Part shown: in pieces, positions 1 to 64,000 of the stretch | Position numbering within the stretch: the stretch's first letter is position 1 | How the letters are laid out: each line of letters starts with the position of its first letter | Source of the DNA: a virus | Reading direction: 5' to 3' (one strand) | Virus record (IMG/VR): IMGVR_UViG_3300025010_000053 | Location: 6,498 to 70,497 of that record | Length of the DNA stretch: 64,000 nt | The notes under the pieces: generated by a model | Seen by the model: the letters and a program-made list of their open reading frames with translations, nothing else | Told to the model about the DNA's origin: nothing | Database searches by the model: none | Translations under genes and position numbers: made by a program

Positions 1-2
1 TA

Positions 3-185
3 TCAAATTGCAGTGGCGGTGCGATAGAGGCACACAGAGGTTCTCAGGTGCTTAGTGACACCAATAGCGGCGCTAATAATGTAATTGGATTGCGTGCGTG
101 GTCAACTGGATGTATTGCAAAAAGGCTTAGCCAACCCCCCGGAACCACGCCTGAAGCTACTGTGGACGGCGGCCAAATCAGATAG
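3..185 (+). CDS. 3' end of upstream gene, probable tail fibre/spike C-terminus (partial)
   Basis: Frame 3 is open to TAG at 183-185 and ends ...LSQPPGTTPEATVDGGQIR*, resembling beta-helix tail fibre termini. Confidence 0.45.
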   Translation, partial: SNCSGGAIEAHRGSQVLSDTNSGANNVIGLRAWSTGCIAKRLSQPPGTTPEATVDGGQIR

Positions 186-196
186 GCGGTGATTTC

Positions 197-844
197 TTGA
201 ACTTTTCCTCACCATTAAACATTAACAATGAATTAACCCCGGCAAGCGACTTTATGACAATTGTTGCTGACGTGGCGGACACGCCATTTCTACTGACAAA
301 TGATCCTTTGTTAGCTAGTGGAGTATATGAGCAGAAAGTTAAAAACCGCTTTGGTAGCGTCTTAGTTAATCGTGTGAGAGGTTTTGTGTATACAGACCAA
401 AGCGGCACTTTGTACGTCGAAGAACGGTCGGAAGATGGCACGTGGACAGAGCGAAAGCAGGTTACTGTGACGCTAAACACACAAGCAGACACGGGTTGGG
501 TAGCACTAACTAAAAAAATGTATCGGTTTAGGTACGAAAACAATGCCGACGCGCAGGGAGAGTTATATATTTACCAGGCAGTCGGTTTTGGTTTTTCGGC
601 CGGCATATTCAAAGAACCGTTTAGCGGTAGTGAGACGGTTACACACGTATTCAGTCAGACGATGCGGGGGCTAATGATTAAGAATGACGGCGAAGAATCA
701 CTGTCATTTACTATTGACGATGGCCCTTCTGCTGGTGACACGCGGGAGATACTGCCATATGAGGGTTGGAATTTTAACCTCGAACCTTTTACAACTGTGA
801 CGATAACTACAAATGTTGCTTTCCGTGCTGAAGGAGTGAGTTGA
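197..844 (+). CDS. Hypothetical virion/tail-associated protein
   Basis: 215 aa ORF with RBS aggcggtg, in the tail-region operon. Confidence 0.6.
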   Translation: MNFSSPLNINNELTPASDFMTIVADVADTPFLLTNDPLLASGVYEQKVKNRFGSVLVNRVRGFVYTDQSGTLYVEERSEDGTWTERKQVTVTLNTQADTGWVALTKKMYRFRYENNADAQGELYIYQAVGFGFSAGIFKEPFSGSETVTHVFSQTMRGLMIKNDGEESLSFTIDDGPSAGDTREILPYEGWNFNLEPFTTVTITTNVAFRAEGVS

Positions 845-845
845 G

Positions 846-1238
846 ATGTTTTTTACTCCACCACCGATTACGACAGCGCAAAAAACAAGAGTGCTTGTAT
901 TTGCAGTCTCTGGCCCGATTGAGGCAGGTGTGGTCGATGTACCTATTATGTTTCCAACCAAGGGACGCGTTATCCAGGTTGCCGCAAGTTGTCATGTGCC
1001 AAGCAGTACATTGGTTAGTTTATCGGTAGAAAAGACTACTGAGATGGACTTTGCAGCAAATACAGGCTGGCAGTCTATTACCGTTAGTCAAATTCTACTT
1101 CAAGGAGGCAGCAAAGTAAGCGACCCGGCAACGCCAAGAGGTGATCCTATCTCGGAAAGGGATTACTTTAGACTAAACATCTTGGATGAAGTTGCAGGCC
1201 TGGAAGGTTTGTCTGTCGAAGTAGTTATTTTAGTTTAG
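846..1238 (+). CDS. Hypothetical tail-region protein
   Basis: 130 aa ORF coupled to the previous stop; beta-rich. Confidence 0.6.
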   Translation: MFFTPPPITTAQKTRVLVFAVSGPIEAGVVDVPIMFPTKGRVIQVAASCHVPSSTLVSLSVEKTTEMDFAANTGWQSITVSQILLQGGSKVSDPATPRGDPISERDYFRLNILDEVAGLEGLSVEVVILV

Positions 1239-1249
1239 GAGGGGGTTCT

Positions 1250-1744
1250 ATGGGAGCACCAATTTTAACTTTACGAGATCCGATTACTTTACAAGAAATA
1301 CCGCTTACTCTTGCAGCATCCGGTGGGTTTAATCCTGGCATTGTCCGGGCAGGTGGTCAGTCGGAAGAAAAGAGGATTTTAGTTTGCAATAATTTTGACG
1401 GTGTGGACGGTGTTACAGATGCCCACGACTTGACCGTAACGACTTATGACGATTTGAGCTTTAACGAGGTTAAGCCTCCGGTTGTTGGCAAGTGGCTAAA
1501 TGTCCGCTGTCAATCGCTCGGAGACGCTGAATTTACTGCAGTAGGAGGAGTCAGTAACGATCATATAATCGGAGCTGCTGGCACTCCTGGTGTATTGAGC
1601 GGGGTAAAGCCTGCCGGTGCAAGTATGGAGCTTACCGACACTGCAAACTATGCGGATATTTCCCTGAGACTTAACGTTCCTGCTGACTGTATTGACTTTG
1701 GGGATCACGTCATGCAGACGGTTTTTGTATATACGCATGTCTAG
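1250..1744 (+). CDS. Hypothetical tail-region protein
   Basis: 164 aa ORF with RBS aggaggggg. Confidence 0.65.
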   Translation: MGAPILTLRDPITLQEIPLTLAASGGFNPGIVRAGGQSEEKRILVCNNFDGVDGVTDAHDLTVTTYDDLSFNEVKPPVVGKWLNVRCQSLGDAEFTAVGGVSNDHIIGAAGTPGVLSGVKPAGASMELTDTANYADISLRLNVPADCIDFGDHVMQTVFVYTHV

Positions 1745-2192
1745 GCAAAGATTGTTTTGGTTGGCTCAATACGCTGATGGGAAGCAGTTATCTGAGCGTG
1801 AAGGGGTAAGTTTTAGCCTAGTCGATAGATCAAAGCTAATTTCTTTTGGTTTGGAAGGTAACGGCTTTAGAAACTATTTTGATATGGCCGGGACATTTTG
1901 GGTGCAAGGACAGAGGTTTGAGGTGGGACGTGACGGACATAGGTTTACGCCTGGTGAGATACTGCAGTATAAGCACTCTGCTTTTGCTTTAGGTGCGGGC
2001 AGTAGGATTATTCAGCACAATATTGGATTTAGCTGCAATGATGCCAAAGTGCTGTTGTGTGTTCCGACAACAGGGAATCCCGCTTATTTAAAAGCTGAAA
2101 CTGCCGACGAGAGCAGTTTTTTTGTTGCTCGAAATGGCGTGACATTAAGTCAGGTGCGGGTCAATTGCATGAAATGGGAATTAAAGAGGTGA
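1737..2192 (+). CDS. Hypothetical protein
   Basis: ATG at 1737 overlaps the previous stop (MSRQRLFWLAQY...). Confidence 0.6.
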   Translation: MSRQRLFWLAQYADGKQLSEREGVSFSLVDRSKLISFGLEGNGFRNYFDMAGTFWVQGQRFEVGRDGHRFTPGEILQYKHSAFALGAGSRIIQHNIGFSCNDAKVLLCVPTTGNPAYLKAETADESSFFVARNGVTLSQVRVNCMKWELKR

Positions 2193-2196
2193 GAAT

Positions 2197-4728
2197 ATGT
2201 CAGTTGGGCAACAATTATTAGCTCCCGAAGCTGGGTGGGTTAGATTTGACGGGTCAGATCCTAGGGTGGTTTTTATTGCTCCCTCTTCTGCGGCAGTAAA
2301 TCAATGGAAATCAGACGCTAATGCACAATATTATAATGGTGAAGATAGATACTCAGCGGTTATAGGAGCTAGAATATCGTTCCTATTTACTGGAACTAGA
2401 ATAAGATTACTTGATGTGGGAGATCAGTACAGGGCTTATGATGTATCGGTATCAATTGACGGAGTAAGTCAAACAGTATCTTTAGCTAATCTGGGTCCCC
2501 CTCAGACTGTGTTCTTTGAAAAAACTGGACTTCCCAATACAAAACATACTGTACTAATAACTCTGAATGTTGCGAATTATATGGGTTTTGACTGCGTCGA
2601 CATAGATAGTGGTTGCGAGATATTTCATCCTGCATTAGCAAATATGAGAACTGCTTTTGCAGATGTGAGTGTTATTGGAGATTATTTAAAAGCTAGGTAT
2701 GCTGCTTTGAGTGGTGCATTTGGGGCAATATTCGAAGTTGGTAATTGCACTAAGCCAGCCATATTACCTTCTGGGACTGCCACGCCAGATGGTTCATTTC
2801 TCCTGATATTTTGTGGATATGATTCTGAAGGGCGTAAATTATTTATAGCAGATAGAAATATTCAGCATAGCATATCCTACTCCACCCTAGATGCTGCTGG
2901 CATAACTACGGGCATTTCGATACTAGATAGTCCCGGGGTGAAATGTACTCTACAATTACCGACAGGCGGATCTAGCAGTACCGATAAGGATAATGAATGG
3001 GATAATATAGTCGCTGGCTCGTCACTTGGGGGACTTATTACTCCCGGCGATACAAATGTGTGGAATTGGCGTGGTTCTTTAGCAGCAACATGGACAGTTA
3101 ATACTACGACAAACACCAACAAGGTTACCAGAGGAGAGTACAGCTACTCTGGTACTGTCTACGGAACTAATGACGTTTCTTTTTACACAACTCAAAATCC
3201 TAGCACTGCGTCTAATGTAGCAGGATTTAGACCTGTACTTTTGGTTGAATCAACGATATCTGTTAATAACTTAATGACTACTCCGTCATTAGTGCACAAT
3301 TCTAATATTGCACTAACCTGCACATGTACAGCAGAAACTCAAGTCAAATATCAGGTTTCTGTAAACGGCGTGGTTGTGATCCCTTATGGGATATTAGCAT
3401 CTTCTCCAATTAGTGTTAATTTAACATTAGATAACTCCTTGTTTATTGTTGGGACTAACACGGTTCAAGTAACAGCAATGAACGCGATGTCTGAAGCAGT
3501 CTCAGCATCAACCACTGTAACTAAAACCAATATAGCGCCAACCATAAGTGCAATATCGAATACGATCACAAGTTTAGTTGTCAGAATATTAGACGCTGAC
3601 GCCGACAGTGTATCGTACAAGATAGAGCGCTTAGATAGCGATGGAGTAGTTTTGAGCACTATTATCGGAGAGAGAATAGCAGAACTAGATACAGATATTT
3701 TTATTGACCTATCATCCATTGACTTTTATGTCGGAGATCGGATTAAAATCACTACTACTGATGAAATCGGGGCGGTTACTGCACAGATAGTTGACCCTGT
3801 TATTCCTGACGCTGTGATTACAAATCCGGCAGTGGTATCTAATATACACATCGGGGACTCAGAGCTTACCGCTACATTAACAACCGACAAGGGAGAAATG
3901 CTTTACCGCGTCCTGAAAGACGGGGTGGAGATATACCCTTGGGAGCAGGTTACTTCTCCTGTAAACATAGACAAGGCATTGGCAAACAATCTATTTACTG
4001 TCGCTACTGTAAGCACAATAACGCTTGAAGTCAAGAATACTGCTGGAAAAACTGCTTCGTGGCAGGGCTTTGTGACGAAAAATAACACGCGTCCGAGCGT
4101 TACAGCGTCTACCAGTCATATGACATTAACGGCTAATATAACTGACCCGGAGTCAGACACGACGCGGTACAAGCTCAAAGTAAATGGTGTGCAGGTATAT
4201 CCTGAGAGTGACTTTACCGACTTTTTGCCGACTCCTATTGACATTAGCTACAGATTTAATGCCTCAGACGTTATTATTGATGAGCAAAATACACTGCTAA
4301 TTGAATTTGAGGACTCTTTGGGTAGTGCCGGATCATGGGCAATGCCGTTTACGCCTACCTATCAAAATATAATGCTTTTAAATAACGGTCTGTATATGTC
4401 AGATGACATGAGGAATGTATTGAATCGTCCTGACCTAGGCATTGTTAAAGCCGGTGGTATGTCAAGCGTTCTGGAGCTTATGGCCAAGAACATGACCGGA
4501 AAGACGCTGGCAGGTGTACGCATTTGGACTGATACAGTCAATGAGGGACAGACCTATCAATTCAGCAGGACAGCAACTCCGTTTGTAGCGGAAAATGATT
4601 TGTTGATTGAGGAAGAGCTTGTGGACGGTGCAAGTGCTACTTTTTATATGCGTGTTGTGTTGGCGCAGACTGTTACTGCTCCATCGTCTGTAGTCAAGGT
4701 CAGAGTGGAAGAAGTGATAGGGGCGTGA
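2197..4728 (+). CDS. Tail fibre / receptor-binding-like protein (jelly-roll module, C-type-lectin-like domain ending GFRPVL, Ig-like repeats)
   Basis: 843 aa; motifs IADRNIQHSIS...NEWDNIV...VTRG...GFRPVLLVE; Thr/Ser/Val-rich C-terminal domains; sits upstream of the lysis genes. Confidence 0.65.
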   Translation: MSVGQQLLAPEAGWVRFDGSDPRVVFIAPSSAAVNQWKSDANAQYYNGEDRYSAVIGARISFLFTGTRIRLLDVGDQYRAYDVSVSIDGVSQTVSLANLGPPQTVFFEKTGLPNTKHTVLITLNVANYMGFDCVDIDSGCEIFHPALANMRTAFADVSVIGDYLKARYAALSGAFGAIFEVGNCTKPAILPSGTATPDGSFLLIFCGYDSEGRKLFIADRNIQHSISYSTLDAAGITTGISILDSPGVKCTLQLPTGGSSSTDKDNEWDNIVAGSSLGGLITPGDTNVWNWRGSLAATWTVNTTTNTNKVTRGEYSYSGTVYGTNDVSFYTTQNPSTASNVAGFRPVLLVESTISVNNLMTTPSLVHNSNIALTCTCTAETQVKYQVSVNGVVVIPYGILASSPISVNLTLDNSLFIVGTNTVQVTAMNAMSEAVSASTTVTKTNIAPTISAISNTITSLVVRILDADADSVSYKIERLDSDGVVLSTIIGERIAELDTDIFIDLSSIDFYVGDRIKITTTDEIGAVTAQIVDPVIPDAVITNPAVVSNIHIGDSELTATLTTDKGEMLYRVLKDGVEIYPWEQVTSPVNIDKALANNLFTVATVSTITLEVKNTAGKTASWQGFVTKNNTRPSVTASTSHMTLTANITDPESDTTRYKLKVNGVQVYPESDFTDFLPTPIDISYRFNASDVIIDEQNTLLIEFEDSLGSAGSWAMPFTPTYQNIMLLNNGLYMSDDMRNVLNRPDLGIVKAGGMSSVLELMAKNMTGKTLAGVRIWTDTVNEGQTYQFSRTATPFVAENDLLIEEELVDGASATFYMRVVLAQTVTAPSSVVKVRVEEVIGA

Positions 4729-4732
4729 TGCT

Positions 4733-5479
4733 GTGTACAGCAATGACGCTGAGGTATCGCTTAAGACAGGCAATGTCCTGTCCCTTGAAACAGCTTTCAC
4801 AGTTGAGGTTGGTGAGGCCCTATGTCTAGAAACTGGCTTCGTTGTGCCATGGACAAACAATGGGGAAATAGATTTAGCTGTCGGAAAGATTCTGGCACTA
4901 GAGACTAGATTTGTTGTTGAAGTCGGCGAAGCTCTAGGACTAGAAACTGCTTTTGCAGTACCATGGCTAAATGACGCTGAGGTATCGCTTAAGACAGGCA
5001 ATGTCCTGTCCCTTGAAACAGCTTTCACAGTTGAGGTTGGTGAGGCCCTATGTCTAGAAACTGGCTTCGTTGTGCCATACTCGAATAGTGCAGAAATTAG
5101 TTTCAGTATTGACGTTATTGCATCTGGTTTTCTTTCTGTCTATCTTGACACTATAGCTCCTGTTCTGAATATTACTGCGCCTGTCAGCGTGGTAAAAGGC
5201 GAGGATATTGCGGTTCATGTTACGAGCAGTGAGGATTTGGATAACTGGCAGGAGGTTGTCATTAAAGATTCTGCCGGTAATAGTCATGTCGTCACTGGTT
5301 ATTTCGTTAACAAGAGAACGTGGCAGGGCATGATTAGCAGTTCTGTACTGTCTGTCGGTACTGCCCTGGTAACTGCTAGTTTTCGCGATGAGGTGCATAA
5401 CGACGCTACCGAAACGTCAAGTGTCAATATAGCAAGGTCTGTTTTGCTCAGAATGAAAGTTCGAGTGTTCATAATTTGA
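4733..5479 (+). CDS. Repeat-containing Ig-like virion protein
   Basis: Three 38-aa repeats followed by an Ig-like LDTIAPVLNIT domain. Confidence 0.6.
   Translation: MYSNDAEVSLKTGNVLSLETAFTVEVGEALCLETGFVVPWTNNGEIDLAVGKILALETRFVVEVGEALGLETAFAVPWLNDAEVSLKTGNVLSLETAFTVEVGEALCLETGFVVPYSNSAEISFSIDVIASGFLSVYLDTIAPVLNITAPVSVVKGEDIAVHVTSSEDLDNWQEVVIKDSAGNSHVVTGYFVNKRTWQGMISSSVLSVGTALVTASFRDEVHNDATETSSVNIARSVLLRMKVRVFII
4742..5078 (+). repeat. 114-nt period tandem repeat; units 1 and 3 identical over 109 bp (4742-4850 = 4970-5078)
   Basis: Direct sequence comparison. Confidence 0.9.
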
Positions 5480-5524
5480 TCCGTAAGGGTCAATTAATAT
5501 AACTAAATAGGGGAGGGATTTAAA

Positions 5525-6205
5525 ATGGCAAGTAGTATTGAGGTGAATTTAGACATGAGTGGTCCGGCAAATCCAAGTATTTCTCTTGATGGTGGAGCAA
5601 CCTATTCAACATCTCTATTATGCAACAGCACTATTGGCACTGACGATGTAATTACGACTGGGTACCAAATGAAGCTTTGGGGAGACGTTGACGAGTCTGA
5701 AAACGTAAATATCCAGACTGCTGAGGAAGATTCTGAATGGATAAGTTTCAGCACGTCTCAGCAAATTAAGTGGTCTGCCGGTGACGGTACTAAGACTATT
5801 AACTTAAGATTGCGTGACGATGTTTTAAACGAATCAACTGTCGCAACCGACACCATTATCTTGGACACTACTTCACCCATTATTACGATTACTGGTGGCC
5901 CGACTCCGGCCAAGATTTCCAAGGTAACCGGTAAGCGCGTAACTACCTTCAGCTTCCGCTCTGACGAAGGGTTTGAGGCTTACGAGGTTATGGTAGTAGC
6001 TAATGCCGGTGATGGACATGCCTCTGGTACCTTGATTGGAGTAGTAAATGGCTCTGTGAATATGTCAGGTAGTGCAGGCGGGTATGCTGCAGACACTGAC
6101 ATTGAATGCACCTTAGACGGCGCAGATTTAGAGACTGCTGGTGCTGAGGGTGTTAACGTCATTAAGGTATTTGTGCAAGACGAGGCAGGCAACTGGTCTA
6201 TCTAA
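5525..6205 (+). CDS. Ig-like domain virion protein
   Basis: 226 aa, acidic and beta-rich; LDTTSP and VQDEAGNWS motifs; RBS gggaggg. Confidence 0.6.
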   Translation: MASSIEVNLDMSGPANPSISLDGGATYSTSLLCNSTIGTDDVITTGYQMKLWGDVDESENVNIQTAEEDSEWISFSTSQQIKWSAGDGTKTINLRLRDDVLNESTVATDTIILDTTSPIITITGGPTPAKISKVTGKRVTTFSFRSDEGFEAYEVMVVANAGDGHASGTLIGVVNGSVNMSGSAGGYAADTDIECTLDGADLETAGAEGVNVIKVFVQDEAGNWSI

Positions 6206-6364
6206 TCTATCTAGTTGCTTAATTATAAGGAGGGCGAAGGCTCTCCTTTACATAATCATTAATTGTTTTTACGCGTAATATTTGAGGTATACAAAAAGTA
6301 TACAAGTATACCTATGTATACCTCTTCGGAGGTTATTTTTATTTGGTTACCGGGAGATGGTTTT

Positions 6365-6778
6365 ATGGATTTCAACAGAATAAAAGTATGCGCGGGAGTG
6401 CTTGGGACTGCAGTTGGCAGCTCCCTGGGGGCAGTGTTGGGAGGGTGGGACGCGCTACTCAAAGCCTTAGTTATTTTTATCGTGTTGGATTATATTAGTG
6501 GTCTTATTGCCTCTGGCTTTGAAGGCAGGCTTAGCAGTAGGATAGGTTTTCGGGGGGTAGCTAAGAAGGTTTTTATCCTCATACTGGTAGCTGTAGCCTA
6601 TATTATTGATCAACTGATTGGAGCGAACATGATACGTGACGCTGTTGTTGGCTTTTATCTCGGTATAGAGGGACTATCTATACTTGAAAACGCAGGTAGG
6701 GTGGGCATTCCGTTACCTGCTATCTTAAAAAATATGCTAGAAATTTTGAAGTCCAAGAAACAGGAGCAAGGGAAATAA
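6365..6778 (+). CDS. Phage holin (toxin secretion/phage lysis holin family)
   Basis: LGGWDALLKALVIFIVLDYISG...EGLSILENAGRVGIPLP motif. Confidence 0.9.
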   Translation: MDFNRIKVCAGVLGTAVGSSLGAVLGGWDALLKALVIFIVLDYISGLIASGFEGRLSSRIGFRGVAKKVFILILVAVAYIIDQLIGANMIRDAVVGFYLGIEGLSILENAGRVGIPLPAILKNMLEILKSKKQEQGK

Positions 6779-6801
6779 GTTATTTGTTAGGAGTGATGAG
6801 T

Positions 6802-8037
6802 ATGAGAAAAAAACCCGTTCATTACCTGCAATACGACCCTAAGTGGGGTAAAATAATGTTCTCTAACCACAACGACACTAAACAAACAATCGCTTCGTCC
6901 GGTTGTGGTGCTGCGTCATCTGCAATGGTACTTGCTACTTTGCGCGATCCTGCTATTGCGCCGGAAGGTGTGGCTTATGACATAATGGATAGCGGCTATC
7001 GTACCTATAATAATGGCGTAGACTGGGCATGGTTTCCGGTCATGGCTAAAAAATATGGGCTTAGAATGAAGCAAACAACTTCAACTGATGAGACAATTGA
7101 GGAACTCAAGAACAACGCCTTGGTTGTTGCAAGTATGGGCCCGGGATATTTCACAAAGTTTGGCCACTATATTTTGTTGTGGAACGTTGATGAAGCTAAC
7201 AAGATTATTTACGTCAATGATCCGAACAGTACTACCAGAACCAAAGCAGCCTACGACATATTCAAGAAGCAGGCAAGGCAGTATTTCATATTTTACGGGG
7301 AGGCAAAAGGCATGGAGCCAAAACAATTCATCAGTCTACTAGTTCCTGATGCTCAAAAGTTGCAACTGGAATTTGGTATTTTTGCTTCTGTAACGTTAGC
7401 GCAAGCAGCACTGGAAACCGGTTGGGGAAAATTTATGCCAAAGGATAAAAATACCGGTCAGGTAAGCTATAATTTATTCGGCGTAAAAGGTAAGGGTACA
7501 GCCGGTAGCGTACTGTCCCGGACATGGGAGGTATATGACGGCAAGCGGGTTGAAATAGATGCACAATTCAGAGCTTATAATAATTATCTGGAAAGCCTAC
7601 GGGATCATCATGCGTTTCTTATGCAGGACCGTTACATCCCTGTTTGCCAGGCAGTAACACCTGGGGAAGCAGCTGAACAGTTATACAAATGTGGCTATGC
7701 AACTGACCCTGATTATCCAAAGAAGCTTATTGATATAATAAATACCCATAATCTGCAGCAGTATGATATTGTAGTTGCAGAGTGGGCGAGGGAATCATGG
7801 CGGAAGGCTATGGCAAAAGGCATTCTGGATGGCACAAACCCGCAGGGGGCAGTAACCCGGGAAATGCTGGCTGTAATGTTGAACCGCTGTGGATTGCTTG
7901 ACGCAGCTGAGATTCCGCAAAGCTTTGTAGATGCGCTGAAAGCTGCAGGGATAATCAGTAGTGACCACCCTGTTGGCGCAAGGCCGACATGGGGAGAGCT
8001 AGCTTCAGTGATTAGTAAGCTGGAAGTTAAGAAGTAA
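6802..8037 (+). CDS. Endolysin: C39-like cysteine peptidase + GH73 glucosaminidase + C-terminal cell-wall-binding region
   Basis: SGCGAASSAMV and GHYILL; AQAALETGWG, NLFGVKG, GYATDPDY; between two holins. Confidence 0.88.
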   Translation: MRKKPVHYLQYDPKWGKIMFSNHNDTKQTIASSGCGAASSAMVLATLRDPAIAPEGVAYDIMDSGYRTYNNGVDWAWFPVMAKKYGLRMKQTTSTDETIEELKNNALVVASMGPGYFTKFGHYILLWNVDEANKIIYVNDPNSTTRTKAAYDIFKKQARQYFIFYGEAKGMEPKQFISLLVPDAQKLQLEFGIFASVTLAQAALETGWGKFMPKDKNTGQVSYNLFGVKGKGTAGSVLSRTWEVYDGKRVEIDAQFRAYNNYLESLRDHHAFLMQDRYIPVCQAVTPGEAAEQLYKCGYATDPDYPKKLIDIINTHNLQQYDIVVAEWARESWRKAMAKGILDGTNPQGAVTREMLAVMLNRCGLLDAAEIPQSFVDALKAAGIISSDHPVGARPTWGELASVISKLEVKK

Positions 8038-8095
8038 TCTTTGGCCCTGGCTCACGCTGGGGCTTCTTAAATTTTAAAATGGAGGTGCAGTTAGC

Positions 8096-8569
8096 ATGGA
8101 TTTAAGTCAATTCACCCCGGACATGGACACGGCCATTAAGTCACTAATAAGTATACTACTCACAATGGGTGCTTATTATCTTAGGCAGCATTTCACCGAG
8201 AAACAAATGGCTACTGCCAAGGGCATTGCTAAGATAGCTGTGTCTGCAACTGAGCAGTATGCAGCAATAAAGGGAATTAGGGGCGAGGATAAACTGAGTG
8301 ATGCTATTTTGCGGGCTGTTGGGTTAGGAAAAGCGTCAAGGATTAAGTACACTGACGACAAGTGGGATAGCTTAATCCATGATGCGCTGGCTGAGGTTAA
8401 GAAAGTTTGGAACACTACAGACACTACCACCGCCACAGCGCAAACTACCGACATGGTTGTTACTGCTGAATTCGATCAGCTAAAATCAGGGGTAGAGGCG
8501 TCAATTGAACAGTTGCAGAAACAAATAGCTAACTTTTCTGCAGGGGTTATTTTGAAAAAATTAGGCTAA
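8096..8569 (+). CDS. Second holin (LL-H-like)
   Basis: N-terminal TM, IAVSATEQ...G.DKL..A motif, RBS ggaggtg. Confidence 0.7.
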   Translation: MDLSQFTPDMDTAIKSLISILLTMGAYYLRQHFTEKQMATAKGIAKIAVSATEQYAAIKGIRGEDKLSDAILRAVGLGKASRIKYTDDKWDSLIHDALAEVKKVWNTTDTTTATAQTTDMVVTAEFDQLKSGVEASIEQLQKQIANFSAGVILKKLG

Positions 8570-8596
8570 AATAACATAACGCGAATTAATTTTGTG

Positions 8597-8646
8597 CCTC
8601 GGAACTGTCAAAGAAATGTTGACGGTTGCCGGGGCTTTTTTATTTT
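8597..8646. terminator. Bidirectional intrinsic terminator at the end of the late operon
   Basis: Long stem gcctcggaactgtcaa / ttgacggttgccggggc followed by a T-tract. Confidence 0.75.
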
Positions 8647-8650
8647 CCGA

Positions 8651-9115
8651 TTAAGTTTTATATTTCCTGCCCTTAATAGGCAACCCCGTAACATGGTTCC
8701 ATGTGTAACCGTTAATTATTCTGGAAACTGCACTCAGGTGGACATGGAATCTTTTAGCCAACTCTAATTGTGTAACTCCACCTTTATTATATGTAGTAAA
8801 TATTTCTTCTACCTGCTCTTTGGTCAGTATGGCGTGCGGATGCCGGTCCCCGATGGCCGGATTTGGCCTATGTGCTATTTTAATTCTTGTTTCCTCAGAT
8901 TTCTCTATCCCCCTATGACCTGCGGCAATACGTTCCCGATGCTGTAGGGTGTATTTTCTGCCGAGGATGGGGGAAGGCTTTCCGATCTTACCTTTCCTGG
9001 CATTCCTTAGCTTCTCTTTTGTTTCTTCGGTGCACTTATAACTTCCGCGCTCCCTCCTTGTTGCAACCATTTTAGCTATCCGCTCAGATGTGTATTTCGT
9101 TGCCAATATCACCAA
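8651..9115 (-). CDS. NUMOD3-repeat + HTH DNA-binding protein (homing-endonuclease C-terminal part, no nuclease domain seen)
   Basis: EETKEKLR and KSEETRIKI NUMOD3 motifs; GDRHPHAILTKEQV...TQLELAKRFHVHLSAVSRIINGYTW HTH. Confidence 0.7.
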   Translation of the reverse strand: MVILATKYTSERIAKMVATRRERGSYKCTEETKEKLRNARKGKIGKPSPILGRKYTLQHRERIAAGHRGIEKSEETRIKIAHRPNPAIGDRHPHAILTKEQVEEIFTTYNKGGVTQLELAKRFHVHLSAVSRIINGYTWNHVTGLPIKGRKYKT

Positions 9116-9305
9116 CCTCCCTTATTAAAACTATATCAGAAAATATTTATTTTGGAAAACTTTTTATGAAATATGTTGAAGGCTAGGAAAAGCGGAGGGA
9201 CATGGTTAGTAGAGAGCGTATGGGGAAAGGCCGGGCGAATAGCTAGGTTATCACTTCTAAACTTACCACTAAGTTATTTTCCTCAAAACTACTTTCAGCA
9301 GGGAG

Positions 9306-9334
9306 TTGTGACCTTGATGCTAAAATGGTATGAT
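9306..9334 (+). promoter_or_regulatory. sigmaA-type promoter of small RNA copy 1
   Basis: TTGTGA-17 nt-TATGAT with TG extension. Confidence 0.7.
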
Positions 9335-9340
9335 ATAGCC

Positions 9341-9410
9341 AACAGATCCTCCCGCGCCTCTCGACGCATGTCGTGATCATGTGAAGCGTACCAGGGGAGG
9401 ACGGCCTTTT
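9341..9410 (+). ncRNA. Small structured RNA, copy 1 (candidate antitoxin-like RNA)
   Basis: aacagatcctcccgcgcctc...gcgtaccaggggaggac shared with 24706-24750; TCCTCCC/GGGAGGA stem; own promoter. Confidence 0.6.
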
Positions 9411-9428
9411 CAGTACGGAAACATTTGT

Positions 9429-9503
9429 TCAACAAAGCTCTCCTTGGCTAAGTTCCTCTAACCCAATGCTCTCCAAAATCTCATCAATCAATTCTTTAGT
9501 CAA
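9429..9503 (-). CDS. 24-aa small acidic peptide MTKELIDEILESIGLEELSQGELC
   Basis: AAAGGAGGTG RBS 7 nt before TTG; upstream TTGACA-18-TAAGAT promoter with TG extension. Confidence 0.6.
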   Translation of the reverse strand: MTKELIDEILESIGLEELSQGELC

Positions 9504-9684
9504 CTATATCCACCTCCTTTCAAAGAGTGACTTGGCTATCTTACCACTAATGGGATTGTCTTGTCAATAAATTACTTATCTTGTTCTGACCAAATAAAAA
9601 AGCTCATCAAGTAGAGTCTAGAAAATCATTATTTGTATCTTTTATGATTATGGTGTATACTATTATCATGAAAGGAGTGATTCT

Positions 9685-9873
9685 ATGCTTATGTGTTCCC
9701 CGCGCGGTGGGGCCAGGACGGGATCTGGGCGACCGCCAAAGCCATCAGAGGAAAAATACAGCTCCCATCACATTAAATTTCTTGACGATGATTGGGAAAA
9801 AGTTAAGCGAAAAGCTAAAGAAAAAGGAATATCGGCTAGTGAATACGTACGGCGAAAAGCTCTGGAGGATTGA
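9685..9873 (+). CDS. Ribbon-helix-helix-type regulator (copy A)
   Basis: RGGARTGSGRP leader, then IKF.DDDWEKVKRKAKEKGISASEYVR; RBS aaaggag. Confidence 0.75.
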   Translation: MLMCSPRGGARTGSGRPPKPSEEKYSSHHIKFLDDDWEKVKRKAKEKGISASEYVRRKALED

Positions 9874-9914
9874 AACTTCGGGGCTTTTTATTTTGCCCAA
9901 TTTTAAAAAATCTT

Positions 9915-9954
9915 TGATTATGGTGTTGACAGATTTCATAGATTAGTGTAAAAT
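9915..9954 (+). promoter_or_regulatory. Strong sigmaA promoter of the accessory operon, abutting a repeated operator
   Basis: TTGACA(9926)-17-TAAAAT(9949); TGATTATGGTGT at 9915-9926 also occurs at 9645-9656. Confidence 0.75.
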
Positions 9955-9990
9955 AAGGGTGTAGACAGAAATCAAAGGAGGTCGAAACGG

Positions 9991-10170
9991 ATGCAAAACT
10001 TTATTCAGCAACAACTGCAGGAAATTGAATCAGAATTCAAGAGTGGAACATCATCAAAGTTGTTTTTGGAAGGTCGCGCGAAGCAGCTCGTATTGACCGC
10101 CAGACATATTGGTGACAAGAAACTAGAGATTAAGGTAGTCGACCTGTATGTAGAAATTATGTCTAGCTAG
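9991..10170 (+). CDS. 59-aa hypothetical protein (MQNFIQQQLQEIESEF...), first gene of the accessory operon
   Basis: RBS aaaggagg; below the ORF-track size cutoff; translated by hand. Confidence 0.65.
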   Translation: MQNFIQQQLQEIESEFKSGTSSKLFLEGRAKQLVLTARHIGDKKLEIKVVDLYVEIMSS

Positions 10171-10183
10171 TACAGAGGAGGTC

Positions 10184-10477
10184 ATGGCAATGACCAAAAA
10201 TGAATTAATTGCAGAGGTCAAAGAAATTAGAGCATTATTCAGAAACGTAACGGAAAAAGAAATATTTGCAATACAGGCAGTACTAAGAGAAAAGGAACTA
10301 GATGGAAGGCACGAATACTGGCACAAAGCAAATAAGCTAAACATCATCTGGAACCACAGGACAGAATCAGGGATGAGAAAGATGACCAAAAAACAGTTAA
10401 GCGAATACATAGAGGAATTAATCGCCGATCTAGGCGAAGCAAACGACTTGATGAGAGAAGGATTGTCGATGTTGTAG
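10184..10477 (+). CDS. Hypothetical protein
   Basis: RBS gaggaggt; 97 aa. Confidence 0.65.
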   Translation: MAMTKNELIAEVKEIRALFRNVTEKEIFAIQAVLREKELDGRHEYWHKANKLNIIWNHRTESGMRKMTKKQLSEYIEELIADLGEANDLMREGLSML

Positions 10478-10568
10478 GGGTTTAATTCCTTACTCAGGTC
10501 CTTGACCAAGATCGTTCTCCTGAAAAGGTGAGGTTTGGAAATAAAATTTAAAATGGAGGTTTGGAAAT

Positions 10569-10886
10569 ATGAAAGCATACAGAATTTATTACATGGACGG
10601 TTGCAGAAAAGTGTATCTTTGTGAGTCAGGTGGTTACTGGATGCACCATTGCGAAAGTCCAGAACAATGCTGCATTTACCTAACCCCGGAAAGCGCTCAA
10701 ATGACTGCGACAGCAAACGAAGGCTTCGTATCTCCATCGGAAGCCAAACGACACATTGAAGAATACGAGGAAACAAGGGGTATTGCAGTAAATAGGCATA
10801 ACGGCAATGCAAGGGATGCCGCGCTACTAAGGTATTTAAGTGACAGATACTCGTATGATATTATTCAAGAACCCGCTAAGGCATGA
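10569..10886 (+). CDS. Hypothetical protein
   Basis: RBS ggaggt; 105 aa. Confidence 0.65.
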   Translation: MKAYRIYYMDGCRKVYLCESGGYWMHHCESPEQCCIYLTPESAQMTATANEGFVSPSEAKRHIEEYEETRGIAVNRHNGNARDAALLRYLSDRYSYDIIQEPAKA

Positions 10887-10957
10887 CCGAGAAGGCCGGT
10901 CGCCGGGAGAAATCCCGGTCCAGTTCAAGGGTTAAAAAAAAGAAAGGGGATATAAAA

Positions 10958-11596
10958 ATGAAAATGACAGCAACTGAATTAATCAAAAAATACAACATCA
11001 CGCTACACATTGAAGGTCAAATCAGGGTTCCGAACGCAAAGAAGCTTTCTCAGAAAACACGCGACATGCTCGTAGCAGCAAAGCCGGAAATCATTGCAGA
11101 ATTGCAACGTCGGGAACAGGAGAAGGCTGAACTAAAAGCCAGGGAACTGGCGGAGAAAGAAGCAGAGAAACAGGCTATCCTTGCTGGAGAAAAAGCCATC
11201 CACCTGAAATATCATGACGGCGAGCATCTGAGTGGTCACTTTGCTACTGGGCAGGCAGCAGAGGTTCTAATGGGTTTAGGGATTGCAAATTATGTTAGCG
11301 GTTGGGGTTGTCATGTAGACCTTAAAGCCGTTGAAGCACTGGGCGAAGAGTTCACCTACCCGCAGGCCGCTTTATATGCAAGTCCGATGATTGAGGCAAA
11401 AACAGAGGCTATTCGGAAGAAATACGCTGAACGTCAAGAGAAATTTGACCAAGCTAGAGAAACTGGTAAGCCCGTATTGTTGAGTAGTTGGAGTGCCCCA
11501 TGCTGTGACCCACGGGAAGAATGCTCCTGGGATAACCATTATGAGCACGCAATGCCAGACGGTAGAGTAAAGAAATCCTGGAACCACACCTGGTAG
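10958..11596 (+). CDS. Hypothetical protein
   Basis: ATG at 10958 after aaagggga; MKMTATELIKKY... Confidence 0.65.
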   Translation: MKMTATELIKKYNITLHIEGQIRVPNAKKLSQKTRDMLVAAKPEIIAELQRREQEKAELKARELAEKEAEKQAILAGEKAIHLKYHDGEHLSGHFATGQAAEVLMGLGIANYVSGWGCHVDLKAVEALGEEFTYPQAALYASPMIEAKTEAIRKKYAERQEKFDQARETGKPVLLSSWSAPCCDPREECSWDNHYEHAMPDGRVKKSWNHTW

Positions 11597-11607
11597 AACG
11601 CAAAAAA

Positions 11608-11635
11608 GTTAGGTCGGGCGGGTTGCCTGGCCTAA
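11608..11635. repeat. 28-nt intergenic hairpin, identical copy at 23308-23335
   Basis: gttaggtcgggcgggttgcctggcctaa; 11-bp stem with G-U pairs. Confidence 0.85.
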
Positions 11636-11664
11636 TCTAAAATAAATATATAGGAGGAATAGAA

Positions 11665-12150
11665 ATGTTAACAGCGCAAATCAGTCAAGATTGGCAGAAA
11701 AAAATGGTCATAGATGCCATTTTAAAAGAATACCCAAAAGCTACAGGATTCCAGTTTTCCTGTGGATTTAATCGTACAGAATGGAATGACAGTCCAAACC
11801 TGTCGCCCTACTTCCATTGTGATTTCATCGAGGAAACCAGCGCATACCAGGCATATGTCCACAAGGACGGTATTGATTTCAACTATCAGGGAGAATTATG
11901 CCAAGAATATCAGGTATCCGGACAGTTTTACTTTCTTACGAAGGAACTTACCTTTCAAGAAATGCTTGTTAATGTAGTCAAAGTCCACGCTGTCGCAGGG
12001 TACAACGATGGAGGCCACATCCGCCTGATCCATTGGAATATCACGTGTCAGGAGGACTGGAAGCGTTTGAAAAAGCAGTGCCCGAACAGTGAGAAACGCT
12101 TGATTTTCTACTACCCGGACGGCAAAACAGCAGCAGAGTCGGTCTTTTAG
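11665..12150 (+). CDS. Hypothetical protein
   Basis: RBS aggagg; 161 aa. Confidence 0.65.
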   Translation: MLTAQISQDWQKKMVIDAILKEYPKATGFQFSCGFNRTEWNDSPNLSPYFHCDFIEETSAYQAYVHKDGIDFNYQGELCQEYQVSGQFYFLTKELTFQEMLVNVVKVHAVAGYNDGGHIRLIHWNITCQEDWKRLKKQCPNSEKRLIFYYPDGKTAAESVF

Positions 12151-12214
12151 TTTTCCCAGGCTTGGGGTTAGCCGAAAAAGCCCTGCCAGGAAAAAATAAA
12201 AAGGAGGAATAGTT

Positions 12215-12946
12215 ATGAAATTAAGCGTAAACGACGCTGACGGAACTGCTGTTGTCGCAGTACTGAAGTTGAACGGACAACCTGCTGTAGAGAAAATCGA
12301 CTACATCAATTGGGAAGGACAATACCACAAGAACGGAAAGTGGAGCTATACCGAAGGTGGCGTTTCCCTGTGTGATGGCATTGTCTTAATTAAGCATATG
12401 TCTACTCACAGCAGTGCCAACAATCTGCGCTATGCCCACATTGTCGCGGATAATGTGGAGGAGGACAGCATATTTGTCATGGGCGTAGTCTCGGAGCAAG
12501 ACGAATACCCAAAAATGCCTGCCGGTTTTACTCTTGGATACCATGTCTGGGATGCTATCGTGGAAGGGTTTTTGAACATCCCGAATCCCACAGACAGATT
12601 TAAACAGAGCGTTGCCGATGCCCGAGCACGCTGGGAACTTGCAGAGCAATTCAATCCCACCAGGCCGATTACAGTAGAAGGTCCCGTATTTTGGAGTATT
12701 GGCGTAGATGGCCCCTGTACACCATCAGATCCGTTGCCAGTCATGCCGGAAATTCCCCGCGGATCCCTGTTGGTCATCGGTGGACGGGCACCTATTTGGA
12801 GGTATGGCTTAGCCCTACATCAAGCGCACGGATCCGCTGCCGGTGCTGCAGCCACCTTTGATCCAAAGATTGGGGCGGTGGTAGTAGCAACACACAACGC
12901 CAATTGGAAGGAGAGGCAGATTGTCGCTGTGGACTGGCCGTTTTAG
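12215..12946 (+). CDS. csx3: Csx3/Crn3 (CRISPR ring nuclease)-like domain fused to an unknown N-terminal domain
   Basis: C-terminal LLVIGGRAPIWRYGLALHQAH...ATFDPKIGAVVVATH matches the Csx3 signature GRxPxW...H..H...DP(R/K)xGAVVVxxH. Confidence 0.8.
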   Translation: MKLSVNDADGTAVVAVLKLNGQPAVEKIDYINWEGQYHKNGKWSYTEGGVSLCDGIVLIKHMSTHSSANNLRYAHIVADNVEEDSIFVMGVVSEQDEYPKMPAGFTLGYHVWDAIVEGFLNIPNPTDRFKQSVADARARWELAEQFNPTRPITVEGPVFWSIGVDGPCTPSDPLPVMPEIPRGSLLVIGGRAPIWRYGLALHQAHGSAAGAAATFDPKIGAVVVATHNANWKERQIVAVDWPF

Positions 12947-12977
12947 TCCGCAAGATTAAGCTAAGGAGGTGATACAT

Positions 12978-13163
12978 ATGATTAATCTAGATATTAAACC
13001 CACAGAAGAACAATTGGCAAAAGTTCCCGAAACCAAAAAAGCGCTGAATGCTCTTTATGTGGCAATTGAAGCTGAGTTTCCAGTTGGTAGAGAAAAGTCA
13101 CTTATTTTTACCAACCTGGATGTGGCAATATTATGGATTCGTGAGGCCATTATGAAACTTTAG
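12978..13163 (+). CDS. Acb2/Tad1-like helical-hairpin protein (putative nucleotide-signal sponge)
   Basis: FPVGREKSLIFTNLDVAILWIREAI resembles the P.xREKSLA.TxLE.A.MW motif of the Acb2/Tad1 hairpin family; RBS aaggaggtg. Confidence 0.6.
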   Translation: MINLDIKPTEEQLAKVPETKKALNALYVAIEAEFPVGREKSLIFTNLDVAILWIREAIMKL

Positions 13164-13229
13164 TCTACTATCTCTGCCCGTTTAGATACGGGCGGGGGTG
13201 GTGGGATTGAAAATAGGGGAGGGGTAATT

Positions 13230-14087
13230 ATGAATTTTGATGAATTATGTGTCAGGGTATTCGCTGGTTTTGAAGCCGGAGAAGTCCACTACTACATCAA
13301 CGAATGCTTCAGAGAAAGAGGATTTGGGAGAGATAGTGTTGAACAGATCCTCAAAAATTACGGTTTTGAGTTCAACTTGGATGATACAGATGTATATGAA
13401 AAAATTTGTGAAGTTTCAAAAGGATTGTTCGTTGAGTTGGCACCCTTTGAAGAGCTTCGCAAAAAGGTGTATGAAGGATATCGAACAGGTAAAGTACACC
13501 ACTATTTTACTAATTCTTTCGGTCATTATTACTCCAAAAAAACCGTCATAAGCCACTTAAACCGCTATGGCATTCCTGTCGATTTGGACGCTCAGGATGC
13601 TTACGAGCAGATTTTAAAACTGTCCATACCGTTGTTTTTGGAGTCAAAAGGGCTCCACTTAGGCAAGAATACTTTCAAGCTTGATGACGGAAAGTATCTC
13701 GTTAACGACGGCGGCAAGTACAGGCCCAATCTGTCTCTAATTTTCACTGAGGACAGGTTGTTAAAAGCATTTGATTATGCAGCCGATACCGAACTTCAAG
13801 GCAGTCTTAATGTCTCTTTTTCTGGCAACATGGGGTTTAAGTTTGGTCGTTTCTTTAAGAGCAAGAAAGGCACTAACTGCTTTGAGGAAATGGATCGCGA
13901 TAAAGCCCCGCATATGCTCATCAAAATAAATTGGGGCGGTGCTTTTGATAGTTCGCGTGGGTTTAGAAGTTGGCCCGAAGGAAGTCTATACCGTCGCGTT
14001 GCCAAATCAAATGGCGGCGGAGCTGGCAATGACTACCTTGTACTGCCGATTAATTTTAAGCAGACCTTAAGGTTTGGGGATATTTAA
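13230..14087 (+). CDS. Hypothetical protein
   Basis: 285 aa; RBS ggagggg. Confidence 0.7.
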   Translation: MNFDELCVRVFAGFEAGEVHYYINECFRERGFGRDSVEQILKNYGFEFNLDDTDVYEKICEVSKGLFVELAPFEELRKKVYEGYRTGKVHHYFTNSFGHYYSKKTVISHLNRYGIPVDLDAQDAYEQILKLSIPLFLESKGLHLGKNTFKLDDGKYLVNDGGKYRPNLSLIFTEDRLLKAFDYAADTELQGSLNVSFSGNMGFKFGRFFKSKKGTNCFEEMDRDKAPHMLIKINWGGAFDSSRGFRSWPEGSLYRRVAKSNGGGAGNDYLVLPINFKQTLRFGDI

Positions 14088-14114
14088 TCTTAGAGTTCGT
14101 TGGAGGTGTCAAGC

Positions 14115-15251
14115 ATGGCCCAATACAACGTTACCCGTGCTTGCGGGCATGAGGAAACAGTTAACCTTATTGGTAAGCACAAACTACGGGAGTGGCGACT
14201 GGAGAACGTCGAACCAAACAAGTTATGCCACACCTGTTACCATGCGGAACTTGAACGCCAGCGTGAAAAGGCCACCGCCGAAGCTATCGAGGCAGCGAAA
14301 GAAATGGAGTTGCCAGCACTCGATGGAACTGAAAAACAAGTGGCCTGGGCAGAGCGAATACGCCAGGAGATATTGCTCCGGGCAGAAGGATTCCTGCATG
14401 GAAATATCACCGATGAGCAACGCGCTGATCTAATGACCGGACTTGACCACCTACAACAGATCGAGTCAGCGAGTTGGTGGATTGACCGCCGTGATATGTC
14501 ATTGCGGATGCTTGAAACTCTACTGCTCAACACTGCCAAACAGCAGAAGGATAAGCCGCCACAGGTGCTTACCGACGCTGTTAAAATAGAGGCGACTGTC
14601 AGGCCTGAAAACACCGTCACCGAAACTGTAGCGGAAATCCGAGCACTTGAAAAAAGCATGGAAATATATTTTCCCGAGAAGCGCGACGACTTTCGGGAAA
14701 TTGTAAAGGAAAAATTGAGTATGGATTGGACCGGGCTGTGCTGGAGAAGAAAAATAGCGAAGCACAACGGCACTCCGGCAGATCGTGCATCTGAGGCAGG
14801 GCACAGACTGCTTGCTGCTGGGTTCCCTGTTAGAATCTTTGACGATGAGACACGGCAGAAGGCCATCGACGGCACATATGAGCCAGAGCATACCCGCTGG
14901 ATTATGTGCCGCACTACAGGCGGTTATGCTGGTCACCTAGTGGTACGGTGGAGCAAGAAAGAAGACTTCTACCGTGCTGCAAAGGGTATTAACGGTAGTC
15001 GATATGACAAACCCGATGTTGTGGTTCCCCCCGAGCATTTTGCCGAGGTACTGGACTTCGCACAAATGTATGACTTTAGGATCTCGTCAGGTGCGCAGAA
15101 GGCAATAGATTTAGCACGGCAGGCATGGGAGAGCATACTTACCGTAATTGTCGCGCCGCCAGCGGAAAAAGATTGCGTGGTTGCCATCGGCAAGCCTCCC
15201 GTCTTGGAGGTTCCTATTGATATGAATATTGCAGATGAATTTAGGGATTAG
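14115..15251 (+). CDS. Conserved hypothetical protein with N-terminal Cys/His motif (CGH...CxxC)
   Basis: RACGHEETV...LCHTC...LPALDGTEKQVAWAERIR; RBS ggaggtg. Confidence 0.75.
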   Translation: MAQYNVTRACGHEETVNLIGKHKLREWRLENVEPNKLCHTCYHAELERQREKATAEAIEAAKEMELPALDGTEKQVAWAERIRQEILLRAEGFLHGNITDEQRADLMTGLDHLQQIESASWWIDRRDMSLRMLETLLLNTAKQQKDKPPQVLTDAVKIEATVRPENTVTETVAEIRALEKSMEIYFPEKRDDFREIVKEKLSMDWTGLCWRRKIAKHNGTPADRASEAGHRLLAAGFPVRIFDDETRQKAIDGTYEPEHTRWIMCRTTGGYAGHLVVRWSKKEDFYRAAKGINGSRYDKPDVVVPPEHFAEVLDFAQMYDFRISSGAQKAIDLARQAWESILTVIVAPPAEKDCVVAIGKPPVLEVPIDMNIADEFRD

Positions 15252-15263
15252 GAGGGGTAAGTC

Positions 15264-15464
15264 ATGCTCATAAAAGAAGACGGCGGACTTTATGACGCGC
15301 ACGAAGAGTGCAATTTAGCTAAAACCTGCGATAAATACAAAACCGTCGGTAAATTTAGCGGTTGTCAGAACATCGGAAGAATAGGAGTCACCTGCTTTTG
15401 CTTAATTAGACCAGATCACCCTCGTATCAAACTTGATCTGGTCTATGTTAAGTGTGAATCTTAG
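15264..15464 (+). CDS. Small Cys-rich hypothetical protein
   Basis: RBS ggagggg; 66 aa with 6 Cys. Confidence 0.5.
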   Translation: MLIKEDGGLYDAHEECNLAKTCDKYKTVGKFSGCQNIGRIGVTCFCLIRPDHPRIKLDLVYVKCES

Positions 15465-16869
15465 AACCGAACTGTTGCCGCACCAAGTACCTGCTGTTGA
15501 GAAAGTGCTGCCGTCTCGTATTGGCGGTCTATTCTGCGACATGGGTACTGGCAAAACGCGCATGTCAATTGAACTGGTTGACCGACGCAAAACCAAAATT
15601 GACAAGGTAATCTGGTTTTGCCCGGTTAGCCTAAAGGAAACGGTCAGACAGGAGATACTCAAGCATACTGACTGTATAGACAGTGACATTTGCGTATTTG
15701 GAGACAGGACAAATGAGAGCAACGTCCCAAGCGTGCCTTGGTATGTTGTAGGGATTGAGTCAATGAGTAGCAGTACCCGCGTGGTCTTGACTGTAAATAA
15801 GCTTATTACCGAGAGTACGATGGTTATCTTGGACGAATCGTCATACATCAAGGGTCACCGCTCAATGCGGACGTTGCGGATTACGGAATTATGCAAACGC
15901 GCACGGTACCGACTCATCTTAACCGGTACTCCGCTGTCTCAGGGAGTAGTTGATCTATTTGCGCAAATGCGTTTTTTATCTCCCAAGATTTTGGGTTACG
16001 AGTCGTTTTACTCTTTCGCGGCGAATCACCTGGAGTATTCGGAAAAGTATCCGGGCATGATTGTTCGTGCTCACAATGTTGAGTACCTGGCCGCGAAAAT
16101 AAAACCTTACATTTACCAGGTTACTAAGGAGGAATGCCTTGATCTTCCGTCGAAACTTTACGAAACTAGGTATTTCAGTATGAGTTACGAACAGCGGCAG
16201 CATTATGAGTGGGCAAAGGAGGAAATCCTTGCCGATCTCCTGGAGGACGATGACGATTCTATTCCGATCTTTAGACTGTTCACTGCTCTGCAGGGTATCG
16301 TCTGCGGGTTTTGGAATCGGAGGATTAGTCGGGGTCATTATCAGAAAATGAGGTTTGAGCATGACCGGGTGAGCACCTTACTCGAAACGATCTATAGCGT
16401 ACCGCGTGACACAAGATTTATTATTTGGGCAAAATATACATATGACATCCAACAGATCGCCGATATGCTGCAGGCCAATTTTGCCGACCAGGGGTTTAGT
16501 TTGTATCATGGTGGGTTATCAGAAAAGCAACGTAACGCCGAAGAAGCTAGATTTCATGCCGGAAATAGATTCTTTGTTGGTACCGCCAAGACCGGCGGGC
16601 ATGGACTAACCTTAAATGAGGCACATTATACTATTTTCTATAATAACTCGTTTAAATACAGCGAACGACTGCAGTCGGAAGATCGGAATCACCGGATTGG
16701 CCAGACCAATAAGGTAACCTATATTGATATTCGCTGTTCGAACAGTATTGACGAAAGAATCGCTGAAAACTTAGCCCAAAAGGGCAATACTGTAAATAGT
16801 TTCCGGAGGGAGGTTGAAAAGGTCAAATATAAAAAAGACCGTCTAAAGGAGTTGATTATGTCGCTGTGA
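15433..16869 (+). CDS. SNF2-family helicase/ATPase
   Basis: DMGTGKT, LDES, LTGTP, QSEDRNHRIGQ. Confidence 0.9.
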   Translation: MIWSMLSVNLRTELLPHQVPAVEKVLPSRIGGLFCDMGTGKTRMSIELVDRRKTKIDKVIWFCPVSLKETVRQEILKHTDCIDSDICVFGDRTNESNVPSVPWYVVGIESMSSSTRVVLTVNKLITESTMVILDESSYIKGHRSMRTLRITELCKRARYRLILTGTPLSQGVVDLFAQMRFLSPKILGYESFYSFAANHLEYSEKYPGMIVRAHNVEYLAAKIKPYIYQVTKEECLDLPSKLYETRYFSMSYEQRQHYEWAKEEILADLLEDDDDSIPIFRLFTALQGIVCGFWNRRISRGHYQKMRFEHDRVSTLLETIYSVPRDTRFIIWAKYTYDIQQIADMLQANFADQGFSLYHGGLSEKQRNAEEARFHAGNRFFVGTAKTGGHGLTLNEAHYTIFYNNSFKYSERLQSEDRNHRIGQTNKVTYIDIRCSNSIDERIAENLAQKGNTVNSFRREVEKVKYKKDRLKELIMSL

Positions 16870-18161
16870 GTAAGAAAAAGTATCTCAAAAAGAACGTGTA
16901 TGAAGCAGCACTGGAACGCGTCAAAACTATTTTCGAAGAGTTCGAAAAGGTGTATGTTTCCTTTTCCGGCGGCAAGGACAGCGGGGTTGTTTTGAACCTT
17001 GTCCTTGATTATATGCGTAAAAACGGGATAACGAATAAAATCGGGGTTCTTGTTGTTGATCTGGAAGGTCAGTATCAAGAAACCATAAATTACATACATA
17101 CCATGCTTACGGACAATGCTGACTTGATAGAACCATACTGGGCATGCTTGCCGCTAAATCTGCGCAATGCTGTGTCAGTCTATCAGCCGTTCTGGTGTTG
17201 CTGGGAGCCAGGACTAGAAGATAGATGGATTAGGCAATTTCCTGACTATCCGGTTATAAAAGATCAGGAATTCTTTCCGTTCTATCAGTACAGAATGGAA
17301 TTTGAAGAATTCGTTCCGAAGTTCGGCAAGTGGTTTTCTGGTGGAGAAAAGACTGCTTGCCTGGTAGGCATACGTTCCGATGAAAGCCTTAACCGATTCA
17401 GAACAATTGTAAGCGACAGTAAAGAGACTTATAGCGGCATAAACTGGACAACGAAGATAGACGAGAATCTTTACAATTGCTATCCAATTTACGATTGGCG
17501 AACTGAAGATATTTGGACCGCCAATGGTAAAAACGGGTGGGAATATAACAAACTCTATGATCTGTTTTACAAGGCCGGTGTCGGCATCCACGATATGCGG
17601 ATTTGCCAGCCCTATGGTGATGACCAACGGATCGGGCTGAATCTGTTCCGGGTTATCGAACCCGAGACATGGGCCAGGGTAGTTAATCGTGTATCCGGGG
17701 CAAACTTTGGTAATATTTATTGTGGTACTAAGGCATTAGGGTATCGTCAGGTACAGCTACCGGCCGGGCATACGTGGAAAAGCTACACAAAGCTTTTACT
17801 TGCATCACTTCCACCCGAAACCAGGGAGAACTATGTTAGCCGGTTTATCCGTTTTATGAGATATTGGAATAGAAACGGGTGTGGGTTGCCAAGTGAATGC
17901 TTTAGCAAACTGCCCCCTTCCGCTGTTGTAACGGATAAGATAGCTACCAGAGGGAATAAGGATAAACGTGTCGTTAGGTACAGGAAAATAGAAGATAGCC
18001 TTGACGGCGATATTGAAAGCAAACACTATGCTCCTACTTGGCGTAGGATGGCCATGTGCATCCTTAAAAATGACCACCTGTGCAAAGGATTGTCGTTTGC
18101 CCAAATCAAGAACCAGGCAGAGCGGCAACGACAGCTGATAGAAAAGTACCGAAATTTGTAG
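16866..18161 (+). CDS. ibrA: IbrA-like PAPS-reductase/PP-loop protein (DUF3440)
   Basis: SFSGGKDS, GIRSDESLNR, YPIYDW..EDIW, MRICQPYGDDQR, PTWRRMAMCILKNDHLC. Confidence 0.85.
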   Translation: MSKKKYLKKNVYEAALERVKTIFEEFEKVYVSFSGGKDSGVVLNLVLDYMRKNGITNKIGVLVVDLEGQYQETINYIHTMLTDNADLIEPYWACLPLNLRNAVSVYQPFWCCWEPGLEDRWIRQFPDYPVIKDQEFFPFYQYRMEFEEFVPKFGKWFSGGEKTACLVGIRSDESLNRFRTIVSDSKETYSGINWTTKIDENLYNCYPIYDWRTEDIWTANGKNGWEYNKLYDLFYKAGVGIHDMRICQPYGDDQRIGLNLFRVIEPETWARVVNRVSGANFGNIYCGTKALGYRQVQLPAGHTWKSYTKLLLASLPPETRENYVSRFIRFMRYWNRNGCGLPSECFSKLPPSAVVTDKIATRGNKDKRVVRYRKIEDSLDGDIESKHYAPTWRRMAMCILKNDHLCKGLSFAQIKNQAERQRQLIEKYRNL

Positions 18162-18173
18162 GGGGTACCGTCC

Positions 18174-18587
18174 ATGAAGATAATTAGACTAACAAACCAG
18201 GACAAAAGCTTTTACTCCACACTGGGGCCGTTTCTGGCCCGTCGTGACGTTGAGCGCGAAATTGGCTACAAGATATACGACGATGACGGAAAAGTGTGGA
18301 TTACTGCTCTTGAATTAAAAAAGGTCGTGGGGTTTTGTTATCTTTGGGAGAAAACAAAAGCACATTATCAGATCGGTAGTTGCTATGTCGTTGAAAAGTA
18401 CCGGCAACAAGGTGTTTTTCGCCAGCTATTTAACAGTGCAATTAAGGATATTAAAGGCGTTGTTACTATGACAACGAAGAATAAATATTTAATGGAAATG
18501 ATAGCTGATGAAGGTTTTATGGAGAGTAAGAAGAGAGGTAGCTTTACTGAGTATGCAAAGGAGTATGGTTCAAATGAAAGCGTTTAA
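18174..18587 (+). CDS. GNAT-family acetyltransferase-like protein
   Basis: YVVEKYRQQGVFRQL acetyl-CoA binding motif A. Confidence 0.7.
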   Translation: MKIIRLTNQDKSFYSTLGPFLARRDVEREIGYKIYDDDGKVWITALELKKVVGFCYLWEKTKAHYQIGSCYVVEKYRQQGVFRQLFNSAIKDIKGVVTMTTKNKYLMEMIADEGFMESKKRGSFTEYAKEYGSNESV

Positions 18588-19083
18588 GAGCCCAGTTTAC
18601 AATGTTATTGCCGTGCCAATTAAAAATATTAGGGCAAATGCTTGGAATCCTAATGCCGTAGCTCCACCCGAAATGAAACTTCTTTATGACTCAATTAAAG
18701 AAGATGGCTATACAATGCCAATAGTTTGTTACTTTAATCCGTCTGATGATACATATGAGATTGTTGACGGGTTTCACCGCTACAGCGTTATGTTGAAACA
18801 TAAGGATATTTATGATCGCGAGAATGGCTGTTTGCCTGTATCTGTGATCGATAAACCAATCAGTGATAGGATGGCTTCAACAATACGCCACAACCGCGCT
18901 AGGGGTACGCATAACATTGACTTGATGAGCAATATCGTGGCCGAGCTTGTTGAAATGGGCAAATCTGATTCCTGGATTGCTAAGCATTTGGGAATGGACG
19001 TTGATGAGTTGCTGCGACTTAAACAAATTACCGGTCTAGTTGCGCTTTTCAGGAGCCGGGAATACTCAAAATCATGGATATAG
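18574..19083 (+). CDS. ibrB: IbrB-like ParB/Srx-domain protein
   Basis: NAWNPNAVAPPEMKLL, IVDGFHRY, MASTIRHNRARG, HLGMDVDELLRLKQITG. Confidence 0.88.
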   Translation: MKAFKSPVYNVIAVPIKNIRANAWNPNAVAPPEMKLLYDSIKEDGYTMPIVCYFNPSDDTYEIVDGFHRYSVMLKHKDIYDRENGCLPVSVIDKPISDRMASTIRHNRARGTHNIDLMSNIVAELVEMGKSDSWIAKHLGMDVDELLRLKQITGLVALFRSREYSKSWI

Positions 19084-19224
19084 ATAAAAAGGAGGCATGG
19101 TAAATTAATTATTACGTAGTCGCTCAGGCCGTCCTGGCAGACATATCGCTGAGCGACTACCGAAACCGCTAGGGGTTCGGAATATAGTATATCGGGATCG
19201 CTTCCAAAATTCAAGGAGGGTTAA

Positions 19225-20163
19225 ATGGATCTAGAGAAATCCATACAGGAATTATTCGTGTATCTCGAAAGTCAAGGGTACTCCGTCCATAGCTTGGAAT
19301 GGTATGGCGTTGCGCTCAGACAATTCAAAAAGTTTCTGAACGATGCAGGGATACATACTATTGAAGAAATCACCCAGCAAGTCATATATGATTACCTGCT
19401 CTATCTGCGTAACCGTCCGAAAATGGACGGCAAGCCAGGAAAGCTAAGTATTTCAGCTATAAATAACGCAATTAAAGCGATTAAGGGTTTGTTTAGGTAT
19501 CTATGTGAAGTGATTGAAACTTTACCGGACAACCCGACTAGAAAGTTAAAATACCTCAAGGCAAGACATGCAGTCATAAATAGTTATACAGAAGAGCAGA
19601 TACGTGCAATTTTGTCTTATATTCCTCAGAAAAATTTTGCTGGACAACGAAATAGTATGCTTATTCAACTGCTCGTTGACACTGGCCTACGTATATCCGA
19701 GGCTTTAAGTATTTGTGTTAGCAATATAAATTTCACTAAGTCATTAATACGGGTAGTTGGCAAAGGGAACAAAGAGCGTTTAGTTCCCTTTGGTGAAAAT
19801 TCAAAGAAGCTATTGGAGCAATGGATTGTTATTCAGTCCCTAAGTGAAACGAGCAAGATATTTTTTGCTAAAGGTTCGGATAGTATTTCAACCGCTGCAA
19901 TTAGAAACGCTTTTAGAAAGTACGGAGTTTTAGCAGGGTTAAAGGTAACGTTTAGGCCGCATATTTGCCGTCACACTTTTGCTCTTATGTTTTTACGCAA
20001 CGGTGGGCAGGTGTTTGTTTTGCAGAAAATAATGGGCCATTCGACGCTTGATATGACTAGGCGTTACGTGAATATGCTTACCGAAGATATCCAGGAAGAG
20101 CATCGGAGATGTGGCCCTGGAGACAAGCTGTTTAGCAACAAAGACGACGATAACCAGGAATAA
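19225..20163 (+). CDS. Tyrosine recombinase (XerC/D-like)
   Basis: DTGLRISE, GKGNKER, HICRH, MGH, RRYV catalytic set intact. Confidence 0.92.
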   Translation: MDLEKSIQELFVYLESQGYSVHSLEWYGVALRQFKKFLNDAGIHTIEEITQQVIYDYLLYLRNRPKMDGKPGKLSISAINNAIKAIKGLFRYLCEVIETLPDNPTRKLKYLKARHAVINSYTEEQIRAILSYIPQKNFAGQRNSMLIQLLVDTGLRISEALSICVSNINFTKSLIRVVGKGNKERLVPFGENSKKLLEQWIVIQSLSETSKIFFAKGSDSISTAAIRNAFRKYGVLAGLKVTFRPHICRHTFALMFLRNGGQVFVLQKIMGHSTLDMTRRYVNMLTEDIQEEHRRCGPGDKLFSNKDDDNQE

Positions 20164-20251
20164 ACTAAACATGGTTATTTTTAAATTAAATATGCCTTGA
20201 ACTTTTTAGAATAACATGGTAGATTGAAACTGGTTAGGGAGTGATGCAAGA

Positions 20252-20545
20252 ATGGAAGAGATGAGGAATTGTCTTGGCTGTGGTATCAGCTTTGCTCCAA
20301 AAAGCAAAAGACATGTTTACCATAGCACCCAATGTCGGTATAGGATGAGACAGCAGATGCTTAGACTACAGCGCAAACTTGCTGGTTTGTGTCCTCAGTG
20401 CGGCGGAGAGATGGATTACCCTACATCCACCCACCGCACCAAGAACAAAATTACCTACTGCTCTAAATGTCGAGAGTACTTTAGGATCCGGCATAGTGCT
20501 GGTGGGCAAAATAAATTAGTAGCGGCCACAGTTATTCCAGACTGA
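20252..20545 (+). CDS. Zinc-finger protein
   Basis: CxxC motifs; upstream TTGAAC-17-TAGATT promoter. Confidence 0.65.
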   Translation: MEEMRNCLGCGISFAPKSKRHVYHSTQCRYRMRQQMLRLQRKLAGLCPQCGGEMDYPTSTHRTKNKITYCSKCREYFRIRHSAGGQNKLVAATVIPD

Positions 20546-20598
20546 CTCAGCTAGTTATAATATTGCTGGTGGAATCCACTAAAAAGAAGGAGCAAACC

Positions 20599-22002
20599 AT
20601 GAATAAAGCCGTCCATGCTATTACCTGTTTAGAGCGCAGGTGCAAGAAGTGTAAAATATACATATCAGTCAGGGTGCAGGATTATGGCGTGCAGACAACT
20701 TGGGAGGACTTAGACGCTCAATTAGACAAAAGTCTATATCAGATCATTAAGGTTCGTTGCCCAAAATGCGGGATCGAAGAATGGCCGGAATTTACGACAA
20801 TGTACAATATAGCGAACGGAGCAAAGGAACAAATCATTAAGACCAAGCTTGGCAGCGAGGATATGCCGGTTATAGGTGGCACGGATACGCCTTATGCTAT
20901 CACCCATAGCTTGGAGGAAGAGGCTGAGTATAATCGCGGCCTGGCTAAAACTAAGGAATGTTATCGCGAAAAATCAGAAGAATTTTGGACTGGTTACTGT
21001 AGCTTTGCCTTGGAGAAGTGGTCAAGCCTCATGAAAGATTTGACCGACAAGGAGTTTGAAGTCGCCTACCTGGAACTTGGTTTTCCGGCACCTTTGAACT
21101 ATGGTGCCATCAGTGTGGCAGCATGGCGTAAGGACGCGGAGAGGCGAATTGTCACCGATGAACAAAAGTTAGCCTTTTGGCGAGCGTCCAACTTATACAT
21201 TATAGAAGAGGAATTCGTTTGGGCACCAATCGGGCAGTGGCCCATGGAGGAATGGATCCGCTCATATGGTCGGGAGCGGGTAACTTACCTTACTTTAAAT
21301 ATACCGCTGCCGGAAGAGTTGGAGTCTTGGAGAACCAAAGCCTTAGCGAAGGTGATAAAAAAGAAAACAGGAGAAACCGGTGTACTTTTCGAGCGGATCG
21401 GTCAACTTGGGCGCGATCTGGACAAGCAGCGCAACCGGTCGATGGAGCTAGGACGGCAACTGCAGCAGGAGAGGCAGGATAGTGCCACATTAAACGATCA
21501 AGTGTCGAAACTTAAGCAGGAGAATGCACGCTTAAAAAATAGGCCTGCAGAGGTTATTCGGGATCCGAACGATACAAGGAAAATTAAATCCCTAAAAGGG
21601 CTAGTTGCAGAAATGCGGGCTGAGGTGGAGAGGCTTGCCGGGTTGCTTCCGGCTGAAGTTATAATCCAAGAACCAGATGATATAATAGAAGAAACTAAAA
21701 TTGAAGTCCAGGAACCCGCCATTGATCTGAGCGGCAAGACAGTCCTGATCGTTGGTTGGCCGAGGGAAACGATTGGAGCTGAGTGCCTGGTTATATGGCA
21801 TGACGGGGATTTAGTGGACGCAAAGCTCCAGACCCTGACCACGGAGGCAGATATATTCGTTGTGCTGACCCGCTTTATAAGCCATCAGGCTATGTGGTGG
21901 CTGAAAGCGGAAGCGGCCATGCAAGATAAGCCGATCGTGTTTGTCAAGGAAACCAATGTCGATCGGATTTTAGGCATTATTAAATCAAGTCTAGCCAGGT
22001 GA
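20599..22002 (+). CDS. Coiled-coil protein with C-terminal DUF2325-like domain and N-terminal CxxC pairs
   Basis: VLIVG...ADIFVVLTRFISH.AMW...KPIVF. Confidence 0.7.
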   Translation: MNKAVHAITCLERRCKKCKIYISVRVQDYGVQTTWEDLDAQLDKSLYQIIKVRCPKCGIEEWPEFTTMYNIANGAKEQIIKTKLGSEDMPVIGGTDTPYAITHSLEEEAEYNRGLAKTKECYREKSEEFWTGYCSFALEKWSSLMKDLTDKEFEVAYLELGFPAPLNYGAISVAAWRKDAERRIVTDEQKLAFWRASNLYIIEEEFVWAPIGQWPMEEWIRSYGRERVTYLTLNIPLPEELESWRTKALAKVIKKKTGETGVLFERIGQLGRDLDKQRNRSMELGRQLQQERQDSATLNDQVSKLKQENARLKNRPAEVIRDPNDTRKIKSLKGLVAEMRAEVERLAGLLPAEVIIQEPDDIIEETKIEVQEPAIDLSGKTVLIVGWPRETIGAECLVIWHDGDLVDAKLQTLTTEADIFVVLTRFISHQAMWWLKAEAAMQDKPIVFVKETNVDRILGIIKSSLAR

Positions 22003-22165
22003 AAGCCTGGTTTTTTTTTGTGAAATAAAATGATAATAGCAGTTAGTGGTAGATAATGAATTGAAATATTAGAAAATAGAACATATTTTGCTTTCTCATA
22101 ATTTGATTTAATTTATCTTCATGCTATTATAAGAATATATATTTAATAGGAAAGGAGGGGAAGTG

Positions 22166-22273
22166 TTGAAGAAAATAGGTATTGCTTATGGCGGAAAGGG
22201 TATAGGAGTTCCGATTATTGGGCTGGTTGCATTAGGTGCCATGCTTTTCTTTGTAGGACGCAAAATTAAATAG
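22166..22273 (+). CDS. 35-aa hydrophobic peptide MKKIGIAYGGKGIGVPIIGLVALGAMLFFVGRKIK
   Basis: RBS aaaggagggg; upstream extended -10 TGCTATTAT; downstream hairpin and T-tract. Confidence 0.6.
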   Translation: MKKIGIAYGGKGIGVPIIGLVALGAMLFFVGRKIK

Positions 22274-22327
22274 CATAAAAAAAGGGGCTGACTATAGGCG
22301 ACAGTCCCTTTTCCCTTTTTGTGTATA

Positions 22328-22609
22328 CTATTTAACCTCTTCTATTTCAATATCTGCTTTACTTCCACAGCAGGGACATGTCATTGTGCCCTTGAATCTT
22401 CCCTTTTCATTGAAAATTTCTTTATAGAATTGACTTATAATGCCAGGCAGAGAGAGCATCATTATTAATAAAGTGATAACTCCCATATGCACTGTATCCT
22501 GAATTAACTTTTTATTTTGCAATGAAAGCGTAATAGTAATTAAAAGATATATAAAAATAATGAGTCCAGAGAGTCCAATAAATGCAATAGAAATTCTTCT
22601 TAGGAACAT
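22328..22609 (-). CDS. Two-TM membrane protein with C-terminal CPCC zinc-ribbon-like motif
   Basis: Hydrophobic segments; AT-rich; own RBS. Confidence 0.55.
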   Translation of the reverse strand: MFLRRISIAFIGLSGLIIFIYLLITITLSLQNKKLIQDTVHMGVITLLIMMLSLPGIISQFYKEIFNEKGRFKGTMTCPCCGSKADIEIEEVK

Positions 22610-22849
22610 TGCAATTTTTTTAATTTTCTGATAAATGTAAAGTCACCTCCTTGGTAAAATATTTTATTTAGATATTTCGTTATAAACATAAAAGTTTCCT
22701 TTAATATTATTGGCTATTTTATTGATCAATGAGTGATGCATATAATGGATGAGCATATAAAAATGACTCATTGCTTTCACAAATAAATAAAATCGCTTAA
22801 ATACTATTTTCCGCAAAAAAATATATTTTAACTTTCTTTGATTTATGTA

Positions 22850-22877
22850 TTGCATTATTCTATGGATCTGCTATAAT
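22850..22877 (+). promoter_or_regulatory. sigmaA-type promoter of the second small-gene cassette
   Basis: TTGCAT-16-TATAAT with TG extension; TCTTTGATT upstream as in the 9911 promoter. Confidence 0.65.
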
Positions 22878-22937
22878 TATATTTAAGGAAAGCAAATAAA
22901 AAACAAAACGGTCACAGAGCCGAAGGGAGATTAAATA

Positions 22938-23297
22938 ATGAAATTATTCGCACAGATAGCACCATTCATTGAAGGAACATGTAAATACAATATTATAGCA
23001 GGAGACGGACTGAGTCGTCAGGCGGGATTCAGTCGTCAAGTGTCAGAAGATATTGACTTCGACGGAGACAAGGTTTTTACCTACCCGCAGGACAGTACAG
23101 ACTTTGCGGATACTGAGATGCAGGTTAAGTTGGAAAACGGGGTAACTAGGGAAGAGTGGATGCAAATGTTCCCGGATGGTGTGGCAGTTTTGGAGTTAGT
23201 GCCGAACGCAGAAACAGAGGAAAGGAACACTAACGGACAAAGCACGTGGTGGTACTACTTCTGGAAGGGTATCTGGGAAAAGGAATTATTAGCATAG
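22938..23297 (+). CDS. Acidic hypothetical protein
   Basis: 119 aa; RBS aagggag. Confidence 0.65.
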   Translation: MKLFAQIAPFIEGTCKYNIIAGDGLSRQAGFSRQVSEDIDFDGDKVFTYPQDSTDFADTEMQVKLENGVTREEWMQMFPDGVAVLELVPNAETEERNTNGQSTWWYYFWKGIWEKELLA

Positions 23298-23362
23298 TCA
23301 AAAAAAGGTTAGGTCGGGCGGGTTGCCTGGCCTAACGAAAAAATAATTTAGGGGGAATTCTA

Positions 23363-23641
23363 GTGAGAAAAATGTTTTTAACTTTGCGTTGCCTGGTTAG
23401 AACAAAAGCTATTGAACCAGCGTACGCCAGACAGCTTATGAAAATTCATGTTGGAAAAAACGCTTCAAACGGCATGGCCGCATGGTTCAGCCATGGTTGG
23501 AAGTACGACAAAGAGGTTTTCGGTAACAAGGATGTTGGTGGAGATTACTTGGCTTCACCAAGGCGCATCAGGCACAAGTCAATGGTACATCTTATCTGTC
23601 AGACGTACCTACCGCATGACAGAAAAAGAAAATTACCATAA
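23363..23641 (+). CDS. Hypothetical protein
   Basis: GTG start after aggggga. Confidence 0.55.
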   Translation: MRKMFLTLRCLVRTKAIEPAYARQLMKIHVGKNASNGMAAWFSHGWKYDKEVFGNKDVGGDYLASPRRIRHKSMVHLICQTYLPHDRKRKLP

Positions 23642-23690
23642 ATAAAAATCCCACTTGTCTAGTTGGTGAGTGGGGAAAGGAGTTGAGTTG

Positions 23691-23867
23691 ATGCCCAAGG
23701 GCGGAAAGCGCGAGGGAGCCGGGAGACCGGAAATAGCAGACAAATTGATTACCAAGACCTACAGACTTCTTCAGTCGGACATAGAAAAACTGGAGAAGTT
23801 AGCGAAAAAACAGGAAATAACCGCTTCTGAGGTGATGCGGAATTTAATAAGAAGGGAGGGAAATTGA
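23691..23867 (+). CDS. Ribbon-helix-helix-type regulator (copy B)
   Basis: MPKGGKREGAGRP...EKLEKLAKKQEITASEVMRNLI, paralogous to 9685-9873. Confidence 0.7.
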   Translation: MPKGGKREGAGRPEIADKLITKTYRLLQSDIEKLEKLAKKQEITASEVMRNLIRREGN

Positions 23868-24059
23868 GTGGATAAATTAGCAAAAGTCATTCTGGAAGGA
23901 GGCAAGTGGGAAGTAGTCTCTATTGAAAACGGAAAAACCGTAAAATCCCTTGACTCCTGCGACCAGGCTATGGACTGGGCATGGGAAAACGGTTGGGACG
24001 TCATGGAGGTGCCGAATGAAACAGCGACTAGAACCGCAAGATTTGCAGGGACTAGCTGA
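23868..24059 (+). CDS. Small acidic hypothetical protein
   Basis: RBS gggaggg; 63 aa. Confidence 0.55.
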   Translation: MDKLAKVILEGGKWEVVSIENGKTVKSLDSCDQAMDWAWENGWDVMEVPNETATRTARFAGTS

Positions 24060-24375
24060 AGAGCAGAAGGTCAGACTTCGGGAGTTATGGGAAGTGCGCG
24101 CAGGCGACTTTTATGTAAAGCATTTTACATTTAACTGCACTCACGGTGAAACTCTTGTTGTCACCGAACAAAATATTAAATATCTCAATCTGAATTCTGC
24201 TATTCCTCTACTGAGCGTCGGACAGATGATTGAGATACTGCAGAACTCCGGCAAGGTTGAATACGATCCGTGTGAGCCAAGTTATTTTTGGGCTTTGGGG
24301 GAAGATTTTTACCTGAGCGTACTTGACGGAAAGCTTTGTGACGCTCTTTGGTTGGCAGTCAAAAAAATATTATAG
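24016..24375 (+). CDS. Hypothetical phage protein
   Basis: MKQRLEPQDLQGL...PLLSVGQMIEIL...LCDALWLAVKKIL; followed by a terminator. Confidence 0.65.
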   Translation: MKQRLEPQDLQGLAEEQKVRLRELWEVRAGDFYVKHFTFNCTHGETLVVTEQNIKYLNLNSAIPLLSVGQMIEILQNSGKVEYDPCEPSYFWALGEDFYLSVLDGKLCDALWLAVKKIL

Positions 24376-24705
24376 CACTCCTTTGGTGGTGCTTATTTTT
24401 TTTCGCCATACAGCACTACCTAAACTTCCCATCAGATTATTTTACTCAAAACTAGCATATTTCAATCTATTAGGGAATAGCTTTTGAGTAACGCATTAAC
24501 GAAGTTAAGAGTAACGCAAAAAAGCAGTAGGGCATTTCCGGCACTATTGAAATATATCCGAAATAAGAGTAAAATAAGCATGTTGGCAGACATGTCCGGT
24601 ACCTCGTCAAACCGAAGCCCAGCTATGCTTGGTATTATGTACATAGGGTTGACGGGGTTTTGGCGTCCCATTGACTAATTTATTATCTTTGACTATAATA
24701 GGCCT

Positions 24706-24950
24706 AACAGATCCTCCCGCGCCTCTTAATAATGCGTACCAGGGGAGGACATTAATTTAAAAACTTGATGAGTGCCTGCTGTACCAATCCGTTGTGAAGT
24801 GCGGCAGGCCAAATAAACAAGTTATACTGGTTCCGTTTCGCTTCTGCTTATGTGGTGCGCGATGCGGAGAATACCCAAGAGACGCAGTACACAGCGTTGA
24901 GGGCAACAAAAAACCCCAACTTAGATTAAACTAAGAGGGTTTTTTTGTTT
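24706..24950 (+). ncRNA. Structured ncRNA of ~245 nt starting with RNA motif copy 2
   Basis: TTGACT-17-TATAAT promoter (24671-24699), conserved core 24706-24750, further stems, terminator 24905-24949, no convincing ORF. Confidence 0.6.
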
Positions 24951-25133
24951 GGGTACCTTTTTTAAGGGTTTTAGTGGCTATATCCTTGGCAGCTCTGTTG
25001 ATGTCGTAGCTGTCGCGGTCGTATTCCTTGCCTATAAGTTTTGATGTTTTTAATACTGATAACAAAACAATCACCTCTGGCAGTATTATTTCCCGAGTCA
25101 ATGTTGAATATACATAACAAAGGGGTGATTTTA

Positions 25134-25523
25134 ATGTTTAGACAATTAGACCTGCCTTCGGACATGGCAGAGATTTTATGTACCATATACGCCAAAGCGC
25201 GAAAAATAGATCTAGGACTGACCGAAAAGCTATTTATCCAGCAAATAATTGATGACTGGTTGAAGCCGTATAACCGGGATAAGGAACCTGACAAACCAGC
25301 GACAAAAAAGACAATACGCCTAAGAAATAACATAAAGGATGCAATGCGGTTATCCGGCAAAACTCAGGCACAATTAGCACTGGAAACAGGCATTAACAGG
25401 GCATACATAAGCCAAATAGCGAACGGTCACCACGAGCCTACTGTAACTGCTGCCGTCCTGCTGGCAAGGGCTACGGGATGCAATACAGACGATTTATTTT
25501 ATGTAGAACCTATTGAGGAATAA
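25134..25523 (+). CDS. XRE-family HTH protein
   Basis: IKDAMRLSGKTQAQLALETGINRAYISQIANG. Confidence 0.8.
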   Translation: MFRQLDLPSDMAEILCTIYAKARKIDLGLTEKLFIQQIIDDWLKPYNRDKEPDKPATKKTIRLRNNIKDAMRLSGKTQAQLALETGINRAYISQIANGHHEPTVTAAVLLARATGCNTDDLFYVEPIEE

Positions 25524-25633
25524 ATTACCTTCGGTAGGCTCTATTTTTATTGGAATAGTGGACAAGCAATAAGACATAAAATTGTAACACATATTAAACA
25601 GAACGGTTTAACATTTTGAAAGGTGGTTATCGA

Positions 25634-26206
25634 ATGATCATAAAAATCAACGGCAAACCATTAAATTATAGACAGTCAGCAGAAAAACCAGTTAAAAACG
25701 AAGCTTTTACATGGCAGACCAAAGTTAAAAAATCAACCAATATCCAAGTCAGACCCGAATCATCCCCGGTAGCAGTTACCAAACCACAACCAAAAACCGA
25801 AACTTTGCGCGACAGACTGGCCCGCATTCGTGAGGCTGCCAAGCGCCACATACTACCTTTGACTACAGGCATAAACCTCCTGGCTACTGCTCCAATCTCA
25901 GCCATGACAGGGCAGTACAGCGTAGCAAATCAGGCAGTACCAGTCGCAAATACGGCCTACATCGGCATTGCTCCGGCATTGCAGCCCGTTATCTCGATGT
26001 TGCAGGAGTTAGCTTTACCTGTCGGTATCGGCATGGCTATTTGGGGATTAATTGAAATTATAATCGGCAATCCCGGAGGCAAGGACAAAATCAAGTATGC
26101 CATGCTTGGTTACATCGGGGTGTTTATTATCCCATTTTTCTTCTACCAGATCAAGGGGGCGCTCAGCGTTATGCCTCTCGCTATGGGACTGCTGGGGGTG
26201 GCGTAA
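25634..26206 (+). CDS. Membrane protein with TrbC/VirB2 pilin-like C-terminus
   Basis: LQELALPVGIGMAIWGLIEIIIGNPGGKDKIKYAMLGYIGVFIIP. Confidence 0.55.
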   Translation: MIIKINGKPLNYRQSAEKPVKNEAFTWQTKVKKSTNIQVRPESSPVAVTKPQPKTETLRDRLARIREAAKRHILPLTTGINLLATAPISAMTGQYSVANQAVPVANTAYIGIAPALQPVISMLQELALPVGIGMAIWGLIEIIIGNPGGKDKIKYAMLGYIGVFIIPFFFYQIKGALSVMPLAMGLLGVA

Positions 26207-26443
26207 TTGCCTGGAATGGCTGCTTGGTTGGTCGGGATGGGACTGAAAAAGCTGACTGGGTGGGTTACTGTTATTACTGGAGTCGGGACAGCGTTTTACT
26301 ACTATTCGTTTGAATTTTGCCTTATGGGCGCTATGGTGTCGTTGCTTTTCTCGATGTTTGGCTTTTCTCTGGCCCGGAAGGGTGTGCTGTTTTCGGTGGC
26401 GTTGTATGTGGTGGTGCAGGTTGTTGGTGCATCATTAAAATAA
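26207..26443 (+). CDS. Small two-TM membrane protein
   Basis: Hydrophobic; coupled to the upstream gene. Confidence 0.6.
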   Translation: MPGMAAWLVGMGLKKLTGWVTVITGVGTAFYYYSFEFCLMGAMVSLLFSMFGFSLARKGVLFSVALYVVVQVVGASLK

Positions 26444-26453
26444 AAACGGCGTC

Positions 26454-26687
26454 CTATGCTCTAAACTTAATAGCATCAATATGATTATCGTGGTAAGCAA
26501 CTTTCAGATCACTGCCACTATAAAGAGCATTATCTAGTTCATCCATAAAGAAACTTATCCATTTACCAATTTTAGTTTCAACAATAACGAACGATTTATT
26601 TGTTTTGTCACCCGTTAATACTTCAAGAGTTCTGTTTATAATCGGCACGATGCCGTCAGTAGTTTTAATGTGTTTAAGATTTATCAT
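26454..26687 (-). CDS. Hypothetical protein
   Basis: ATG after aaaggagtg. Confidence 0.55.
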   Translation of the reverse strand: MINLKHIKTTDGIVPIINRTLEVLTGDKTNKSFVIVETKIGKWISFFMDELDNALYSGSDLKVAYHDNHIDAIKFRA

Positions 26688-26938
26688 TTCCAGCACTCCT
26701 TTTTGTGTTTGATTATATTTTGCGCAGGATGAGCGTGTATTATACACATTTTAAAAGAGAGGGAGGAATAACTGTGAGCAGAAATATTGACGATGCTATA
26801 AGCTGTCTAAAAGGATTAAAGCCTAAGTCTGACGCCGATAAAAAGAAAATCCAGAAGAAAGTAAAAGAACTGCAGTCTTTGAAGCGCGAGGGCTGGTAAA
26901 ATAAAAACCGCCCGTAGGCGGTTAATTAATAGACGATT

Positions 26939-27193
26939 CTACCATTCTTTCCAAAAAGGAATCATGGCAGACCGTATGCCTGACTCTCTGTGGGATAAAA
27001 TATCGTCTTCCCAGTAAACTTCCGTCTGTCTGGTGACAATATTTAAATGTTCTTCCCTGATTACATTTTCGGCTTCCGTGGAGCTTTTGCAGGTTGCTGT
27101 GTGGCCCGCCCAATCCACAGAGTAAACATGATTCCTATATTTACGGTCTGGCAATGGCACATAAACGACTAAAGTTAAAATTGCATCTTTCAT
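26939..27193 (-). CDS. Hypothetical protein
   Basis: AGAAGGAGGAATTTTGATG start context, identical to that of 27254-27484. Confidence 0.6.
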   Translation of the reverse strand: MKDAILTLVVYVPLPDRKYRNHVYSVDWAGHTATCKSSTEAENVIREEHLNIVTRQTEVYWEDDILSHRESGIRSAMIPFWKEW

Positions 27194-27253
27194 CAAAATT
27201 CCTCCTTCTGTGGTTTTAACGGTTGACCACAAACCGGATTTTTTTGATATCCG

Positions 27254-27484
27254 CTATACGCTTCTAATATGCAGTCGTCTGAGATCGTCCTCAGACGGGG
27301 TACTGTCAAGGTAATAACCGCAGGTAGCACAAACAGCGTCGGCATAAGGGGTGCCGTCCGGCATCCTACAAACAGTCCCTACTATCATGGTAGATCTGCA
27401 GGGTACTTCTGAAATACCAATTTTGATAGTGCCGGGGCATACAGTAGTTGCACGAAAAGCGGCGGGTCCAATAAGTTTAAGCAT
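27254..27484 (-). CDS. Small Cys-rich hypothetical protein
   Basis: AGAAGGAGGAATTTTGATG start; CATCG motif. Confidence 0.55.
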   Translation of the reverse strand: MLKLIGPAAFRATTVCPGTIKIGISEVPCRSTMIVGTVCRMPDGTPYADAVCATCGYYLDSTPSEDDLRRLHIRSV

Positions 27485-27499
27485 CAAAATTCCTCCTTC

Positions 27500-27664
27500 T
27501 TATTTTTTTGGATTCGGGTGGTCTTTGGGTATTACCCAAGTTTTCCCGATTTTTACGGCAGTGACTTTGCCAGCAGCGCACATGTCTTTAACCGTGCTGG
27601 GAGCTAGGCCCCAAAGCTTGGAGGCGTCTTCAACTCCCATGATTTTGTCAAGTATTTCGTGCAT
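27500..27664 (-). CDS. 54-aa excisionase-like winged HTH
   Basis: IMGVEDASKLWGLAPSTVKDMCAAGKVTAVKIGKTWVIP; translated by hand. Confidence 0.7.
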   Translation of the reverse strand: MHEILDKIMGVEDASKLWGLAPSTVKDMCAAGKVTAVKIGKTWVIPKDHPNPKK

Positions 27665-27665
27665 A

Positions 27666-27863
27666 TTAGTTACCAAAATCCCTAATAGCTTTTTCTATTA
27701 CTTCGCGGTATTCTTTTTCGGATCCGCTGAAGTAAAGTCCGCTATCATCGTGAGTAAAGCGATTGTCAAGCGAAGCGGCAAAATATGGATTATCCAGAAA
27801 ATCATCGTCAAACTCAATTTCCCAGTTGAACATCCCGTTTTCATACATGCCTATTGTTAGCAT
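27666..27863 (-). CDS. Small acidic hypothetical protein
   Basis: RBS aaagggg; 65 aa. Confidence 0.55.
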   Translation of the reverse strand: MLTIGMYENGMFNWEIEFDDDFLDNPYFAASLDNRFTHDDSGLYFSGSEKEYREVIEKAIRDFGN

Positions 27864-27933
27864 TTGTTTAATCCCCTTTCGTTTAAGCGTTACCGCTTGT
27901 CAAACACTATTTTTAAAAAAAGTAGGTGATTTT

Positions 27934-30576
27934 TTGAAAAAGTTTTTTCAGTCAACTGCCCTGGTACCGAAAAATAATCAGACTGACTACATAGACGCTG
28001 AATGGTACGAGAATGAGCAAAAACAGCGTTTTAACCTCCGTAGTCATTACCAGATAGTCGCTCCTGCACATAGGGTTATCCGCGTCCGTCCGGACACATC
28101 GGCCCGGAACTGGCACACGGAGGACATAGCTAAATCCATAACAGACGCTTTTAAAATACCTCTGGATAGGTTTTATTTTGAGGACGGATGGAAGTTAAGA
28201 TACCGGCAGTCTGACCGCGCAACATGGGAGATTGACTACACCCAGGGCAGTATTGATTTCCTCCTGACAGTGCCGGGAGATCGTGTTGATAGTTGGATAC
28301 GCAGGTTAAGTGGCATATGGGATAAGTCAACTATCACTGTTGACGGTGATTGCCGCGAAGCCTGGGAGCCCGACAAAGCTACTGTATATGAGTTAGTCTA
28401 TCGTAAGCATGATATGTATTCGTTACTTGCTGACAGTAAAAACAACCTGCCTTTGCCGTCCCTACTGCAGGCAGTTAAGACCCTGCACGGCACCGACAAG
28501 GCAAAAGTATTTATATTTTTTGATCCTGTGGGCCGCCTTGATTGGAACGCTACTTATCAAGAGGCCTGGGAGATGCTCAGGAACGGACGGCAACCGCTGA
28601 AACGGAACGGTGATGCTAGAGGCTATTTACGTTCAGGATTGACCTGCACAGGGCAGTTGATGCAGGAGGTTATGGTGGGGCTTGGCGACATGATCAAATC
28701 CGACAAACAAGAGAACCGTTACGCCAAAAAAGAAGTAGACCCGGAGGCAGGGCTGTTTGCGATAGAAAATTTAACATCGGCAACAAAGCGTAAGGGTGGG
28801 ATGGGTGCCATGCGTACCTATCTTTGGATAGTGGCACAATCTGACGATAGAGGTAGCAGAGAATCAACTGCCCGCACTCTGGCAGGAGCTTTTGCTGACC
28901 TTGTAGGGGATAATGAATTTGAAGCAAGGGAGGTAAAAAACCGGAAAAAGAAAGCTGCAGCTATCGAAGCCATGACGACCAAGCGACTGCCAAAGCTGAA
29001 ATTTAACTACAGTATTTTATCGACTGCAGAGTCTGGGAAACTGATACAAATACCCGGCCGGGAACTCCAGGAGGACTATCCGCAGATCAACGGGATTAAG
29101 CTCCAGGAAATTACCCTGCCTGCAGAACTGTTCGGTACTGTTGGTATACCATTAGGGAAAGTTACAGATAGGGGAGTAACACGACAGGCCATGTTACCTA
29201 TCAGCGACCCAGATATTGAGTGCAAAACAGAGATTGACTACGGAAATATGGGATGTGGTAAAACAGGGAGGGGGATTGTGCTTGCTGTCGAAGGTGTTAA
29301 AAATAACAGAACGGTATTCCTTTTCGACATGGCCGATGGTGCCGCTATTGACGCTGTCAGGGATAGTCTACCAAGCGATACACCTGATCACAAAATACTT
29401 GACTTAGATTTTGGCTGCAAGCACTGGCCGATACCTTTGACACTGACTGATGTTGCTTTGCGTGGGATGCAGGGGGAGAGCGACGAACTAGCCGCTTTGG
29501 ACGCTGCAGAGCGAATGACTGACTACATATATACGTTTATAAACCAACTAGCCAGCAGCGAGTTTTCAGATAGGATGGAATACTTTCTATCACCTGTCGG
29601 AAAAGGCGTGCTGACAGATCCGCGCCGTGGGTTGCTAGATGTAGTGCTGGCTTTATCATCACCAGTTTACCGAGAGGAGTTATTGCAGGACCAGACTATT
29701 CAGCAGCAGTCGGAGGTTGTTGATGTTTTGCGGGAGTTACAGCAAAAAGCCGTCAAGGGCTCCGACAAAACTTTAGTACAGCCCATTTTAGACCGGCTTA
29801 ATTTGCTGGCTGGTAAGCGAACCTTAGTAAATATATTTTTACAGCAGGAAAAGTTAGGTCAGGATGGCAAGCCTGTTTTGGATTTCCGCAAAATGATGGA
29901 TGAGGGTGGGTACTTCGTAGGGCTCAGGATACCCAAAGCTGAGCTTGGCAAGGACGGAGTTAACCGCGTGGCAAGTTTCCTGATGGCTAAAATATGGTTA
30001 GCTACTTTAAGTCGTTTGGATACTCCACAGAGCAAACGCAGGCCGTTTTATACAATCATCGACGAACCGCACAACTGCCTAGAGGGTACTGGGCCACTCC
30101 TGGACGGTGAAATAGGAGTGGAGGCCCGGAAGTATCGAAACAAGATGATTTTTCTTGCTCACAGTGCAGAGCAGTTTGGAAAATACAAGGCTGGTATTTA
30201 TGCAGGCGGGCCGTTTTTCAACTTCTTTAAAACTGAGTTCCAGAAAACTTTCATCGACCATGCGGAAAAGTTAACCCCCTTGGAGGCTAGAAAGCTATAC
30301 GAACAACTGCCAAAGCGTTGGGTTGCTGCTTGCAAGATGGAGTTGCCGAGTGCTGATAGTTTGCCAGCGTTTATTTGCCATATGACAGCGCCACCAAGGC
30401 CGGTTAAGGATCGGAGTTATCGGCGATCGCAATGTTCAGAATATTTCGGCCGGCACTGGAAGGAGGTTACTGACTACATCCAGGGCAAGCGGAAAATAAC
30501 GCTACGGGATGAAGCTTGGCGAGAGGAGCGAAAGGAAGAAGCTAAAGCCCAAAAGAAAAATAAAAAGGGGGATTAA
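27934..30576 (+). CDS. VirB4/TraG/HerA-like P-loop ATPase
   Basis: TTG start after aggtg; Walker A GNMGCGKT, Walker B YTIIDEPH, EARKY. Confidence 0.75.
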   Translation: MKKFFQSTALVPKNNQTDYIDAEWYENEQKQRFNLRSHYQIVAPAHRVIRVRPDTSARNWHTEDIAKSITDAFKIPLDRFYFEDGWKLRYRQSDRATWEIDYTQGSIDFLLTVPGDRVDSWIRRLSGIWDKSTITVDGDCREAWEPDKATVYELVYRKHDMYSLLADSKNNLPLPSLLQAVKTLHGTDKAKVFIFFDPVGRLDWNATYQEAWEMLRNGRQPLKRNGDARGYLRSGLTCTGQLMQEVMVGLGDMIKSDKQENRYAKKEVDPEAGLFAIENLTSATKRKGGMGAMRTYLWIVAQSDDRGSRESTARTLAGAFADLVGDNEFEAREVKNRKKKAAAIEAMTTKRLPKLKFNYSILSTAESGKLIQIPGRELQEDYPQINGIKLQEITLPAELFGTVGIPLGKVTDRGVTRQAMLPISDPDIECKTEIDYGNMGCGKTGRGIVLAVEGVKNNRTVFLFDMADGAAIDAVRDSLPSDTPDHKILDLDFGCKHWPIPLTLTDVALRGMQGESDELAALDAAERMTDYIYTFINQLASSEFSDRMEYFLSPVGKGVLTDPRRGLLDVVLALSSPVYREELLQDQTIQQQSEVVDVLRELQQKAVKGSDKTLVQPILDRLNLLAGKRTLVNIFLQQEKLGQDGKPVLDFRKMMDEGGYFVGLRIPKAELGKDGVNRVASFLMAKIWLATLSRLDTPQSKRRPFYTIIDEPHNCLEGTGPLLDGEIGVEARKYRNKMIFLAHSAEQFGKYKAGIYAGGPFFNFFKTEFQKTFIDHAEKLTPLEARKLYEQLPKRWVAACKMELPSADSLPAFICHMTAPPRPVKDRSYRRSQCSEYFGRHWKEVTDYIQGKRKITLRDEAWREERKEEAKAQKKNKKGD

Positions 30577-30578
30577 TA

Positions 30579-30935
30579 ATGCTCATACAAGTACCCGCTG
30601 CGACAAAAATTATAGGATTAATACTTTGCGGCGTTCTGACGCTGGGGAACGCGGCCGGCAATGTAGTTAGCGTGTTTACTGATAATAATGAGGTAATAAT
30701 TGAGCAACAGAGAAATAGTTACGTTAACGGTCATTATGGCGACTATAAATTCTCAGGCAAAGTTTTTGATAATCCGAGCGACATGGGCATTGACGACGGA
30801 AGAATCTCAAAGTTGACGATCACTAAGGACGGAGTGGAAGAGATAAATTATGACCGTGGCTGGGATATGAAACCAGACAGCGAGAACGGATCGGCATACA
30901 ACGAGATAAAAGAAAAATTGGAGCACTTGAAATAA
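30579..30935 (+). CDS. Hypothetical protein with N-terminal hydrophobic segment
   Basis: KVFDNPSDMGIDDGRISKLTI...NYDRGWD motif. Confidence 0.6.
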   Translation: MLIQVPAATKIIGLILCGVLTLGNAAGNVVSVFTDNNEVIIEQQRNSYVNGHYGDYKFSGKVFDNPSDMGIDDGRISKLTITKDGVEEINYDRGWDMKPDSENGSAYNEIKEKLEHLK

Positions 30936-31107
30936 CCCGAAAGGGTTTATTTTTTTTTGTCTTAAAATATGTTCAGGTAAGGAAGGTATAGAGAAAATTA
31001 TTTATGATATAATAAGAGTACCGTCGGAAGCGGCACAAAACAAGGGATCTTTAGGTGTCTATTGGGTTGACTTGGTAGAGCATTTGCACCCGATAGACAC
31101 CATTCCC

Positions 31108-31182
31108 CGGGATGTAGCTCAGCTTGGCTAGAGCGCACGGTTCGGGACCGTGAGGTCGCATGTTCGAATCATGTCATCCCGA
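31108..31182 (+). tRNA. tRNA-Pro(CGG), CCA not encoded
   Basis: Acceptor CGGGATG/CATCCCG, D-arm GCTC..GAGC, anticodon arm CACGG-TTCGGGA-CCGTG, TTCGAAT T-loop. Confidence 0.93.
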
Positions 31183-31189
31183 CTCATTA

Positions 31190-31224
31190 GAAAAGCCCTC
31201 CTGGTTAAAGGAGGGCTTTTCTTT
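31190..31224. terminator. Bidirectional terminator between the tRNA and the integrase
   Basis: aaaagccctcct ggttaa aggagggctttt. Confidence 0.8.
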
Positions 31225-32708
31225 TAAAAGCTCATAGTTGTTTCAGTATTCTTTTGAGGGATTATTTCTATCTTTCTAAAAAATATATCCATTTCAATAT
31301 AATCAGTATATGGCGAAATAGATTTAATAATATCCCTCAGGGACATTTTCCTTTCCTCGAAGGTCATTAGCGTCCAAGCTGTTCTTAAAGCAGATAGCTG
31401 TCTTTGTAGTAGATCTATGTCGGCTGCTTGGGCGGCGAAATGGTTATCTATCTGATCTAACTTTTCTAAATAGTTTACTAACTGACTTTCTTCCTCAAGA
31501 TATTGCTTATTGATTTCCATAAATTGCTCCCGTGGTATAATTTTTTCTTCATAATAATCTTTAAATAAGTCTTTCATGGCAGATCTTATTTTCTTAAGCC
31601 TTTTTTCTTTTTCCATTTTATCTATAATAGGCTTTTCTTCTGCTGCAGCTGTCGCGACTTCTTTTAGCGACTGTTTGGCATCCTCAAAATAGCCTAATGA
31701 ATCGCCAAGTGTAAGTACAGTATTAATTATTTCTGTTTCCAAACTATCAGCGTCAAGTATTTTACATTTGCACTCATTAACTCCCATGTTAATCCTGGTA
31801 TAACACATATACCGGCGTATTCGTTTCTTGCCGTTAAATCTAGCTTGGAGATGGCGACCGCAGTAAGGACAAATTAAAAGTCCGGAAAGTAGGTGCTGAC
31901 TATCCCTGCTGCGCGGTGCCATTTCGCTGTTCTTGCTTAAAAGGTGCTGCACCCGATCGAAAATATCCTGAGAAATAATAGGCTGATGCTTGCCGTCCAC
32001 AACCTCACCGGCGTATTCTATTTTACCGATGTAAACAGAGTTCCTAAGTATATATCGAATTGTTGTAGGAGCCCACCATTTGCCGTCAGAGGGGGCTTGT
32101 ACAGCATTCTGATATAAAAGGTTACGAATGCGATTTGCCCCCGGATTTGAGGCGTATTCTTCGAACATAAGCAGTACCCATTTTGCGTTGTCGTTTGGTA
32201 CTAATAGTTTTTGTTCATCGTCCCAGTCGTAGCCATATGCTTTCTGACCACCATTCCAGGATCCCCGCCTGGCGTTTTGAATCATGTTATCACGAACACG
32301 CTCGGAAATCATTTCTGATTCAAACTGGGCAAAGTCGATAAGGATATTTCTGAGCAGGCGGCCAGTGGGGGAGCCAGTGTCAATGCTCTGGCTGATAGAT
32401 ATTAGACTGCAATTATTTTTCTCCAAGATTTCTACGTAGTGGTGGAAGTCCCTGACGTTTCGGGCAAAGCGATCAAGGCGGTAGACTAAGACAACATCAT
32501 ATTTACCGCCCTTTACGTCTTCGATTAGTTGCTGAAAGCCTATTCTTTTAGTTGCGGATCGGCCTGATATGTCCAAGTCCTCATAGACTTTCACGATGTC
32601 GATGGAGGATAGACTTGCTTGTAGTTGCGCCTTTTCCATTTGCGTTTCCGGACTTACTCCGTCATCCTTTAGGTGGGAAACCCTAATATAAACTGCTCCG
32701 CGCTTCAT
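31224..32708 (-). CDS. Large serine recombinase (integrase)
   Basis: YIRVS catalytic motif, RLDRFAR, recombinase domain, CPYCG zinc ribbon, coiled coil. Confidence 0.95.
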   Translation of the reverse strand: MKRGAVYIRVSHLKDDGVSPETQMEKAQLQASLSSIDIVKVYEDLDISGRSATKRIGFQQLIEDVKGGKYDVVLVYRLDRFARNVRDFHHYVEILEKNNCSLISISQSIDTGSPTGRLLRNILIDFAQFESEMISERVRDNMIQNARRGSWNGGQKAYGYDWDDEQKLLVPNDNAKWVLLMFEEYASNPGANRIRNLLYQNAVQAPSDGKWWAPTTIRYILRNSVYIGKIEYAGEVVDGKHQPIISQDIFDRVQHLLSKNSEMAPRSRDSQHLLSGLLICPYCGRHLQARFNGKKRIRRYMCYTRINMGVNECKCKILDADSLETEIINTVLTLGDSLGYFEDAKQSLKEVATAAAEEKPIIDKMEKEKRLKKIRSAMKDLFKDYYEEKIIPREQFMEINKQYLEEESQLVNYLEKLDQIDNHFAAQAADIDLLQRQLSALRTAWTLMTFEERKMSLRDIIKSISPYTDYIEMDIFFRKIEIIPQKNTETTMSF

Positions 32709-32763
32709 GTTTTCACCTCAAAAATAATACCCGGCGTCGGTACCGGGTAACTGTTTTATTGAA

Positions 32764-33633
32764 TTAGGGATTACATACCTTGCATGGCACGTATCCAGCA
32801 TTTATAGCCTCTTCTCGGGTATTAAAGTAGACCCTATTAGCTGGACTGGTTTTTTCTGCCCAACGACAGTCAGAAAAGTGCAGTTTATGGGAATTGGAAT
32901 TGCCCATGTATTTACTATCTGTGTTAGTTACTATACTGCTACCATTTTTATTATCTTTTGTTACTGTTGGTGCTACCGGGGTAACTGGTATTCCCCAAAG
33001 CCCTTTATTGTTTTCCCTCGATTCAGTCTGGTACTTGGTGAAGTAGTCAACATACTTTACATCCGGCGCAATGGTCAACAACTGCCCGTAGCCATCTAAC
33101 AGCAGTTTGGCATTGAACATCTTTGCCTGGATTTCGGTATCATTTATTTCGGTTGGTTGCTCAGTCCAAACATAAGCCAACATTCTGCCATACTTGTCCC
33201 GCTCCTGAACGTCCATTTCAATCCAAATGGTTTTGCCTGTTAGTTGCGCCTTTGTAAAGGACGACGCTTCCGGGCCATATGGTTCAATAGGGGCATTGGG
33301 CTTTACAGTCTCTGGGGTATCAACACCTATGAGCCGTATAGCTTCATCTTTGCCGTTTACCATGGCGTGGATCGTGTCACCATCAACTACACGGGTAACT
33401 TGTGTTTCGATTAGTTGAATAGGTGACTTAACTTCTTGTTGTTCTCCTGTGGATTTATTTATCTGCACATTGCCAGTAGACTGATCTGTGTCTTTGGTTT
33501 GCGCTGATGTCTGCTGAATATTTTCAGTGATTTCGGCTTTTGGTGCGCTGGTAGAGCTGCAGCCGGACAGAAAAAGCATAAAAAGCGAGAGGATTAAAAC
33601 AAGTGAAATTTTACTTTTACTGATTTTGTTCAT
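32764..33633 (-). CDS. Lipoprotein thermonuclease (SNase) with C-terminal Ada-like metal-binding domain
   Basis: Lipobox LSGC; RVVDGDT, IRLIGVDTPE, DKYGRMLAY; KLHFSDC...GYVPCKVCNP. Confidence 0.88.
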   Translation of the reverse strand: MNKISKSKISLVLILSLFMLFLSGCSSTSAPKAEITENIQQTSAQTKDTDQSTGNVQINKSTGEQQEVKSPIQLIETQVTRVVDGDTIHAMVNGKDEAIRLIGVDTPETVKPNAPIEPYGPEASSFTKAQLTGKTIWIEMDVQERDKYGRMLAYVWTEQPTEINDTEIQAKMFNAKLLLDGYGQLLTIAPDVKYVDYFTKYQTESRENNKGLWGIPVTPVAPTVTKDNKNGSSIVTNTDSKYMGNSNSHKLHFSDCRWAEKTSPANRVYFNTREEAINAGYVPCKVCNP

Positions 33634-34201
33634 TATTTTCGCCTCCTGAATTATTTTGACCTATGTCTATATTTAATTCTACGGCTTTTGTTGCTAATGA
33701 TATGACTGCCATTTGTTTTAGCTTTGAACCGTCTTCAAAGGATTTTTGAGCTTCGGCAAGGGTACTTGTTTTATTATCGTCCATATATGCCATTACTCCC
33801 TTTGCGAATTGCTTAATACTAATAGTAGAGTACTGGTAGGCGTCTTTGATGTCGCTAAGGCTTTTATCATCTCCAGGAACCGGTATGACTATTATGTCAC
33901 CGTAGAGCTTTGTCATGGATTCTTCTAGTTGCTGCAAGAGAAGGTACCCTTTTGTTGACGATACGCTTCCGGAGGCGATGGCTTGAACAACTTCGGTTAC
34001 TTGCTTCTGTTGCTTAGATAGCACTTTGTCTACTAAAATAAATGACCTAACAAATTTAGCTGATTGTTCCTTGGTTTCTTTAATGGACTTTTCCTGAGTT
34101 AGTTTGGTATCTATACTTGACTCCTCGCCGCACCCAGTAAGCAAAATAGCCATACTCAAAATAATTAAAAGGGTGACAGTCTTTAAGCAATTCTTAAGCA
34201 C
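33617..34201 (-). CDS. Lipoprotein of unknown function
   Basis: Signal peptide with lipobox LTGC. Confidence 0.75.
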   Translation of the reverse strand: MLKNCLKTVTLLIILSMAILLTGCGEESSIDTKLTQEKSIKETKEQSAKFVRSFILVDKVLSKQQKQVTEVVQAIASGSVSSTKGYLLLQQLEESMTKLYGDIIVIPVPGDDKSLSDIKDAYQYSTISIKQFAKGVMAYMDDNKTSTLAEAQKSFEDGSKLKQMAVISLATKAVELNIDIGQNNSGGENNEQNQ

Positions 34202-34220
34202 GGTAGCACCTTCCTCCTGA

Positions 34221-34742
34221 TTATTGCTCTAACATACTTGAAGTCCACAGGTCTAGATTAAACACCTGCCTTCCCTTTATTCTAATCCCGTATTCCCTAA
34301 GCTCCTGCTTCAGAAATGTCAACTTCGCCATACAAAAAGAGGCTGTAACTTCAAAAAATTCTGCTAATTCCTGCGGGTTTTTAATGCCGTGCCTTTTGAT
34401 TGCGGCGTATACTTCTGCATTCGGCATTAATGCATTAGCAGCCCACTTCATCGCTCGGCGTTCATCACGGGATCTTTCTATTTCAGTCGTATAACCAACG
34501 CTGGCATAAAGAAAGTTCGTCCTCGCGCCGGTGAAGTGGTGGGCAACCTCATGGGTTAAGGTGCAGTTATATTGACGCGTATTAGATAGTAGGCTTTTAT
34601 CTAAAACAATCAGGGGTCCAGCGTCGGACCTGTATATGTAAACACCAATTAAGCCTTCCTTGGTGTGCTTAATATGGTCGTGTTTTACTACTATATTTTC
34701 TTCTTTGATTTTTTCCCAGATAAATAGCATTTTTTTGTGCAT
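34221..34742 (-). CDS. ImmA/IrrE-family metallopeptidase (anti-repressor)
   Basis: THEVAHH HExxH, E..A..WAANALMP. Confidence 0.88.
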   Translation of the reverse strand: MHKKMLFIWEKIKEENIVVKHDHIKHTKEGLIGVYIYRSDAGPLIVLDKSLLSNTRQYNCTLTHEVAHHFTGARTNFLYASVGYTTEIERSRDERRAMKWAANALMPNAEVYAAIKRHGIKNPQELAEFFEVTASFCMAKLTFLKQELREYGIRIKGRQVFNLDLWTSSMLEQ

Positions 34743-34835
34743 ATAAATATCCTCACAGGTGTTATTTAGTCACAAAAACTCGTATTTTGTCGAATGATCC
34801 TAAAAATATTATAACTACCGTGTAGGGTAGTTATT

Positions 34836-35408
34836 TTAGGTCTTATTATTTCTTTCTCTTTCTCGCTGGTCTATCACGTCACCAACGATTCTTTCGAGTA
34901 TTTCCCTTAGTTCGTCGGAGATAGGCGTCATTTCTATGTAGCCCTCGGCTTCTGCAGCTATGACCATGTCGCTGAGATCTACTTTTTTTCTTTGTTGTTT
35001 AACTTCTGTAGGATTGTATGCAACTCCTTTTTCGGCAACACATACATTGTCTGTTTTTTCTTCATCCAGTATTTTTAATATTTTTAGCCTCTTGTCAGGA
35101 GCGATAGGTTTTCCGGCTACCGTAATATTATTTGGGTTTCCTTCAAAGATATCTAAGAGGTCTATTCTATTATTATCTATCTCTGGTATGTATCCTGCCG
35201 CTTTTAGCAGTGTTTCGTATGGGTAATTATATACATTTGACAATTTTTGCAGGATGTCGGCAGATGGTTTTATCTCTTTTCCACTACGGGGATCGTGACC
35301 CTTTTCCAATAGACTTAAGTATGTATGACTAATCTCTGCCCTGTCCGCTATATCACGCAAGGGAGTAGTTCCCCGTAATTCACGCAATAGTTTACTTAAT
35401 CGGCTCAT
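34836..35408 (-). CDS. ImmR/CI-like XRE repressor
   Basis: N-terminal HTH LRDIADRAEISHTYLSLLEKG; divergent from the Cro-like gene. Confidence 0.88.
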   Translation of the reverse strand: MSRLSKLLRELRGTTPLRDIADRAEISHTYLSLLEKGHDPRSGKEIKPSADILQKLSNVYNYPYETLLKAAGYIPEIDNNRIDLLDIFEGNPNNITVAGKPIAPDKRLKILKILDEEKTDNVCVAEKGVAYNPTEVKQQRKKVDLSDMVIAAEAEGYIEMTPISDELREILERIVGDVIDQRERERNNKT

Positions 35409-35426
35409 AATGCGTCCTCCTTCCTT

Positions 35427-35534
35427 GTAAACCTTGCTTTACTAATTGTAAATCAAAAGACATAAAAAATAAAGCTGTTTAGACTGAAATATCTGTTCTA
35501 CATGCTTTACATACTGTTAAACATGTGCTACAAT
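35427..35534. promoter_or_regulatory. Lysis/lysogeny switch with 17-bp operator repeats and the cro promoter
   Basis: gtaaaccttgctttact (35427), gttctacatgctttaca (35495), gttaaacatgtgctaca (35516); TTTACA-17-TACAAT. Confidence 0.75.
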
Positions 35535-35556
35535 ACTGGTATGGAGGTGACAGGCA

Positions 35557-35817
35557 ATGTTAAGAAACCGGCTCCGTCAGATTAGACGGTCAAAAGATGT
35601 AACACAGGAAGAGTTAGCAAAAGCAATAGGTACTACACGACAAACCATTATATCCATTGAAAAAGGCCATGTTAAGCGCACTTCTGATGAGCTAATGGTA
35701 TCTATTGCAGATTTTTTTAATATGAAAGTGGAGGATATTTTTTTTACCACTCTCGTTCAACATGTTTTACAGGGTAAATTAAATAGCGACCACAGCGCAA
35801 CTGGCACCTCCATCTAA
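35557..35817 (+). CDS. Cro-like XRE HTH regulator
   Basis: VTQEELAKAIGTTRQTIISIEKG. Confidence 0.88.
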   Translation: MLRNRLRQIRRSKDVTQEELAKAIGTTRQTIISIEKGHVKRTSDELMVSIADFFNMKVEDIFFTTLVQHVLQGKLNSDHSATGTSI

Positions 35818-38241
35818 TCGGCCCCACGGGAGCTGACATCATAGTTAAAATCATAACTGCTGAAACCGCAGCAGAACTGGAACGCAAAGCAAATGATTGG
35901 ATTGTTAATACAAAGCCGGTCATTAGATTCATACAGTACGCCACTGACGGGGCTGAGTATCCTTACTCGATATTTATACTTTACCGAGGTGGCGAACCAG
36001 AAAAAGTAATGTAATTAAATTGTAGCACTACTGGTATCAGGATAATAGCTGTAAATAGTGGTCCTGTTGCCAGTTAAAAAGGAGGTGCTAATTTGAGACC
36101 AACTTTCAATTCAGAAAAAGGTCTTGCCCAGGTTAAGGAAGATTTGCGCAAGGCCAGGGCTACCGACCCCGAGCTTAACGCTAGGTGGCGGCGGTTTGAA
36201 AAAATGGTCGGACAAGCACTAGCTAGGGAGCACCTGCAAATTCTAGCTATGAGGGCGAAAGGAGGTGCAGACATTGCCACAAATACCGCAAGTAGTGCAA
36301 ACTAGCATATTCGATAGGACAGGCTATTCGATTGAAAATAACACCCTAGATTTTGAAACCAGACGATTATTCGATATGTTGCATTTCACCATTATGTTAA
36401 GTGCCGACAGTTGGGCCAAGATAAAATCTGAATCAATGGACGATGTCCATCGCGGCGAACTAATAGGCTCGGTGCGGTCATGGTACGCTGCGGCAAATCA
36501 CTTCGAGCTACCCAACACAGAAGAAATCTACAGCGAGTATCGTGCGCTGTGGGAAGCTCAGTCAGAGTAGTCTCACGACTACAATTTATCACAATATAAA
36601 AAATAAGTCTGTGAGCGTCGCCACAAAAACAATGTGAACGTCGCCACACTTTTGAAATTATTTTGAGTGGAGGTGATTTGTCTGAGGGGTAGAAGAGGGC
36701 GAAATAAAAAGATTCTAGAGAAACTAGACGCAAAAATTAGGTCTAGTGTAGTAGAGTATCATCGGGCCGGAGCTAATTGGCTTGATAGAGAGTATTACAG
36801 GGGCTTAGCCGTTGGGTGGATTGAGGCCTGGAAGTTAATGGCCGTTAGGTACGGTGCAAAGGGTTTGATCCAGAAGTATGACGAGTACTGGAGCCTACTT
36901 ATCGGGGATACAGACGAGGAGGAGGTGGACGAGCAGTGGCAGGTCCTATTTCCATGAAAGTCAGGATTGAGTATGCCAAGGTCGGCGATATCGTTGCGGA
37001 CAAGGGCGAGGTCGTGGAAGTCATCGACCGCAGACATGCTAGCTTTATACGCCTTGTGGTTAAAGGCGGTGTGGTTGTCGAAGGAAACTATGGCAAGAAA
37101 GTTTCCATACTCAGGCCGGATAAGAATCTTTCGGGCATGAATGCTTTTATGCCTGGATTTAATGAGTATCTGGAAAAAGAAAAAGCCCTCAAGAGGGGCT
37201 AAGTAAGTATCTAAAGATATTCTATCACAAAGCGGGGTGAAAAATCAATTGGACGAGATAAAGGAAATCATGTCCAGATTGAGACTATTTCAGAATGGTA
37301 CGTTGTGGACGATAGATGCCGGGTTGGCTTCAAGCCTAGGTGGAATAATCGGGGACATGGAAAGAGCTATTAGGGCGGTGGAGGCTGAGGCTAGTGACAG
37401 CACAGCGGCGGCGTAAATGTGATATGTGCGGGGCCGAAATGCAATACGCCTGGGTGCCCACCACAACATATGACCATGCAGCGGGTAATCTGATTGAGAG
37501 AGACACCATGGACGACATGGAGTTTTGCCCGAATGGATGCATGTCAAATAGTGAATCAGAGGCGGACCATATACCGTTTTAGGGAGTTGGTAGGGTTGGT
37601 AGGGTTGGTAATATCAGAGCAGGATTATTTTGCAATTAAGTTCGCGGATGGGACATATCGTAAAATCGAATATCCTTCAAATTTACCAAAAAACGATATT
37701 GCCAGGATAATAAAATATCGCGACCTAGAAGACGCAAAGGACGCGGCTGCTGATTTCAACAAGCACGGTCGTAAATGTGAGATAGTTCCGATTACTATAA
37801 CTATTAAAGAGAAGGAGCACAACCATAAAGACCTTTTGGTTTATCACTTCTCACATAAATTTAATCAGAATGAAACTGGTTGGACTATCAGAACAGATCA
37901 GTATATGTGGTCTTATTGGAATATTCATGCTTTATGTGACAATAATTTTCCGTACGATAACGGTTTTAATTATGGAGCTTTGACGGATTGAGGTGATAAT
38001 ATGCCAGGCTGGCTGGAGGACATGGAAGGCAAGGCTGGTACTAACGCAAACCCTGTAGTTGGAATTTGCCGGACATGCAAGAAGCATATTTATTTGCACG
38101 AACTAAACATCGGAGCAAGTCGCAACTATTGCGGTGACAGGTGCAGGGAAGAGTCGTGTAATAGTGTATCGGAAGAGCTTTACCAGCTTGTGAGTAGTTT
38201 TTATAACCGAATCAAGCTAAGAGAAATGGAGGCGTAAATAG

Positions 38242-39270
38242 ATGGCAGTAGCAGAGCAGAGCGTAGCTTTATTTCAAAATATGCAGACAGAAATAGCGGC
38301 ACTCAGAAAACAGCATATAGCTTGTTTGGGTGACGGTGAAGTTTTTATTAAGAGAAATCAGAACGGAACGTTAAGGTCAGTCAAGGGTACGGTTACCCTT
38401 GACGAGACTAACGGAGACATTGCTGTAATCAAGGGTAAGGCCATGGTCACTGGAAAAGGCTTTTATCGTGCAAATCAAATAACCTCTCTTAGTATCATCA
38501 CACCTGACAAACTTACCTTACCAACAGGTCAGGTTGTAGTAAATCCTTATCCTATTATTGATGAAGAATCAGGGACTATCCGCAAAGTTTGGGCCAAGAA
38601 AATGGCCGTTGGCTACGGTCCTATAGGAAATTTGGTTATTACGACCGCCACCTTGCTATATGACATCAACATGTACTTCATTCAAGATTTACTTAAAAAA
38701 GTAACCGGTAGTGCCGGTGCCGGTCGGGTCTGCATGGAGAGCATGCTAACCGACAAAGAGAAACAAGTCGGCATGTTTTATAAGATTGACGGAGCATTAG
38801 GTATATGGGTTGACTTTGGTCACAAGGATATACTTAAGGCCATTGATACCTTTGTTAATAAAAAGCAATTTTGTGAGCGTAACGCTCAGACTATAGCCAC
38901 CAGGTTGGCGATGGGTCAACATCCGGCACTTTCACATATCACCTATGTTAACGCCGCCGGGAAAGAATATCATCGAACCGCAAAAGTTACTTTGGTAGGC
39001 TACGTTCACGATTTCACTCAGGATCAACTCTTAGATATGGCCGGGCAGGCTGAGGAAGGTAAAGAGATAGTAATCGGAGATCAAAAGGCCGAAGTTATCG
39101 ACGTTAAAGCCGAGGCATCTGCCGATGATATCAATACTGATGTGGACGACGAAGAGAACTTAAATAAAGCCGCGTCAGATGAACCGGAGGACGCAGGAAA
39201 TAACATGTTCAGCAACGGCAACGATAAGTTTGAGCAGGATCTGAACGCCTTAGGCGGTGATATGTTTTGA
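38242..39270 (+). CDS. Hypothetical protein, probable recombination-module partner (acidic tail)
   Basis: 342 aa, coupled to the SbcC-like ATPase; acidic C-terminal tail ending GGDMF. Confidence 0.6.
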   Translation: MAVAEQSVALFQNMQTEIAALRKQHIACLGDGEVFIKRNQNGTLRSVKGTVTLDETNGDIAVIKGKAMVTGKGFYRANQITSLSIITPDKLTLPTGQVVVNPYPIIDEESGTIRKVWAKKMAVGYGPIGNLVITTATLLYDINMYFIQDLLKKVTGSAGAGRVCMESMLTDKEKQVGMFYKIDGALGIWVDFGHKDILKAIDTFVNKKQFCERNAQTIATRLAMGQHPALSHITYVNAAGKEYHRTAKVTLVGYVHDFTQDQLLDMAGQAEEGKEIVIGDQKAEVIDVKAEASADDINTDVDDEENLNKAASDEPEDAGNNMFSNGNDKFEQDLNALGGDMF

Positions 39271-41426
39271 TTAACAAAATCGAAATAAAGAACGTCAAGG
39301 GACAGACCGGAGTGCAACCACTAACAGGCATGGACATATTTGTAGGCAGGAACGGTAGCGGAAAGACTACCAGAGTGCAGGCTGTTGGTGCCGCGATAAT
39401 GGGATACGTGCCTGGGAATGGCAAGCGGGCAGAAGATACGTTCAAGCTTTCAACCAACGGAGTAATGACGGTGGGGCTGCAGACAGACCATTTTAAATTC
39501 AGCAGAACCTTCACCAAAAAGGAAACCGAGGATGGCAAGACTGGTGCCAAAAAGGTCACTGTCAGCGAGTCAATTTTAGTATCACCTGGCAAGGGCGAGA
39601 AAAACGACACTGCAAAGAAAGCCCGTATTCTTGACGAGATTGGAAGCTTTCCGGTGATGTTGGATTTCTCAGAATTTCTTGGGTTGTCGGACGCCAAGCG
39701 CAGGGATTTCGTTTATTCTCTTAGTCCGATTACATCAAATACTTGGACCAGGGAAGATGTTGAAAAGTACATCACAGAACAGCTTTTAACATCTGAGATA
39801 GAGGCCAATAACCCTGATAGATATAACGCAAATAAAGAAATTATCGGGCTCGCTATGGCAGAGTATCCACAGGACGCTGACATACACGCAGGGCTACAGT
39901 CAATGCTGGATTGGACTTCTACTCAATCTTCCTATTGGAATAGCAAGCAGAAGGACGCTCAGGGAGCTGTCAGGCAGATTGCCGAAAAGAAAAACGAACT
40001 CGAGGAGACTGACCGGAATATTATTCAGGCCAAAACCGAACTTGAAGAACTGCAGCAACAACTTATCACAGTAGAAAAACAGATTTCCACAGGGATTGAG
40101 AAAAAGAAGGCTGTAGATAAGAGAACCTCAAAGATAGTCGAACTGCAGTCTACTATCAGCAAGTTAGAGGAAGCACCTGTTAGTGCTGATACTGCCTCCT
40201 TAGATACTCAGATAGTGGAACTGCAGGGGCAGATTACGCCTCCGGTGGATAACGAGGCTGAGACGGCAGAAATAAAGAAAAGGCTGTCTGAGATAAAGAA
40301 ACAGCTTAAAGCCTTAACCGCTCAGCGGATGGATACAAACAGTCAAATAACAGTCATTAAGACACAGATAAAAACAATTCAAGATGCAGTGGCTAAGACC
40401 GGTGAACTTACCGGGAAATGCACCCTACACCAACAGATTAGTTGCCCGAAGGATTGGACAGGCTTAGATAGTTTTGCAGAAAAGAAAAAGGCTGACGGTG
40501 AAAATAGGATTGCAGCTTTAACGGAGGAAGTTGAAGGGATTGATGGGCTGAACGCCCAAATAAAAACCCTGGAAACAGAATCTGAAGCACTGGAAGACAA
40601 GCGTGATTTAGCTGTACTGCAAGCACAAAAGGCTAATAACCTAAACGCTGATTTGCAGAATAAAATAACTACTCTAGAACGGAATAAAAATAAAGTCCTG
40701 TCCGAGGCTGAAAAGTATACAAATCAGCTTAACCTGCACAAAACAGAGTTAATTAGTCTGATGAACGAACCGGCAGAAAGCTTTGCACCTGTGGACATGC
40801 AGGAGAAGCAGGCTGAGGGTATTCGGTTGCAGATAGCAGGGTTAAATCAGTCCGTGGCTGAAAAAGAGAAAGCGCGGCAGACAATCCTTCTCCTGCAGCA
40901 GTCAATGATCGAAAATACTAAAGCTGAGTACATGAGCGCTGGGCTAAAATCGCTGAGTCAGGCATTAGGTCCTAAGGGTATACAGGGTGAGTTGGTCAAG
41001 GAAATTTTAGAGCCGATACGGTCAGATATAGGCGGTAACCTGCAGCTAATGGGATTTAACCAGACGCCGTTCTTCCAGACCGAGAGCGACACCGGCAAGG
41101 AAATATTCCAATTCGGATGGGTGAACGAGAAGGGCCATACAGTAAATTTCGATGCTCTGAGCATGGGCCAGCAGACAGTGTTTTTAGCGGCAATGATGGT
41201 CACCATCCTGGACCGAGCAAATCCGAAACTTAGGATCTTGGTGATGGACAATATCAATCACCTGGACAAAGAAAACTTTCACATGTTCACCGATGGCCTG
41301 AGGAAAGTAGCGCACAAACTGGATAACATCATTCTGGCAGGAGCAATTGGGTTTGAATTCGAGGCTGAAGGTTGGAAGGTTTGGGATCTGAGTGCCCCTG
41401 TGAGTGAGGTGGCTCAGAGTGCGTGA
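39267..41426 (+). CDS. SbcC/Rad50-like ABC ATPase with long coiled coil
   Basis: GRNGSGKT, coiled coil, LSMGQQ signature, Walker B LVMDN. Confidence 0.85.
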   Translation: MINKIEIKNVKGQTGVQPLTGMDIFVGRNGSGKTTRVQAVGAAIMGYVPGNGKRAEDTFKLSTNGVMTVGLQTDHFKFSRTFTKKETEDGKTGAKKVTVSESILVSPGKGEKNDTAKKARILDEIGSFPVMLDFSEFLGLSDAKRRDFVYSLSPITSNTWTREDVEKYITEQLLTSEIEANNPDRYNANKEIIGLAMAEYPQDADIHAGLQSMLDWTSTQSSYWNSKQKDAQGAVRQIAEKKNELEETDRNIIQAKTELEELQQQLITVEKQISTGIEKKKAVDKRTSKIVELQSTISKLEEAPVSADTASLDTQIVELQGQITPPVDNEAETAEIKKRLSEIKKQLKALTAQRMDTNSQITVIKTQIKTIQDAVAKTGELTGKCTLHQQISCPKDWTGLDSFAEKKKADGENRIAALTEEVEGIDGLNAQIKTLETESEALEDKRDLAVLQAQKANNLNADLQNKITTLERNKNKVLSEAEKYTNQLNLHKTELISLMNEPAESFAPVDMQEKQAEGIRLQIAGLNQSVAEKEKARQTILLLQQSMIENTKAEYMSAGLKSLSQALGPKGIQGELVKEILEPIRSDIGGNLQLMGFNQTPFFQTESDTGKEIFQFGWVNEKGHTVNFDALSMGQQTVFLAAMMVTILDRANPKLRILVMDNINHLDKENFHMFTDGLRKVAHKLDNIILAGAIGFEFEAEGWKVWDLSAPVSEVAQSA

Positions 41427-41728
41427 GATTATTATTGAGGGAATAACTTCTTTGGTGAAAGATTATCCTGCAAATAGTCATATGGTTGGAGTGGTTTCTG
41501 GAGCTTCTGAGTTAAGAAAAACGACAACAGCACCATTAAAGGTTAAGGATATTTCTGAATTAATTAAAGTTATGCTTAATAGTATGCCTTTGGGTTCAGC
41601 AGTGCGGATTCTGATTGAAGTGGAGTCGCCTAAAGAACAGATTGAGTCGAGGGCAATAGAAATGACAACACAACAAAAAAATCTCAATCTACTGAATAGA
41701 CTTATCAATGAGTCGGAGGAAAATGCAA

Positions 41729-43552
41729 ATGGAACTCCTTAACGGTTTAAACGACAATCAGCGCTCAGCAGTAATATCAAATGCCCCGGTTATTTTAACA
41801 TTAGCCGGGGCCGGTACCGGAAAGACACGGACACTGACGCACAGAGTCGCTCACTTAAACCAGGAATGCCGGGTAGGTACAGGGCAGATGCTTTGCTTAA
41901 CCTTTACGAGATTGGCGGGAAAGGGCATGAAGGAGCTAATCATTAAACTCATAGGTGAGGAGCAGGGTAAGAAGCTATTCAGTAATACTTTCCATGCTTT
42001 TTCGGTTTCAGTGTTACGTCGGTGGGGCCACAAGGTAGGCTTAGAACCTAACTTTACCATTTACGACCAAGAGGACAGGGAGAGCATTTTAAAAACCATT
42101 ATTGAGGAATTTGGTGGCAAAGTAACGCTTAAAAAATGCTTGGAGTGTTACGAGAGCGGAGAAATACCAATTAGGAAACATGAAATAGATAGAGTCCTTA
42201 AAGAGTACGGGTACAGGTTAAAACAGAATAACGCTGTAGACCTAGACAAACTCATAAGTATTGTAAATATTTTGTGGGCAGTGTATCCAGAAGCTCTAAA
42301 GGAATACCAGAATAACTACACTCATGTTTTCGTGGATGAGTTCCAGGACACCAGCGACGACCAGAAACAAATGATTAACTTGTTAGCACCTAAGAATTAT
42401 TTTGTAGTTGGAGATTATTTCCAGGCAATTTATGGCTGGCGCGGAGCCAGGGTTGACTACATACTTCGATTCCCGGAAGAATATCCGGGTTGTGAGGTTA
42501 TCAAGCTGGAAGATAATTATAGGTCTACCGGTGCGATTGTAGCAGCTGCCAATAGGCTCATATCCTTCAATGTAAATCAGACTGAGAAAAAACTGATAGC
42601 ACACAAAGAAGGGCCGGAAATTGATATTTTAGTAACTCAGTCAAGCGCACAAGAGGCACTGATTGTCGGCAAAAATATTGAGGAACTCATTTACAAAGGC
42701 ACCAGACCTCAGGACATTGCCATACTAGCCAGGACTAATCGGCAAATAGAGAACGCTGCATTTTACCTTTACGGTATGAAAATACCTACTCAAATAGTTT
42801 CTGGTAGTGATGATCCATTTAAGAAAAATGGTGTTCGCGGGATGCTGGAGTTTATGGAATTTATCAACAACAAAAAGGATAACTACACATTTAAAAAGTG
42901 CTTGGATTTCTCGCTAAGGAAATATAGTGAAATAGAACTGCAAGAGATTGAATTATTCGCTTTGGATAATGGTTGCAGTCTCCATGAAGCTACTTATACG
43001 TGTAGTGAAAATAGCTCAATCTATCCTTTTAAGAAGATTGTTGAAGATATAGAAATGGTAGTTGAGCAAGGACAATATATAAAAGCAAGTCAGTATTTCA
43101 AGAGTATCGACCTTGTGCTTGGAATAACTGAACTATATTCCAGTCATGGGCAGCAGAACAGGGTAGATGATATTAAAAAGGCCATAGCCACCATGGAGAA
43201 CTGGGAGCAGGGCAAGCGGAATCTTGGAGAGAGTGATAGCGTTCAAAGCTTCCTGAAGTTTCTGAAATACCGCGATATTCAGGAGAAGCTCATCGAGGAA
43301 AAGCCTGCTGTGAAGCTGATGACCATTCACGCAAGTAAGGGCTTGGAATTCGACACAGTCTTTATCCTTGGTCTTATACAGGGAGTTTTCCCATCCAAAA
43401 GCAACAAGGATGAGGAAGAGGAAAGAAGATTGTGCTATGTAGCACTGACGCGGGCAAGGGAACGCTTAATACTATGCCGATCACTGACTTATTCAGACTA
43501 CAGGGGAAATCCTGTTCCAGGGGAGCCAAGTCAGTATTTTAGTGAGATATAA
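41729..43552 (+). CDS. UvrD/PcrA-family helicase
   Basis: AGAGTGKT, VDEFQDT, GDYFQAIYGWRGA, NYRS, MTIHASKGLEF, YVALTRA. Confidence 0.93.
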   Translation: MELLNGLNDNQRSAVISNAPVILTLAGAGTGKTRTLTHRVAHLNQECRVGTGQMLCLTFTRLAGKGMKELIIKLIGEEQGKKLFSNTFHAFSVSVLRRWGHKVGLEPNFTIYDQEDRESILKTIIEEFGGKVTLKKCLECYESGEIPIRKHEIDRVLKEYGYRLKQNNAVDLDKLISIVNILWAVYPEALKEYQNNYTHVFVDEFQDTSDDQKQMINLLAPKNYFVVGDYFQAIYGWRGARVDYILRFPEEYPGCEVIKLEDNYRSTGAIVAAANRLISFNVNQTEKKLIAHKEGPEIDILVTQSSAQEALIVGKNIEELIYKGTRPQDIAILARTNRQIENAAFYLYGMKIPTQIVSGSDDPFKKNGVRGMLEFMEFINNKKDNYTFKKCLDFSLRKYSEIELQEIELFALDNGCSLHEATYTCSENSSIYPFKKIVEDIEMVVEQGQYIKASQYFKSIDLVLGITELYSSHGQQNRVDDIKKAIATMENWEQGKRNLGESDSVQSFLKFLKYRDIQEKLIEEKPAVKLMTIHASKGLEFDTVFILGLIQGVFPSKSNKDEEEERRLCYVALTRARERLILCRSLTYSDYRGNPVPGEPSQYFSEI

Positions 43553-44039
43553 AAAAAACTGGGAGGTAATGAGTAATGAAGACGACTAAATGTGCTGACT
43601 GCAAAACTGCAGATGCTAAGTTTTCGATTGACAGAGGAATAGCCAGTGTTGCGTTATGTTTGGATTGCGCTAATAGGGAGTTAAGAAAGCAAGGTCGGGA
43701 AGAAATAAGACCTACTAAAAAATAAAGACGGGAGCCGTCAACTCCCGCCGCTTAAATAAACATACTGAATAATTATACACATACTTTGTGCAATATGCAA
43801 GGGAGGCAGTGTAATGGAAAATCCATACGATCAGGGGTTTAAGTCTGGGTTTTTGGGTAGGAAAAGACTGCCTCCCAAAGGCCAGCACGAAAGACAGATT
43901 TACCTTGTGGGTTATCGCGACGGGGCTAAATCTGCTAGGCAAAAGCCGGTACTTGCCCGATGGGTACTAAGCGTAGCGGAGAGTAAAGCAATTGGATAAA
44001 TTTTTTTAATCTCCTGCATTGGAACAATATTCCTATATT

Positions 44040-44513
44040 CTAAATATGAGTTTTATAAATCCGGTTACCAAAAAGACCTTCTGAGATTTGGGTTAATATC
44101 AGCAACATTGCAAAAGACAAAATGTAATCATAAAACACGCTATATTGCCCAATAAAAGACATATTGCCAACAGCAATAGCAATGTATGCAGCAATTTCTG
44201 ACACTGCTGAAAAGAATATCAGTAGCGGTATCTTTTTACTAAAATCCTGTTTCATGTAATTCATAATAATGATTCCAGCAGCAGCACCCCAAATAGGGTT
44301 AAATAACGGAACGCTGGAAACTAAAATCCAACCTTTATTGAATTTAATAAGGTTTAATGAAATTAAAACTAACTGCACTGCAAATAGAAGGATTGCTGCA
44401 ATTATACCGATGGGTAACAGTTCTAATACTCGTTTAGGCTTTATTAAAGCAAATACCACAACCCATGTAAGAATAGTAAAGATTGGGTTTATCCATTTTG
44501 CTAAAAAATCCAA
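44040..44513 (-). CDS. Multi-pass membrane protein (moron, opposite strand)
   Basis: 157 aa with ~5 hydrophobic segments; AT-rich; RBS aggagg. Confidence 0.7.
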   Translation of the reverse strand: MDFLAKWINPIFTILTWVVVFALIKPKRVLELLPIGIIAAILLFAVQLVLISLNLIKFNKGWILVSSVPLFNPIWGAAAGIIIMNYMKQDFSKKIPLLIFFSAVSEIAAYIAIAVGNMSFIGQYSVFYDYILSFAMLLILTQISEGLFGNRIYKTHI

Positions 44514-45996
44514 ATTTATAGAGCCTCCTGCTTATTGTTAACTTGGTTTATTTATCTTTAGCTAATATTAGACGGTTTATACCTAACTGGAACAATATTT
44601 ATCTAGTTATTGGTATGTGAGGATGATGAATAAAATGCCTGAGCTAATAATTAGGGAAGAAGTTCGTTATTGGCGCTGGTTGTCTGCATCTTAACCAATA
44701 GAACGCCGGAAGAATCATTTCAACTTATAGCACCAGTGCGGAAGCCTAGGGGGAAGAATATCAGCCTAATGGACGATGTTATCGAGGAAATGGTGAGACT
44801 CAAGGAAACCATGTCATATGAAGCACTTGGAAAGCACTACGGAGTGTCGGTTAACACTGTTTACAGAAAGATTAAGAAATATCGGGAAAGGACGGTGGAA
44901 GCGGATGGAAGCACGGAAGGAAGTAAAAATAGATATACCTGCTGTTGAGGACTGGACTACTGCAGAACTTCGGAGGTGCTGCAAAAAAAGCAAGGTTAAG
45001 GGTTATTCAAAACTTAGCCGTGCCGAGTTGGTTGAAGCGGTTAAGGACAGTATTAAGCAGTTCAATAAGGATACCCATGATGAGCACAGGAAGACCGACG
45101 CCGCCAAGGAAAAGCTAAAAAAGGTTGTTAATGCGGTAAACAATATAATTATTGAAAACAACTGCACTATAGGCGCGGAGATTAAAAACGGTGAGATTAG
45201 AATAATTTTTACCGACCACGATTCGAATATGATTGCGCGACTGCCTGAAAAGCTGGAGTTGATAGTATGAGCGAAGAAAAACGCGTCTATCAATGTGAGT
45301 GTGAAATTTGCGGTGGTGCTGGAGAATTAAGCGGAGAATGTTCCGAGTGTGGAGTCAAGTCGTTAACTACCGATGAAGTAAATGCCTCTAGAGTTAGGAA
45401 TTTAACGGCTTTAGTGGCTTCCAAAAAACTAGTAATAGGTGCACTGAGAGTCAAAAATGGTTGGCTTAGTGCAGAAAATAAGAGTCTGCAGGCAGAGGTT
45501 GAGAGATTACGCAAACAACTTGAATTATGTACTGACATGCTGGTCAAGGAAGAGATTATTCCTTTCTAGGTCTGGAGGTTGAAAATTATGACAAAAAATC
45601 AACAAAAAGATGCTGATGAATGTAACCAAATGATGGATCAGGGAAGAACTAAGGAATGTTTTGGATGCAGTTGTAACGTGTGCTTACTTACGGTTAGTGA
45701 TAATGAGCAAAGGATCGAGGAAATGACTGCAGGCATCAAGGGTTATCACGAACAGGGTGCTGATGATCTAGGAACTATTAACCGATTACAGGCAGAGACT
45801 AAGAAGCTAAAAGACATCATCAAAGACCTCCTGGAACTGGGATTAACTCCTCACAAACAGAAAGATATTGATTATCACAAAGAGGCTAGATGTTCAGAAT
45901 GTGACGGGGAATGTACGCAGAGCAACGATTTATGCAGCATCCCCGATGAAATGCTTAAGTTCAACGAATTAATAAAAGTAGCCAGGGATGCCATAA

Positions 45997-46563
45997 GTGG
46001 ATAAGTCGGCTATTCGTAGGTTTGCAGGTTCCTCCAATCGGAGAGAGCGGAGGAAGGCTAAAAGGCTTATCGCTAAGAAACTGAAAACCGGTGGACTTTT
46101 TAGAACAGGAACTGGCAAGCTGCACGAGGTACAGCAAAAGACAGCAAGCCATGTTTATATATATTCCAGCGATAAGGGTACTACAGTTAAGATACCACTT
46201 TTAAACATCAAGCTAATGGTTGCTTATTTCAACAGGGTCAGGATAGCTGAGCGCAAAGAGCTAGAAGCTTTCCACTCATACAACAGCATCATGTTCGGAC
46301 TGCTTCATCAGTTATTTGATAACGAATCAAAGATTAGTCTCATCGGAAAAGTCATGAGACTAATAAAAATAGGGGTTCGGATATTCCTGGCCGGTGGCGA
46401 AAGATGCCCTAAGGATCTAGAAATGGCTTCAATGGCTGGTGCTAAATACGTTTTATTTTCTTACTATTACCTCAGAGACAGGCAAGCTATAAGGAGAAAG
46501 TCAAGCAACTTCTCCTTACTGCTGAAAGGCAAGGTGTTGTTTTGGAACCAACGGAAGATTTAA
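45997..46563 (+). CDS. Hypothetical protein, possibly truncated within a TGT-like domain
   Basis: RIFLAGG...AGAKYVLFSYYYL near the end. Confidence 0.45.
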   Translation: MDKSAIRRFAGSSNRRERRKAKRLIAKKLKTGGLFRTGTGKLHEVQQKTASHVYIYSSDKGTTVKIPLLNIKLMVAYFNRVRIAERKELEAFHSYNSIMFGLLHQLFDNESKISLIGKVMRLIKIGVRIFLAGGERCPKDLEMASMAGAKYVLFSYYYLRDRQAIRRKSSNFSLLLKGKVLFWNQRKI

Positions 46564-46759
46564 AAATGCTACCGGAGTAGCTCAGGAGGGATAAAAATTG
46601 AAGTGCCCTCACTGTTTAACTGAGCAGTATGTGCTTTTCGTTGTTAAGAAAGACAAGCGACTATTAACAATAGAGTGCAATAAATGCGAAAAGCGTTTTA
46701 CTGTGTATACGCATAAAACAGCATAAAGATTTTCGGTAGCTAGTAAAAGAGGTGGCAAA

Positions 46760-47704
46760 ATGCAAGTTGGCCTTTTAGATATAGGCGGTAAAATCCCAAA
46801 CTTGGCGCTGATGAAAATATCAGCCTACCATAAGCAACTTGGCGACACGGTAAGGATTAATGCAGGTGGCGAGGTAACTTATGTTAGCTGTATCTTCTCG
46901 AAGCACAGTCACATAGCAGAACGGGCTCAGGAAATGTATAAGAACGTTGTGGTGGGTGGTCCTGGTTGGGATACGGAAACCATATTGCCTGCCGAAATAG
47001 AAAAGCTTAAACCGGATTATTCACTTTACGGCATTAATTATGGGCTTGGCAGGTTAACAGCAGGTTGCCCGTCAGATTGTGAGTATTGTGTAGTACCAAG
47101 GACAGAAGGACGGATAGTCAGGACAGTGAACAGTATCAGAGATTTAGCTAATCCGTTGGGTGACATGGTGGTGCTGCTGGACGCAAATATTTTAGCCGGG
47201 TCCGATTGGACGGATCACTTTAGGGATATTGAGCAGTGGGGCGGTTGGGTGGATTTCACTCAGGGTTTAGATATTAGGAACGTTACTGATTTGGCAGCTG
47301 CTAAAATAGCAAAGCTGAAAACATGCTCATACAAGGCATGGCTTAAGGCAAAGCAGGATGGTACGCGCCTCAGAAAAGGGCAAATCCATTTTGCTTGGGA
47401 CAAGATGGAGAACGAAACACAGGTTAGGGAAGGCATTAAATTATTATCGAAGTACATGTCCCTTGACCGACTGACATTTTACATGCTTTGTGGTTACAAT
47501 ACGACCTTTGAGCAGGATATGTACAGGTTTGAGGTACTACGAAGCCTCAAAGTAAAACCTTTTGTGATGCTGTACGAAGGAGCGTCACAAGAACTCAGGC
47601 ATTTTGCATGTTGGGTAGATAGATACTATTATACAGCGTGTAGTTGGGACGAATTTAAGCGGCGTGATAAGGGACAGCAGAGTTTATTTGAGGGAGTGAT
47701 TTGA
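46760..47704 (+). CDS. Radical SAM protein
   Basis: GCPSDCEYC CxxxCxxC; IPNLALMKISAYHK...GGPG N-terminal domain. Confidence 0.85.
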   Translation: MQVGLLDIGGKIPNLALMKISAYHKQLGDTVRINAGGEVTYVSCIFSKHSHIAERAQEMYKNVVVGGPGWDTETILPAEIEKLKPDYSLYGINYGLGRLTAGCPSDCEYCVVPRTEGRIVRTVNSIRDLANPLGDMVVLLDANILAGSDWTDHFRDIEQWGGWVDFTQGLDIRNVTDLAAAKIAKLKTCSYKAWLKAKQDGTRLRKGQIHFAWDKMENETQVREGIKLLSKYMSLDRLTFYMLCGYNTTFEQDMYRFEVLRSLKVKPFVMLYEGASQELRHFACWVDRYYYTACSWDEFKRRDKGQQSLFEGVI

Positions 47705-47913
47705 TGTCTCGAAATAATATAAATAATAAAAGACCGATTGGAACTCAAAAACCAACCGAGACCAAACAGCAAACTGATTGTATAGATTGCGCTTTTGGAT
47801 ACTACGGTGAACGTTCTTGTGTAAGCGGTCGCAACGTCAGGCGGAGAGGTGTTGGTTTGTGTGCTGACGGAAGAAGTATTAGACCACCCAAAAACCGCAA
47901 GAAGGTGATTTAG

Positions 47914-48459
47914 GTGGCACATATAGAGTTTCAAAACGCTTACGAGGTAGAACATATTGCGCGAAAGTGCATAGCTACACATCATAAACACCTGGTGGAG
48001 GCTAATATCAGATACCTTTTCAGGGATGGTCCATGGAGTAGCAAAGACAGAACCACTTGGGGACGTGCTATTAAGGTGACTGCGCGAGAAAGGCACCTGA
48101 CCGGAAATGACTTTTGTATAGTGATAAATACTAAGGTGTGGAAGGCGATCGAATATCACCAACAAGTTGCACTCGTAGACCATGAATTAAGTCATTGTGG
48201 CCGAAAGGCGGACGATGACGATGACGGCAACCCGGTGTGGTATGAAGTTTCACATAGCATCGAAGATTTTGTGGGGGTTATAAAAAGGCATGGCTTATGG
48301 TCGGAAGATGTGCAGAGAATTGCGCGGGCGATAGAACAACATCAACTACCCTCACTACTGGATCATGGGTTAGAGGATGATGAAACGGAGCGGGAGGAGG
48401 TTGACGATAATGAACTGCCGCTTACAGGTCTTAACTTATCGGAAAGCCTCCCGAACTAG
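47914..48459 (+). CDS. Putative phage metallopeptidase
   Basis: ALVDHELSHC; HSIEDF. Confidence 0.75.
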   Translation: MAHIEFQNAYEVEHIARKCIATHHKHLVEANIRYLFRDGPWSSKDRTTWGRAIKVTARERHLTGNDFCIVINTKVWKAIEYHQQVALVDHELSHCGRKADDDDDGNPVWYEVSHSIEDFVGVIKRHGLWSEDVQRIARAIEQHQLPSLLDHGLEDDETEREEVDDNELPLTGLNLSESLPN

Positions 48460-48606
48460 GCAGTTAGTTGTTAAGGTTGAACGAATGGTTACTGTGGTGC
48501 AGGAGTGGCTGGAGGGTGAGGAAAAGCTGCCCTCCAAGGTCGCTGGATATGTGGTTGTAGCGGTGGCGTTTTTGTACCTGATTGGTCAGGTGGTGAGGTG
48601 TTTCTT

Positions 48607-49053
48607 ATGAAAGCGATAACGCTTTGGGGACCATGGGCACATTTAATCACGCTCGACCTTAAGCACTATGAGACACGAAGTTGGGGAACTAAGTATAGGG
48701 GATTACTGGCTATTCACGCTAGTAAGAAAATTGTCCCGCTTAACGATTCTCTTAGGGCCTTGACTTTAAATCAAAGACGTTATGTAAATGACAAGATATG
48801 CCTTAAGTACAGTGACTACCGCAGTATGCCTGCTGGTGCTGTTATTGCAATCTGCAGCTTAGTTGATTGTGTAGAAATAACCGCAAGTTTTATTTCAAAG
48901 CTAAACTGGCTAGAAAAAGCATGTGGTGATTATACGCTAGGTAGATTCGCTTGGGTGCTGGAGGATGTCAGGGCAATTTCGGAGCCTATACCGATACGTG
49001 GCAAACAGAAGCTTTGGGAGTGGGAAGTGCCGGAGGGAGTGAAGGTTTCGTGA
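48607..49053 (+). CDS. ASCH-domain protein
   Basis: MKAITLWGPWA.LI...KHYETRSW...YRG.LAIHA. Confidence 0.85.
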   Translation: MKAITLWGPWAHLITLDLKHYETRSWGTKYRGLLAIHASKKIVPLNDSLRALTLNQRRYVNDKICLKYSDYRSMPAGAVIAICSLVDCVEITASFISKLNWLEKACGDYTLGRFAWVLEDVRAISEPIPIRGKQKLWEWEVPEGVKVS

Positions 49054-50066
49054 CAGACATTAAACGCATTGAAAAAGGCATGTACTGGGATCGCGCTTGG
49101 TCTTTGGTTCGAGGTTGCAGCAAGGTTAGTGATGGTTGCTTGAATTGCTGGGCGGAGCGAGAAAACCATATGAGGTCATTCAATCCCAACGAAAAGGTTA
49201 AAGCTCAGTATGAAGGTTTGACAGACGGAGATGGTAGGTTTAACGGTCAGATTAGGCTTATGGTGCAGAATCGTAATTTACCTCTGATCGTCAAGAAGCC
49301 TACTGTATGGGCAGTGTGGAACGACCTTTTTCATGATGATGTTCCGGGAGATTTCATATATGGCGCATTTAATAGGATGCGAAAATGTGAGCAACACACT
49401 TTCATAGTTTTAACGAAAAGACCAGAACGGATGAAGATGATTTTTGATGGCTTTAAAATTTATAATAATTATTTGTGTGATTTACCAAACGTATGGCTTG
49501 GCGTAACAACTGAGAATCAGGAGCAGGCAGATAAAAGGATTCCGATACTTCTGCAAATACCGGCAGTTGTGAGGTTTGTATCTGTAGAGCCGATGTTGGG
49601 GCCGGTCGTATTGCGGAGAAAAGCCGCTAATGAGCAAGAAATAATTCAGGCCACTCTTATGGATAGACTAGAGGAATACAGCAGACCTATAGAACGAGGA
49701 ATTGATTGGGTTATCTGCGGTGGAGAGTCTGGGCCAGGAGTAAGACCATTGCACCCTGATTGGGCAAGATATTTACGCGATCAGTGCGTGGCGGCAGGGG
49801 TTCCGTTCTTCTTTAAGCAGTTGGGTGAGTTCAGGGAGATACGAAGATATTGGACATTCGCAAAGTACGCGGATACTGTTGGAATGGTATCCCGCATAGT
49901 TGGGCATGGTCGAACTGCCTTATTAAATGCCGATGACTCTGATCTTGTGAATGGTGGGCCAGAACATAAAGTCTATCCAATTAGTCACCTTGAGCGGGTA
50001 GGTAAAAAGATAGCAGGTCGTGAATTGGATGGTCGAACTTGGGACGAGTTCCCGGAGGTGAAATAA
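49050..50066 (+). CDS. DUF5131 (Gp37/Gp68-like) protein
   Basis: GCSKVSDGCLNCWAE, LTKRPER, WLGVTTENQ, SVEPML, WVICGGESG. Confidence 0.88.
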   Translation: MTDIKRIEKGMYWDRAWSLVRGCSKVSDGCLNCWAERENHMRSFNPNEKVKAQYEGLTDGDGRFNGQIRLMVQNRNLPLIVKKPTVWAVWNDLFHDDVPGDFIYGAFNRMRKCEQHTFIVLTKRPERMKMIFDGFKIYNNYLCDLPNVWLGVTTENQEQADKRIPILLQIPAVVRFVSVEPMLGPVVLRRKAANEQEIIQATLMDRLEEYSRPIERGIDWVICGGESGPGVRPLHPDWARYLRDQCVAAGVPFFFKQLGEFREIRRYWTFAKYADTVGMVSRIVGHGRTALLNADDSDLVNGGPEHKVYPISHLERVGKKIAGRELDGRTWDEFPEVK

Positions 50067-50830
50067 TGGTTGAAATAATAAAAGACGAAATGATTGAGCT
50101 GAATGAGGATAATAAGGCTGTTTGCCTTAAATCCATAAAAGATATGTTCTTTGCCGCTAAACAGCTTCATGAGTGGCTTGCAAAAGATGAGTTGTCAGTT
50201 GAAATGAAAAATACTCTCATAAGTCTCATAGAGAGCCATACAGCGGAATTTGCTAAAATACTCGAATATAATTCTCAGGCCGCTAACAGGATTGATGATG
50301 TGTTCGGTGGCATTAGGCAAGCCAATGTGAGAATACGAGAGTTGGAACATCAACTAGCTAATAACAGTTCGGTATCTGGAGTTAAAGAGTTACTCCGAGA
50401 GATGCACGACGGGTTATATAGTTGGTGGAATTTACAGGGTTTTAGTCACATAGGTGATGATAACTTTGGTTCATTCGGATATAGAGGAAAGTTTCACTTA
50501 AGTCTTAGCAGTGCAAGAATCTTTTCAAGCAAGCCTGTCACCGAGGAGCAGGAGCGCAAAAATAAACTGCAGCAGATGATTGACGATGGCTATGATTTTA
50601 GTTTTGTTGGCGGTGATCGGGAGTACGTTTTACTTGATACACCAGTAAACAGAAAGAAAATAACCGAACTTTTAAAAACAGCGTTCCCGAGTGTAAAAAT
50701 TATAAAGTGGAATAATTACCATCTTAAAGATGATGATTTTAAATTGTGGGACGTTGAGGTTATTATTTACGACTTATCCGAGATTAAAAGCATTGTCGAT
50801 TCTGCGAAAACTGCCAAGGCTGAGGATTAA
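50066..50830 (+). CDS. Hypothetical protein
   Basis: ~254 aa ORF in the operon. Confidence 0.65.
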   Translation: MVEIIKDEMIELNEDNKAVCLKSIKDMFFAAKQLHEWLAKDELSVEMKNTLISLIESHTAEFAKILEYNSQAANRIDDVFGGIRQANVRIRELEHQLANNSSVSGVKELLREMHDGLYSWWNLQGFSHIGDDNFGSFGYRGKFHLSLSSARIFSSKPVTEEQERKNKLQQMIDDGYDFSFVGGDREYVLLDTPVNRKKITELLKTAFPSVKIIKWNNYHLKDDDFKLWDVEVIIYDLSEIKSIVDSAKTAKAED

Positions 50831-50832
50831 GG

Positions 50833-51444
50833 ATGCAAAAGTGTCGCCTAATTATTGCGGATCCTCCTTGGCGCTATAATGACCAGGGAACACGATTAAG
50901 CCCTCAGTACGAGGGCAAGCAGCGGAAGTCGGGTAAACACTATGACACTATGTCTTTAGAGGAAATATGTGCTTTAGGCGAGTGGATAAAATCTATCACA
51001 GCGCAGGACGCGATCCTGCTGCTGTGGAGCACCCACCCGATTAAAGAAACGCATCCATGGCCGGTCATGAAGGCGTGGGGGTTTAGATATTCTACGGCAA
51101 TACCCTGGGTGAAGGCTAGATGGGACGCAAAGAAGAAGCGACTTGTATATCAAATCGGCGGTGGTAAAACCACCAGGTCATGTAGCGAGGAGTTATTGGT
51201 TTGTACACGCGGGAAAGGTGCCTCGCTGGTGCGAGACAGAGGAATTCCTGGAGCCATAATAGCGCCGAGGACAAAGCACAGCGCCAAACCGGATGAGCAA
51301 TATGACATAGCAGAACGCATGGTACCATGTGGGCCGATGTTGGAGTTGTTTGCCCGCCAGATTAAGCATAAATGGTCAACTTGGGGCGATGAAATCAGCG
51401 ATTGGGGTAGTGGAGCTTGGACGAACTTAAAAAAGCTAGGCTAA
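50833..51444 (+). CDS. MT-A70-family adenine methyltransferase
   Basis: IIADPPW, HSAKP, LELFAR, W..WGDE. Confidence 0.88.
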   Translation: MQKCRLIIADPPWRYNDQGTRLSPQYEGKQRKSGKHYDTMSLEEICALGEWIKSITAQDAILLLWSTHPIKETHPWPVMKAWGFRYSTAIPWVKARWDAKKKRLVYQIGGGKTTRSCSEELLVCTRGKGASLVRDRGIPGAIIAPRTKHSAKPDEQYDIAERMVPCGPMLELFARQIKHKWSTWGDEISDWGSGAWTNLKKLG

Positions 51445-51569
51445 GACTTAGGATTGAGCGACTACGGAAGAAGCTATATGACTGCAAGCCGGAGAAGCTT
51501 TGTTTTTGCGGGATACTGCCCAAAGATATTGAGGAAATAGCTTAAACCAAAACAACAGGGGGAAGGCAA

Positions 51570-52487
51570 ATGGCGCGGGCAAGAAATATTAAACCAGGAT
51601 TTTTCTTGAATGACGAATTAGCGGAAATAGAACCTCTTGGTCGCTTGCTATTTGCTGGCCTCTGGACTATTGCAGATAGGGAGGGACGCCTTGAGGATAG
51701 ACCCAAGAAAATCAAGGCGGCTGTACTTCCCTATGACGATTGCAACGTAGATAGTTTATTGCAGGAGCTAAATAATAAGGGATTCATTGTCCGGTATACG
51801 GTAAATGGCAATAGTTATATAGCTATTATTAACTGGAAAAAGCACCAAAACCCACATATAAAAGAAGCTGCAAGCGAGATACCTGCACCGGAAAAAATAG
51901 TTTCTTCCATTAAAGAGGTTAGGGATGAAACTATTTTAGAACATGAAAAGAACAGTACAAGTACAGTACTAGAACAGAATCAGAATACAACTAATCCTGC
52001 TGATTCCCTTAACCCTATTACTGATTCCCTTAACCCTATTACTGATTCCCTTAACCCTATTACTGATTCCCTTAACCCTATTACTGATTCCCTTAACGGT
52101 GATAAAAAACAAAAAGAGGGCAAAGGAAAAAGTCCACCAAAAAATAATTATGCCGAGTTCGTGAGAATGACCGAAGCTGAGCATCAAAAGTTAGTTGACG
52201 AATATGGAGAAGAAAAAACAAAATCCATGATTCAAATACTAGATAACTATAAAGGCTCGAAAGGTAAAACATACAAAGATGATTACCGGGCTATCTTGTC
52301 CTGGGTAGTCAAACGAATTGAGGAAGAGGAGAGGAATAAGCATGGAGGCTGTTACTATAACGACGGAAAGCGTAAAACAGAGATGGCAAAGACAGGCACA
52401 AGAAAGACAGCAGAAGATTACACAAGCGGGGAGTATGGAAAATTTTTTGAGATTGACTTACCCGATGACCATGGAAAAGTTTGCTGA
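51570..52487 (+). CDS. Phage replication initiator
   Basis: MARARNIKPGFF...LFAGLWTIADREGRL N-terminus; internal iterons; upstream of dnaC-like gene. Confidence 0.85.
   Translation: MARARNIKPGFFLNDELAEIEPLGRLLFAGLWTIADREGRLEDRPKKIKAAVLPYDDCNVDSLLQELNNKGFIVRYTVNGNSYIAIINWKKHQNPHIKEAASEIPAPEKIVSSIKEVRDETILEHEKNSTSTVLEQNQNTTNPADSLNPITDSLNPITDSLNPITDSLNPITDSLNGDKKQKEGKGKSPPKNNYAEFVRMTEAEHQKLVDEYGEEKTKSMIQILDNYKGSKGKTYKDDYRAILSWVVKRIEEEERNKHGGCYYNDGKRKTEMAKTGTRKTAEDYTSGEYGKFFEIDLPDDHGKVC
52000..52097 (+). repeat. Iteron array (4 x 21 bp CTGATTCCCTTAACCCTATTA + 14-bp partial), likely phage origin
   Basis: Perfect tandem repeat inside the initiator gene (TDSLNPI repeats). Confidence 0.85.
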
Positions 52488-53274
52488 AATAATCATGTCA
52501 ACGAATAACGGACAGCAGGAGTTTGATGAATTTCAACTTGGCGATGCCGAGAGGTCATTAGTCGGTTGCCAAAAATGTACTGGACTTGAGTTTTGCGAAA
52601 GTGTTTCCCCTGGACTTGCGGTAAGACAGTTAACTAATCATTTTGGCTCTCTAAGTATTTCATATGGTCATTGTGAATTTGAGTTAGCTAGGCAGGGGCA
52701 AGTAAAAATAGGCGAATTGCTGCAGAGTTCAAGGATTAAAAAGAGATTTCTTCAAAGAACGCTTGACCGCTTTGAAATTACCAAGGGGAATAAAAAGCCT
52801 TTCAGTATGATTAAAAGCTATGTTGAGTCATTTAACTCCGATGTGAGTGTAGGTATCATGCTTGTTGGGCCGGTCGGAACTGGTAAAACGCATTTGGCTA
52901 TAGCCATCTTGCAGGAGTTGATTAAGAAAGGACATGCCGGTGCTTATGTTACGGTACCGGAACTCCTTGATGAAATTAGGGATTCTATAAGCTCTGACGT
53001 TAAAGGTGGTAGCGCTAAGCTGATGCAGTTAGTCAAAACAATACCTGTTCTTGTGTTGGATGATATGGGAACAGAAAAGGCCACTGAGTGGGTGCGGGAA
53101 AGGCTTTTTGTGATAATTAATGCCCGATACGAGGACATGAAGCCGACAATCATCACGACCAACTGCGGTATTGAGGAATTGCAGGAGAGGATAGGAGAAA
53201 GAACTGTCTCTCGCCTCTGGGAAATGTGTAAAGGTGTGGTTCTGGAAGGTGAAGATAGAAGAAAGCGGCGGTAA
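52342..53274 (+). CDS. DnaC/IstB-like helicase loader
   Basis: GPVGTGKTHL, LVLDDMG, IITTN, SRLWEMC. Confidence 0.92.
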   Translation: MEAVTITTESVKQRWQRQAQERQQKITQAGSMENFLRLTYPMTMEKFAEIIMSTNNGQQEFDEFQLGDAERSLVGCQKCTGLEFCESVSPGLAVRQLTNHFGSLSISYGHCEFELARQGQVKIGELLQSSRIKKRFLQRTLDRFEITKGNKKPFSMIKSYVESFNSDVSVGIMLVGPVGTGKTHLAIAILQELIKKGHAGAYVTVPELLDEIRDSISSDVKGGSAKLMQLVKTIPVLVLDDMGTEKATEWVRERLFVIINARYEDMKPTIITTNCGIEELQERIGERTVSRLWEMCKGVVLEGEDRRKRR

Positions 53275-53552
53275 GAATAAGCCCATGGATGAGCAACAGA
53301 AAGGATGGTCATGGTGACAAAAACAGAGAGGCTTAAAGTAGCTCTGAATGCAGTGAAGGAGCTAAGGGAAGAGATTAATACTATTTTGAATGATTGTCCT
53401 GTTCAACATGGATATAAATCAAAAATAACTTGTACGCAAAAACCAGATGACTGCGTCAGATGCTGGGACGATGCGCTAAACAATGCGGTAGAACCTGACG
53501 CCGGGGTGCCAGAGGTTTTCGACGATAGTGGGTTGCCGATGCGGGGAACGGC

Positions 53553-53981
53553 GTGATGCTGGTAGTTTTAAAAATAGGCCTTATCGCCTGCAGTAAGAAA
53601 AAACTGGCTAATGCGTCAGAGGCAAAAGACCTTTACTGCAGTCCGTTATTTAAAGCGGCGAGTCAATACGCAGAAAAGAACTATGACAAGTGGCTTATAT
53701 TATCAGCAAAACACGGATTATTGCATCCATACAGGATTATAGAGCCTTACGACTTATCACTAAACGATATGTCTGCAAAAGAACGGGCAAAATGGTCTGA
53801 GATGGTGTTGTCTCAAATTGCAAAGCTTGGTTTAGATGACGAAAAATTTTACGTCCATGCCGGAAAAAAGTATCAGGGTATTTGTAAGTATCATGCAAAT
53901 TATCACGTACCTTTGGCCGGTCTTGGCATAGGACAGCAGTTGGCTTGGTACAAGGAGCGTAATGATGCTAGTGGGAGGTGA
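53553..53981 (+). CDS. DUF6884-like protein
   Basis: LIACSKKK...AKDLYCSPLFK...ILSAKHGL...IEPYD. Confidence 0.75.
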   Translation: MMLVVLKIGLIACSKKKLANASEAKDLYCSPLFKAASQYAEKNYDKWLILSAKHGLLHPYRIIEPYDLSLNDMSAKERAKWSEMVLSQIAKLGLDDEKFYVHAGKKYQGICKYHANYHVPLAGLGIGQQLAWYKERNDASGR

Positions 53982-55680
53982 GGAGATAGAGCACACATAT
54001 ACAGCCATATACTTATTTTGCGGTTCGGGCGGGTTCGCATTGGGAGCCCAAGAGGCGACAACAGAATACCGGGGAGTATCGGCAAACTTTATTACACTAG
54101 CCGGGATTGACTGCGACCCTGACGCGTGCAAAGACTTTGAAGCACTTACCGGAGCCCCAGCGGTGCAGATGGACTTGTTTAGCCGGGAAGATTATATCGC
54201 TTTCCATGGTCAAGAACCACCTGAAGGATGGAGGGAAGTGACTCCTAAGGATATACGGAAAGTGGCTGGTGGAATAGCTCCAGACGCGGTTATTACTTCT
54301 CCACCATGCAAAGGGTTTAGCGGATTATTACCCAGCAAATCAGCGGCATCGGAAAAGTACCAAGCGCTTAACCGGTTGACTATAAGGGGCTTAAAACTAA
54401 CCCTGGAGGCCTTTTCCGATGACCTGCCAGGCATAATTCTCTTGGAAAACGTGCCGCGAATAACAACTAGAGGCAAGGATCTGCTGCAGGAAATGAAAAG
54501 TCTGTTGGGTGGTGCCGGATATGTTTTTCACGAAGGATTTCATGATTGCGGAGAGCTCGGAGGCCTGGGACAGCATCGGAAAAGGTATCTGTTGATAGCC
54601 AGAAACCCGGCCAAGGTGCAAAACTTCGTGTATCAGTCGCCAAAACTGCAGGTTCGTAGTATAGGCGAAATATTGGGACCACTGCCCATGCCAGGAGACC
54701 CAAGAGGCGGGATAATGCACAGACTACCGAAACTGCAGTGGAAAACATGGGTACGTCTGGCACTTATACCGGCCGGGGGAGATTGGCGGGATCTTGAGAA
54801 TATAGCACCGGAAGAATATAGGCTTGAATATCTCCCAAGGGGTGGCGGTTCGTTCGGGGTACAGGATTGGGATAAACCTTCTAAGACCGTAACAGGAAAC
54901 GCCAAAGTAAACGGTTCTAATGCTGCTAATATTGCAGACCCAAGACTATCAGAAAGGGGCACTAGACACCCTGCAGTTTATCAAGTAGTCAACTGGACAG
55001 AGCCAGGACCATGTGTGACAGGAACCCGCTTTGGGAGTGGTGCACCAGCAATAAGTGACCCGCGAACAGGCTTTAAGGACAGCACACATCACGCCATCTA
55101 TCGGGTGAGCAAGTGGGACGAATCAGCCAATACCGTAACTGGAGCTATGAGGCCGAACAATGGAGCATTAACTATAGCTGACCCAAGGTTAGGATGTAAA
55201 TGCAGGTCAGGCAGTTATGGAGTACAGGACTGGTCGGACCCGGCAAAGACAGTCACAGGTGCAGACATCCACAGCGGCAATTGTGCGGTGTCTGACCCTA
55301 GAATTCCAAAAGACACCGAATCTGGGGTTTGGATAATAATAGCTTTGGACGGCAGCTGGCATAGACCACTAACAACCTGGGAACTGCTTGCACTACAAGG
55401 ATTTCCACTCTATATGCCAGATGGTTCGCCGGTAGTATTGTCAGGGAAATCAGATGCCAAATGGCGGGAGCGGATCGGTAATGCGGTACCGCCACCGGCA
55501 GCAAGAGCTATCGGGGAACAGATTCTAAGAACGTTGTTACTGAGTAAGCTTGATGTTTGGGAACTAAGTAATCAGGAAATATGGGTACAGCCCGGCGGGG
55601 ATGATGGACATGCCTGGTACACGCGGTTTATTCCCGAATCATCCAACGAGGAACTGCCCGGACTGCGGCAGACCATATAA
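53962..55680 (+). CDS. DNA (cytosine-5) methyltransferase
   Basis: LFCGSGG, SPPCKGFS, LLENVP, QHRKRY, LQGFP, IGNAVPP. Confidence 0.93.
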   Translation: MMLVGGEEIEHTYTAIYLFCGSGGFALGAQEATTEYRGVSANFITLAGIDCDPDACKDFEALTGAPAVQMDLFSREDYIAFHGQEPPEGWREVTPKDIRKVAGGIAPDAVITSPPCKGFSGLLPSKSAASEKYQALNRLTIRGLKLTLEAFSDDLPGIILLENVPRITTRGKDLLQEMKSLLGGAGYVFHEGFHDCGELGGLGQHRKRYLLIARNPAKVQNFVYQSPKLQVRSIGEILGPLPMPGDPRGGIMHRLPKLQWKTWVRLALIPAGGDWRDLENIAPEEYRLEYLPRGGGSFGVQDWDKPSKTVTGNAKVNGSNAANIADPRLSERGTRHPAVYQVVNWTEPGPCVTGTRFGSGAPAISDPRTGFKDSTHHAIYRVSKWDESANTVTGAMRPNNGALTIADPRLGCKCRSGSYGVQDWSDPAKTVTGADIHSGNCAVSDPRIPKDTESGVWIIIALDGSWHRPLTTWELLALQGFPLYMPDGSPVVLSGKSDAKWRERIGNAVPPPAARAIGEQILRTLLLSKLDVWELSNQEIWVQPGGDDGHAWYTRFIPESSNEELPGLRQTI

Positions 55681-57406
55681 ACCACTTTCCGGCAACCAGA
55701 AACGTTGCAAAAGCTGCATAAGGGCAGCGAGAAGAGAAAGGGGAAAAGAGAAATATGAGCAGAAAAAGCGCAATAAAGAGAGCGCAGGAAATAGCTGAGC
55801 TTAAGCAAAACGTAAGTAATTTACAAACTAGACTTTCCGTGCTGAGTGGTGCCTATGACTACCACCGAGAAGAAATAGAAAGGTTAAGCTCTGAGATAAG
55901 AACTCTTGCAACTGCCAATAGAATACTGACCAATAGCCTAAATGACCATATAGATATAGTCACTTTTGACCGTGAGTCTCAGGCCCAGGAAAACCTCAGA
56001 ATACAAACTCAACTATCTGCCCTTGAGAGAAAGCTTAACTCAGAGAGCAAGATTAATACAAGGCATATGCTCAGACTTATCGACAGGGTTGCCGCACTCG
56101 AAACAAACCCCGTCATAAAACTGTTTAGCTGGCCTAAGAGGAGGGTGGTTAAGGATGCCTAGACCCAAAGTTAACCCTATTGAGTTGGTTGTGCAGGCCA
56201 TCCATGAGGCAGGGACTTCTGAGCCGGGCAAAGTTAGCCTTCAAATTGAGGAAATAGTACAGCGTAAGATGGCAAACAGAACAGCAAAAGGAAAAGTATT
56301 GTTCTGTTTGTATCGGGAGATAGAACGCTACGGGATTAGGAAGTACAGCGATGTTGTCAGACTGGTCGAGAAGGTCAGGAGGGCTGTCTCATGAAATGCC
56401 ATTGTTGCGGCGGTACCGAACAAGTCAGCATGGACAAGTCCTTTGGTTACTTCCTCTGTGTGTTATGTCGGAGGCAGTGGATAAGGGCTAACACCAAGAT
56501 AGACCCGGAAATGCCCAGAAGAATGAGAAACAAAAAGGCGGCTGTGTGATGGGATACAGCAAATACAAAAACCAGTATTCGGAAGAGGAGAAACGTATAG
56601 CAAGCCTAAAACATCCCATCGAGCAAGTATATAAAATCTACCGTGAGGCAGGGTTCACCAGAAGCAAAGAATGCCTTAGAAAGTGGAGGTATGACAACGG
56701 CATATTGGAGTCAGATTTTAAAGCCGGAATAACTGTAAGGCATAAGCCAAAGCGCAAGACTAAGCAAGTCAACCGCTTTCCTGAAGGAGTTCGGGAGTGG
56801 TTTATGGACACCAGAACTGATAGTTTTGTTGGACTATAACAAAATACATAGCAGACCGGTGCCGAGCCGGTCAAGTCCCGAAAGGGTGAGATGGATGAGA
56901 AAAGCACACAGCCAACAGAAAGGCGTTAAACGTCTGGTCATCGGGAAGTGCATGGGTTTAATTTTTGGCTGGTCAACCAAAGAAAAAGACTACTGGTATG
57001 ACAAAAAGCCAGGAGATAAACCGCGTGTATGGTATGAAATATACAATGTCGAGTGCGTAAAAGTAAGATGCGTGTATATGTTTCGTGCTTATGTAGCAAT
57101 ATTTTGGAAAAAGGAGTTGTTTTAACAATGCAACTCTTGAAATTAAACAAAAATCCAATCTCTCGCATAACTCAGTTATCCCGTTGATACGGGTTGTCGA
57201 AATCGGGCATTGAGGTAATCACCAACAGGTAACTACCCGCTGTCGAGCGGATGCCCGTCGAAGTCCCGGAGTTACGCCGGGCGCCATATGAAAAATAGAC
57301 GTAAAACTGAGCATGGTTAGGGTTATCTATGGCGGTTAGTTGCCGTAGGATGTCAATACGGTACCAATCCCACTTAGCTGATTAATTCAGTTAAAGTGGT
57401 GCGGGT

Positions 57407-58117
57407 GTGCGAGAGGTTGTTAGTCTTAGTCTAGGCAAGGATAGCAGCGCCTTAGCTATCTATCTTAAAAATAAATACCCAAACAGGAAATTTGAATTCG
57501 TTTTTGTTGACAACGGGGCAGAACTTCCCGAAGCATACGCCTACCTGCCGAAGCTGGAAAGCGTGATAGGTAAAATAACTGTCCTACACAGTGATTTTGA
57601 AGGCATGTTGGGCAAGTGGGGAAACTTCCTGCCAAGCGCAAAAGCCAGATGGTGCACGCGAAAAACAAAGATAGAGCCACTAGCCAAATATCTCGGAAAC
57701 GATAATATTCTGATGTACGTCGGGTTGACTGCTGATGAAACGAAATCTAACCGAGGGTGGAAGTGGCCTAGCAATGTAAAAACAAAATACACTTTTCAAG
57801 AGCAGGGAATAGTAAGGTCAGATATAATCAGAATCTTAGATTCAGCAGGTATTGGCCTTCCAGATTTCTATCAGTGGCGTTCCAGGTCTGGGTGCTACTG
57901 TTGCCCGTTCCAACGTCGGATCGAGTGGGTAGAACTCCTTGAACGTCATCCGAAATTGTTCTGGAAAGCTGCTGGATTTGAAAATGAGAAATACACCTGG
58001 ATACAAGGTTTGCCGCTCTTAGAGTTGGCAAAGCGGAAAGACGAGATTAGAAAACGTCACAGTGTGGCTTTGTATCGAGAGGAAATAAGGGGCAAGCAAA
58101 TAGTATTTAATTTCTAG
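57407..58117 (+). CDS. PAPS-reductase-family protein
   Basis: SLGKDS, RWCT.KTKIEP, RSGCYCCP. Confidence 0.82.
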   Translation: MREVVSLSLGKDSSALAIYLKNKYPNRKFEFVFVDNGAELPEAYAYLPKLESVIGKITVLHSDFEGMLGKWGNFLPSAKARWCTRKTKIEPLAKYLGNDNILMYVGLTADETKSNRGWKWPSNVKTKYTFQEQGIVRSDIIRILDSAGIGLPDFYQWRSRSGCYCCPFQRRIEWVELLERHPKLFWKAAGFENEKYTWIQGLPLLELAKRKDEIRKRHSVALYREEIRGKQIVFNF

Positions 58118-59473
58118 GAGGTAGATGATGGATAACATAGGTCAAGGTTTAGCTGAACTTGCTATAAAAGTAGAAGAACGAACAAAAGAGAGAATTAACG
58201 AAGCAATACAGGCAGAGCGCAGAAGGATTGCTGACTATTTAGTAAGTAATAAAATATGTCCTGCTGTAGAAAATTTATGTGAAACTCCTGGATTTATGGA
58301 AAGTTGCTGCTTTTGTTGTTGGTCAACGGTGCTTGATAAGGAAAAAAGATGATAAGAACAAGGATATTGTTCTGAAAGGCTTTGCCCGTTGGCTGAAGCA
58401 GAGCGCTTAGGCGGTTATAAAAAATCGGAGGTGTGATATGGCTAAACCAAAACCGAGTGAGGACAGTATTGTTTTTGAGGCAGTAAAACTAGGAGCTACT
58501 TTTGTAGCCCTGGGTAAGCAGTGGGGAGTAACTGCAAGGACAGCTAAAGCCTGGTGTAAGGACGTTGGCATAGAAAAGCCCGGAGTGCAACCCATTAAGA
58601 CGGAGCTAGTGCAGGACTTAGAGCCTACAGCGGTACCGGTGCTTAGGTCCGAGCGACGAGAATTAACTACAGCGGAGCAAGAAGCATTTGGCACCATCGG
58701 GCACCTTGTAAAGACCAAGCAACCGCAGGTATTCGAGAAAATAGAACACCTGCCAAGGTCAGCGGAAAAAGAAATTTATGCACTGATCGACTCTTTAAGT
58801 ACTACCGTGATTCAACTTAAAGGGGAGTTAGTTGCAGAACGCAAAGCCAGGCTGCACTTTAAGGACGATCTTACTGTAAGGGTAGAAGAAATATTTAGGC
58901 AGGTAGCGGAACCTCAGGGTAAAACGTCGGCAGACCAGTCGGTTAACCCATTTATAAGCACAATGCTGTCTATAGCTGAAAAAGTTATAAGAGCCGGGAC
59001 AGGAGATGCACACCTGGACGTGGCTGAGCAAAGGATATATCACCAGTTTAGAGCGTTGATTCAATATACTACAAGGGATCTCAGATACATTCTAAACAAC
59101 CATCACCACTTTGATCTGTCGATTACGGAAAGTAAAGAATATTCGGCAAAAGCTAAAGAGAAAAAGGCTGCAGTTAATGGCCAGACTTAGTCTAAGGTGC
59201 AGAAGGAGATAAAAATGAAGCCAGATAAAAAGAAGAAAATCATCGATCTTGTAAGCAAGAAATACTGGGAGAGCTACAACCGGGGAGACAGGTCTTGGGA
59301 TAGGATGTCTGAGGGATCGAAAGATATAGTTAGGCAGGATGCAGAAATATATCTTGAAGCTATTGGATACTTTGATTTGTGCGATGAAATCAACTCACTC
59401 CCATCAAATTTAAAAGGCGATATTTGTCCGAAATGCCTCGATATTGTTACGGACAAACTGCCACAAACACTAT

Positions 59474-60001
59474 ATGACCAGGCTTAATCTAAGCCTTAAG
59501 GAATATAACCGGTTAACTGGTAAGGCAGGGAAGGAAAAACGGGCCGACAAGCCCGTAACCCTTCCACCAGTGCAGGTGCAGTGGGATGCCTGGAAATTGC
59601 AAGGTGGCATATGGATTCAGATACCGGATCCGCCACCAAGCCTAAATGAATGGATGAACTGGCATTGGGCTAAACGAGGGAAATATAAAGACGAACTGAC
59701 CGACGATATCCATAAACTTGTCCTATTCTTTAAATTTACGAGGTATAAACTGGCTACAGTGCAAGTAATTCACTACTTTAAAACTAAACGAAAACGGGAT
59801 CCGTCAGACAACTATGCACCAAAATTTTTAATGGATGCTTTGGTCAGGTCCGGCGTCCTGGAAGACGATAACGGGGAAATGGTCACTGTTCTTATACCAG
59901 AATTGAAAGTAGACCGCAATAGACCCAGGACTGAAGTTTTTATATGGGAGGGGTTAAATGCTCAACAAAACCCTAACAGCCCTACAATCAATCAGAGTTA
60001 A
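59474..60001 (+). CDS. RusA-like Holliday junction resolvase
   Basis: PPPSLNEW, RDPSDNYAPKFLMDALV..GVLEDD. Confidence 0.75.
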   Translation: MTRLNLSLKEYNRLTGKAGKEKRADKPVTLPPVQVQWDAWKLQGGIWIQIPDPPPSLNEWMNWHWAKRGKYKDELTDDIHKLVLFFKFTRYKLATVQVIHYFKTKRKRDPSDNYAPKFLMDALVRSGVLEDDNGEMVTVLIPELKVDRNRPRTEVFIWEGLNAQQNPNSPTINQS

Positions 60002-60320
60002 CTTAGTCAAGGACGAATACCTGCTTCAGGACATTATAGCTAAAGCGCTTGACGATGCAGGGATAACTTATTCTAAAGAGTATAAACTGGCCCCGCGTAA
60101 CAGAATAGACTTCTTGGTTGACGGTGGCATTGGCATAGAAGTAAAGAAGGGGAAGCCGTATACCAGACAAGTTGTTGAGCAACTCAAGAGATATGCGGCC
60201 TTCTCTGAAATAACAGCTATTATTTTGGTGGTTGAGCGCAACCTTGATATTCCAAAAGAAATTAACGGAAAACAATGTTGCTCGTTCGGATTAAATAAAT
60301 TATGGGGGATAGCCCTATGA
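59958..60320 (+). CDS. PD-(D/E)xK nuclease-like protein
   Basis: RIDFLVDGGIGIEVKKG...QLKRY. Confidence 0.65.
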   Translation: MLNKTLTALQSIRVNLVKDEYLLQDIIAKALDDAGITYSKEYKLAPRNRIDFLVDGGIGIEVKKGKPYTRQVVEQLKRYAAFSEITAIILVVERNLDIPKEINGKQCCSFGLNKLWGIAL

Positions 60321-62068
60321 TACCAGCTTACTTGATGCAGTCAGAACAATCAGGTCAAACCTTCGGAACTCTTGATAGACAAGGTGACTACTGGCTCATA
60401 GAAGCCGATCCCTATGTCATCGAGTTTGCAAAGAGAATCTTCCCTGGGTGTAAAACAAACATTCGGGGAAGAGTGAAATTTAAAGTAACCAAACGCACAA
60501 ACGGAGATTTAAACTGGTTAATGCTCAGATACCCACTAGAAATTAAGTCAGATAAGTGGGATATCGAAATTAACAAAACCATTGAGCATGTGGCAAAGAG
60601 GCAAGAGATACAGGCAAAGCCTCAACTGGTTATACCGGGGACAGAGTTTAAGGCCGAACTAAAAGAATTCCAGCAGGAGGGACTTGCCTTTCTTTTGCAT
60701 AATAGGCGCACTCTATTAGCTGATGATATGGGTTTAGGTAAAACAGTTCAGGCACTGGCCTTTCTCTCAGAAACAAAATCCTACCCGTCACTGGTTGTGG
60801 TCATGCCCCACCTTATCAAGAACTGGGAAAAGGAAATAAGGCGGTTCGTAAAACTGCCACCAATATCGGGAAAGATGCCAGATATGTTCGAGGACGGTTA
60901 TCCGGACACGGTGCATGTTATTAAAGGATTAAAGCCTTATAAACTGCCTGCAGCAAACATCTATATTATTCATTATTTATTGCTACGGGGATGGAAAAAC
61001 CATTTACCAGAATACGGCTTTCAATCAGTCTTATTCGATGAAATACAAGAGCTACGCCACAGAGGTACTGAGAAGTATAGCGCTGCGTCTCTTGTTTCTG
61101 ATAGTTGCGAAAATGTGATTGGGCTATCGGGAACCCCAATCTACAACAAAGGCGGCGAGATGTGGAATGTAATGAACATCTTAGAATACCACTGCCTTGG
61201 AGATTGGGAGGCGTTCACCCGTGAGTGGTGCCATGGGTACGGCTCAGAAGTAGTTGTAGACCCTGGATTGTTGGGTGACTACCTGAGAAGTGAAGGGTTG
61301 CTACTTAGGAGGACAAAGGACCAGGTACTAAAAGAACTTCCGCCTAAGCGCCGGGTAGTACAGACAATAGATTTTGATGCTGGCAAGTACGGAGAACTAA
61401 TCCAAGGAGCTATTGAAAAAGCTCAGATATATGACTCCGTCAAGGAATTTACCGAAAAGGGCCAGCTTAAGCGGGAGATTGAGGGTGAAGCACGTCAAGC
61501 GACTGGAATAGCGAAGGCCGGACATGTTGCAGCTTTTGTGAAGATGTTGCTTGATGCAGGAGAGAAGGTCTTGTTGTTCGCCTATCACCATGCAGTCCAT
61601 GATATTTACACAGAGGATCTAAAGGACTATAAGCCAGTTAAAATCACCGGCCGGGAAACTGCGAAACAAAAAGGACAGTCTGAAGAAGCCTTCATGGGCG
61701 GGCTAACTAATCTATGTATAATCTCTCTAAGAGCGGCTGCCGGATTAAACTTACAAGCGGCAAATTGCGTGGTATTCGGTGAGTTGGATTGGAGTCCGGC
61801 AATACACAGTCAGGGCGAGGACAGGGCACACCGCATGGGACAAGAAGATTCAGTCCTCTGCTACTATCTCGTCTGTGAAGGTGGTACCGACGAGGACATA
61901 CAAGAGGCCTTAGGGCTTAAAGTATCGCAGTTCGTTGGACTAATGGGAGATAAGGCAGAGGGCGAGGATGATCGTTTAATTGCTCAGTCAGCAGTTGCCA
62001 AGCATATGGACAGCGTTATTCAGAGACTGAAAGAGACTGGGCAACAGAAAAAGAGAAAAGGTGCCTGA
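60317..62068 (+). CDS. SNF2-family helicase (second copy)
   Basis: DDMGLGKT, FDEIQ, LSGTPIYN, QGEDRAHRMGQ. Confidence 0.92.
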   Translation: MIPAYLMQSEQSGQTFGTLDRQGDYWLIEADPYVIEFAKRIFPGCKTNIRGRVKFKVTKRTNGDLNWLMLRYPLEIKSDKWDIEINKTIEHVAKRQEIQAKPQLVIPGTEFKAELKEFQQEGLAFLLHNRRTLLADDMGLGKTVQALAFLSETKSYPSLVVVMPHLIKNWEKEIRRFVKLPPISGKMPDMFEDGYPDTVHVIKGLKPYKLPAANIYIIHYLLLRGWKNHLPEYGFQSVLFDEIQELRHRGTEKYSAASLVSDSCENVIGLSGTPIYNKGGEMWNVMNILEYHCLGDWEAFTREWCHGYGSEVVVDPGLLGDYLRSEGLLLRRTKDQVLKELPPKRRVVQTIDFDAGKYGELIQGAIEKAQIYDSVKEFTEKGQLKREIEGEARQATGIAKAGHVAAFVKMLLDAGEKVLLFAYHHAVHDIYTEDLKDYKPVKITGRETAKQKGQSEEAFMGGLTNLCIISLRAAAGLNLQAANCVVFGELDWSPAIHSQGEDRAHRMGQEDSVLCYYLVCEGGTDEDIQEALGLKVSQFVGLMGDKAEGEDDRLIAQSAVAKHMDSVIQRLKETGQQKKRKGA

Positions 62069-62801
62069 TGAGTTTGTTAATTCAAGAGTGACTGACAGAT
62101 GGTTATGAAGTTTTGATTGGAGGTTTTAGTTTGCCTTATACCTTGTTTTGCATGACCTACAAAGAATTTTGCAGGAGAAGGGACGTACTAATCAATCTTA
62201 TATTTAGAGAAGATTTACCCTTGTGGCGCAAAGCCGAGTTTAGTTACGCGGGCGGAGTAGTTCGGAGTGATAAGAAATATCGCAACCACCGGAGCAGGAT
62301 TAGGAGAAATCTTTGGAGCGGGCAGAGGAAAAGGCAGGTGGGTAATGATGAAAATTAACTATGACGTGTTGGCACTAATAATTACGGCCAACATGAAATA
62401 TATCGGTTGCTGCGCTATCGTGCTTGCAGTTGCTATCTGGGGAGCATATGCAATAAATAAAGATGCAAAGCGACTACGTGCCAGAGCGGATGCGGAAGCC
62501 AAAATGGTTGAAGCTATGAAGCTAGTACCAGAAGTAGTTGGGTATGTACCGGGGAAGAAAAAGCGGAAGGGGAGAACTAAATGAATAGTTATCTAGACGT
62601 TTTATTTTCAGGACTTAGCAAAGGCACTCATGGTGCCGTTGGTGTGGATTTTAGGCCAGAGGAAAAGAAGGCAGTAAAGTCTAACCCATTACAAGCTACT
62701 ACGAAGAGAATGCCTAGAGAAAAGGCTGAGAAGTCGGACAGAAAGAAGAAGCATAAGAAACAGATGGCTAAGGCGTCGAGGGTGAGGAACCGGAGGTAGA
62801 C

Positions 62802-63224
62802 ATGAGCGATAAACTACCAGACAAAATTATTCCAATATCAACGCTTATAATCAACCGGGCTAAGCGTAAAACATGCCAATGTCGTAACCGCAAATTTGAG
62901 ATTGACACCACCAACAGGGAAGTAATCTGTCAGGAGTGCGGTGCGATTGTAGATCCTTACGATGCCCTGTTGAGTATAGCAACTCACTATGATCAGTTGA
63001 GTGAAGAGGTTAAATATCTCTTGGAGCAGCGAAAGAAAATAATAGACTGGGAGCCGCATTTAGTCGCAATAAGAAAACTGGAATTGATTTATAGGGGCGG
63101 CAAGATGATTCCTTGTTGCCCGCATTGCAAGAATGGATTATATGCTAACGAATTACTTATTTCCAGCATGAATAAGAAATACGAGGAGCAGCGGAGAAAG
63201 TTTAAGAAAAAAGAAGGTGATTAA
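62802..63224 (+). CDS. Zinc-ribbon hypothetical phage protein
   Basis: CQC, CQECG and CPHC motifs. Confidence 0.65.
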   Translation: MSDKLPDKIIPISTLIINRAKRKTCQCRNRKFEIDTTNREVICQECGAIVDPYDALLSIATHYDQLSEEVKYLLEQRKKIIDWEPHLVAIRKLELIYRGGKMIPCCPHCKNGLYANELLISSMNKKYEEQRRKFKKKEGD

Positions 63225-63436
63225 TATATGCTTTGGATAGTAGTGGTTTTGGTGATACTTTTGGTTGTCATATGTGTAGTCCGCAGTTCCAGAAAATCAA
63301 AGTCAAAAGGTAGTAGCGGATCTGATTCATCGTGGATGTTCTTCGACCTCTTTAGTGGCTCAGATAGTAATGGCGATAGTTGGTTTGACGGTGACGGTGG
63401 TGGAGGATGTGACTAATAACAAGGGAGGTATGGTAA

Positions 63437-63859
63437 GTGAAAGTGACTTTTAAAAACCAGCTTGACACTTATATGCAGCTAAGCGCCGGTGCTGTTGAGC
63501 ACAACCTTAATCCTGATCAGGAAGTAGTTTTAGACCTGCAAGAAGGTGATTGTTTGTATGTTGATCATCTAAGCCAGGTAAAAGTTGAGGAAGAAATTAG
63601 CGCCAATGATAACCTGAAAGAATTTTATGGTCAGGTAAGCGTTGTTGCTAGAATTAGTTTTTGCATTAAAGCCGAAAGCGAGGAAGAGGCGAAAGAAAAG
63701 CTGTTTAATGCTAATTTACCACTAAGTCTCGTTGATGATGAAGATAAACCTGTATGCGAAATACAAGAAATTAGTTGGCATATGGTAGATGAACCAACAC
63801 GAGGCAATGTTAGAGAAAGCGATCTTGATGATTTTGAGATACGGGAAGAATTAGAATAA
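63437..63859 (+). CDS. Acidic hypothetical protein
   Basis: GTG after agggagg; followed by hairpin agccagg/cctggct. Confidence 0.6.
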   Translation: MKVTFKNQLDTYMQLSAGAVEHNLNPDQEVVLDLQEGDCLYVDHLSQVKVEEEISANDNLKEFYGQVSVVARISFCIKAESEEEAKEKLFNANLPLSLVDDEDKPVCEIQEISWHMVDEPTRGNVRESDLDDFEIREELE

Positions 63860-64000
63860 CCAACAAAAGCCAGGCTAACGCCTGGCTAATACATATTTTG
63901 TGAGGAGGGCCTAAGGGTTGAAGCAGACACCTTTGTCTGAACAGATAATATCAGAAATCCGTAAACAATCAGCAGAATTAAACCAGTTGAGGTATGGTGA

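Follow-up and report, generated by a model that had tools for sequence, protein, structure and literature searches.

AbiF (Pfam Abi_2, an HEPN RNase) is the toxin of a type III toxin–antitoxin abortive-infection system, and the abiF RNA (AbiFr) is its antitoxin (PMC12373285). The RNA family is covered by Weinberg 2017, Saunier 2025 (PMC12373285) and Zilberzwige-Tal 2025, the last through two reviews (PMC12737573, PMC13064643); abiF goes unmentioned in the Weinberg 2017 main text. RCd22, an RNA from a C. difficile prophage, carries two abiF motifs, binds AbiF directly and neutralises it in cis as well as in trans. Mutations that break its stem abolish neutralisation and compensatory ones restore it (PMC12373285). 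In the PbAbiF dimer, according to the reviews, each monomer holds one RNA, whose bulge nucleotides block the HEPN site (PMC12737573, PMC13064643). In the literature, neutralisation in trans is described for RCd22 and PbAbiFr only (PMC12373285, PMC12737573), and the demonstration of AbiF as an RNA-antitoxin system and likely Cas13 ancestor dates from no earlier than 2025. AbiF and its RNA are reported as the ancestors of Cas13 and the crRNA (PMC12737573).

Two earlier observations place RNAs of this general kind in phages. Pseudo-ToxI of the Pectobacterium phage phiTE resembles a type III antitoxin, occurs in a phage without the toxin and has been proposed to inhibit the host toxin (Blower 2012, as cited in PMC13064643). 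Matches to Rfam family RF03085 (abiF RNA) inside phage genomes have also been annotated already, in cyanophage S-CREM1 and in three further cases in Rfam (PMC9964418). These are annotations only, made before the antitoxin role was known; they draw no link to AbiF evasion and leave the presence of a toxin gene unstated.

The window analysed here, a stretch of 64,000 nucleotides, makes up the greater part of a viral contig of 70.5 kb in IMG/VR that comes from groundwater metagenomes (81% complete by CheckV). It contains two loci that are very probably orphan AbiF-type antitoxin RNAs. Like abiF/AbiFr/RCd22 (RF03085), they combine a two-helix hairpin, a loop that starts with CCUCU, a 3′ bulge and an AACAGA leader, and they stand just after a sigma-70 promoter with a U-rich 3′ flank. 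Unlike the described members, they have no Abi_2 gene downstream or elsewhere in the phage, the terminal loop of one copy is enlarged, and they form two dispersed single-motif genes, whereas PbAbiF has one leader and RCd22 is a two-motif RNA. A preliminary description had proposed that the pair are mimics of an RNA antitoxin, with a likeness to RNAs beside AbiF or DUF3800-type toxins. The identification as abiF RNA, the lack of a partner toxin gene and the association of homologues with AbiF held up, and the DUF3800 likeness did not.

The two RNA loci and their genomic setting

The source is, by its predicted gene content, a temperate tailed phage, and reads carrying window sequence came from groundwater DNA runs only. 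Its main features are as follows.

1–8569, tail genes, endolysin (6784–8037) and holin (8096–8569)
about 9.3–31 kb, accessory region, some 22 kb long, in which both RNA copies lie
31108–31182, tRNA
31224–32708 (minus), serine integrase
34221–35408 (minus), ImmA/HTH repressor pair, with early genes from about 36 kb

Both RNAs lie between the lysis genes and the integrase, an interval that is the usual site of accessory genes. The two loci and their flanks comprise the following elements.

9306–9334 (plus), copy 1 promoter, TTGTGA-17-TATGAT with an extended TG, from a consensus scan
9341–9402 (plus), abiF-type RNA copy 1 (Rfam core 9348–9401)
24486–24518 (plus), direct repeat pair GAGTAACGCA (23 nt apart), located upstream of the ancestral promoter and kept in related phages
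24671–24699 (plus), copy 2 promoter, TTGACT-17-TATAAT, 11/12 matches
24706–24750 (plus), abiF-type RNA copy 2, a minimal form with an 11-nt terminal loop (Rfam core 24713–24749)
24751–24904 (plus), predicted variable 3′ tail of the copy 2 transcript, holding an 11-bp hairpin
24905–24950, terminator-like hairpin with flanking U and A runs, common to related phages

The preliminary description had reported arms shared exactly between the two loci around a variable loop of 25 versus 8 nt, and the coordinates and lengths proved correct. The 20-nt arm occurs at 9341–9360 and 24706–24725 and the 17-nt arm at 9386–9402 and 24734–24750, each on the plus strand with zero mismatches in the window; shuffles gave 0.00 and 0.08 matches expected by chance. 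The intervening sequence is 25 nt in copy 1 (9361–9385, with CGAC..GTCG inside) and 8 nt in copy 2 (24726–24733). Also as described, a −35/17/−10 promoter precedes each copy, the sigma-70-like elements ending 6 nt before the shared sequence in both cases, and the arms pair (TCCTCCC/GGGAGGA and CGC/GCG). Copy 2 folded at −14.9 kcal/mol (z = −2.3 versus shuffles) with the proposed hairpin formed. Copy 1 consists of an AACAGAU leader, helices of 6 bp (outer) and 3 bp (inner), a UACCAG 3′ bulge and a terminal loop widened by an insertion that can itself form a small hairpin. It folded with the same outer and inner helices as copy 2, although alone its stability was no better than that of its own shuffles (z = −0.15).

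The copy 2 site is syntenic in the viral relatives G001, G003 and G005 and in the metagenome contig L064, where the RNA and its upstream stretch are kept; copy 1 was seen in this phage alone among the related phages compared. The copy 1 promoter is 82% identical to the promoter region of G001–G003 and is evidently of the ancestral type, like that ahead of the RNA in related phages. The copy 2 promoter sits inside an insertion of about 130 nt that is absent from related phages and supplies a new consensus promoter. The GAGTAACGCA repeat pair further upstream may be an operator. Sequence 3′ of the RNA is unrelated from one related phage to the next, and no ORF with a ribosome-binding site was found between the copy 2 RNA and the terminator. 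The hairpin at 24905–24950 closes both the copy 2 unit and a convergent 56-aa ORF (24931–25101, minus). On this predicted layout copy 2 is a standalone small-RNA gene (promoter, RNA, variable tail, terminator) and does not serve as leader for the HTH gene near 25.1 kb.

In G005 the stem of the orthologous RNA is GCCGCC/GGCGGU instead of CCUCCC/GGGAGG, and G005 carries an additional second copy in divergent orientation. This structure-keeping change between orthologous phage loci, together with the duplication, suggests that the RNA is under selection in phages. A tRNA begins about 10 nt 3′ of the RNA in the relative G007 (L026, 1414–1549), a tRNA-like element lies 3′ of it in L064 (about 7485–7620) on a by-eye reading for which ARAGORN makes no call, and in the Streptococcus prophage Javan420 (L070, 1841–2042) the RNA comes after a tRNA. 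The position beside a tRNA or tRNA-like element in three phages suggests co-transcription and trimming by tRNA processing enzymes.

The genes around the copies are RHH and HTH genes, and the accessory region also has a gene with a Csx3 domain, a tyrosine recombinase and two modules, one SNF2/PAPS-reductase/GNAT and the other a Walker A/B ATPase module; PHROGs and PADLOC gave no functional information on the neighbouring genes except for Csx3. The 243-aa protein encoded at 12215–12946 (plus), 3 kb downstream of copy 1, matches Csx3 in its C-terminal part (Pfam 5e−14; PADLOC Csx3 2e−18). Csx3 is a domain family associated with CRISPR loci and a reported ring nuclease, and the phage protein may counter type III CRISPR. 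Paralogous small RHH-like proteins lie near each copy (9685–9873 and 23670–23867, both plus; 39% identity, E 7e−11), and a 49-nt hairpin-containing repeat (86% identity) at 11602–11650 and 23302–23350 marks two cassettes. Together the paralogues and the repeat suggest modular duplication of accessory cassettes. The 12-nt word TGATTATGGTGT, found at 9645–9656 (the start of the RHH gene region) and again 270 nt on at 9915–9926, may likewise be an operator. A 24-aa ORF at 9429–9503 (minus), with a strong ribosome-binding site AAAGGAGGTG 7 nt before a TTG start and a promoter-like site at 9567–9538, is convergent with copy 1, so that its transcript would run antisense towards the RNA.

Elsewhere in the region, an SNF2 helicase, a PAPS-reductase/DUF3440 protein, a GNAT acetyltransferase and a 191-aa ORF stand in a row at 15433–19083 (plus) and may form a phage-carried DNA-modification or defence module. 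Downstream of copy 2, 25616–30935 (plus) encodes a membrane protein that matches Maff2 and T4SS-pilin weakly, then an ATPase of 937 aa with Walker A/B motifs and a DUF7678 protein, a module kept in G003 at 77–81% DNA identity. The 937-aa protein was considered as a two-HEPN nuclease and rejected, being a Walker A/B ATPase with no family match.

Assignment to the abiF RNA family

In the Rfam covariance-model search that the preliminary description had called for, run in E-value mode, RF03085 was the top match at both loci and the sole family common to both. Its gathering score of 37 was reached by neither copy: copy 2 scored 36.8 bits (E 3.7e−5), 0.2 bits short, and copy 1, whose terminal loop carries a 19-nt insertion, scored 23.9 bits. 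AbiF-adjacent bacterial RNAs of the same subfamily themselves score 28–44.7 bits against RF03085, so 36.8 bits falls within the range of real members, some of which the threshold of 37 drops. No DUF3800 covariance model was listed around either copy in Rfam at E up to 10, and that part of the likeness is unsupported.

The abiF part was reinforced by a second covariance model, R1, made from 11 RNAs only, all directly upstream of Abi_2/AbiF genes. R1 scored copy 2 at 69.2 bits (E 7e−18) and copy 1 at 40.2 bits (E 5e−9), with the next-best match in the window, on a terminator, at 15.7 bits, and by this model both copies belong to the UACCAG-bulge subfamily. A weak R1 match at 31188–31227 was rejected as a further RNA copy, as it is the terminator after the tRNA.

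Helix pairing in a 23-sequence alignment was 97.6% of cells, compared to 28–52% when the partner was slid by 1–3 columns. As many columns are fixed by the search pattern and true matches were picked by stem pairing, the covariation evidence comes down to two pairs that vary on both sides (CG/UA and AU/CG/GC); at these two pairs compensatory changes uphold the outer 6-bp and inner 3-bp helices. Megablast of both regions returned no near-identical sequence in GenBank phages.

AbiF linkage in bacteria and orphan copies in phages

A degenerate RNA pattern scanned over all species-representative genomes gave 23 stretches, in 15 of which the stem pairs. Several pattern matches with an unpaired 3′ stem were set aside by eye (L009–L012, L015, L016, L018, L020–L022, L031, L033, L034, L038, L039, L048, L049 and L051). 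The 15 stem-pairing stretches were mostly from Bacillota (Pelotomaculum, Brevibacillus, Aneurinibacillus, Eubacteriales and Bacilli MAGs). Ten of the 14 loci with enough downstream sequence had a same-strand AbiF gene no more than about 115 nt 3′ of the RNA. Pfam Abi_2 was confirmed in all six downstream genes tested (E 1e−51 to 1e−54), and one such AbiF protein matched the solved PbAbiF structure (PDB 8VZ6) at E 2.8e−33. A Legionella plasmid has the same arrangement, RNA then AbiF. The expectation in the preliminary description that homologues would stand beside toxin or Abi genes was thereby borne out. The AbiF-linked and phage RNAs have in common the AACAGA leader, the −10 spacing, CCUCU at the start of the loop, CGC/GCG as the inner helix, the UACCAG bulge and a 3′ flank rich in U. 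The exact stem of the phage was found at no bacterial AbiF locus in the species-representative genomes or metagenome contigs.

The remaining four of the 14 bacterial loci are orphans, one of them adjoining an IS21 element. L017, a small ‘viral’ fragment, has the RNA followed by only the first ~85 nt of an abiF gene. This stub and the four bacterial orphans indicate that orphans can arise by decay. In a Legionellales MAG (L037), tandem abiF-type RNAs at 3013–3068 and 3145–3208, about 80 nt apart, have no AbiF gene downstream, so that the pair looks like an orphan version of RCd22's two-motif layout.

In the phage itself, the absence of an adjacent toxin-sized gene, already remarked in the preliminary description, was confirmed 3′ of both copies and extends to the whole 70.5-kb contig, none of whose six frames matched Abi_2 with either Pfam or a subfamily HMM run without filters. 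AbiF was likewise absent from the viral relatives G001, G002, G003 (100% complete by CheckV), G005 and G007, and none was seen in two metagenome contigs with the exact stem of the phage (L064 and L065). An intact adjacent AbiF gene was a feature of 10/14 bacterial loci versus 0/11 viral-type loci (Fisher test, P = 5e−4). Without an Abi_2/HEPN gene downstream, the two loci do not make up a complete AbiF type III toxin–antitoxin system. They do have the properties of a phage antitoxin-RNA mimic: they are phage-encoded, resemble a host antitoxin and have no cognate toxin in the phage.

Carriers in other phages were found by a short blastn search and with R1. Some 10 cultured Enterococcus phages (phiSHEF4 group) have orphan copies, virulent ones included; that of phiSHEF4 (NC_042022, about 34818–34875) is located between terS and terL and preceded by an extended −10 promoter (RF03085 31.1 bits, R1 34.9 bits). 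The crAss-like phage cr7_1 has an orphan RNA (R1 55.1 bits), as does Javan420, whose RNA (R1 28.2 bits) has an entirely different 8-bp outer helix. Abi_2 had no match in the three complete genomes of phiSHEF4, cr7_1 and Javan420. cr7_1 (NC_055895; L069, 825–917) also holds an RT-17 RNA motif (38.6 bits versus a gathering score of 40.4) just upstream of an annotated reverse transcriptase gene and about 1.6 kb from the abiF-type RNA.

Possible functions of the orphan RNAs

We consider it probable (roughly 0.6) that both RNAs act as anti-AbiF decoys, which would hold the host toxin in its inhibited state in the course of infection or following induction. Under this proposal, host RNA polymerase would transcribe the RNAs from their sigma-70 promoters, and the hairpin would offer the same unpaired nucleotides as the host antitoxin (loop CCUCU, bulge UACCAG). 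The phage RNA would then bind the host AbiF dimer, the nuclease would stay inhibited where infection would otherwise have released it, and the phage or induced prophage would thus escape abortive infection. The decoy proposal is well motivated by the abiF identity of the RNAs, their orphan status and the linkage of homologues to AbiF. Moreover, given that RCd22 neutralises in trans and that the phage RNAs present the same unpaired nucleotides on a different stem, they should be able to occupy AbiF. The Csx3 gene 3 kb from copy 1 fits a counter-defence neighbourhood. Against the proposal, the specificity of a type III antitoxin is often confined to its own toxin, and copy 1 is under the Rfam threshold and folds no better than shuffled sequence.

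Decay, which also yields orphans (4/14 bacterial loci and the L017 stub), is a further point against a decoy role and has a reading of its own, in which the lineage once held a full AbiF system, like that of the C. difficile prophage, lost the toxin and now carries functionless relics. Prophages with full AbiF systems are known (PMC12373285), and both the orphans in bacterial contigs, one beside IS21, and the RNA of L017 with only ~85 nt of abiF fit such a history. However, no abiF coding trace lies downstream of either copy, and at least five diverged phages keep the RNA and its promoter at the syntenic site with a replaced tail downstream. The compensatory stem change between orthologous phage loci, the duplication of the RNA inside one phage and its presence in virulent Enterococcus phages also speak against decay, which we regard as unlikely. 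The RNAs could instead be antitoxins or regulators of a phage partner unlike Abi_2, encoded elsewhere or in the ~19% of the genome that CheckV estimates to be missing from this 81% complete contig. Many neighbouring ORFs are without a family match and a paralogous RHH gene lies near each copy, as such a partner would allow. It appears decidedly unlikely, as neither Pfam Abi_2 nor the unfiltered subfamily HMM matches any of the six frames, the 100% complete relative and three complete GenBank phage genomes are also without Abi_2, and no protein gene is consistently 3′ of the RNA across phages.

A cis-acting role has a precedent in RCd22, which lowers abiF transcription in cis (PMC12373285), and in AbiF loci the motif is a 5′ leader followed by a U-rich tract. 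The hairpin might in the same way act as a leader or attenuator that governs read-through into downstream phage genes, and in G001 a 60-aa ORF indeed begins 21 nt after the RNA. Yet the stretch from copy 2 to the terminator and the convergent gene lacks any ORF with a ribosome-binding site, the RHH gene 284 nt after copy 1 has its own promoter-like site, and downstream content differs in every phage examined, making attenuation very unlikely. Finally, the conserved hairpin with its hypervariable 3′ tail could be imagined as a guide-like RNA that loads on the host AbiF/Cas13-ancestor nuclease and redirects it against rival elements or host transcripts. Such an RNA would parallel, on the viral side, the AbiF-to-Cas13 transition, and we think both the role and the parallel extremely improbable. 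Complementarity of the 3′ tails to the phage’s own genome did not exceed 12 nt, which is the chance level and leaves external targets neither supported nor excluded.

Returning to the anti-AbiF decoy, pseudo-ToxI of phiTE is to our knowledge the only antitoxin-RNA mimic known. It targets ToxN, whereas the target of the phage abiF-type RNAs would be the HEPN toxin AbiF, and ToxI is a tandem-repeat pseudoknot processed by its toxin, unlike the phage hairpins. Escape of phiTE was demonstrated genetically, whilst the decoy role here is a proposal drawn from sequence. In comparison to pseudo-ToxI, the phage abiF-type RNAs are natural, conserved and dispersed over several phage lineages. Camara-Wilpert et al. 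are said to have described in 2023 RNA anti-CRISPRs (Racrs), solitary CRISPR repeat units in phages that reportedly divert Cas proteins into dead-end complexes. The likeness is that a host nuclease's RNA handle occurs singly in the phage while the nuclease is absent; the difference is that Racrs are reported to lead to dead-end Cas complexes, whereas an AbiF mimic would restore the normal inhibited state of the toxin. S-CREM1 and the three Rfam phage hits (PMC9964418) share with our loci the occurrence of RF03085 inside phage genomes.

The RNA family and its antitoxin role are already known. What is new here is apparently the extension of phage antitoxin-RNA mimicry, previously established for ToxIN, to the AbiF family, in which it would be widespread. 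We found no paper that reads orphan abiF-type phage RNAs as anti-AbiF decoys, in a literature where Zilberzwige-Tal 2025 was covered through reviews only. If the proposal is true, these RNAs would be a second, natural family of RNA-based anti-toxin–antitoxin decoys, spanning groundwater Bacillota phages, cultured Enterococcus phages, a crAss-like phage and a Streptococcus prophage. The decoy idea could be put to a direct test in the cultured Enterococcus phages. If it is true, the motif would serve as a simple sequence marker of anti-AbiF counter-defence, with a bearing on the choice of phages for AbiF-carrying hosts, and the family would provide a natural set of RNA variants with which to map AbiF recognition, in parallel to the RNA anti-CRISPRs.

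What the first reader, a model, noticed from the sequence alone, without database searches (positions are those of the whole stretch)
9991..15251. Putative anti-defence island aimed at nucleotide-signalling immunity
Seen: one strong promoter drives about nine co-oriented genes, each with a strong RBS and many separated by GC hairpins (10477, 10885, 11608, 12150, 13170). Two adjacent genes resemble counter-defence families against cyclic-nucleotide immunity. Inference: the unknown neighbours (9991, 10184, 10569, 10958, 11665, 13230, 14115) are strong candidates for undescribed anti-defence proteins.
Basis: inference. Interest (0 to 1): 0.75.

Follow-up and report, generated by a model that had tools for sequence, protein, structure and literature searches.

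The report
Phage ring-nuclease and sponge operon
A temperate phage from groundwater carries, behind one repressor-marked promoter, a gene pair predicted to cut up and soak up the small alarm molecules of bacterial CRISPR type III and CBASS immunity; the cutting enzyme is fused to an undescribed domain that also sits beside three unrelated ring-nuclease families in other phages.

Summary
A near-consensus promoter (9926-9954) heads nine co-oriented genes with Shine-Dalgarno sites, and four of the five named hairpins are real.

Both anchor genes are real:
- ORF6 (12215-12946) ends in a Crn3/Csx3 ring-nuclease domain. It has a confident fold match, and four of the five functionally important residues of the archaeal enzyme are kept; the fifth changes from R71 to K.
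- ORF7 (12978-13163) is a divergent 61-aa Acb2/Tad1 hairpin protein. It keeps the Arg-x6-Thr cyclic-trinucleotide pocket and the hexamer tryptophan.

The "island" reading is only partly right:
- ORF9 (14115-15251) is the first gene of a conserved ORF9-SNF2-PAPS reductase-ParB module, found in nine other viral contigs. The accessory block therefore ends at 14087.
- ORF1-3 are swapped in a sister phage.
- ORF1-5 have no functional evidence.

New here:
- The N-terminal domain of ORF6 belongs to an unnamed phage family of about 140 aa. Elsewhere it lies next to AcrIII-1/DUF1874 or Csx20 ring nucleases.
- The C-terminal domain of ORF8 recurs 3 kb from a stand-alone Csx3.

Both are concrete candidates for new anti-type III CRISPR components. 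No biochemistry or expression data exist.

The parts
9645..9656 (+). 12-bp motif TGATTATGGTGT, copy 1, at the promoter of the RHH gene
   Evidence: Exactly two copies in 64 kb, both here; 0.34 expected even when one mismatch is allowed.
9685..9873 (+). Small ribbon-helix-helix protein (62 aa), candidate Aca-like repressor of the operon
   Evidence: Pfam NikA-like 30 bits (cut-off 27), with weaker RHH_7 and Arc-like matches. 76% identical in sister phage L004. A paralogue lies at 23694-23840.
9915..9926 (+). 12-bp motif, copy 2, abutting the -35 box of the operon promoter
9926..9954 (+). Sigma-70-type promoter TTGACA-17-TAAAAT
   Evidence: 11 of 12 positions; one of three such sites in the window.
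9991..10170 (+). ORF1, 59 aa, helical orphan
   Evidence: No family hit. Only 51% identical in sister phage L004.
10190..10477 (+). ORF2, 95 aa (97 aa from 10184), orphan
   Evidence: No family hit. No counterpart in L004. The RBS spacing favours the ATG at 10190.
10569..10886 (+). ORF3, 105 aa, orphan
   Evidence: No family hit. No counterpart in L004.
10885..10919 (+). Two adjacent GC hairpins at the mosaic joint with the sister phage
   Evidence: z -3.7. The stretch that is 96% identical to L004 starts at 10870.
10958..11596 (+). ORF4, 212 aa (237 aa from 10883), coiled coil plus Cys-rich C-terminus, unknown function
   Evidence: Weak match to phrog_33472. Homologues lie near the SNF2 module in L019 (41% identity, after ParB) and L017 (fragment).
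11608..11636 (+). 12-bp-stem hairpin
   Evidence: z -4.1.
11665..12150 (+). ORF5, 161 aa, orphan
   Evidence: No family, Atlas or IMG/VR relative.
12151..12194 (+). Hairpin
   Evidence: z -2.0.
12215..12664 (+). ORF6 N-terminal domain (aa 1-150): beta-sandwich plus two helices; an unnamed phage family associated with ring nucleases
   Evidence: 28 clusters found by phmmer. AF2 pLDDT 95.8. Neighbours elsewhere are AcrIII-1/DUF1874 and Csx20.
12677..12946 (+). ORF6 C-terminal Crn3/Csx3 ring-nuclease domain (aa ~155-243)
   Evidence: Pfam 52.3 bits and PADLOC 2e-18. AF2 pLDDT above 90 and Foldseek TM 0.63-0.70 to AfCsx3. H202, H205, D216 and H227 are kept, and K218 replaces R71.
12978..13163 (+). 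ORF7, 61 aa, minimal Acb2/Tad1-hairpin sponge candidate
   Evidence: R38, T45 and W53 correspond to the cyclic-trinucleotide and hexamer residues of Acb2 and Tad1.
13164..13205 (+). 18-bp-stem hairpin
   Evidence: z -6.2.
13230..14087 (+). ORF8, 285 aa: two N-terminal repeats plus a conserved C-terminal domain (aa ~140-285) with a Gly-rich SNGGGAGNDYLV motif
   Evidence: Three distant homologues. One of them (P0041) lies 3 kb from a stand-alone Csx3 on contig L054.
14115..15251 (+). ORF9, 378 aa: first gene of the conserved downstream module, not part of the variable cassette
   Evidence: phrog_16123 at 1e-25. Syntenic with SNF2, PAPS-reductase/DUF3440 and ParB in L017-L024 and L026 at 29-59% identity.
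15445..19083 (+). SNF2 helicase, PAPS-reductase/DUF3440, GNAT and ParB-like genes: context, same transcription direction

Best explanation
The stretch between the LL-H-type holin and a conserved ORF9-SNF2-PAPS reductase-GNAT-ParB module is a variable accessory slot of a temperate tailed phage. It starts with a small RHH gene, followed by a near-consensus promoter; the same 12-bp motif marks both promoters.

The functional core of the slot is ORF6 plus ORF7. The C-terminal Crn3/Csx3 domain of ORF6 most likely cleaves cyclic tetra-adenylate (cA4), the main type III CRISPR second messenger. By analogy with AfCsx3, it would use Mn2+ and dimers stacked head to tail. ORF7 most likely forms an Acb2/Tad1-like hexamer that sequesters cyclic trinucleotides (cA3/cAAG), which are used by CBASS and by type III CRISPR with NucC. 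Together they would degrade one signal and soak up another.

The N-terminal domain of ORF6 is a separate module that phages repeatedly pair with ring nucleases. I infer that it adds a function in the same fight that cA4 cleavage does not cover. Binding another signal or a host effector is my best guess. A stoichiometric binder is favoured because the domain also occurs as tandem genes and as tandem repeats within one protein.

ORF8 may belong to the same toolkit. ORF1-5 are exchangeable cargo of unknown function. ORF9 belongs to the next module.

Shown: family and fold assignments, conserved residues, synteny, mosaicism and co-occurrence. Inferred: all activities, the ligands, the timing of expression and repression by the RHH protein.
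For: Csx3 domain:
- Pfam 52.3 bits (cut-off 21); PADLOC Csx3 2e-18.
- phmmer to AfCsx3 structures 2e-5.
- AF2 pLDDT above 90 for aa 160-243.
- Foldseek finds only Csx3 chains at E<1e-3, with TM 0.63-0.70 over about 92 residues.
- AfCsx3 H57, H60, D69 and H80 align to H202, H205, D216 and H227.

ORF7:
- Its tblastn neighbours in five phages are all true PF24729 members at 59-96 bits. They share GREKSL..T.L..A..W..AI with ORF7.
- A profile that includes ORF7 hits Acb2_43 (9PTQ) at 1e-10 and Tad1 at 6e-4.
- 93 of the 100 nearest Atlas clusters carry PF24729, and the structural TM is 0.82.
- Arg and Thr seven residues apart bind the phosphates of cA3 in PaMx33 Acb2 (R67/T74) and in Tad1 (R88/T95, R90/T97). 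The Trp eight residues after the Thr is part of the Tad1 hexamer interface.

N-terminal domain of ORF6:
- It is fused to Csx3 here.
- It lies 78 nt downstream of an AcrIII-1/DUF1874 gene in L042/L043.
- It lies about 0.6-0.7 kb downstream of DUF1874 in L056/L057 and L062.
- It lies 6 nt upstream of a Csx20 gene in L061 (PADLOC 8.8e-28).
- Ring nucleases are rare in phages: AcrIII-1 was found in 36, Csx20 in 4 and Crn3 in 0 of 28,114 genomes (PMC12409355).
- The domain also occurs as tandem genes (L060) and as 3-4 tandem repeats in one protein.

Variable slot and control.

ORF8: its homologue lies near a stand-alone Csx3.
Against: - No activity, ligand, oligomer state or expression has been measured.
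- R71 of AfCsx3, described as absolutely conserved and important for activity, is Lys here (K218). Lys also occurs in the closest MGE homologue, P0003, while most relatives keep Arg.
- ORF6 scores below the NCBIfam equivalog cut-off (45.4 against 55.4).
- ORF7 is below Pfam's gathering score (24.2 against 27). It lacks the N-terminal F..H motif and the Y11/K26-type pocket that carry dinucleotide or 3'cADPR binding in studied homologues.
- The ring-nuclease association of the N-terminal domain rests on four lineages out of about nine. Four other loci showed no ring nuclease nearby.
- The ORF8 link rests on one contig lineage.
- The block follows the late lysis genes in the same orientation, so early expression is not established.
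- The host is unknown, so it is also unknown whether it has type III CRISPR or CBASS.
Confidence: 0.6

Rival explanations
1. Lysogeny-phase tolerance cassette. The block lies between the lysis genes and the integrase end of a temperate genome, the classic moron position. It would be expressed from the prophage at a low, RHH-limited level so that host type III CRISPR or CBASS signalling triggered by prophage transcripts does not kill the lysogen. The biochemistry would be the same, but the purpose and timing would differ.
For: - The temperate layout includes a large serine recombinase at 31224-32708(-), an HTH repressor at 34836-35408(-) and a tyrosine recombinase at 19225.
- The block has its own sigma-70-type promoter and an adjacent small repressor-like gene with a shared motif.
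Against: Nothing distinguishes lysogenic from early lytic expression. Acr operons under Aca control are also expressed early in lytic growth (established knowledge of Aca regulators).
Confidence: 0.15
2. Only ORF6 and ORF7 are counter-defence genes. The other ORFs, the N-terminal domain of ORF6 and ORF8 are unrelated cargo (host take-over, superinfection exclusion or selfish genes). They would sit nearby only because this slot tolerates insertions, so their co-occurrence with ring nucleases elsewhere reflects shared hot spots rather than shared function.
For: - ORF1-5 and ORF8 match no family.
- Four loci carrying the N-terminal domain lack a nearby ring nuclease.
- ORF4 homologues appear at different positions near the SNF2 module.
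Against: - A translational fusion of the N-terminal domain to Csx3 is hard to explain by hot-spot sharing.
- Three unrelated ring-nuclease families sit as immediate neighbours in separate lineages, against a phage background of about 0.1%.
Confidence: 0.15
3. The Csx3 domain of ORF6 is a non-catalytic cA4 binder (a sponge or decoy), or it acts on RNA, rather than being a ring nuclease.
For: - The R71K change falls at a residue whose Ala variant is strongly impaired.
- AfCsx3 was first described as an RNA deadenylase (PMC7371418).
- Related proteins with degenerate sites exist: P0006 has H60Y, and P0010 lacks both His residues.
Against: Both metal-site histidines, the catalytic Asp and the pinning His are kept, and Lys is a conservative replacement that can still contact phosphate.
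Confidence: 0.07
4. The whole block is a prophage-borne defence or DNA-modification system. The Csx3 domain would be its off-switch, and the SNF2/PAPS-reductase genes its effector.
For: The SNF2 gene resembles ZorD, DpdE and DrmD helicases in PADLOC, and PAPS-reductase genes occur in Dnd- and BREX-type systems.
Against: - No cyclase, Cas10, CD-NTase, TIR or CARF/SAVED effector was seen among the genes scanned.
- The sponge-family gene next door is a phage counter-defence family.
- The SNF2 module occurs without ORF1-8 in nine other viral contigs.
Confidence: 0.03

Closest known systems
Crn3/Csx3 of Archaeoglobus fulgidus (PDB 6YUD, 6VJG, 3WZI)
   Same: The fold is the same (Foldseek TM 0.63-0.70). 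The His-x2-His, Asp and distal His residues are the same. The expected substrate is cA4.
   Different: - It is encoded by a phage, not in a type III CRISPR locus.
- It carries a 150-aa N-terminal domain.
- Lys replaces the conserved R71.
- Sequence identity is about 26%.
- A survey of 28,114 phage genomes reported no Crn3.
AcrIII-1 (DUF1874) viral ring nuclease, and the phage-borne Csx20 and Csx16
   Same: The proposed role is the same: a virus-encoded enzyme that destroys cA4 to defeat type III CRISPR. Homologues of the ORF6 N-terminal domain lie next to AcrIII-1 and Csx20 genes in other contigs.
   Different: The fold and the active site are unrelated to Csx3. Those enzymes are stand-alone proteins, not fusions.
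Acb2 (PaMx33, T4 Vs.4), Acb2_43 (PDB 9PTQ) and Tad1
   Same: The helical hairpin has the same GREKS..T..E.A..W-type motif, the same Arg-x6-Thr trinucleotide pocket and the same interface Trp. The gene sits in a phage accessory region.
   Different: - At 61 aa it is shorter than Acb2_43 (76 aa), PaMx33 Acb2 (its numbered residues reach P90) and the solved Tad1 chains (123-138 aa).
- It lacks the N-terminal strand or helix residues that bind cGAMP or 3'cADPR.
- It has Asp-Val where Tad1 has Gln/Glu-Glu at the interface.
- It scores below Pfam's cut-off.
Aca-controlled anti-CRISPR operons
   Same: A strong promoter is paired with a small DNA-binding protein, and a sequence motif is repeated at its own promoter and at the cargo promoter.
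   Different: - The regulator is an RHH protein encoded upstream under its own promoter, not at the 3' end of the operon.
- Binding is untested.
- The same promoter may also serve a conserved five-gene module.
Csx1-Crn2 'fuse to defuse' fusions
   Same: A ring-nuclease domain is fused to a second domain that acts in the same pathway.
   Different: There the partner is a host effector and the fusion limits immunity. Here the partner is an unknown phage domain, and the fusion presumably defeats immunity.

Membership tests
Crn3/Csx3 ring nuclease | Sequence-profile match above the curated threshold | tested here: met
   Pfam PF09620 at 52.3 bits against a cut-off of 21; PADLOC Csx3 at 2e-18. The stricter NCBIfam equivalog TIGR02579 is not reached (45.4 against 55.4).
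Crn3/Csx3 ring nuclease | Csx3 fold | tested here: met
   AF2 pLDDT above 90 for aa 160-243. Foldseek against the PDB gives 13 AfCsx3 chains at probability 1.00 and TM 0.53-0.70 by target, twelve of them at E<=1e-3, and nothing else significant.
Crn3/Csx3 ring nuclease | Conserved H57, H60, D69, R71 and H80 (AfCsx3 numbering) | tested here: inconclusive
   H202, H205, D216 and H227 are present. R71 is replaced by K218, a change shared with MGE homologue P0003.
Crn3/Csx3 ring nuclease | Mn2+-dependent cleavage of cA4 by head-to-tail dimers | not testable with these tools
   Needs purified protein.
Crn3/Csx3 ring nuclease | Location in or near a type III CRISPR-Cas locus | tested here: not met
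   The gene is encoded in a tailed-phage contig between the lysis genes and a helicase module, and no cas genes were seen. This bears on the 'CRISPR-associated' label, not on the enzyme class.
Acb2/Tad1 hairpin family (PF24729) | Profile match above Pfam's gathering score | tested here: not met
   24.2 bits against 27, E 4e-5.
Acb2/Tad1 hairpin family (PF24729) | Nearest relatives are family members and share the core motif | tested here: met
   Five tblastn neighbours score 59-96 bits for PF24729. The invariant residues R38, E39, K40, T45, L47, A50, W53, A57 and I58 are shared. 93 of the 100 nearest Atlas clusters carry PF24729, and the structural TM is 0.82 to a 68-aa cluster.
Acb2/Tad1 hairpin family (PF24729) | Arg and Thr seven residues apart forming the cyclic-trinucleotide pocket | tested here: met
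   R38 and T45 align with the RE..T motif of Tad1 and Acb2_43. The roles of R67/T74 (Acb2) and R88/T95 (Tad1) come.
Acb2/Tad1 hairpin family (PF24729) | Second pocket for dinucleotides or 3'cADPR (Y11/K26 of PaMx33 Acb2; T4-V7 strand of Acb2_43) | tested here: not met
   The N-terminal F..H.P motif of the aligned homologues is absent from ORF7.
Acb2/Tad1 hairpin family (PF24729) | Hexamer that sequesters the ligand without cleaving it | not tested
   No oligomer prediction or assay was made for ORF7.
Anti-defence island / accessory hot spot | Two or more known counter-defence families adjacent | tested here: met
   ORF6 and ORF7 are 31 nt apart.
Anti-defence island / accessory hot spot | Gene content varies between close relatives at a fixed genomic position | tested here: met
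   In the sister phage L004, ORF2 and ORF3 are replaced and ORF1 is 51% identical, while ORF4-9 are about 100% identical. The slot between the holin and the ORF9 homologue is about 0.47 kb in L018 against 5.5 kb here.
Anti-defence island / accessory hot spot | Early expression | not testable with these tools
   No host and no transcript data are available.
Aca-type repressor control | Small DNA-binding protein with operator copies at its own promoter and at the cargo promoter | tested here: inconclusive
   The RHH protein matches NikA-like at 30 bits. A 12-bp motif occurs exactly twice, at both promoters. Binding is untested.

The most novel reading that the evidence does not exclude
The roughly 140-aa domain at the N-terminus of ORF6 would be a new class of type III CRISPR inhibitor that phages deploy together with whichever cA4 ring nuclease they carry (Csx3, AcrIII-1 or Csx20). 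It would cover what cA4 cleavage cannot. Possibilities include sequestering another messenger (cA3, cA5, cA6 or SAM-AMP), blocking a CARF/SAVED effector or Cas10, or protecting the phage from host systems that sense signal depletion. The C-terminal domain of ORF8 would be a second such factor.
Probability: 0.35. Interest if true: 0.82.

Novelty: new variant of a known kind. Interest (0 to 1): 0.68.

Why it matters
Viral ring nucleases and nucleotide sponges are the two known ways in which phages silence signalling immunity. This locus would add Crn3/Csx3 to the viral ring nucleases; a 2025 survey of 28,114 phage genomes found none.

It also shows a degrade-plus-sequester gene pair. More usefully, it gives a sequence-defined, confidently folding domain family whose only consistent neighbours are ring nucleases of three unrelated folds. 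That makes a concrete, cheaply testable candidate for a new anti-type III CRISPR activity, and a bait for finding further counter-defence genes in uncultured phages.

The correction to the island's border (ORF9 belongs to a conserved SNF2/PAPS-reductase/ParB module) keeps screening effort off the wrong gene.

Tried and rejected
- **DNA searches against INPHARED phages.** blastn and megablast of the island and of 20 kb of the window found no match.
- **Word-based protein searches.**
  - For ORF7 the search found only itself.
  - For ORF6 and ORF8 it found few relatives.
- **IMG/VR pattern scans.**
  - With ORF6, ORF8, ORF5 and ORF4 the scans gave nothing usable.
  - The first alignment of the N-terminal domain was too diverse to scan.
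  - The trimmed alignment found only three weak viral loci.
- **ESM Atlas.** There was no usable hit for ORF8 (model pLDDT 0.54) or ORF5 (0.60).
- **Fold searches with the N-terminal domain model (pLDDT 95.8).**
  - Foldseek against the PDB, AFDB clusters and BFVD gave no match at E<=1e-3.
  - The best VIA-align wide hit was Z 5.4 (Hat1), followed by Ig-like domains at Z about 4.5.
  - The best Atlas TM was 0.43 or less.
  - This shows neither that the fold is new nor that any family is excluded.
- **Full-length ORF6 model.** With a 10-row alignment the N-terminal half came out poorly (pLDDT below 50).
- **Complex prediction on two copies of the N-terminal domain.** It returned no verdict (score 0.00). 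This is not evidence either way.
- **The look-up of sequencing runs.** No RNA holder is listed; there are only groundwater DNA runs. This says nothing about expression.
- **Rfam.**
  - At gathering thresholds only a tRNA was found.
  - At the E-value threshold one abiF-like hit appeared at 24713-24749, just under the cut-off, and none at 9306-9410.
- **Paralogues inside the window.** None was found for ORF1-9; only the RHH protein has one.
- **N-terminus of P0003.** It is not a detectable copy of the N-terminal domain.
- **Hairpin claimed at 10477.** Rejected.
- **Hairpins as intrinsic terminators.** Rejected, because none has a U tract.

Full report
**Setting.** The window is 64 kb of a 70.5-kb IMG/VR virus record, estimated 81% complete.
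- Bases 1-8569 hold tail and lysis genes, ending with an endolysin (6784-8037) and an LL-H-type holin (8096-8569).
- Further on lie a tyrosine recombinase (19225), a large serine recombinase (31224-32708, - strand) next to a tRNA-Pro, an HTH repressor (34836-35408, - strand) and replication genes.
- The layout is that of a temperate tailed phage.
- The same phage, or close variants, appears on about 22 metagenome contigs. Those with a named source, and the sequencing runs that hold the stretch, are groundwater metagenomes.
- Nothing similar exists among 50,697 deposited phage genomes.

**The observation.**
- The promoter TTGACA-17-TAAAAT at 9926-9954 is real (11 of 12 positions). It is one of three such sites in the window, and each stands at the head of a gene block, although that number is not above shuffles.
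- Nine + strand ORFs follow, each with a GGAGG-type site 6-9 nt before the start.
- Gene calls on sister contigs agree with starts at 10190, 12978 and 14115.
- Four of the five named hairpins are stable compared with shuffles: 10885-10919, 11608-11636, 12151-12194 and 13164-13205, with z from -2.0 to -6.2. The one at 10477 is not.
- None has a U tract, so they are not classical terminators. Their role is open; RNA processing, RNA stability and cassette boundaries are all possible.

**ORF6, C-terminal half.**
- Residues ~155-243 match Pfam Cas_csx3 (52.3 bits, cut-off 21) and PADLOC Csx3 (2e-18). They match the solved A. fulgidus Csx3 sequences at 2e-5.
- AlphaFold models this part at pLDDT above 90.
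- Foldseek against the PDB returns AfCsx3 chains only, with TM 0.63-0.70 over about 92 residues.
- The eLife study of AfCsx3 names H57 and H60 (likely Mn2+ ligands), D69, R71 and H80 as conserved and functionally important. With the 6-residue offset of the PDB chains, these align to H202, H205, D216, K218 and H227. Four of five are kept, and Arg71 is a Lys.
- The same Lys occurs in the closest relative of this domain, P0003, while most other relatives keep Arg. P0003 sits on a contig that also carries a type IV CRISPR (Csf3, Cas6), in other words another mobile element.
- A 2025 survey found AcrIII-1 in 36, Csx20 in 4, Csx16 in 2 and no Crn3 among 28,114 phage genomes (PMC12409355). Later papers in the library list viral ring nucleases without a viral Csx3.

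**ORF7.**
- The 61-aa product scores 24.2 bits for Pfam Acb2_Tad1_hairpin, under the cut-off of 27, and has no close relative.
- Three lines of evidence lift the call:
  1. Its weak tblastn hits in 282 phage records are, in all five cases fetched, true family members at 59-96 bits. They share an invariant core with ORF7: R38, E39, K40, T45, L47, A50, W53, A57 and I58.
  2. A profile of these sequences finds the crystal structure of Acb2 homologue 43 (1e-10), Tad1 (6e-4) and T4 Vs.4 (0.04). That result owes much to the true members in the profile.
  3. In the ESM Atlas, 93 of the 100 nearest clusters carry the family, and the stored model superposes at TM 0.82 on a 68-aa viral cluster.
- Published structures show that an Arg and a Thr seven residues later, from neighbouring protomers, hold the phosphates of cA3/cAAG in both Acb2 (R67/T74) and Tad1 (R88/T95, R90/T97). 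The Trp eight residues after the Thr is part of the Tad1 hexamer interface. ORF7 has R38, T45 and W53 in exactly this register.
- ORF7 lacks the N-terminal F..H.P motif of its aligned relatives. In Acb2_43 that motif forms the 3'cADPR pocket. ORF7 also has no evident counterpart of the Y11/K26 dinucleotide pocket.
- My reading is a minimal hexameric sponge whose safest predicted ligand class is cyclic trinucleotides.

**ORF6, N-terminal half.**
- Residues 1-150 match no Pfam, PHROG, NCBIfam or PADLOC model.
- An exhaustive phmmer search found 28 clusters. Most are stand-alone proteins of 136-147 aa. A few proteins carry 3-4 tandem copies, and some giant proteins have many partial matches.
- With 23 sequences AlphaFold gives pLDDT 95.8: a seven-stranded beta-sandwich (aa 1-90) followed by two helices.
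- Conserved polar residues cluster in W33-G-x-Y-H-K-N-G-K-W-S and S63-T-H.
- Genomic context is the informative part:
  - The homologue P0016 lies 78 nt downstream of a 150-aa gene on several contigs, two of them fetched as L042 and L043. That gene matches Pfam STIV_B116-like and the solved AcrIII-1 family members AFV3-109, STIV B116 and SIRV1 gp29.
  - A second lineage (L056/L057, with L062 related) has a 104-aa DUF1874 gene 0.6-0.7 kb upstream, and a truncated second copy downstream.
  - In L061 the gene 6 nt downstream is a Csx20 (PADLOC 8.8e-28). Csx20 is a third ring-nuclease family with confirmed activity.
- Counting this window, four of about nine lineages with usable flanks place the domain beside, or fuse it to, a ring nuclease. 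Three unrelated ring-nuclease folds are involved.
- L045, L058, L060 and L063 show none.
- Because ring nucleases occur in roughly one phage genome in a thousand, I take this as a real functional link.
- A partner that works with three different folds is unlikely to be a dedicated subunit of any of them. A complementary activity in the same conflict is more likely.
- Tandem genes (L060) and tandem repeats hint at a dose-dependent binder. This step is inference.

**ORF8.**
- Its N-terminal half contains two similar ~65-aa repeats (read).
- Its C-terminal ~145 residues are conserved in three distant proteins and include a Gly-rich SNGGGAGNDYLV motif.
- One of those proteins, P0041, lies 3 kb downstream of a stand-alone 101-aa Csx3 (27 bits, cut-off 21). 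The contig shares no other gene with this phage.
- That is one independent co-occurrence, so it is suggestive only.

**ORF9 and the right border.**
- Homologues of ORF9 (29-59% identity) are followed in all nine viral contigs examined by homologues of the SNF2 helicase, the PAPS-reductase/DUF3440 protein and the ParB-like protein that follow it here.
- ORF9 is therefore the first gene of that conserved module, and the variable cassette ends at 14087.
- In L018 an LL-H holin and one 60-aa ORF are all that precede the ORF9 homologue. The 5.5 kb between holin and ORF9 in this phage is thus an expanded slot.
- ORF4 homologues occur near the module in two of these contigs, at other positions.

**Mosaicism and control.**
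- A sister phage (L004 and others) is 96% identical in DNA from 10870 to at least 21000, and ORF4-ORF9 are 99.5-100% identical.
- To the left of 10870, ORF2 and ORF3 are replaced by other small genes, ORF1 is 51% identical, the RHH protein is 76% identical, and the - strand HTH gene is missing. The joint coincides with the hairpins at 10885-10919.
- The motif TGATTATGGTGT occurs exactly twice in the window: beside the promoter of the RHH gene and abutting the -35 box of the operon promoter. This fits repression by the RHH protein, as with Aca regulators, but it is untested.
- A paralogous RHH gene (23694-23840) precedes a second strong promoter (24671) and an abiF-like RNA.

**Verdict.**
- The pair ORF6/ORF7 is a credible degrade-and-sequester unit against cyclic oligonucleotide immunity, sitting in a truly variable accessory slot.
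It fails for ORF9 and remains open for ORF1-5.
- The most valuable product is the ring-nuclease-associated domain family.
- All functions are predictions. Expression timing, host and ligands are unknown.

Noticed in passing
window 14115-19083; loci L017-L024, L026: A module of ORF9 (zinc-ribbon-like N-terminus, phrog_16123), SNF2 helicase, PAPS-reductase/DUF3440, sometimes GNAT, and a ParB-like protein is conserved across nine diverse viral contigs. It often lies just after the lysis genes. Its function is unknown; a DNA-modification or anti-restriction role is plausible.
   Followed up: partly
window 23694-23840, 24671-24749: A second RHH gene (39% identical to the first) lies upstream of an 11/12 promoter at 24671. 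An abiF RNA match follows at 24713-24749 (36.8 bits, gathering score 37). No abiF hit was seen at 9306-9410 at E<=0.1.
   Followed up: partly
window 31108-31183 and 31224-32708: A tRNA-Pro(CGG) gene lies 40 nt from the end of the large serine recombinase gene. This may be the attachment region or a phage tRNA.
   Followed up: no
L051 1-7630: The closest relative of the ORF6 Csx3 domain (P0003, 209 aa, different N-terminus, same Lys for R71) lies about 2 kb from type IV CRISPR genes (Csf3, Cas6, helicase) and a NERD protein. This is a mobile element carrying both a CRISPR system and a ring-nuclease-like gene.
   Followed up: no
L060 2148-4682: Two tandem genes of the ORF6 N-terminal domain family (70% identical) lie about 0.7 kb downstream of a 299-aa pentapeptide-repeat protein, with a 132-aa ORF in between. 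Pentapeptide-repeat proteins are known as DNA mimics.
   Followed up: no
L056 1030-3816; L043 1769-3010: Other counter-defence-type genes sit near the pairs of AcrIII-1 and the N-terminal domain: an orphan N6/N4 DNA methylase and a truncated second DUF1874 copy in L056, and an Acb2/Tad1 hairpin gene (31.4 bits) beside a WDGH-domain gene in L043.
   Followed up: partly
proteins P0010, P0006: Some Csx3-domain proteins have degenerate active sites. P0010 lacks both histidines and carries a Fic domain. P0006 has Tyr for H60.
   Followed up: no
proteins P0021, P0029, P0037: Giant proteins (1957-4354 aa, one of them with BspA-type leucine-rich repeats) contain 9-24 partial matches to the first ~60 residues of the ORF6 N-terminal domain. 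The beta-sandwich may be related to a repeat found in surface proteins.
   Followed up: no
window 6784-9115 versus L004: The sister phages differ in their endolysin: C39 peptidase plus glucosaminidase here, Amidase_3 plus PG_binding_1 in L004. They also differ in the presence of the - strand HTH gene 8651-9115.
   Followed up: no

Follow-up and report, generated by a model that had tools for sequence, protein, structure and literature searches.

The question at this locus is whether a very small gene, lying directly 3' of a phage ring-nuclease gene, encodes a sponge for host immune signals. We analyzed a window of 64 kb, part of a 70.5-kb IMG/VR virus record. An earlier note, made from the sequence of this window, had described the product as a minimal Acb2/Tad1-like helical hairpin that sequesters defense signals, and had joined it with its neighbor into a degrade-plus-sequester gene pair. 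The elements of the locus are as follows.

9926-9954, plus strand: near-consensus sigma-70-type promoter, TTGACA-17-TAAAAT (promoter scan)
12215-12946, plus strand: upstream gene, probably of the same operon, whose 243-aa product ends in a Csx3/Crn3 ring-nuclease domain (PF09620)
12964-12972, plus strand: ribosome-binding site AAGGAGGTG (direct reading of the sequence)
12978-13163, plus strand: coding sequence of the 61-aa short Acb2-family (PF24729/DUF7681-type) hairpin protein (ORF, profile and fold evidence)
13174-13195, plus strand: GC-rich stem-loop CTGCCCG-tttagata-CGGGCGG, 3' of the stop codon and without a T tract (sequence)

The gene lies where it had been placed. Its 61 codons run from the ATG at 12978 through the TAG at 13161-13163, behind a strong AGGAGG site (12965-12970) that is spaced 7 nt from the start. 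A GTG at 12969 was considered as an alternative start and rejected, because it falls within the AGGAGG site and would thus overlap the Shine-Dalgarno sequence. The string quoted in the earlier note, GREKSLIFTNLDVAILWIREA, corresponds to residues 37-57. The protein forms only one cluster at 90% identity, and the identical protein is called on 18 contigs.

To place the protein in a family, we compared it with profiles, single sequences and alignments. The Pfam profile PF24729 (Acb2_Tad1_hairpin) matched residues 8-59 at profile positions 5-57 of 58 with an E-value of 3.4e-5 and 24.4 bits, just below the gathering cut-off of 27 bits, and PHROG 1454 matched with an E-value of 6e-6. We judged the cleanest homology test to be an hhalign comparison of the single query with an alignment of 55 family members from which the query was excluded, and this gave a clear match (97.7% probability, E-value 1.7e-12, 53 columns). 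An exhaustive phmmer search of 1.84 billion proteins or representatives returned one true relative, P0003 (54 aa, E-value 8e-4), which itself scores 54.2 bits on PF24729. The other phmmer match, the 518-aa metagenomic triple-repeat protein P0002 (E-value 2.8e-4), was rejected as a low-information chance similarity; its thrice-repeated segment KPTEKQLAGVPALKK resembles residues 7-21 of the 61-aa protein (KPTEEQLAKVPETKK, 12996-13040).

Searches of phage records with tblastn gave weak matches to small proteins from phages of Microbacterium, Paenibacillus, Mycobacterium and Gordonia. The two that we checked, Alex44 gp51 (59.5 bits) and Pahemo gp73 (95.7 bits), are both solid members of PF24729. 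When compared with solved structures, the family profile matched Acb2_43 (9PTQ) with an E-value of 1.3e-6, several Tad1 proteins at about 1e-3 and T4 Vs.4 at 0.1. An alignment-based search retrieved over 7,000 proteins, about 67 aa long and mainly from Bacillota, that are annotated as "DUF7681" or "Acb2/Tad1 hairpin". The single sequence retrieved far less: a word-index homolog search returned only the query itself, phmmer against PDB sequences gave no match, no NCBIfam model matched the protein or the short clade, and no close relative appeared when contigs of viruses, metagenomes and genomes were scanned. The lone genome-scan match, in a Paracoccaceae MAG, lies out of frame in a stretch shared with another ORF, and it was discarded as noise.

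At the level of sequence, homology to the Acb2/Tad1 hairpin superfamily is secure, and the 61-aa protein is a divergent member of the short Acb2 clade. Pfam, PHROG, phmmer and hhalign agree on the kinship that the earlier note had recognized, and the profile search that it had proposed as a check is positive, though below the cut-off. The shared helix to which it had pointed is also real, and reads R-E-x-S-x-x-x-T-x-L-E-x-A-x-M-W in the alignments and the family profile.

Two observations on the annotation of this family were made in passing. In UniRef and some other records, the PF24729 hairpin gene (67 aa) of phages of Paenibacillus larvae (Pahemo, MW927522.1, 40797-41000; Hayley, KT361655.1) bears the name "phosphomannomutase", apparently a wrong label for an Acb2-type gene that has been copied from entry to entry. 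Elsewhere in the window, 45741-45848 on the plus strand (52238-52345 of the record) gives a very weak PF24729 match (11.5 bits, E-value 0.027, profile positions 1-31) inside a 144-aa open frame; this is probably noise.

The predicted structure divides the protein into three segments.

12981-13001, plus strand: N-terminal strand, residues 2-8 (INLDIKP), the counterpart of beta1 in Acb2_43 and of F-x-Y-H-x-P in the short clade (sequence and gapless structural alignment)
13005-13076, plus strand: helix alpha1, residues 10-33, with a kink at 15-16 and K20/K21 aligned to K19 of Acb2_43 (AF2 and alignments)
13089-13154, plus strand: helix alpha2, residues 38-59, with the family signature REKSLIFTNLDVAILW (AF2 and alignments)

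The AF2 model, a monomer prediction from a shallow alignment of 56 sequences, is a two-helix hairpin with a mean pLDDT of 87.9. Helices span residues 10-14, 17-33 and 38-59, and residues 1-9 are extended; the two long antiparallel helices correspond to the helical hairpin described earlier. Among viral models, Foldseek ranked "Acb2/Tad1 hairpin domain-containing proteins" at positions 1-5 and 8 (probability 0.97-0.57, TM 0.65-0.69), and nothing in the PDB was significant in the same type of search. An exhaustive VIA-align search placed 9ptq_A at the top, with Z 6.4 and an rmsd of 3.0 over a gapless alignment of 59 of 61 residues (model residues 3-61 against chain residues 2-60), though only in a three-way tie with unrelated generic helical hairpins. 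The modeled fold agrees with the sequence evidence and would not alone establish the relationship.

The hairpin occurs in two kinds of sponge. In Tad1 an N-terminal four-stranded beta-sheet precedes the hairpin, and in Acb2 the hairpin is preceded by a short N-terminal element (PMC12043709). Tad1 chains are 123-138 aa long and carry the motif at residues 87-124, and only 9 residues precede the helices of the 61-aa protein. We rejected an assignment to Tad1, whose beta-sheet domain is absent here and cannot fit into 61 aa. For lack of that domain the protein is Acb2-like, with its hairpin and short N terminus, and not Tad1-like, so only the first half of the label "Acb2/Tad1-like" applies. Tad1 (PDB 7UAV, 8KBB) shares the C-terminal hairpin and its motif, sRE..cAlThvEEAlMW, but forms the gcADPR/CDN pocket with its own N-terminal beta-sheet, the domain missing here. 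The Tad1 hexamer has a site for cyclic trinucleotides as well, at the hairpin trimer interface (PMC12043709).

Small size is not new in the Acb2 family. Hadary et al. 2025 collected 4,204 non-redundant Acb2 homologs and tested 46, most of which inhibit CBASS, and their Table S2 lists homologs of 50-67 aa with activity against CBASS, type I Thoeris or both (bioRxiv 10.1101/2025.08.24.671296). For instance, Acb2 #28 (50 aa) inhibits cGAMP CBASS, Acb2 #8 (62 aa) inhibits cGAMP CBASS in a plaque assay, Acb2 #31 (62 aa) inhibits type I Thoeris and 3'3'-cUA CBASS, and Acb2 #4 (67 aa) inhibits the 3'3'-cGAMP CBASS of E. albertii (bioRxiv 10.1101/2025.08.24.671296). The minimal length stressed in the earlier note is therefore not new, since active homologs of 50-67 aa are known. 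The same study reports that Acb2_43 (75 aa, PDB 9PTQ) forms a hexamer, binds 3'cADPR via its N-terminal beta-strand and inhibits type I Thoeris, and that 19 of 84 tested sponge homologs, including the 60-aa Acb2 #22, are inactive against all seven systems (bioRxiv 10.1101/2025.08.24.671296).

Closest in build are the short Acb2 proteins of Bacillota phages (about 67 aa, such as Acb2 #4 and Pahemo gp73 of a Paenibacillus phage), which consist of an N-terminal strand and two long helices with no other domain. The Paenibacillus type is 34-38% identical to the 61-aa protein, and the signature G-R-E-K-S-L-x-x-T-x-L-[ED]-x-A-x-[ML]-W is common to both. These proteins differ in having F-x-Y-H where N-L-D-I stands here, in six more N-terminal residues and in their Pfam scores of 88-96 bits. 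Acb2_43 has the PxGREKS loop, the helix motif and K19 (K20 here) in common with the 61-aa protein, in addition to the structural match tied with generic hairpins, but it is only 24% identical and has its own C-terminal beta2 extension, missing here. Acb2 #31 is nearly equal in length and has an identical K-P-T-E-E-Q at positions 7-12; it differs in overall sequence (28% identity), in its strand, GFQYVKP, which retains F and Y, and in its loop, KSRGLS as against VGREKS here. The founding anti-CBASS sponges, PaMx33/JBD67 Acb2 and T4 Vs.4 (89-108 aa; PDB 8H2J, 7UQ2), contain the same Pfam hairpin domain, and JBD67 Acb2 scores 59.6 bits on PF24729. They differ in their longer helices and in an extra N-terminal helix with Y11, which stacks on cyclic dinucleotides, and the direct profile comparison was not significant (E-value 0.098).

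The residues of the two known kinds of ligand pocket fared very differently. In PaMx33 Acb2 (numbered according to the 8H2J sequence), R67 and T74 are essential for cA3 binding (PMC10312549). One is the Arg in the "G-R" loop, the other the Thr in "T-x-L/I", and they align to R38 (13089-13091) and T45 (13110-13112) with an identical spacing of 7 residues. Because these residues match and their register recurs in three independent alignments, the trinucleotide (cA3/cAAG) site at the hairpin trimer interface is the best-preserved candidate pocket.

The N-terminal strand, which in other members builds the dinucleotide/3'cADPR pocket (bioRxiv 10.1101/2025.08.24.671296), is changed. The near-invariant F-x-Y-H-x-P of the short clade reads N3-L4-D5-I6-K7-P8, with other residues in place of the aromatics and the His, and the Y11-type aromatic of PaMx33 Acb2 is also absent. 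The Acb2_43 contacts T4, H5, L6, V7, K19 and K55 correspond to D5, I6, K7, P8, K20 and E56, and thus one of six 3'cADPR contacts is retained (K19, as K20). Across all vertex-pocket residues that we compared (Y11/K26 of PaMx33 Acb2, F-x-Y-H and the Acb2_43 contacts), this lysine is the only one found here. Such residues set subgroup specificity and not family membership, and tested member #31 is also without the His.

Given N-L-D-I in place of F-x-Y-H, ligand specificity may differ from that of known members, and any such difference more likely stems from the N-terminal strand. The earlier note had also suggested a change of specificity, and this much stands, but it had sought the cause in helix substitutions (LDVAILWIR). 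These are normal family variation, as in the tested proteins Tad1 #46 (IDEAILW), Acb2 #22 (KLDEALFW) and #9 (KLDEVAMW); the departure lies in the strand.

We infer ligand binding and anti-defense activity from this picture, and we consider the 61-aa protein to be probably, although by no means assuredly, a phage immune-signal sponge. Our confidence is discounted because 19 of 84 tested homologs were inactive and because the pocket strand is remodeled. The protomer would consist of the N-terminal strand and the two long antiparallel helices, and by analogy with PaMx33 Acb2 and Acb2_43 it would assemble into a homohexamer. Such an assembly would fit the strongly hydrophobic character of helix alpha2 (13 of 22 residues), which exceeds what one would expect a two-helix hairpin to bury by itself. 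Made early alongside the products of the neighboring anti-defense genes, the hexamer would sequester nucleotide second messengers of host defense without degrading them, and the effectors would consequently never be switched on. Cyclic trinucleotides (cA3/cAAG) would be held in the pocket on the three-fold axis via R38 and T45, and they are our most defensible guess for the ligand. The three vertex pockets would be remodeled relative to members that bind cyclic dinucleotides or 3'cADPR.

The same facts could also describe a true member of the hairpin family that is not a sponge, or that binds no known signal, and instead serves, for instance, as an oligomeric scaffold or protein-binding module or in another role early in infection. 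In its favor are the inactive homologs, with the 60-aa Acb2 #22 among them, and the loss of the near-invariant F-x-Y-H pocket strand. The hairpin domain is also found fused to unrelated domains, and such fusions were left out by Hadary et al. Against it, most tested Acb2 homologs are active, very short ones included, R38, T45 and the entire signature helix are kept, and the gene adjoins another signal-directed counter-defense gene. We regard such a hairpin without known sponge activity as possible, but clearly less likely than the sponge.

The upstream protein matches Pfam PF09620 (Cas_csx3) with 52.3 bits against a cut-off of 21, and TIGR02579 with 45.4 bits, under the cut-off of 55.4. Its stop codon lies 31 nt before the 61-aa ORF, which bears out the earlier placement of the sponge gene directly 3' of a ring-nuclease gene. 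The co-oriented operon that holds both probably begins at the promoter at 9926-9954. Because all ORFs with ribosome-binding sites between 9991 and 15251 share the plus strand downstream of this promoter, the 61-aa gene probably belongs to one early operon. The host is likely a member of the Bacillota, since the SNF2 helicase of the virus has its best phage match in a Clostridium phage (35% identity).

The remainder of the operon yielded several further observations. Directly downstream, 13230-14087 (plus strand) encodes a 285-aa protein that matches no Pfam or PHROG family. It contains an internal duplication of about 70 residues (approximately 5-75 and 77-147, resembling ...GxVHxYxxxxF...NxYGxxxxLDxxDxYExIxxxSxxLFxE) followed by a Gly-rich C-terminal half, and is a candidate anti-defense gene of the operon. 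The next gene, 14100-15251 (plus strand), encodes a 383-aa protein of no Pfam family whose N-terminal 173 residues match PHROG 16123 (unknown function) with an E-value of 1e-25. The stem-loop at 13174-13195 is absent from the listing of the terminator scan and is probably an intercistronic stabilizer or processing hairpin, not a terminator. Similar GC-rich stem-loops without a T tract occur between operon genes at 10477, 10885, 11608 and 12150; they could be mRNA-stabilizing or processing elements rather than terminators.

Adjacency to Csx3 raises the further possibility that the hairpin protein is a dedicated partner of the Csx3 fusion against type III CRISPR, in which the sponge takes up cA3 (or, unusually, cA4 or cA6) while Csx3 cleaves cA4, or in which the hairpin binds and modulates the nuclease. 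In favor of such a partnership, a gap of 31 nt separates the two genes within one operon and the residues of the cA3 site are kept; type III CRISPR systems also signal with cA3 (PMC10312549). Because PaMx33 Acb2 binds neither cA4 nor cA6 (PMC10312549), a sponge of this type would not duplicate the Csx3 substrate, although it could complement the nuclease via cA3; the same property argues against the uptake of cA4 or cA6. If the two genes formed a module, they would be expected to recur together. Within 4 kb on either side of 80 IMG/VR hairpin loci, tblastn found relatives of neither the Csx3 fusion nor any of nine other operon proteins (0 of 80). The viral contig scan for Csx3-fusion relatives gave one weak partial match, at a contig end with no DNA beyond it, and a literature search found no paper that joins Acb2 and Csx3 as a module. 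Anti-defense genes also often cluster without a joint function. The adjacency is thus known from this phage only, with no sign of a conserved module: in the degrade-plus-sequester pair proposed earlier, the 31-nt proximity is real and the recurrence is not seen. We consider a dedicated partnership unlikely. Slightly less likely still is its more specific form, in which the N-L-D-I strand confers a new ligand (such as a type III CRISPR cOA) and the two proteins have co-evolved, the sponge taking cA3 and the nuclease cA4.

The last alternative, a chance ORF or mis-call with a fortuitous motif, could appeal to the short length, the single sequence cluster and the Pfam score under threshold, but the strong and correctly spaced ribosome-binding site, the independent profile matches (Pfam, PHROG, hhalign), the confident predicted fold and the exact protein called on 18 contigs make it extremely improbable.

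Taken alone, a phage immune-signal sponge of this kind does not change the known picture, as short Acb2 sponges have already been catalogued (the 4,204 non-redundant homologs), solved and tested. The sole unusual point of a fairly ordinary gene is its adjacency to a phage Csx3 ring nuclease, and the early operon that holds the two is a good place to look for further anti-defense genes. If a sponge for CRISPR cOA signals were indeed paired with Csx3, it would be the first sponge of the Acb2 family with CRISPR signaling as its dedicated target. If the protein is active, it would extend the Acb2 family by a very divergent branch, and it would help to tell the residues on which assembly and the trinucleotide site depend (R38 and T45 together with the signature helix, all kept) from those that tune the vertex pockets, which are changed here.
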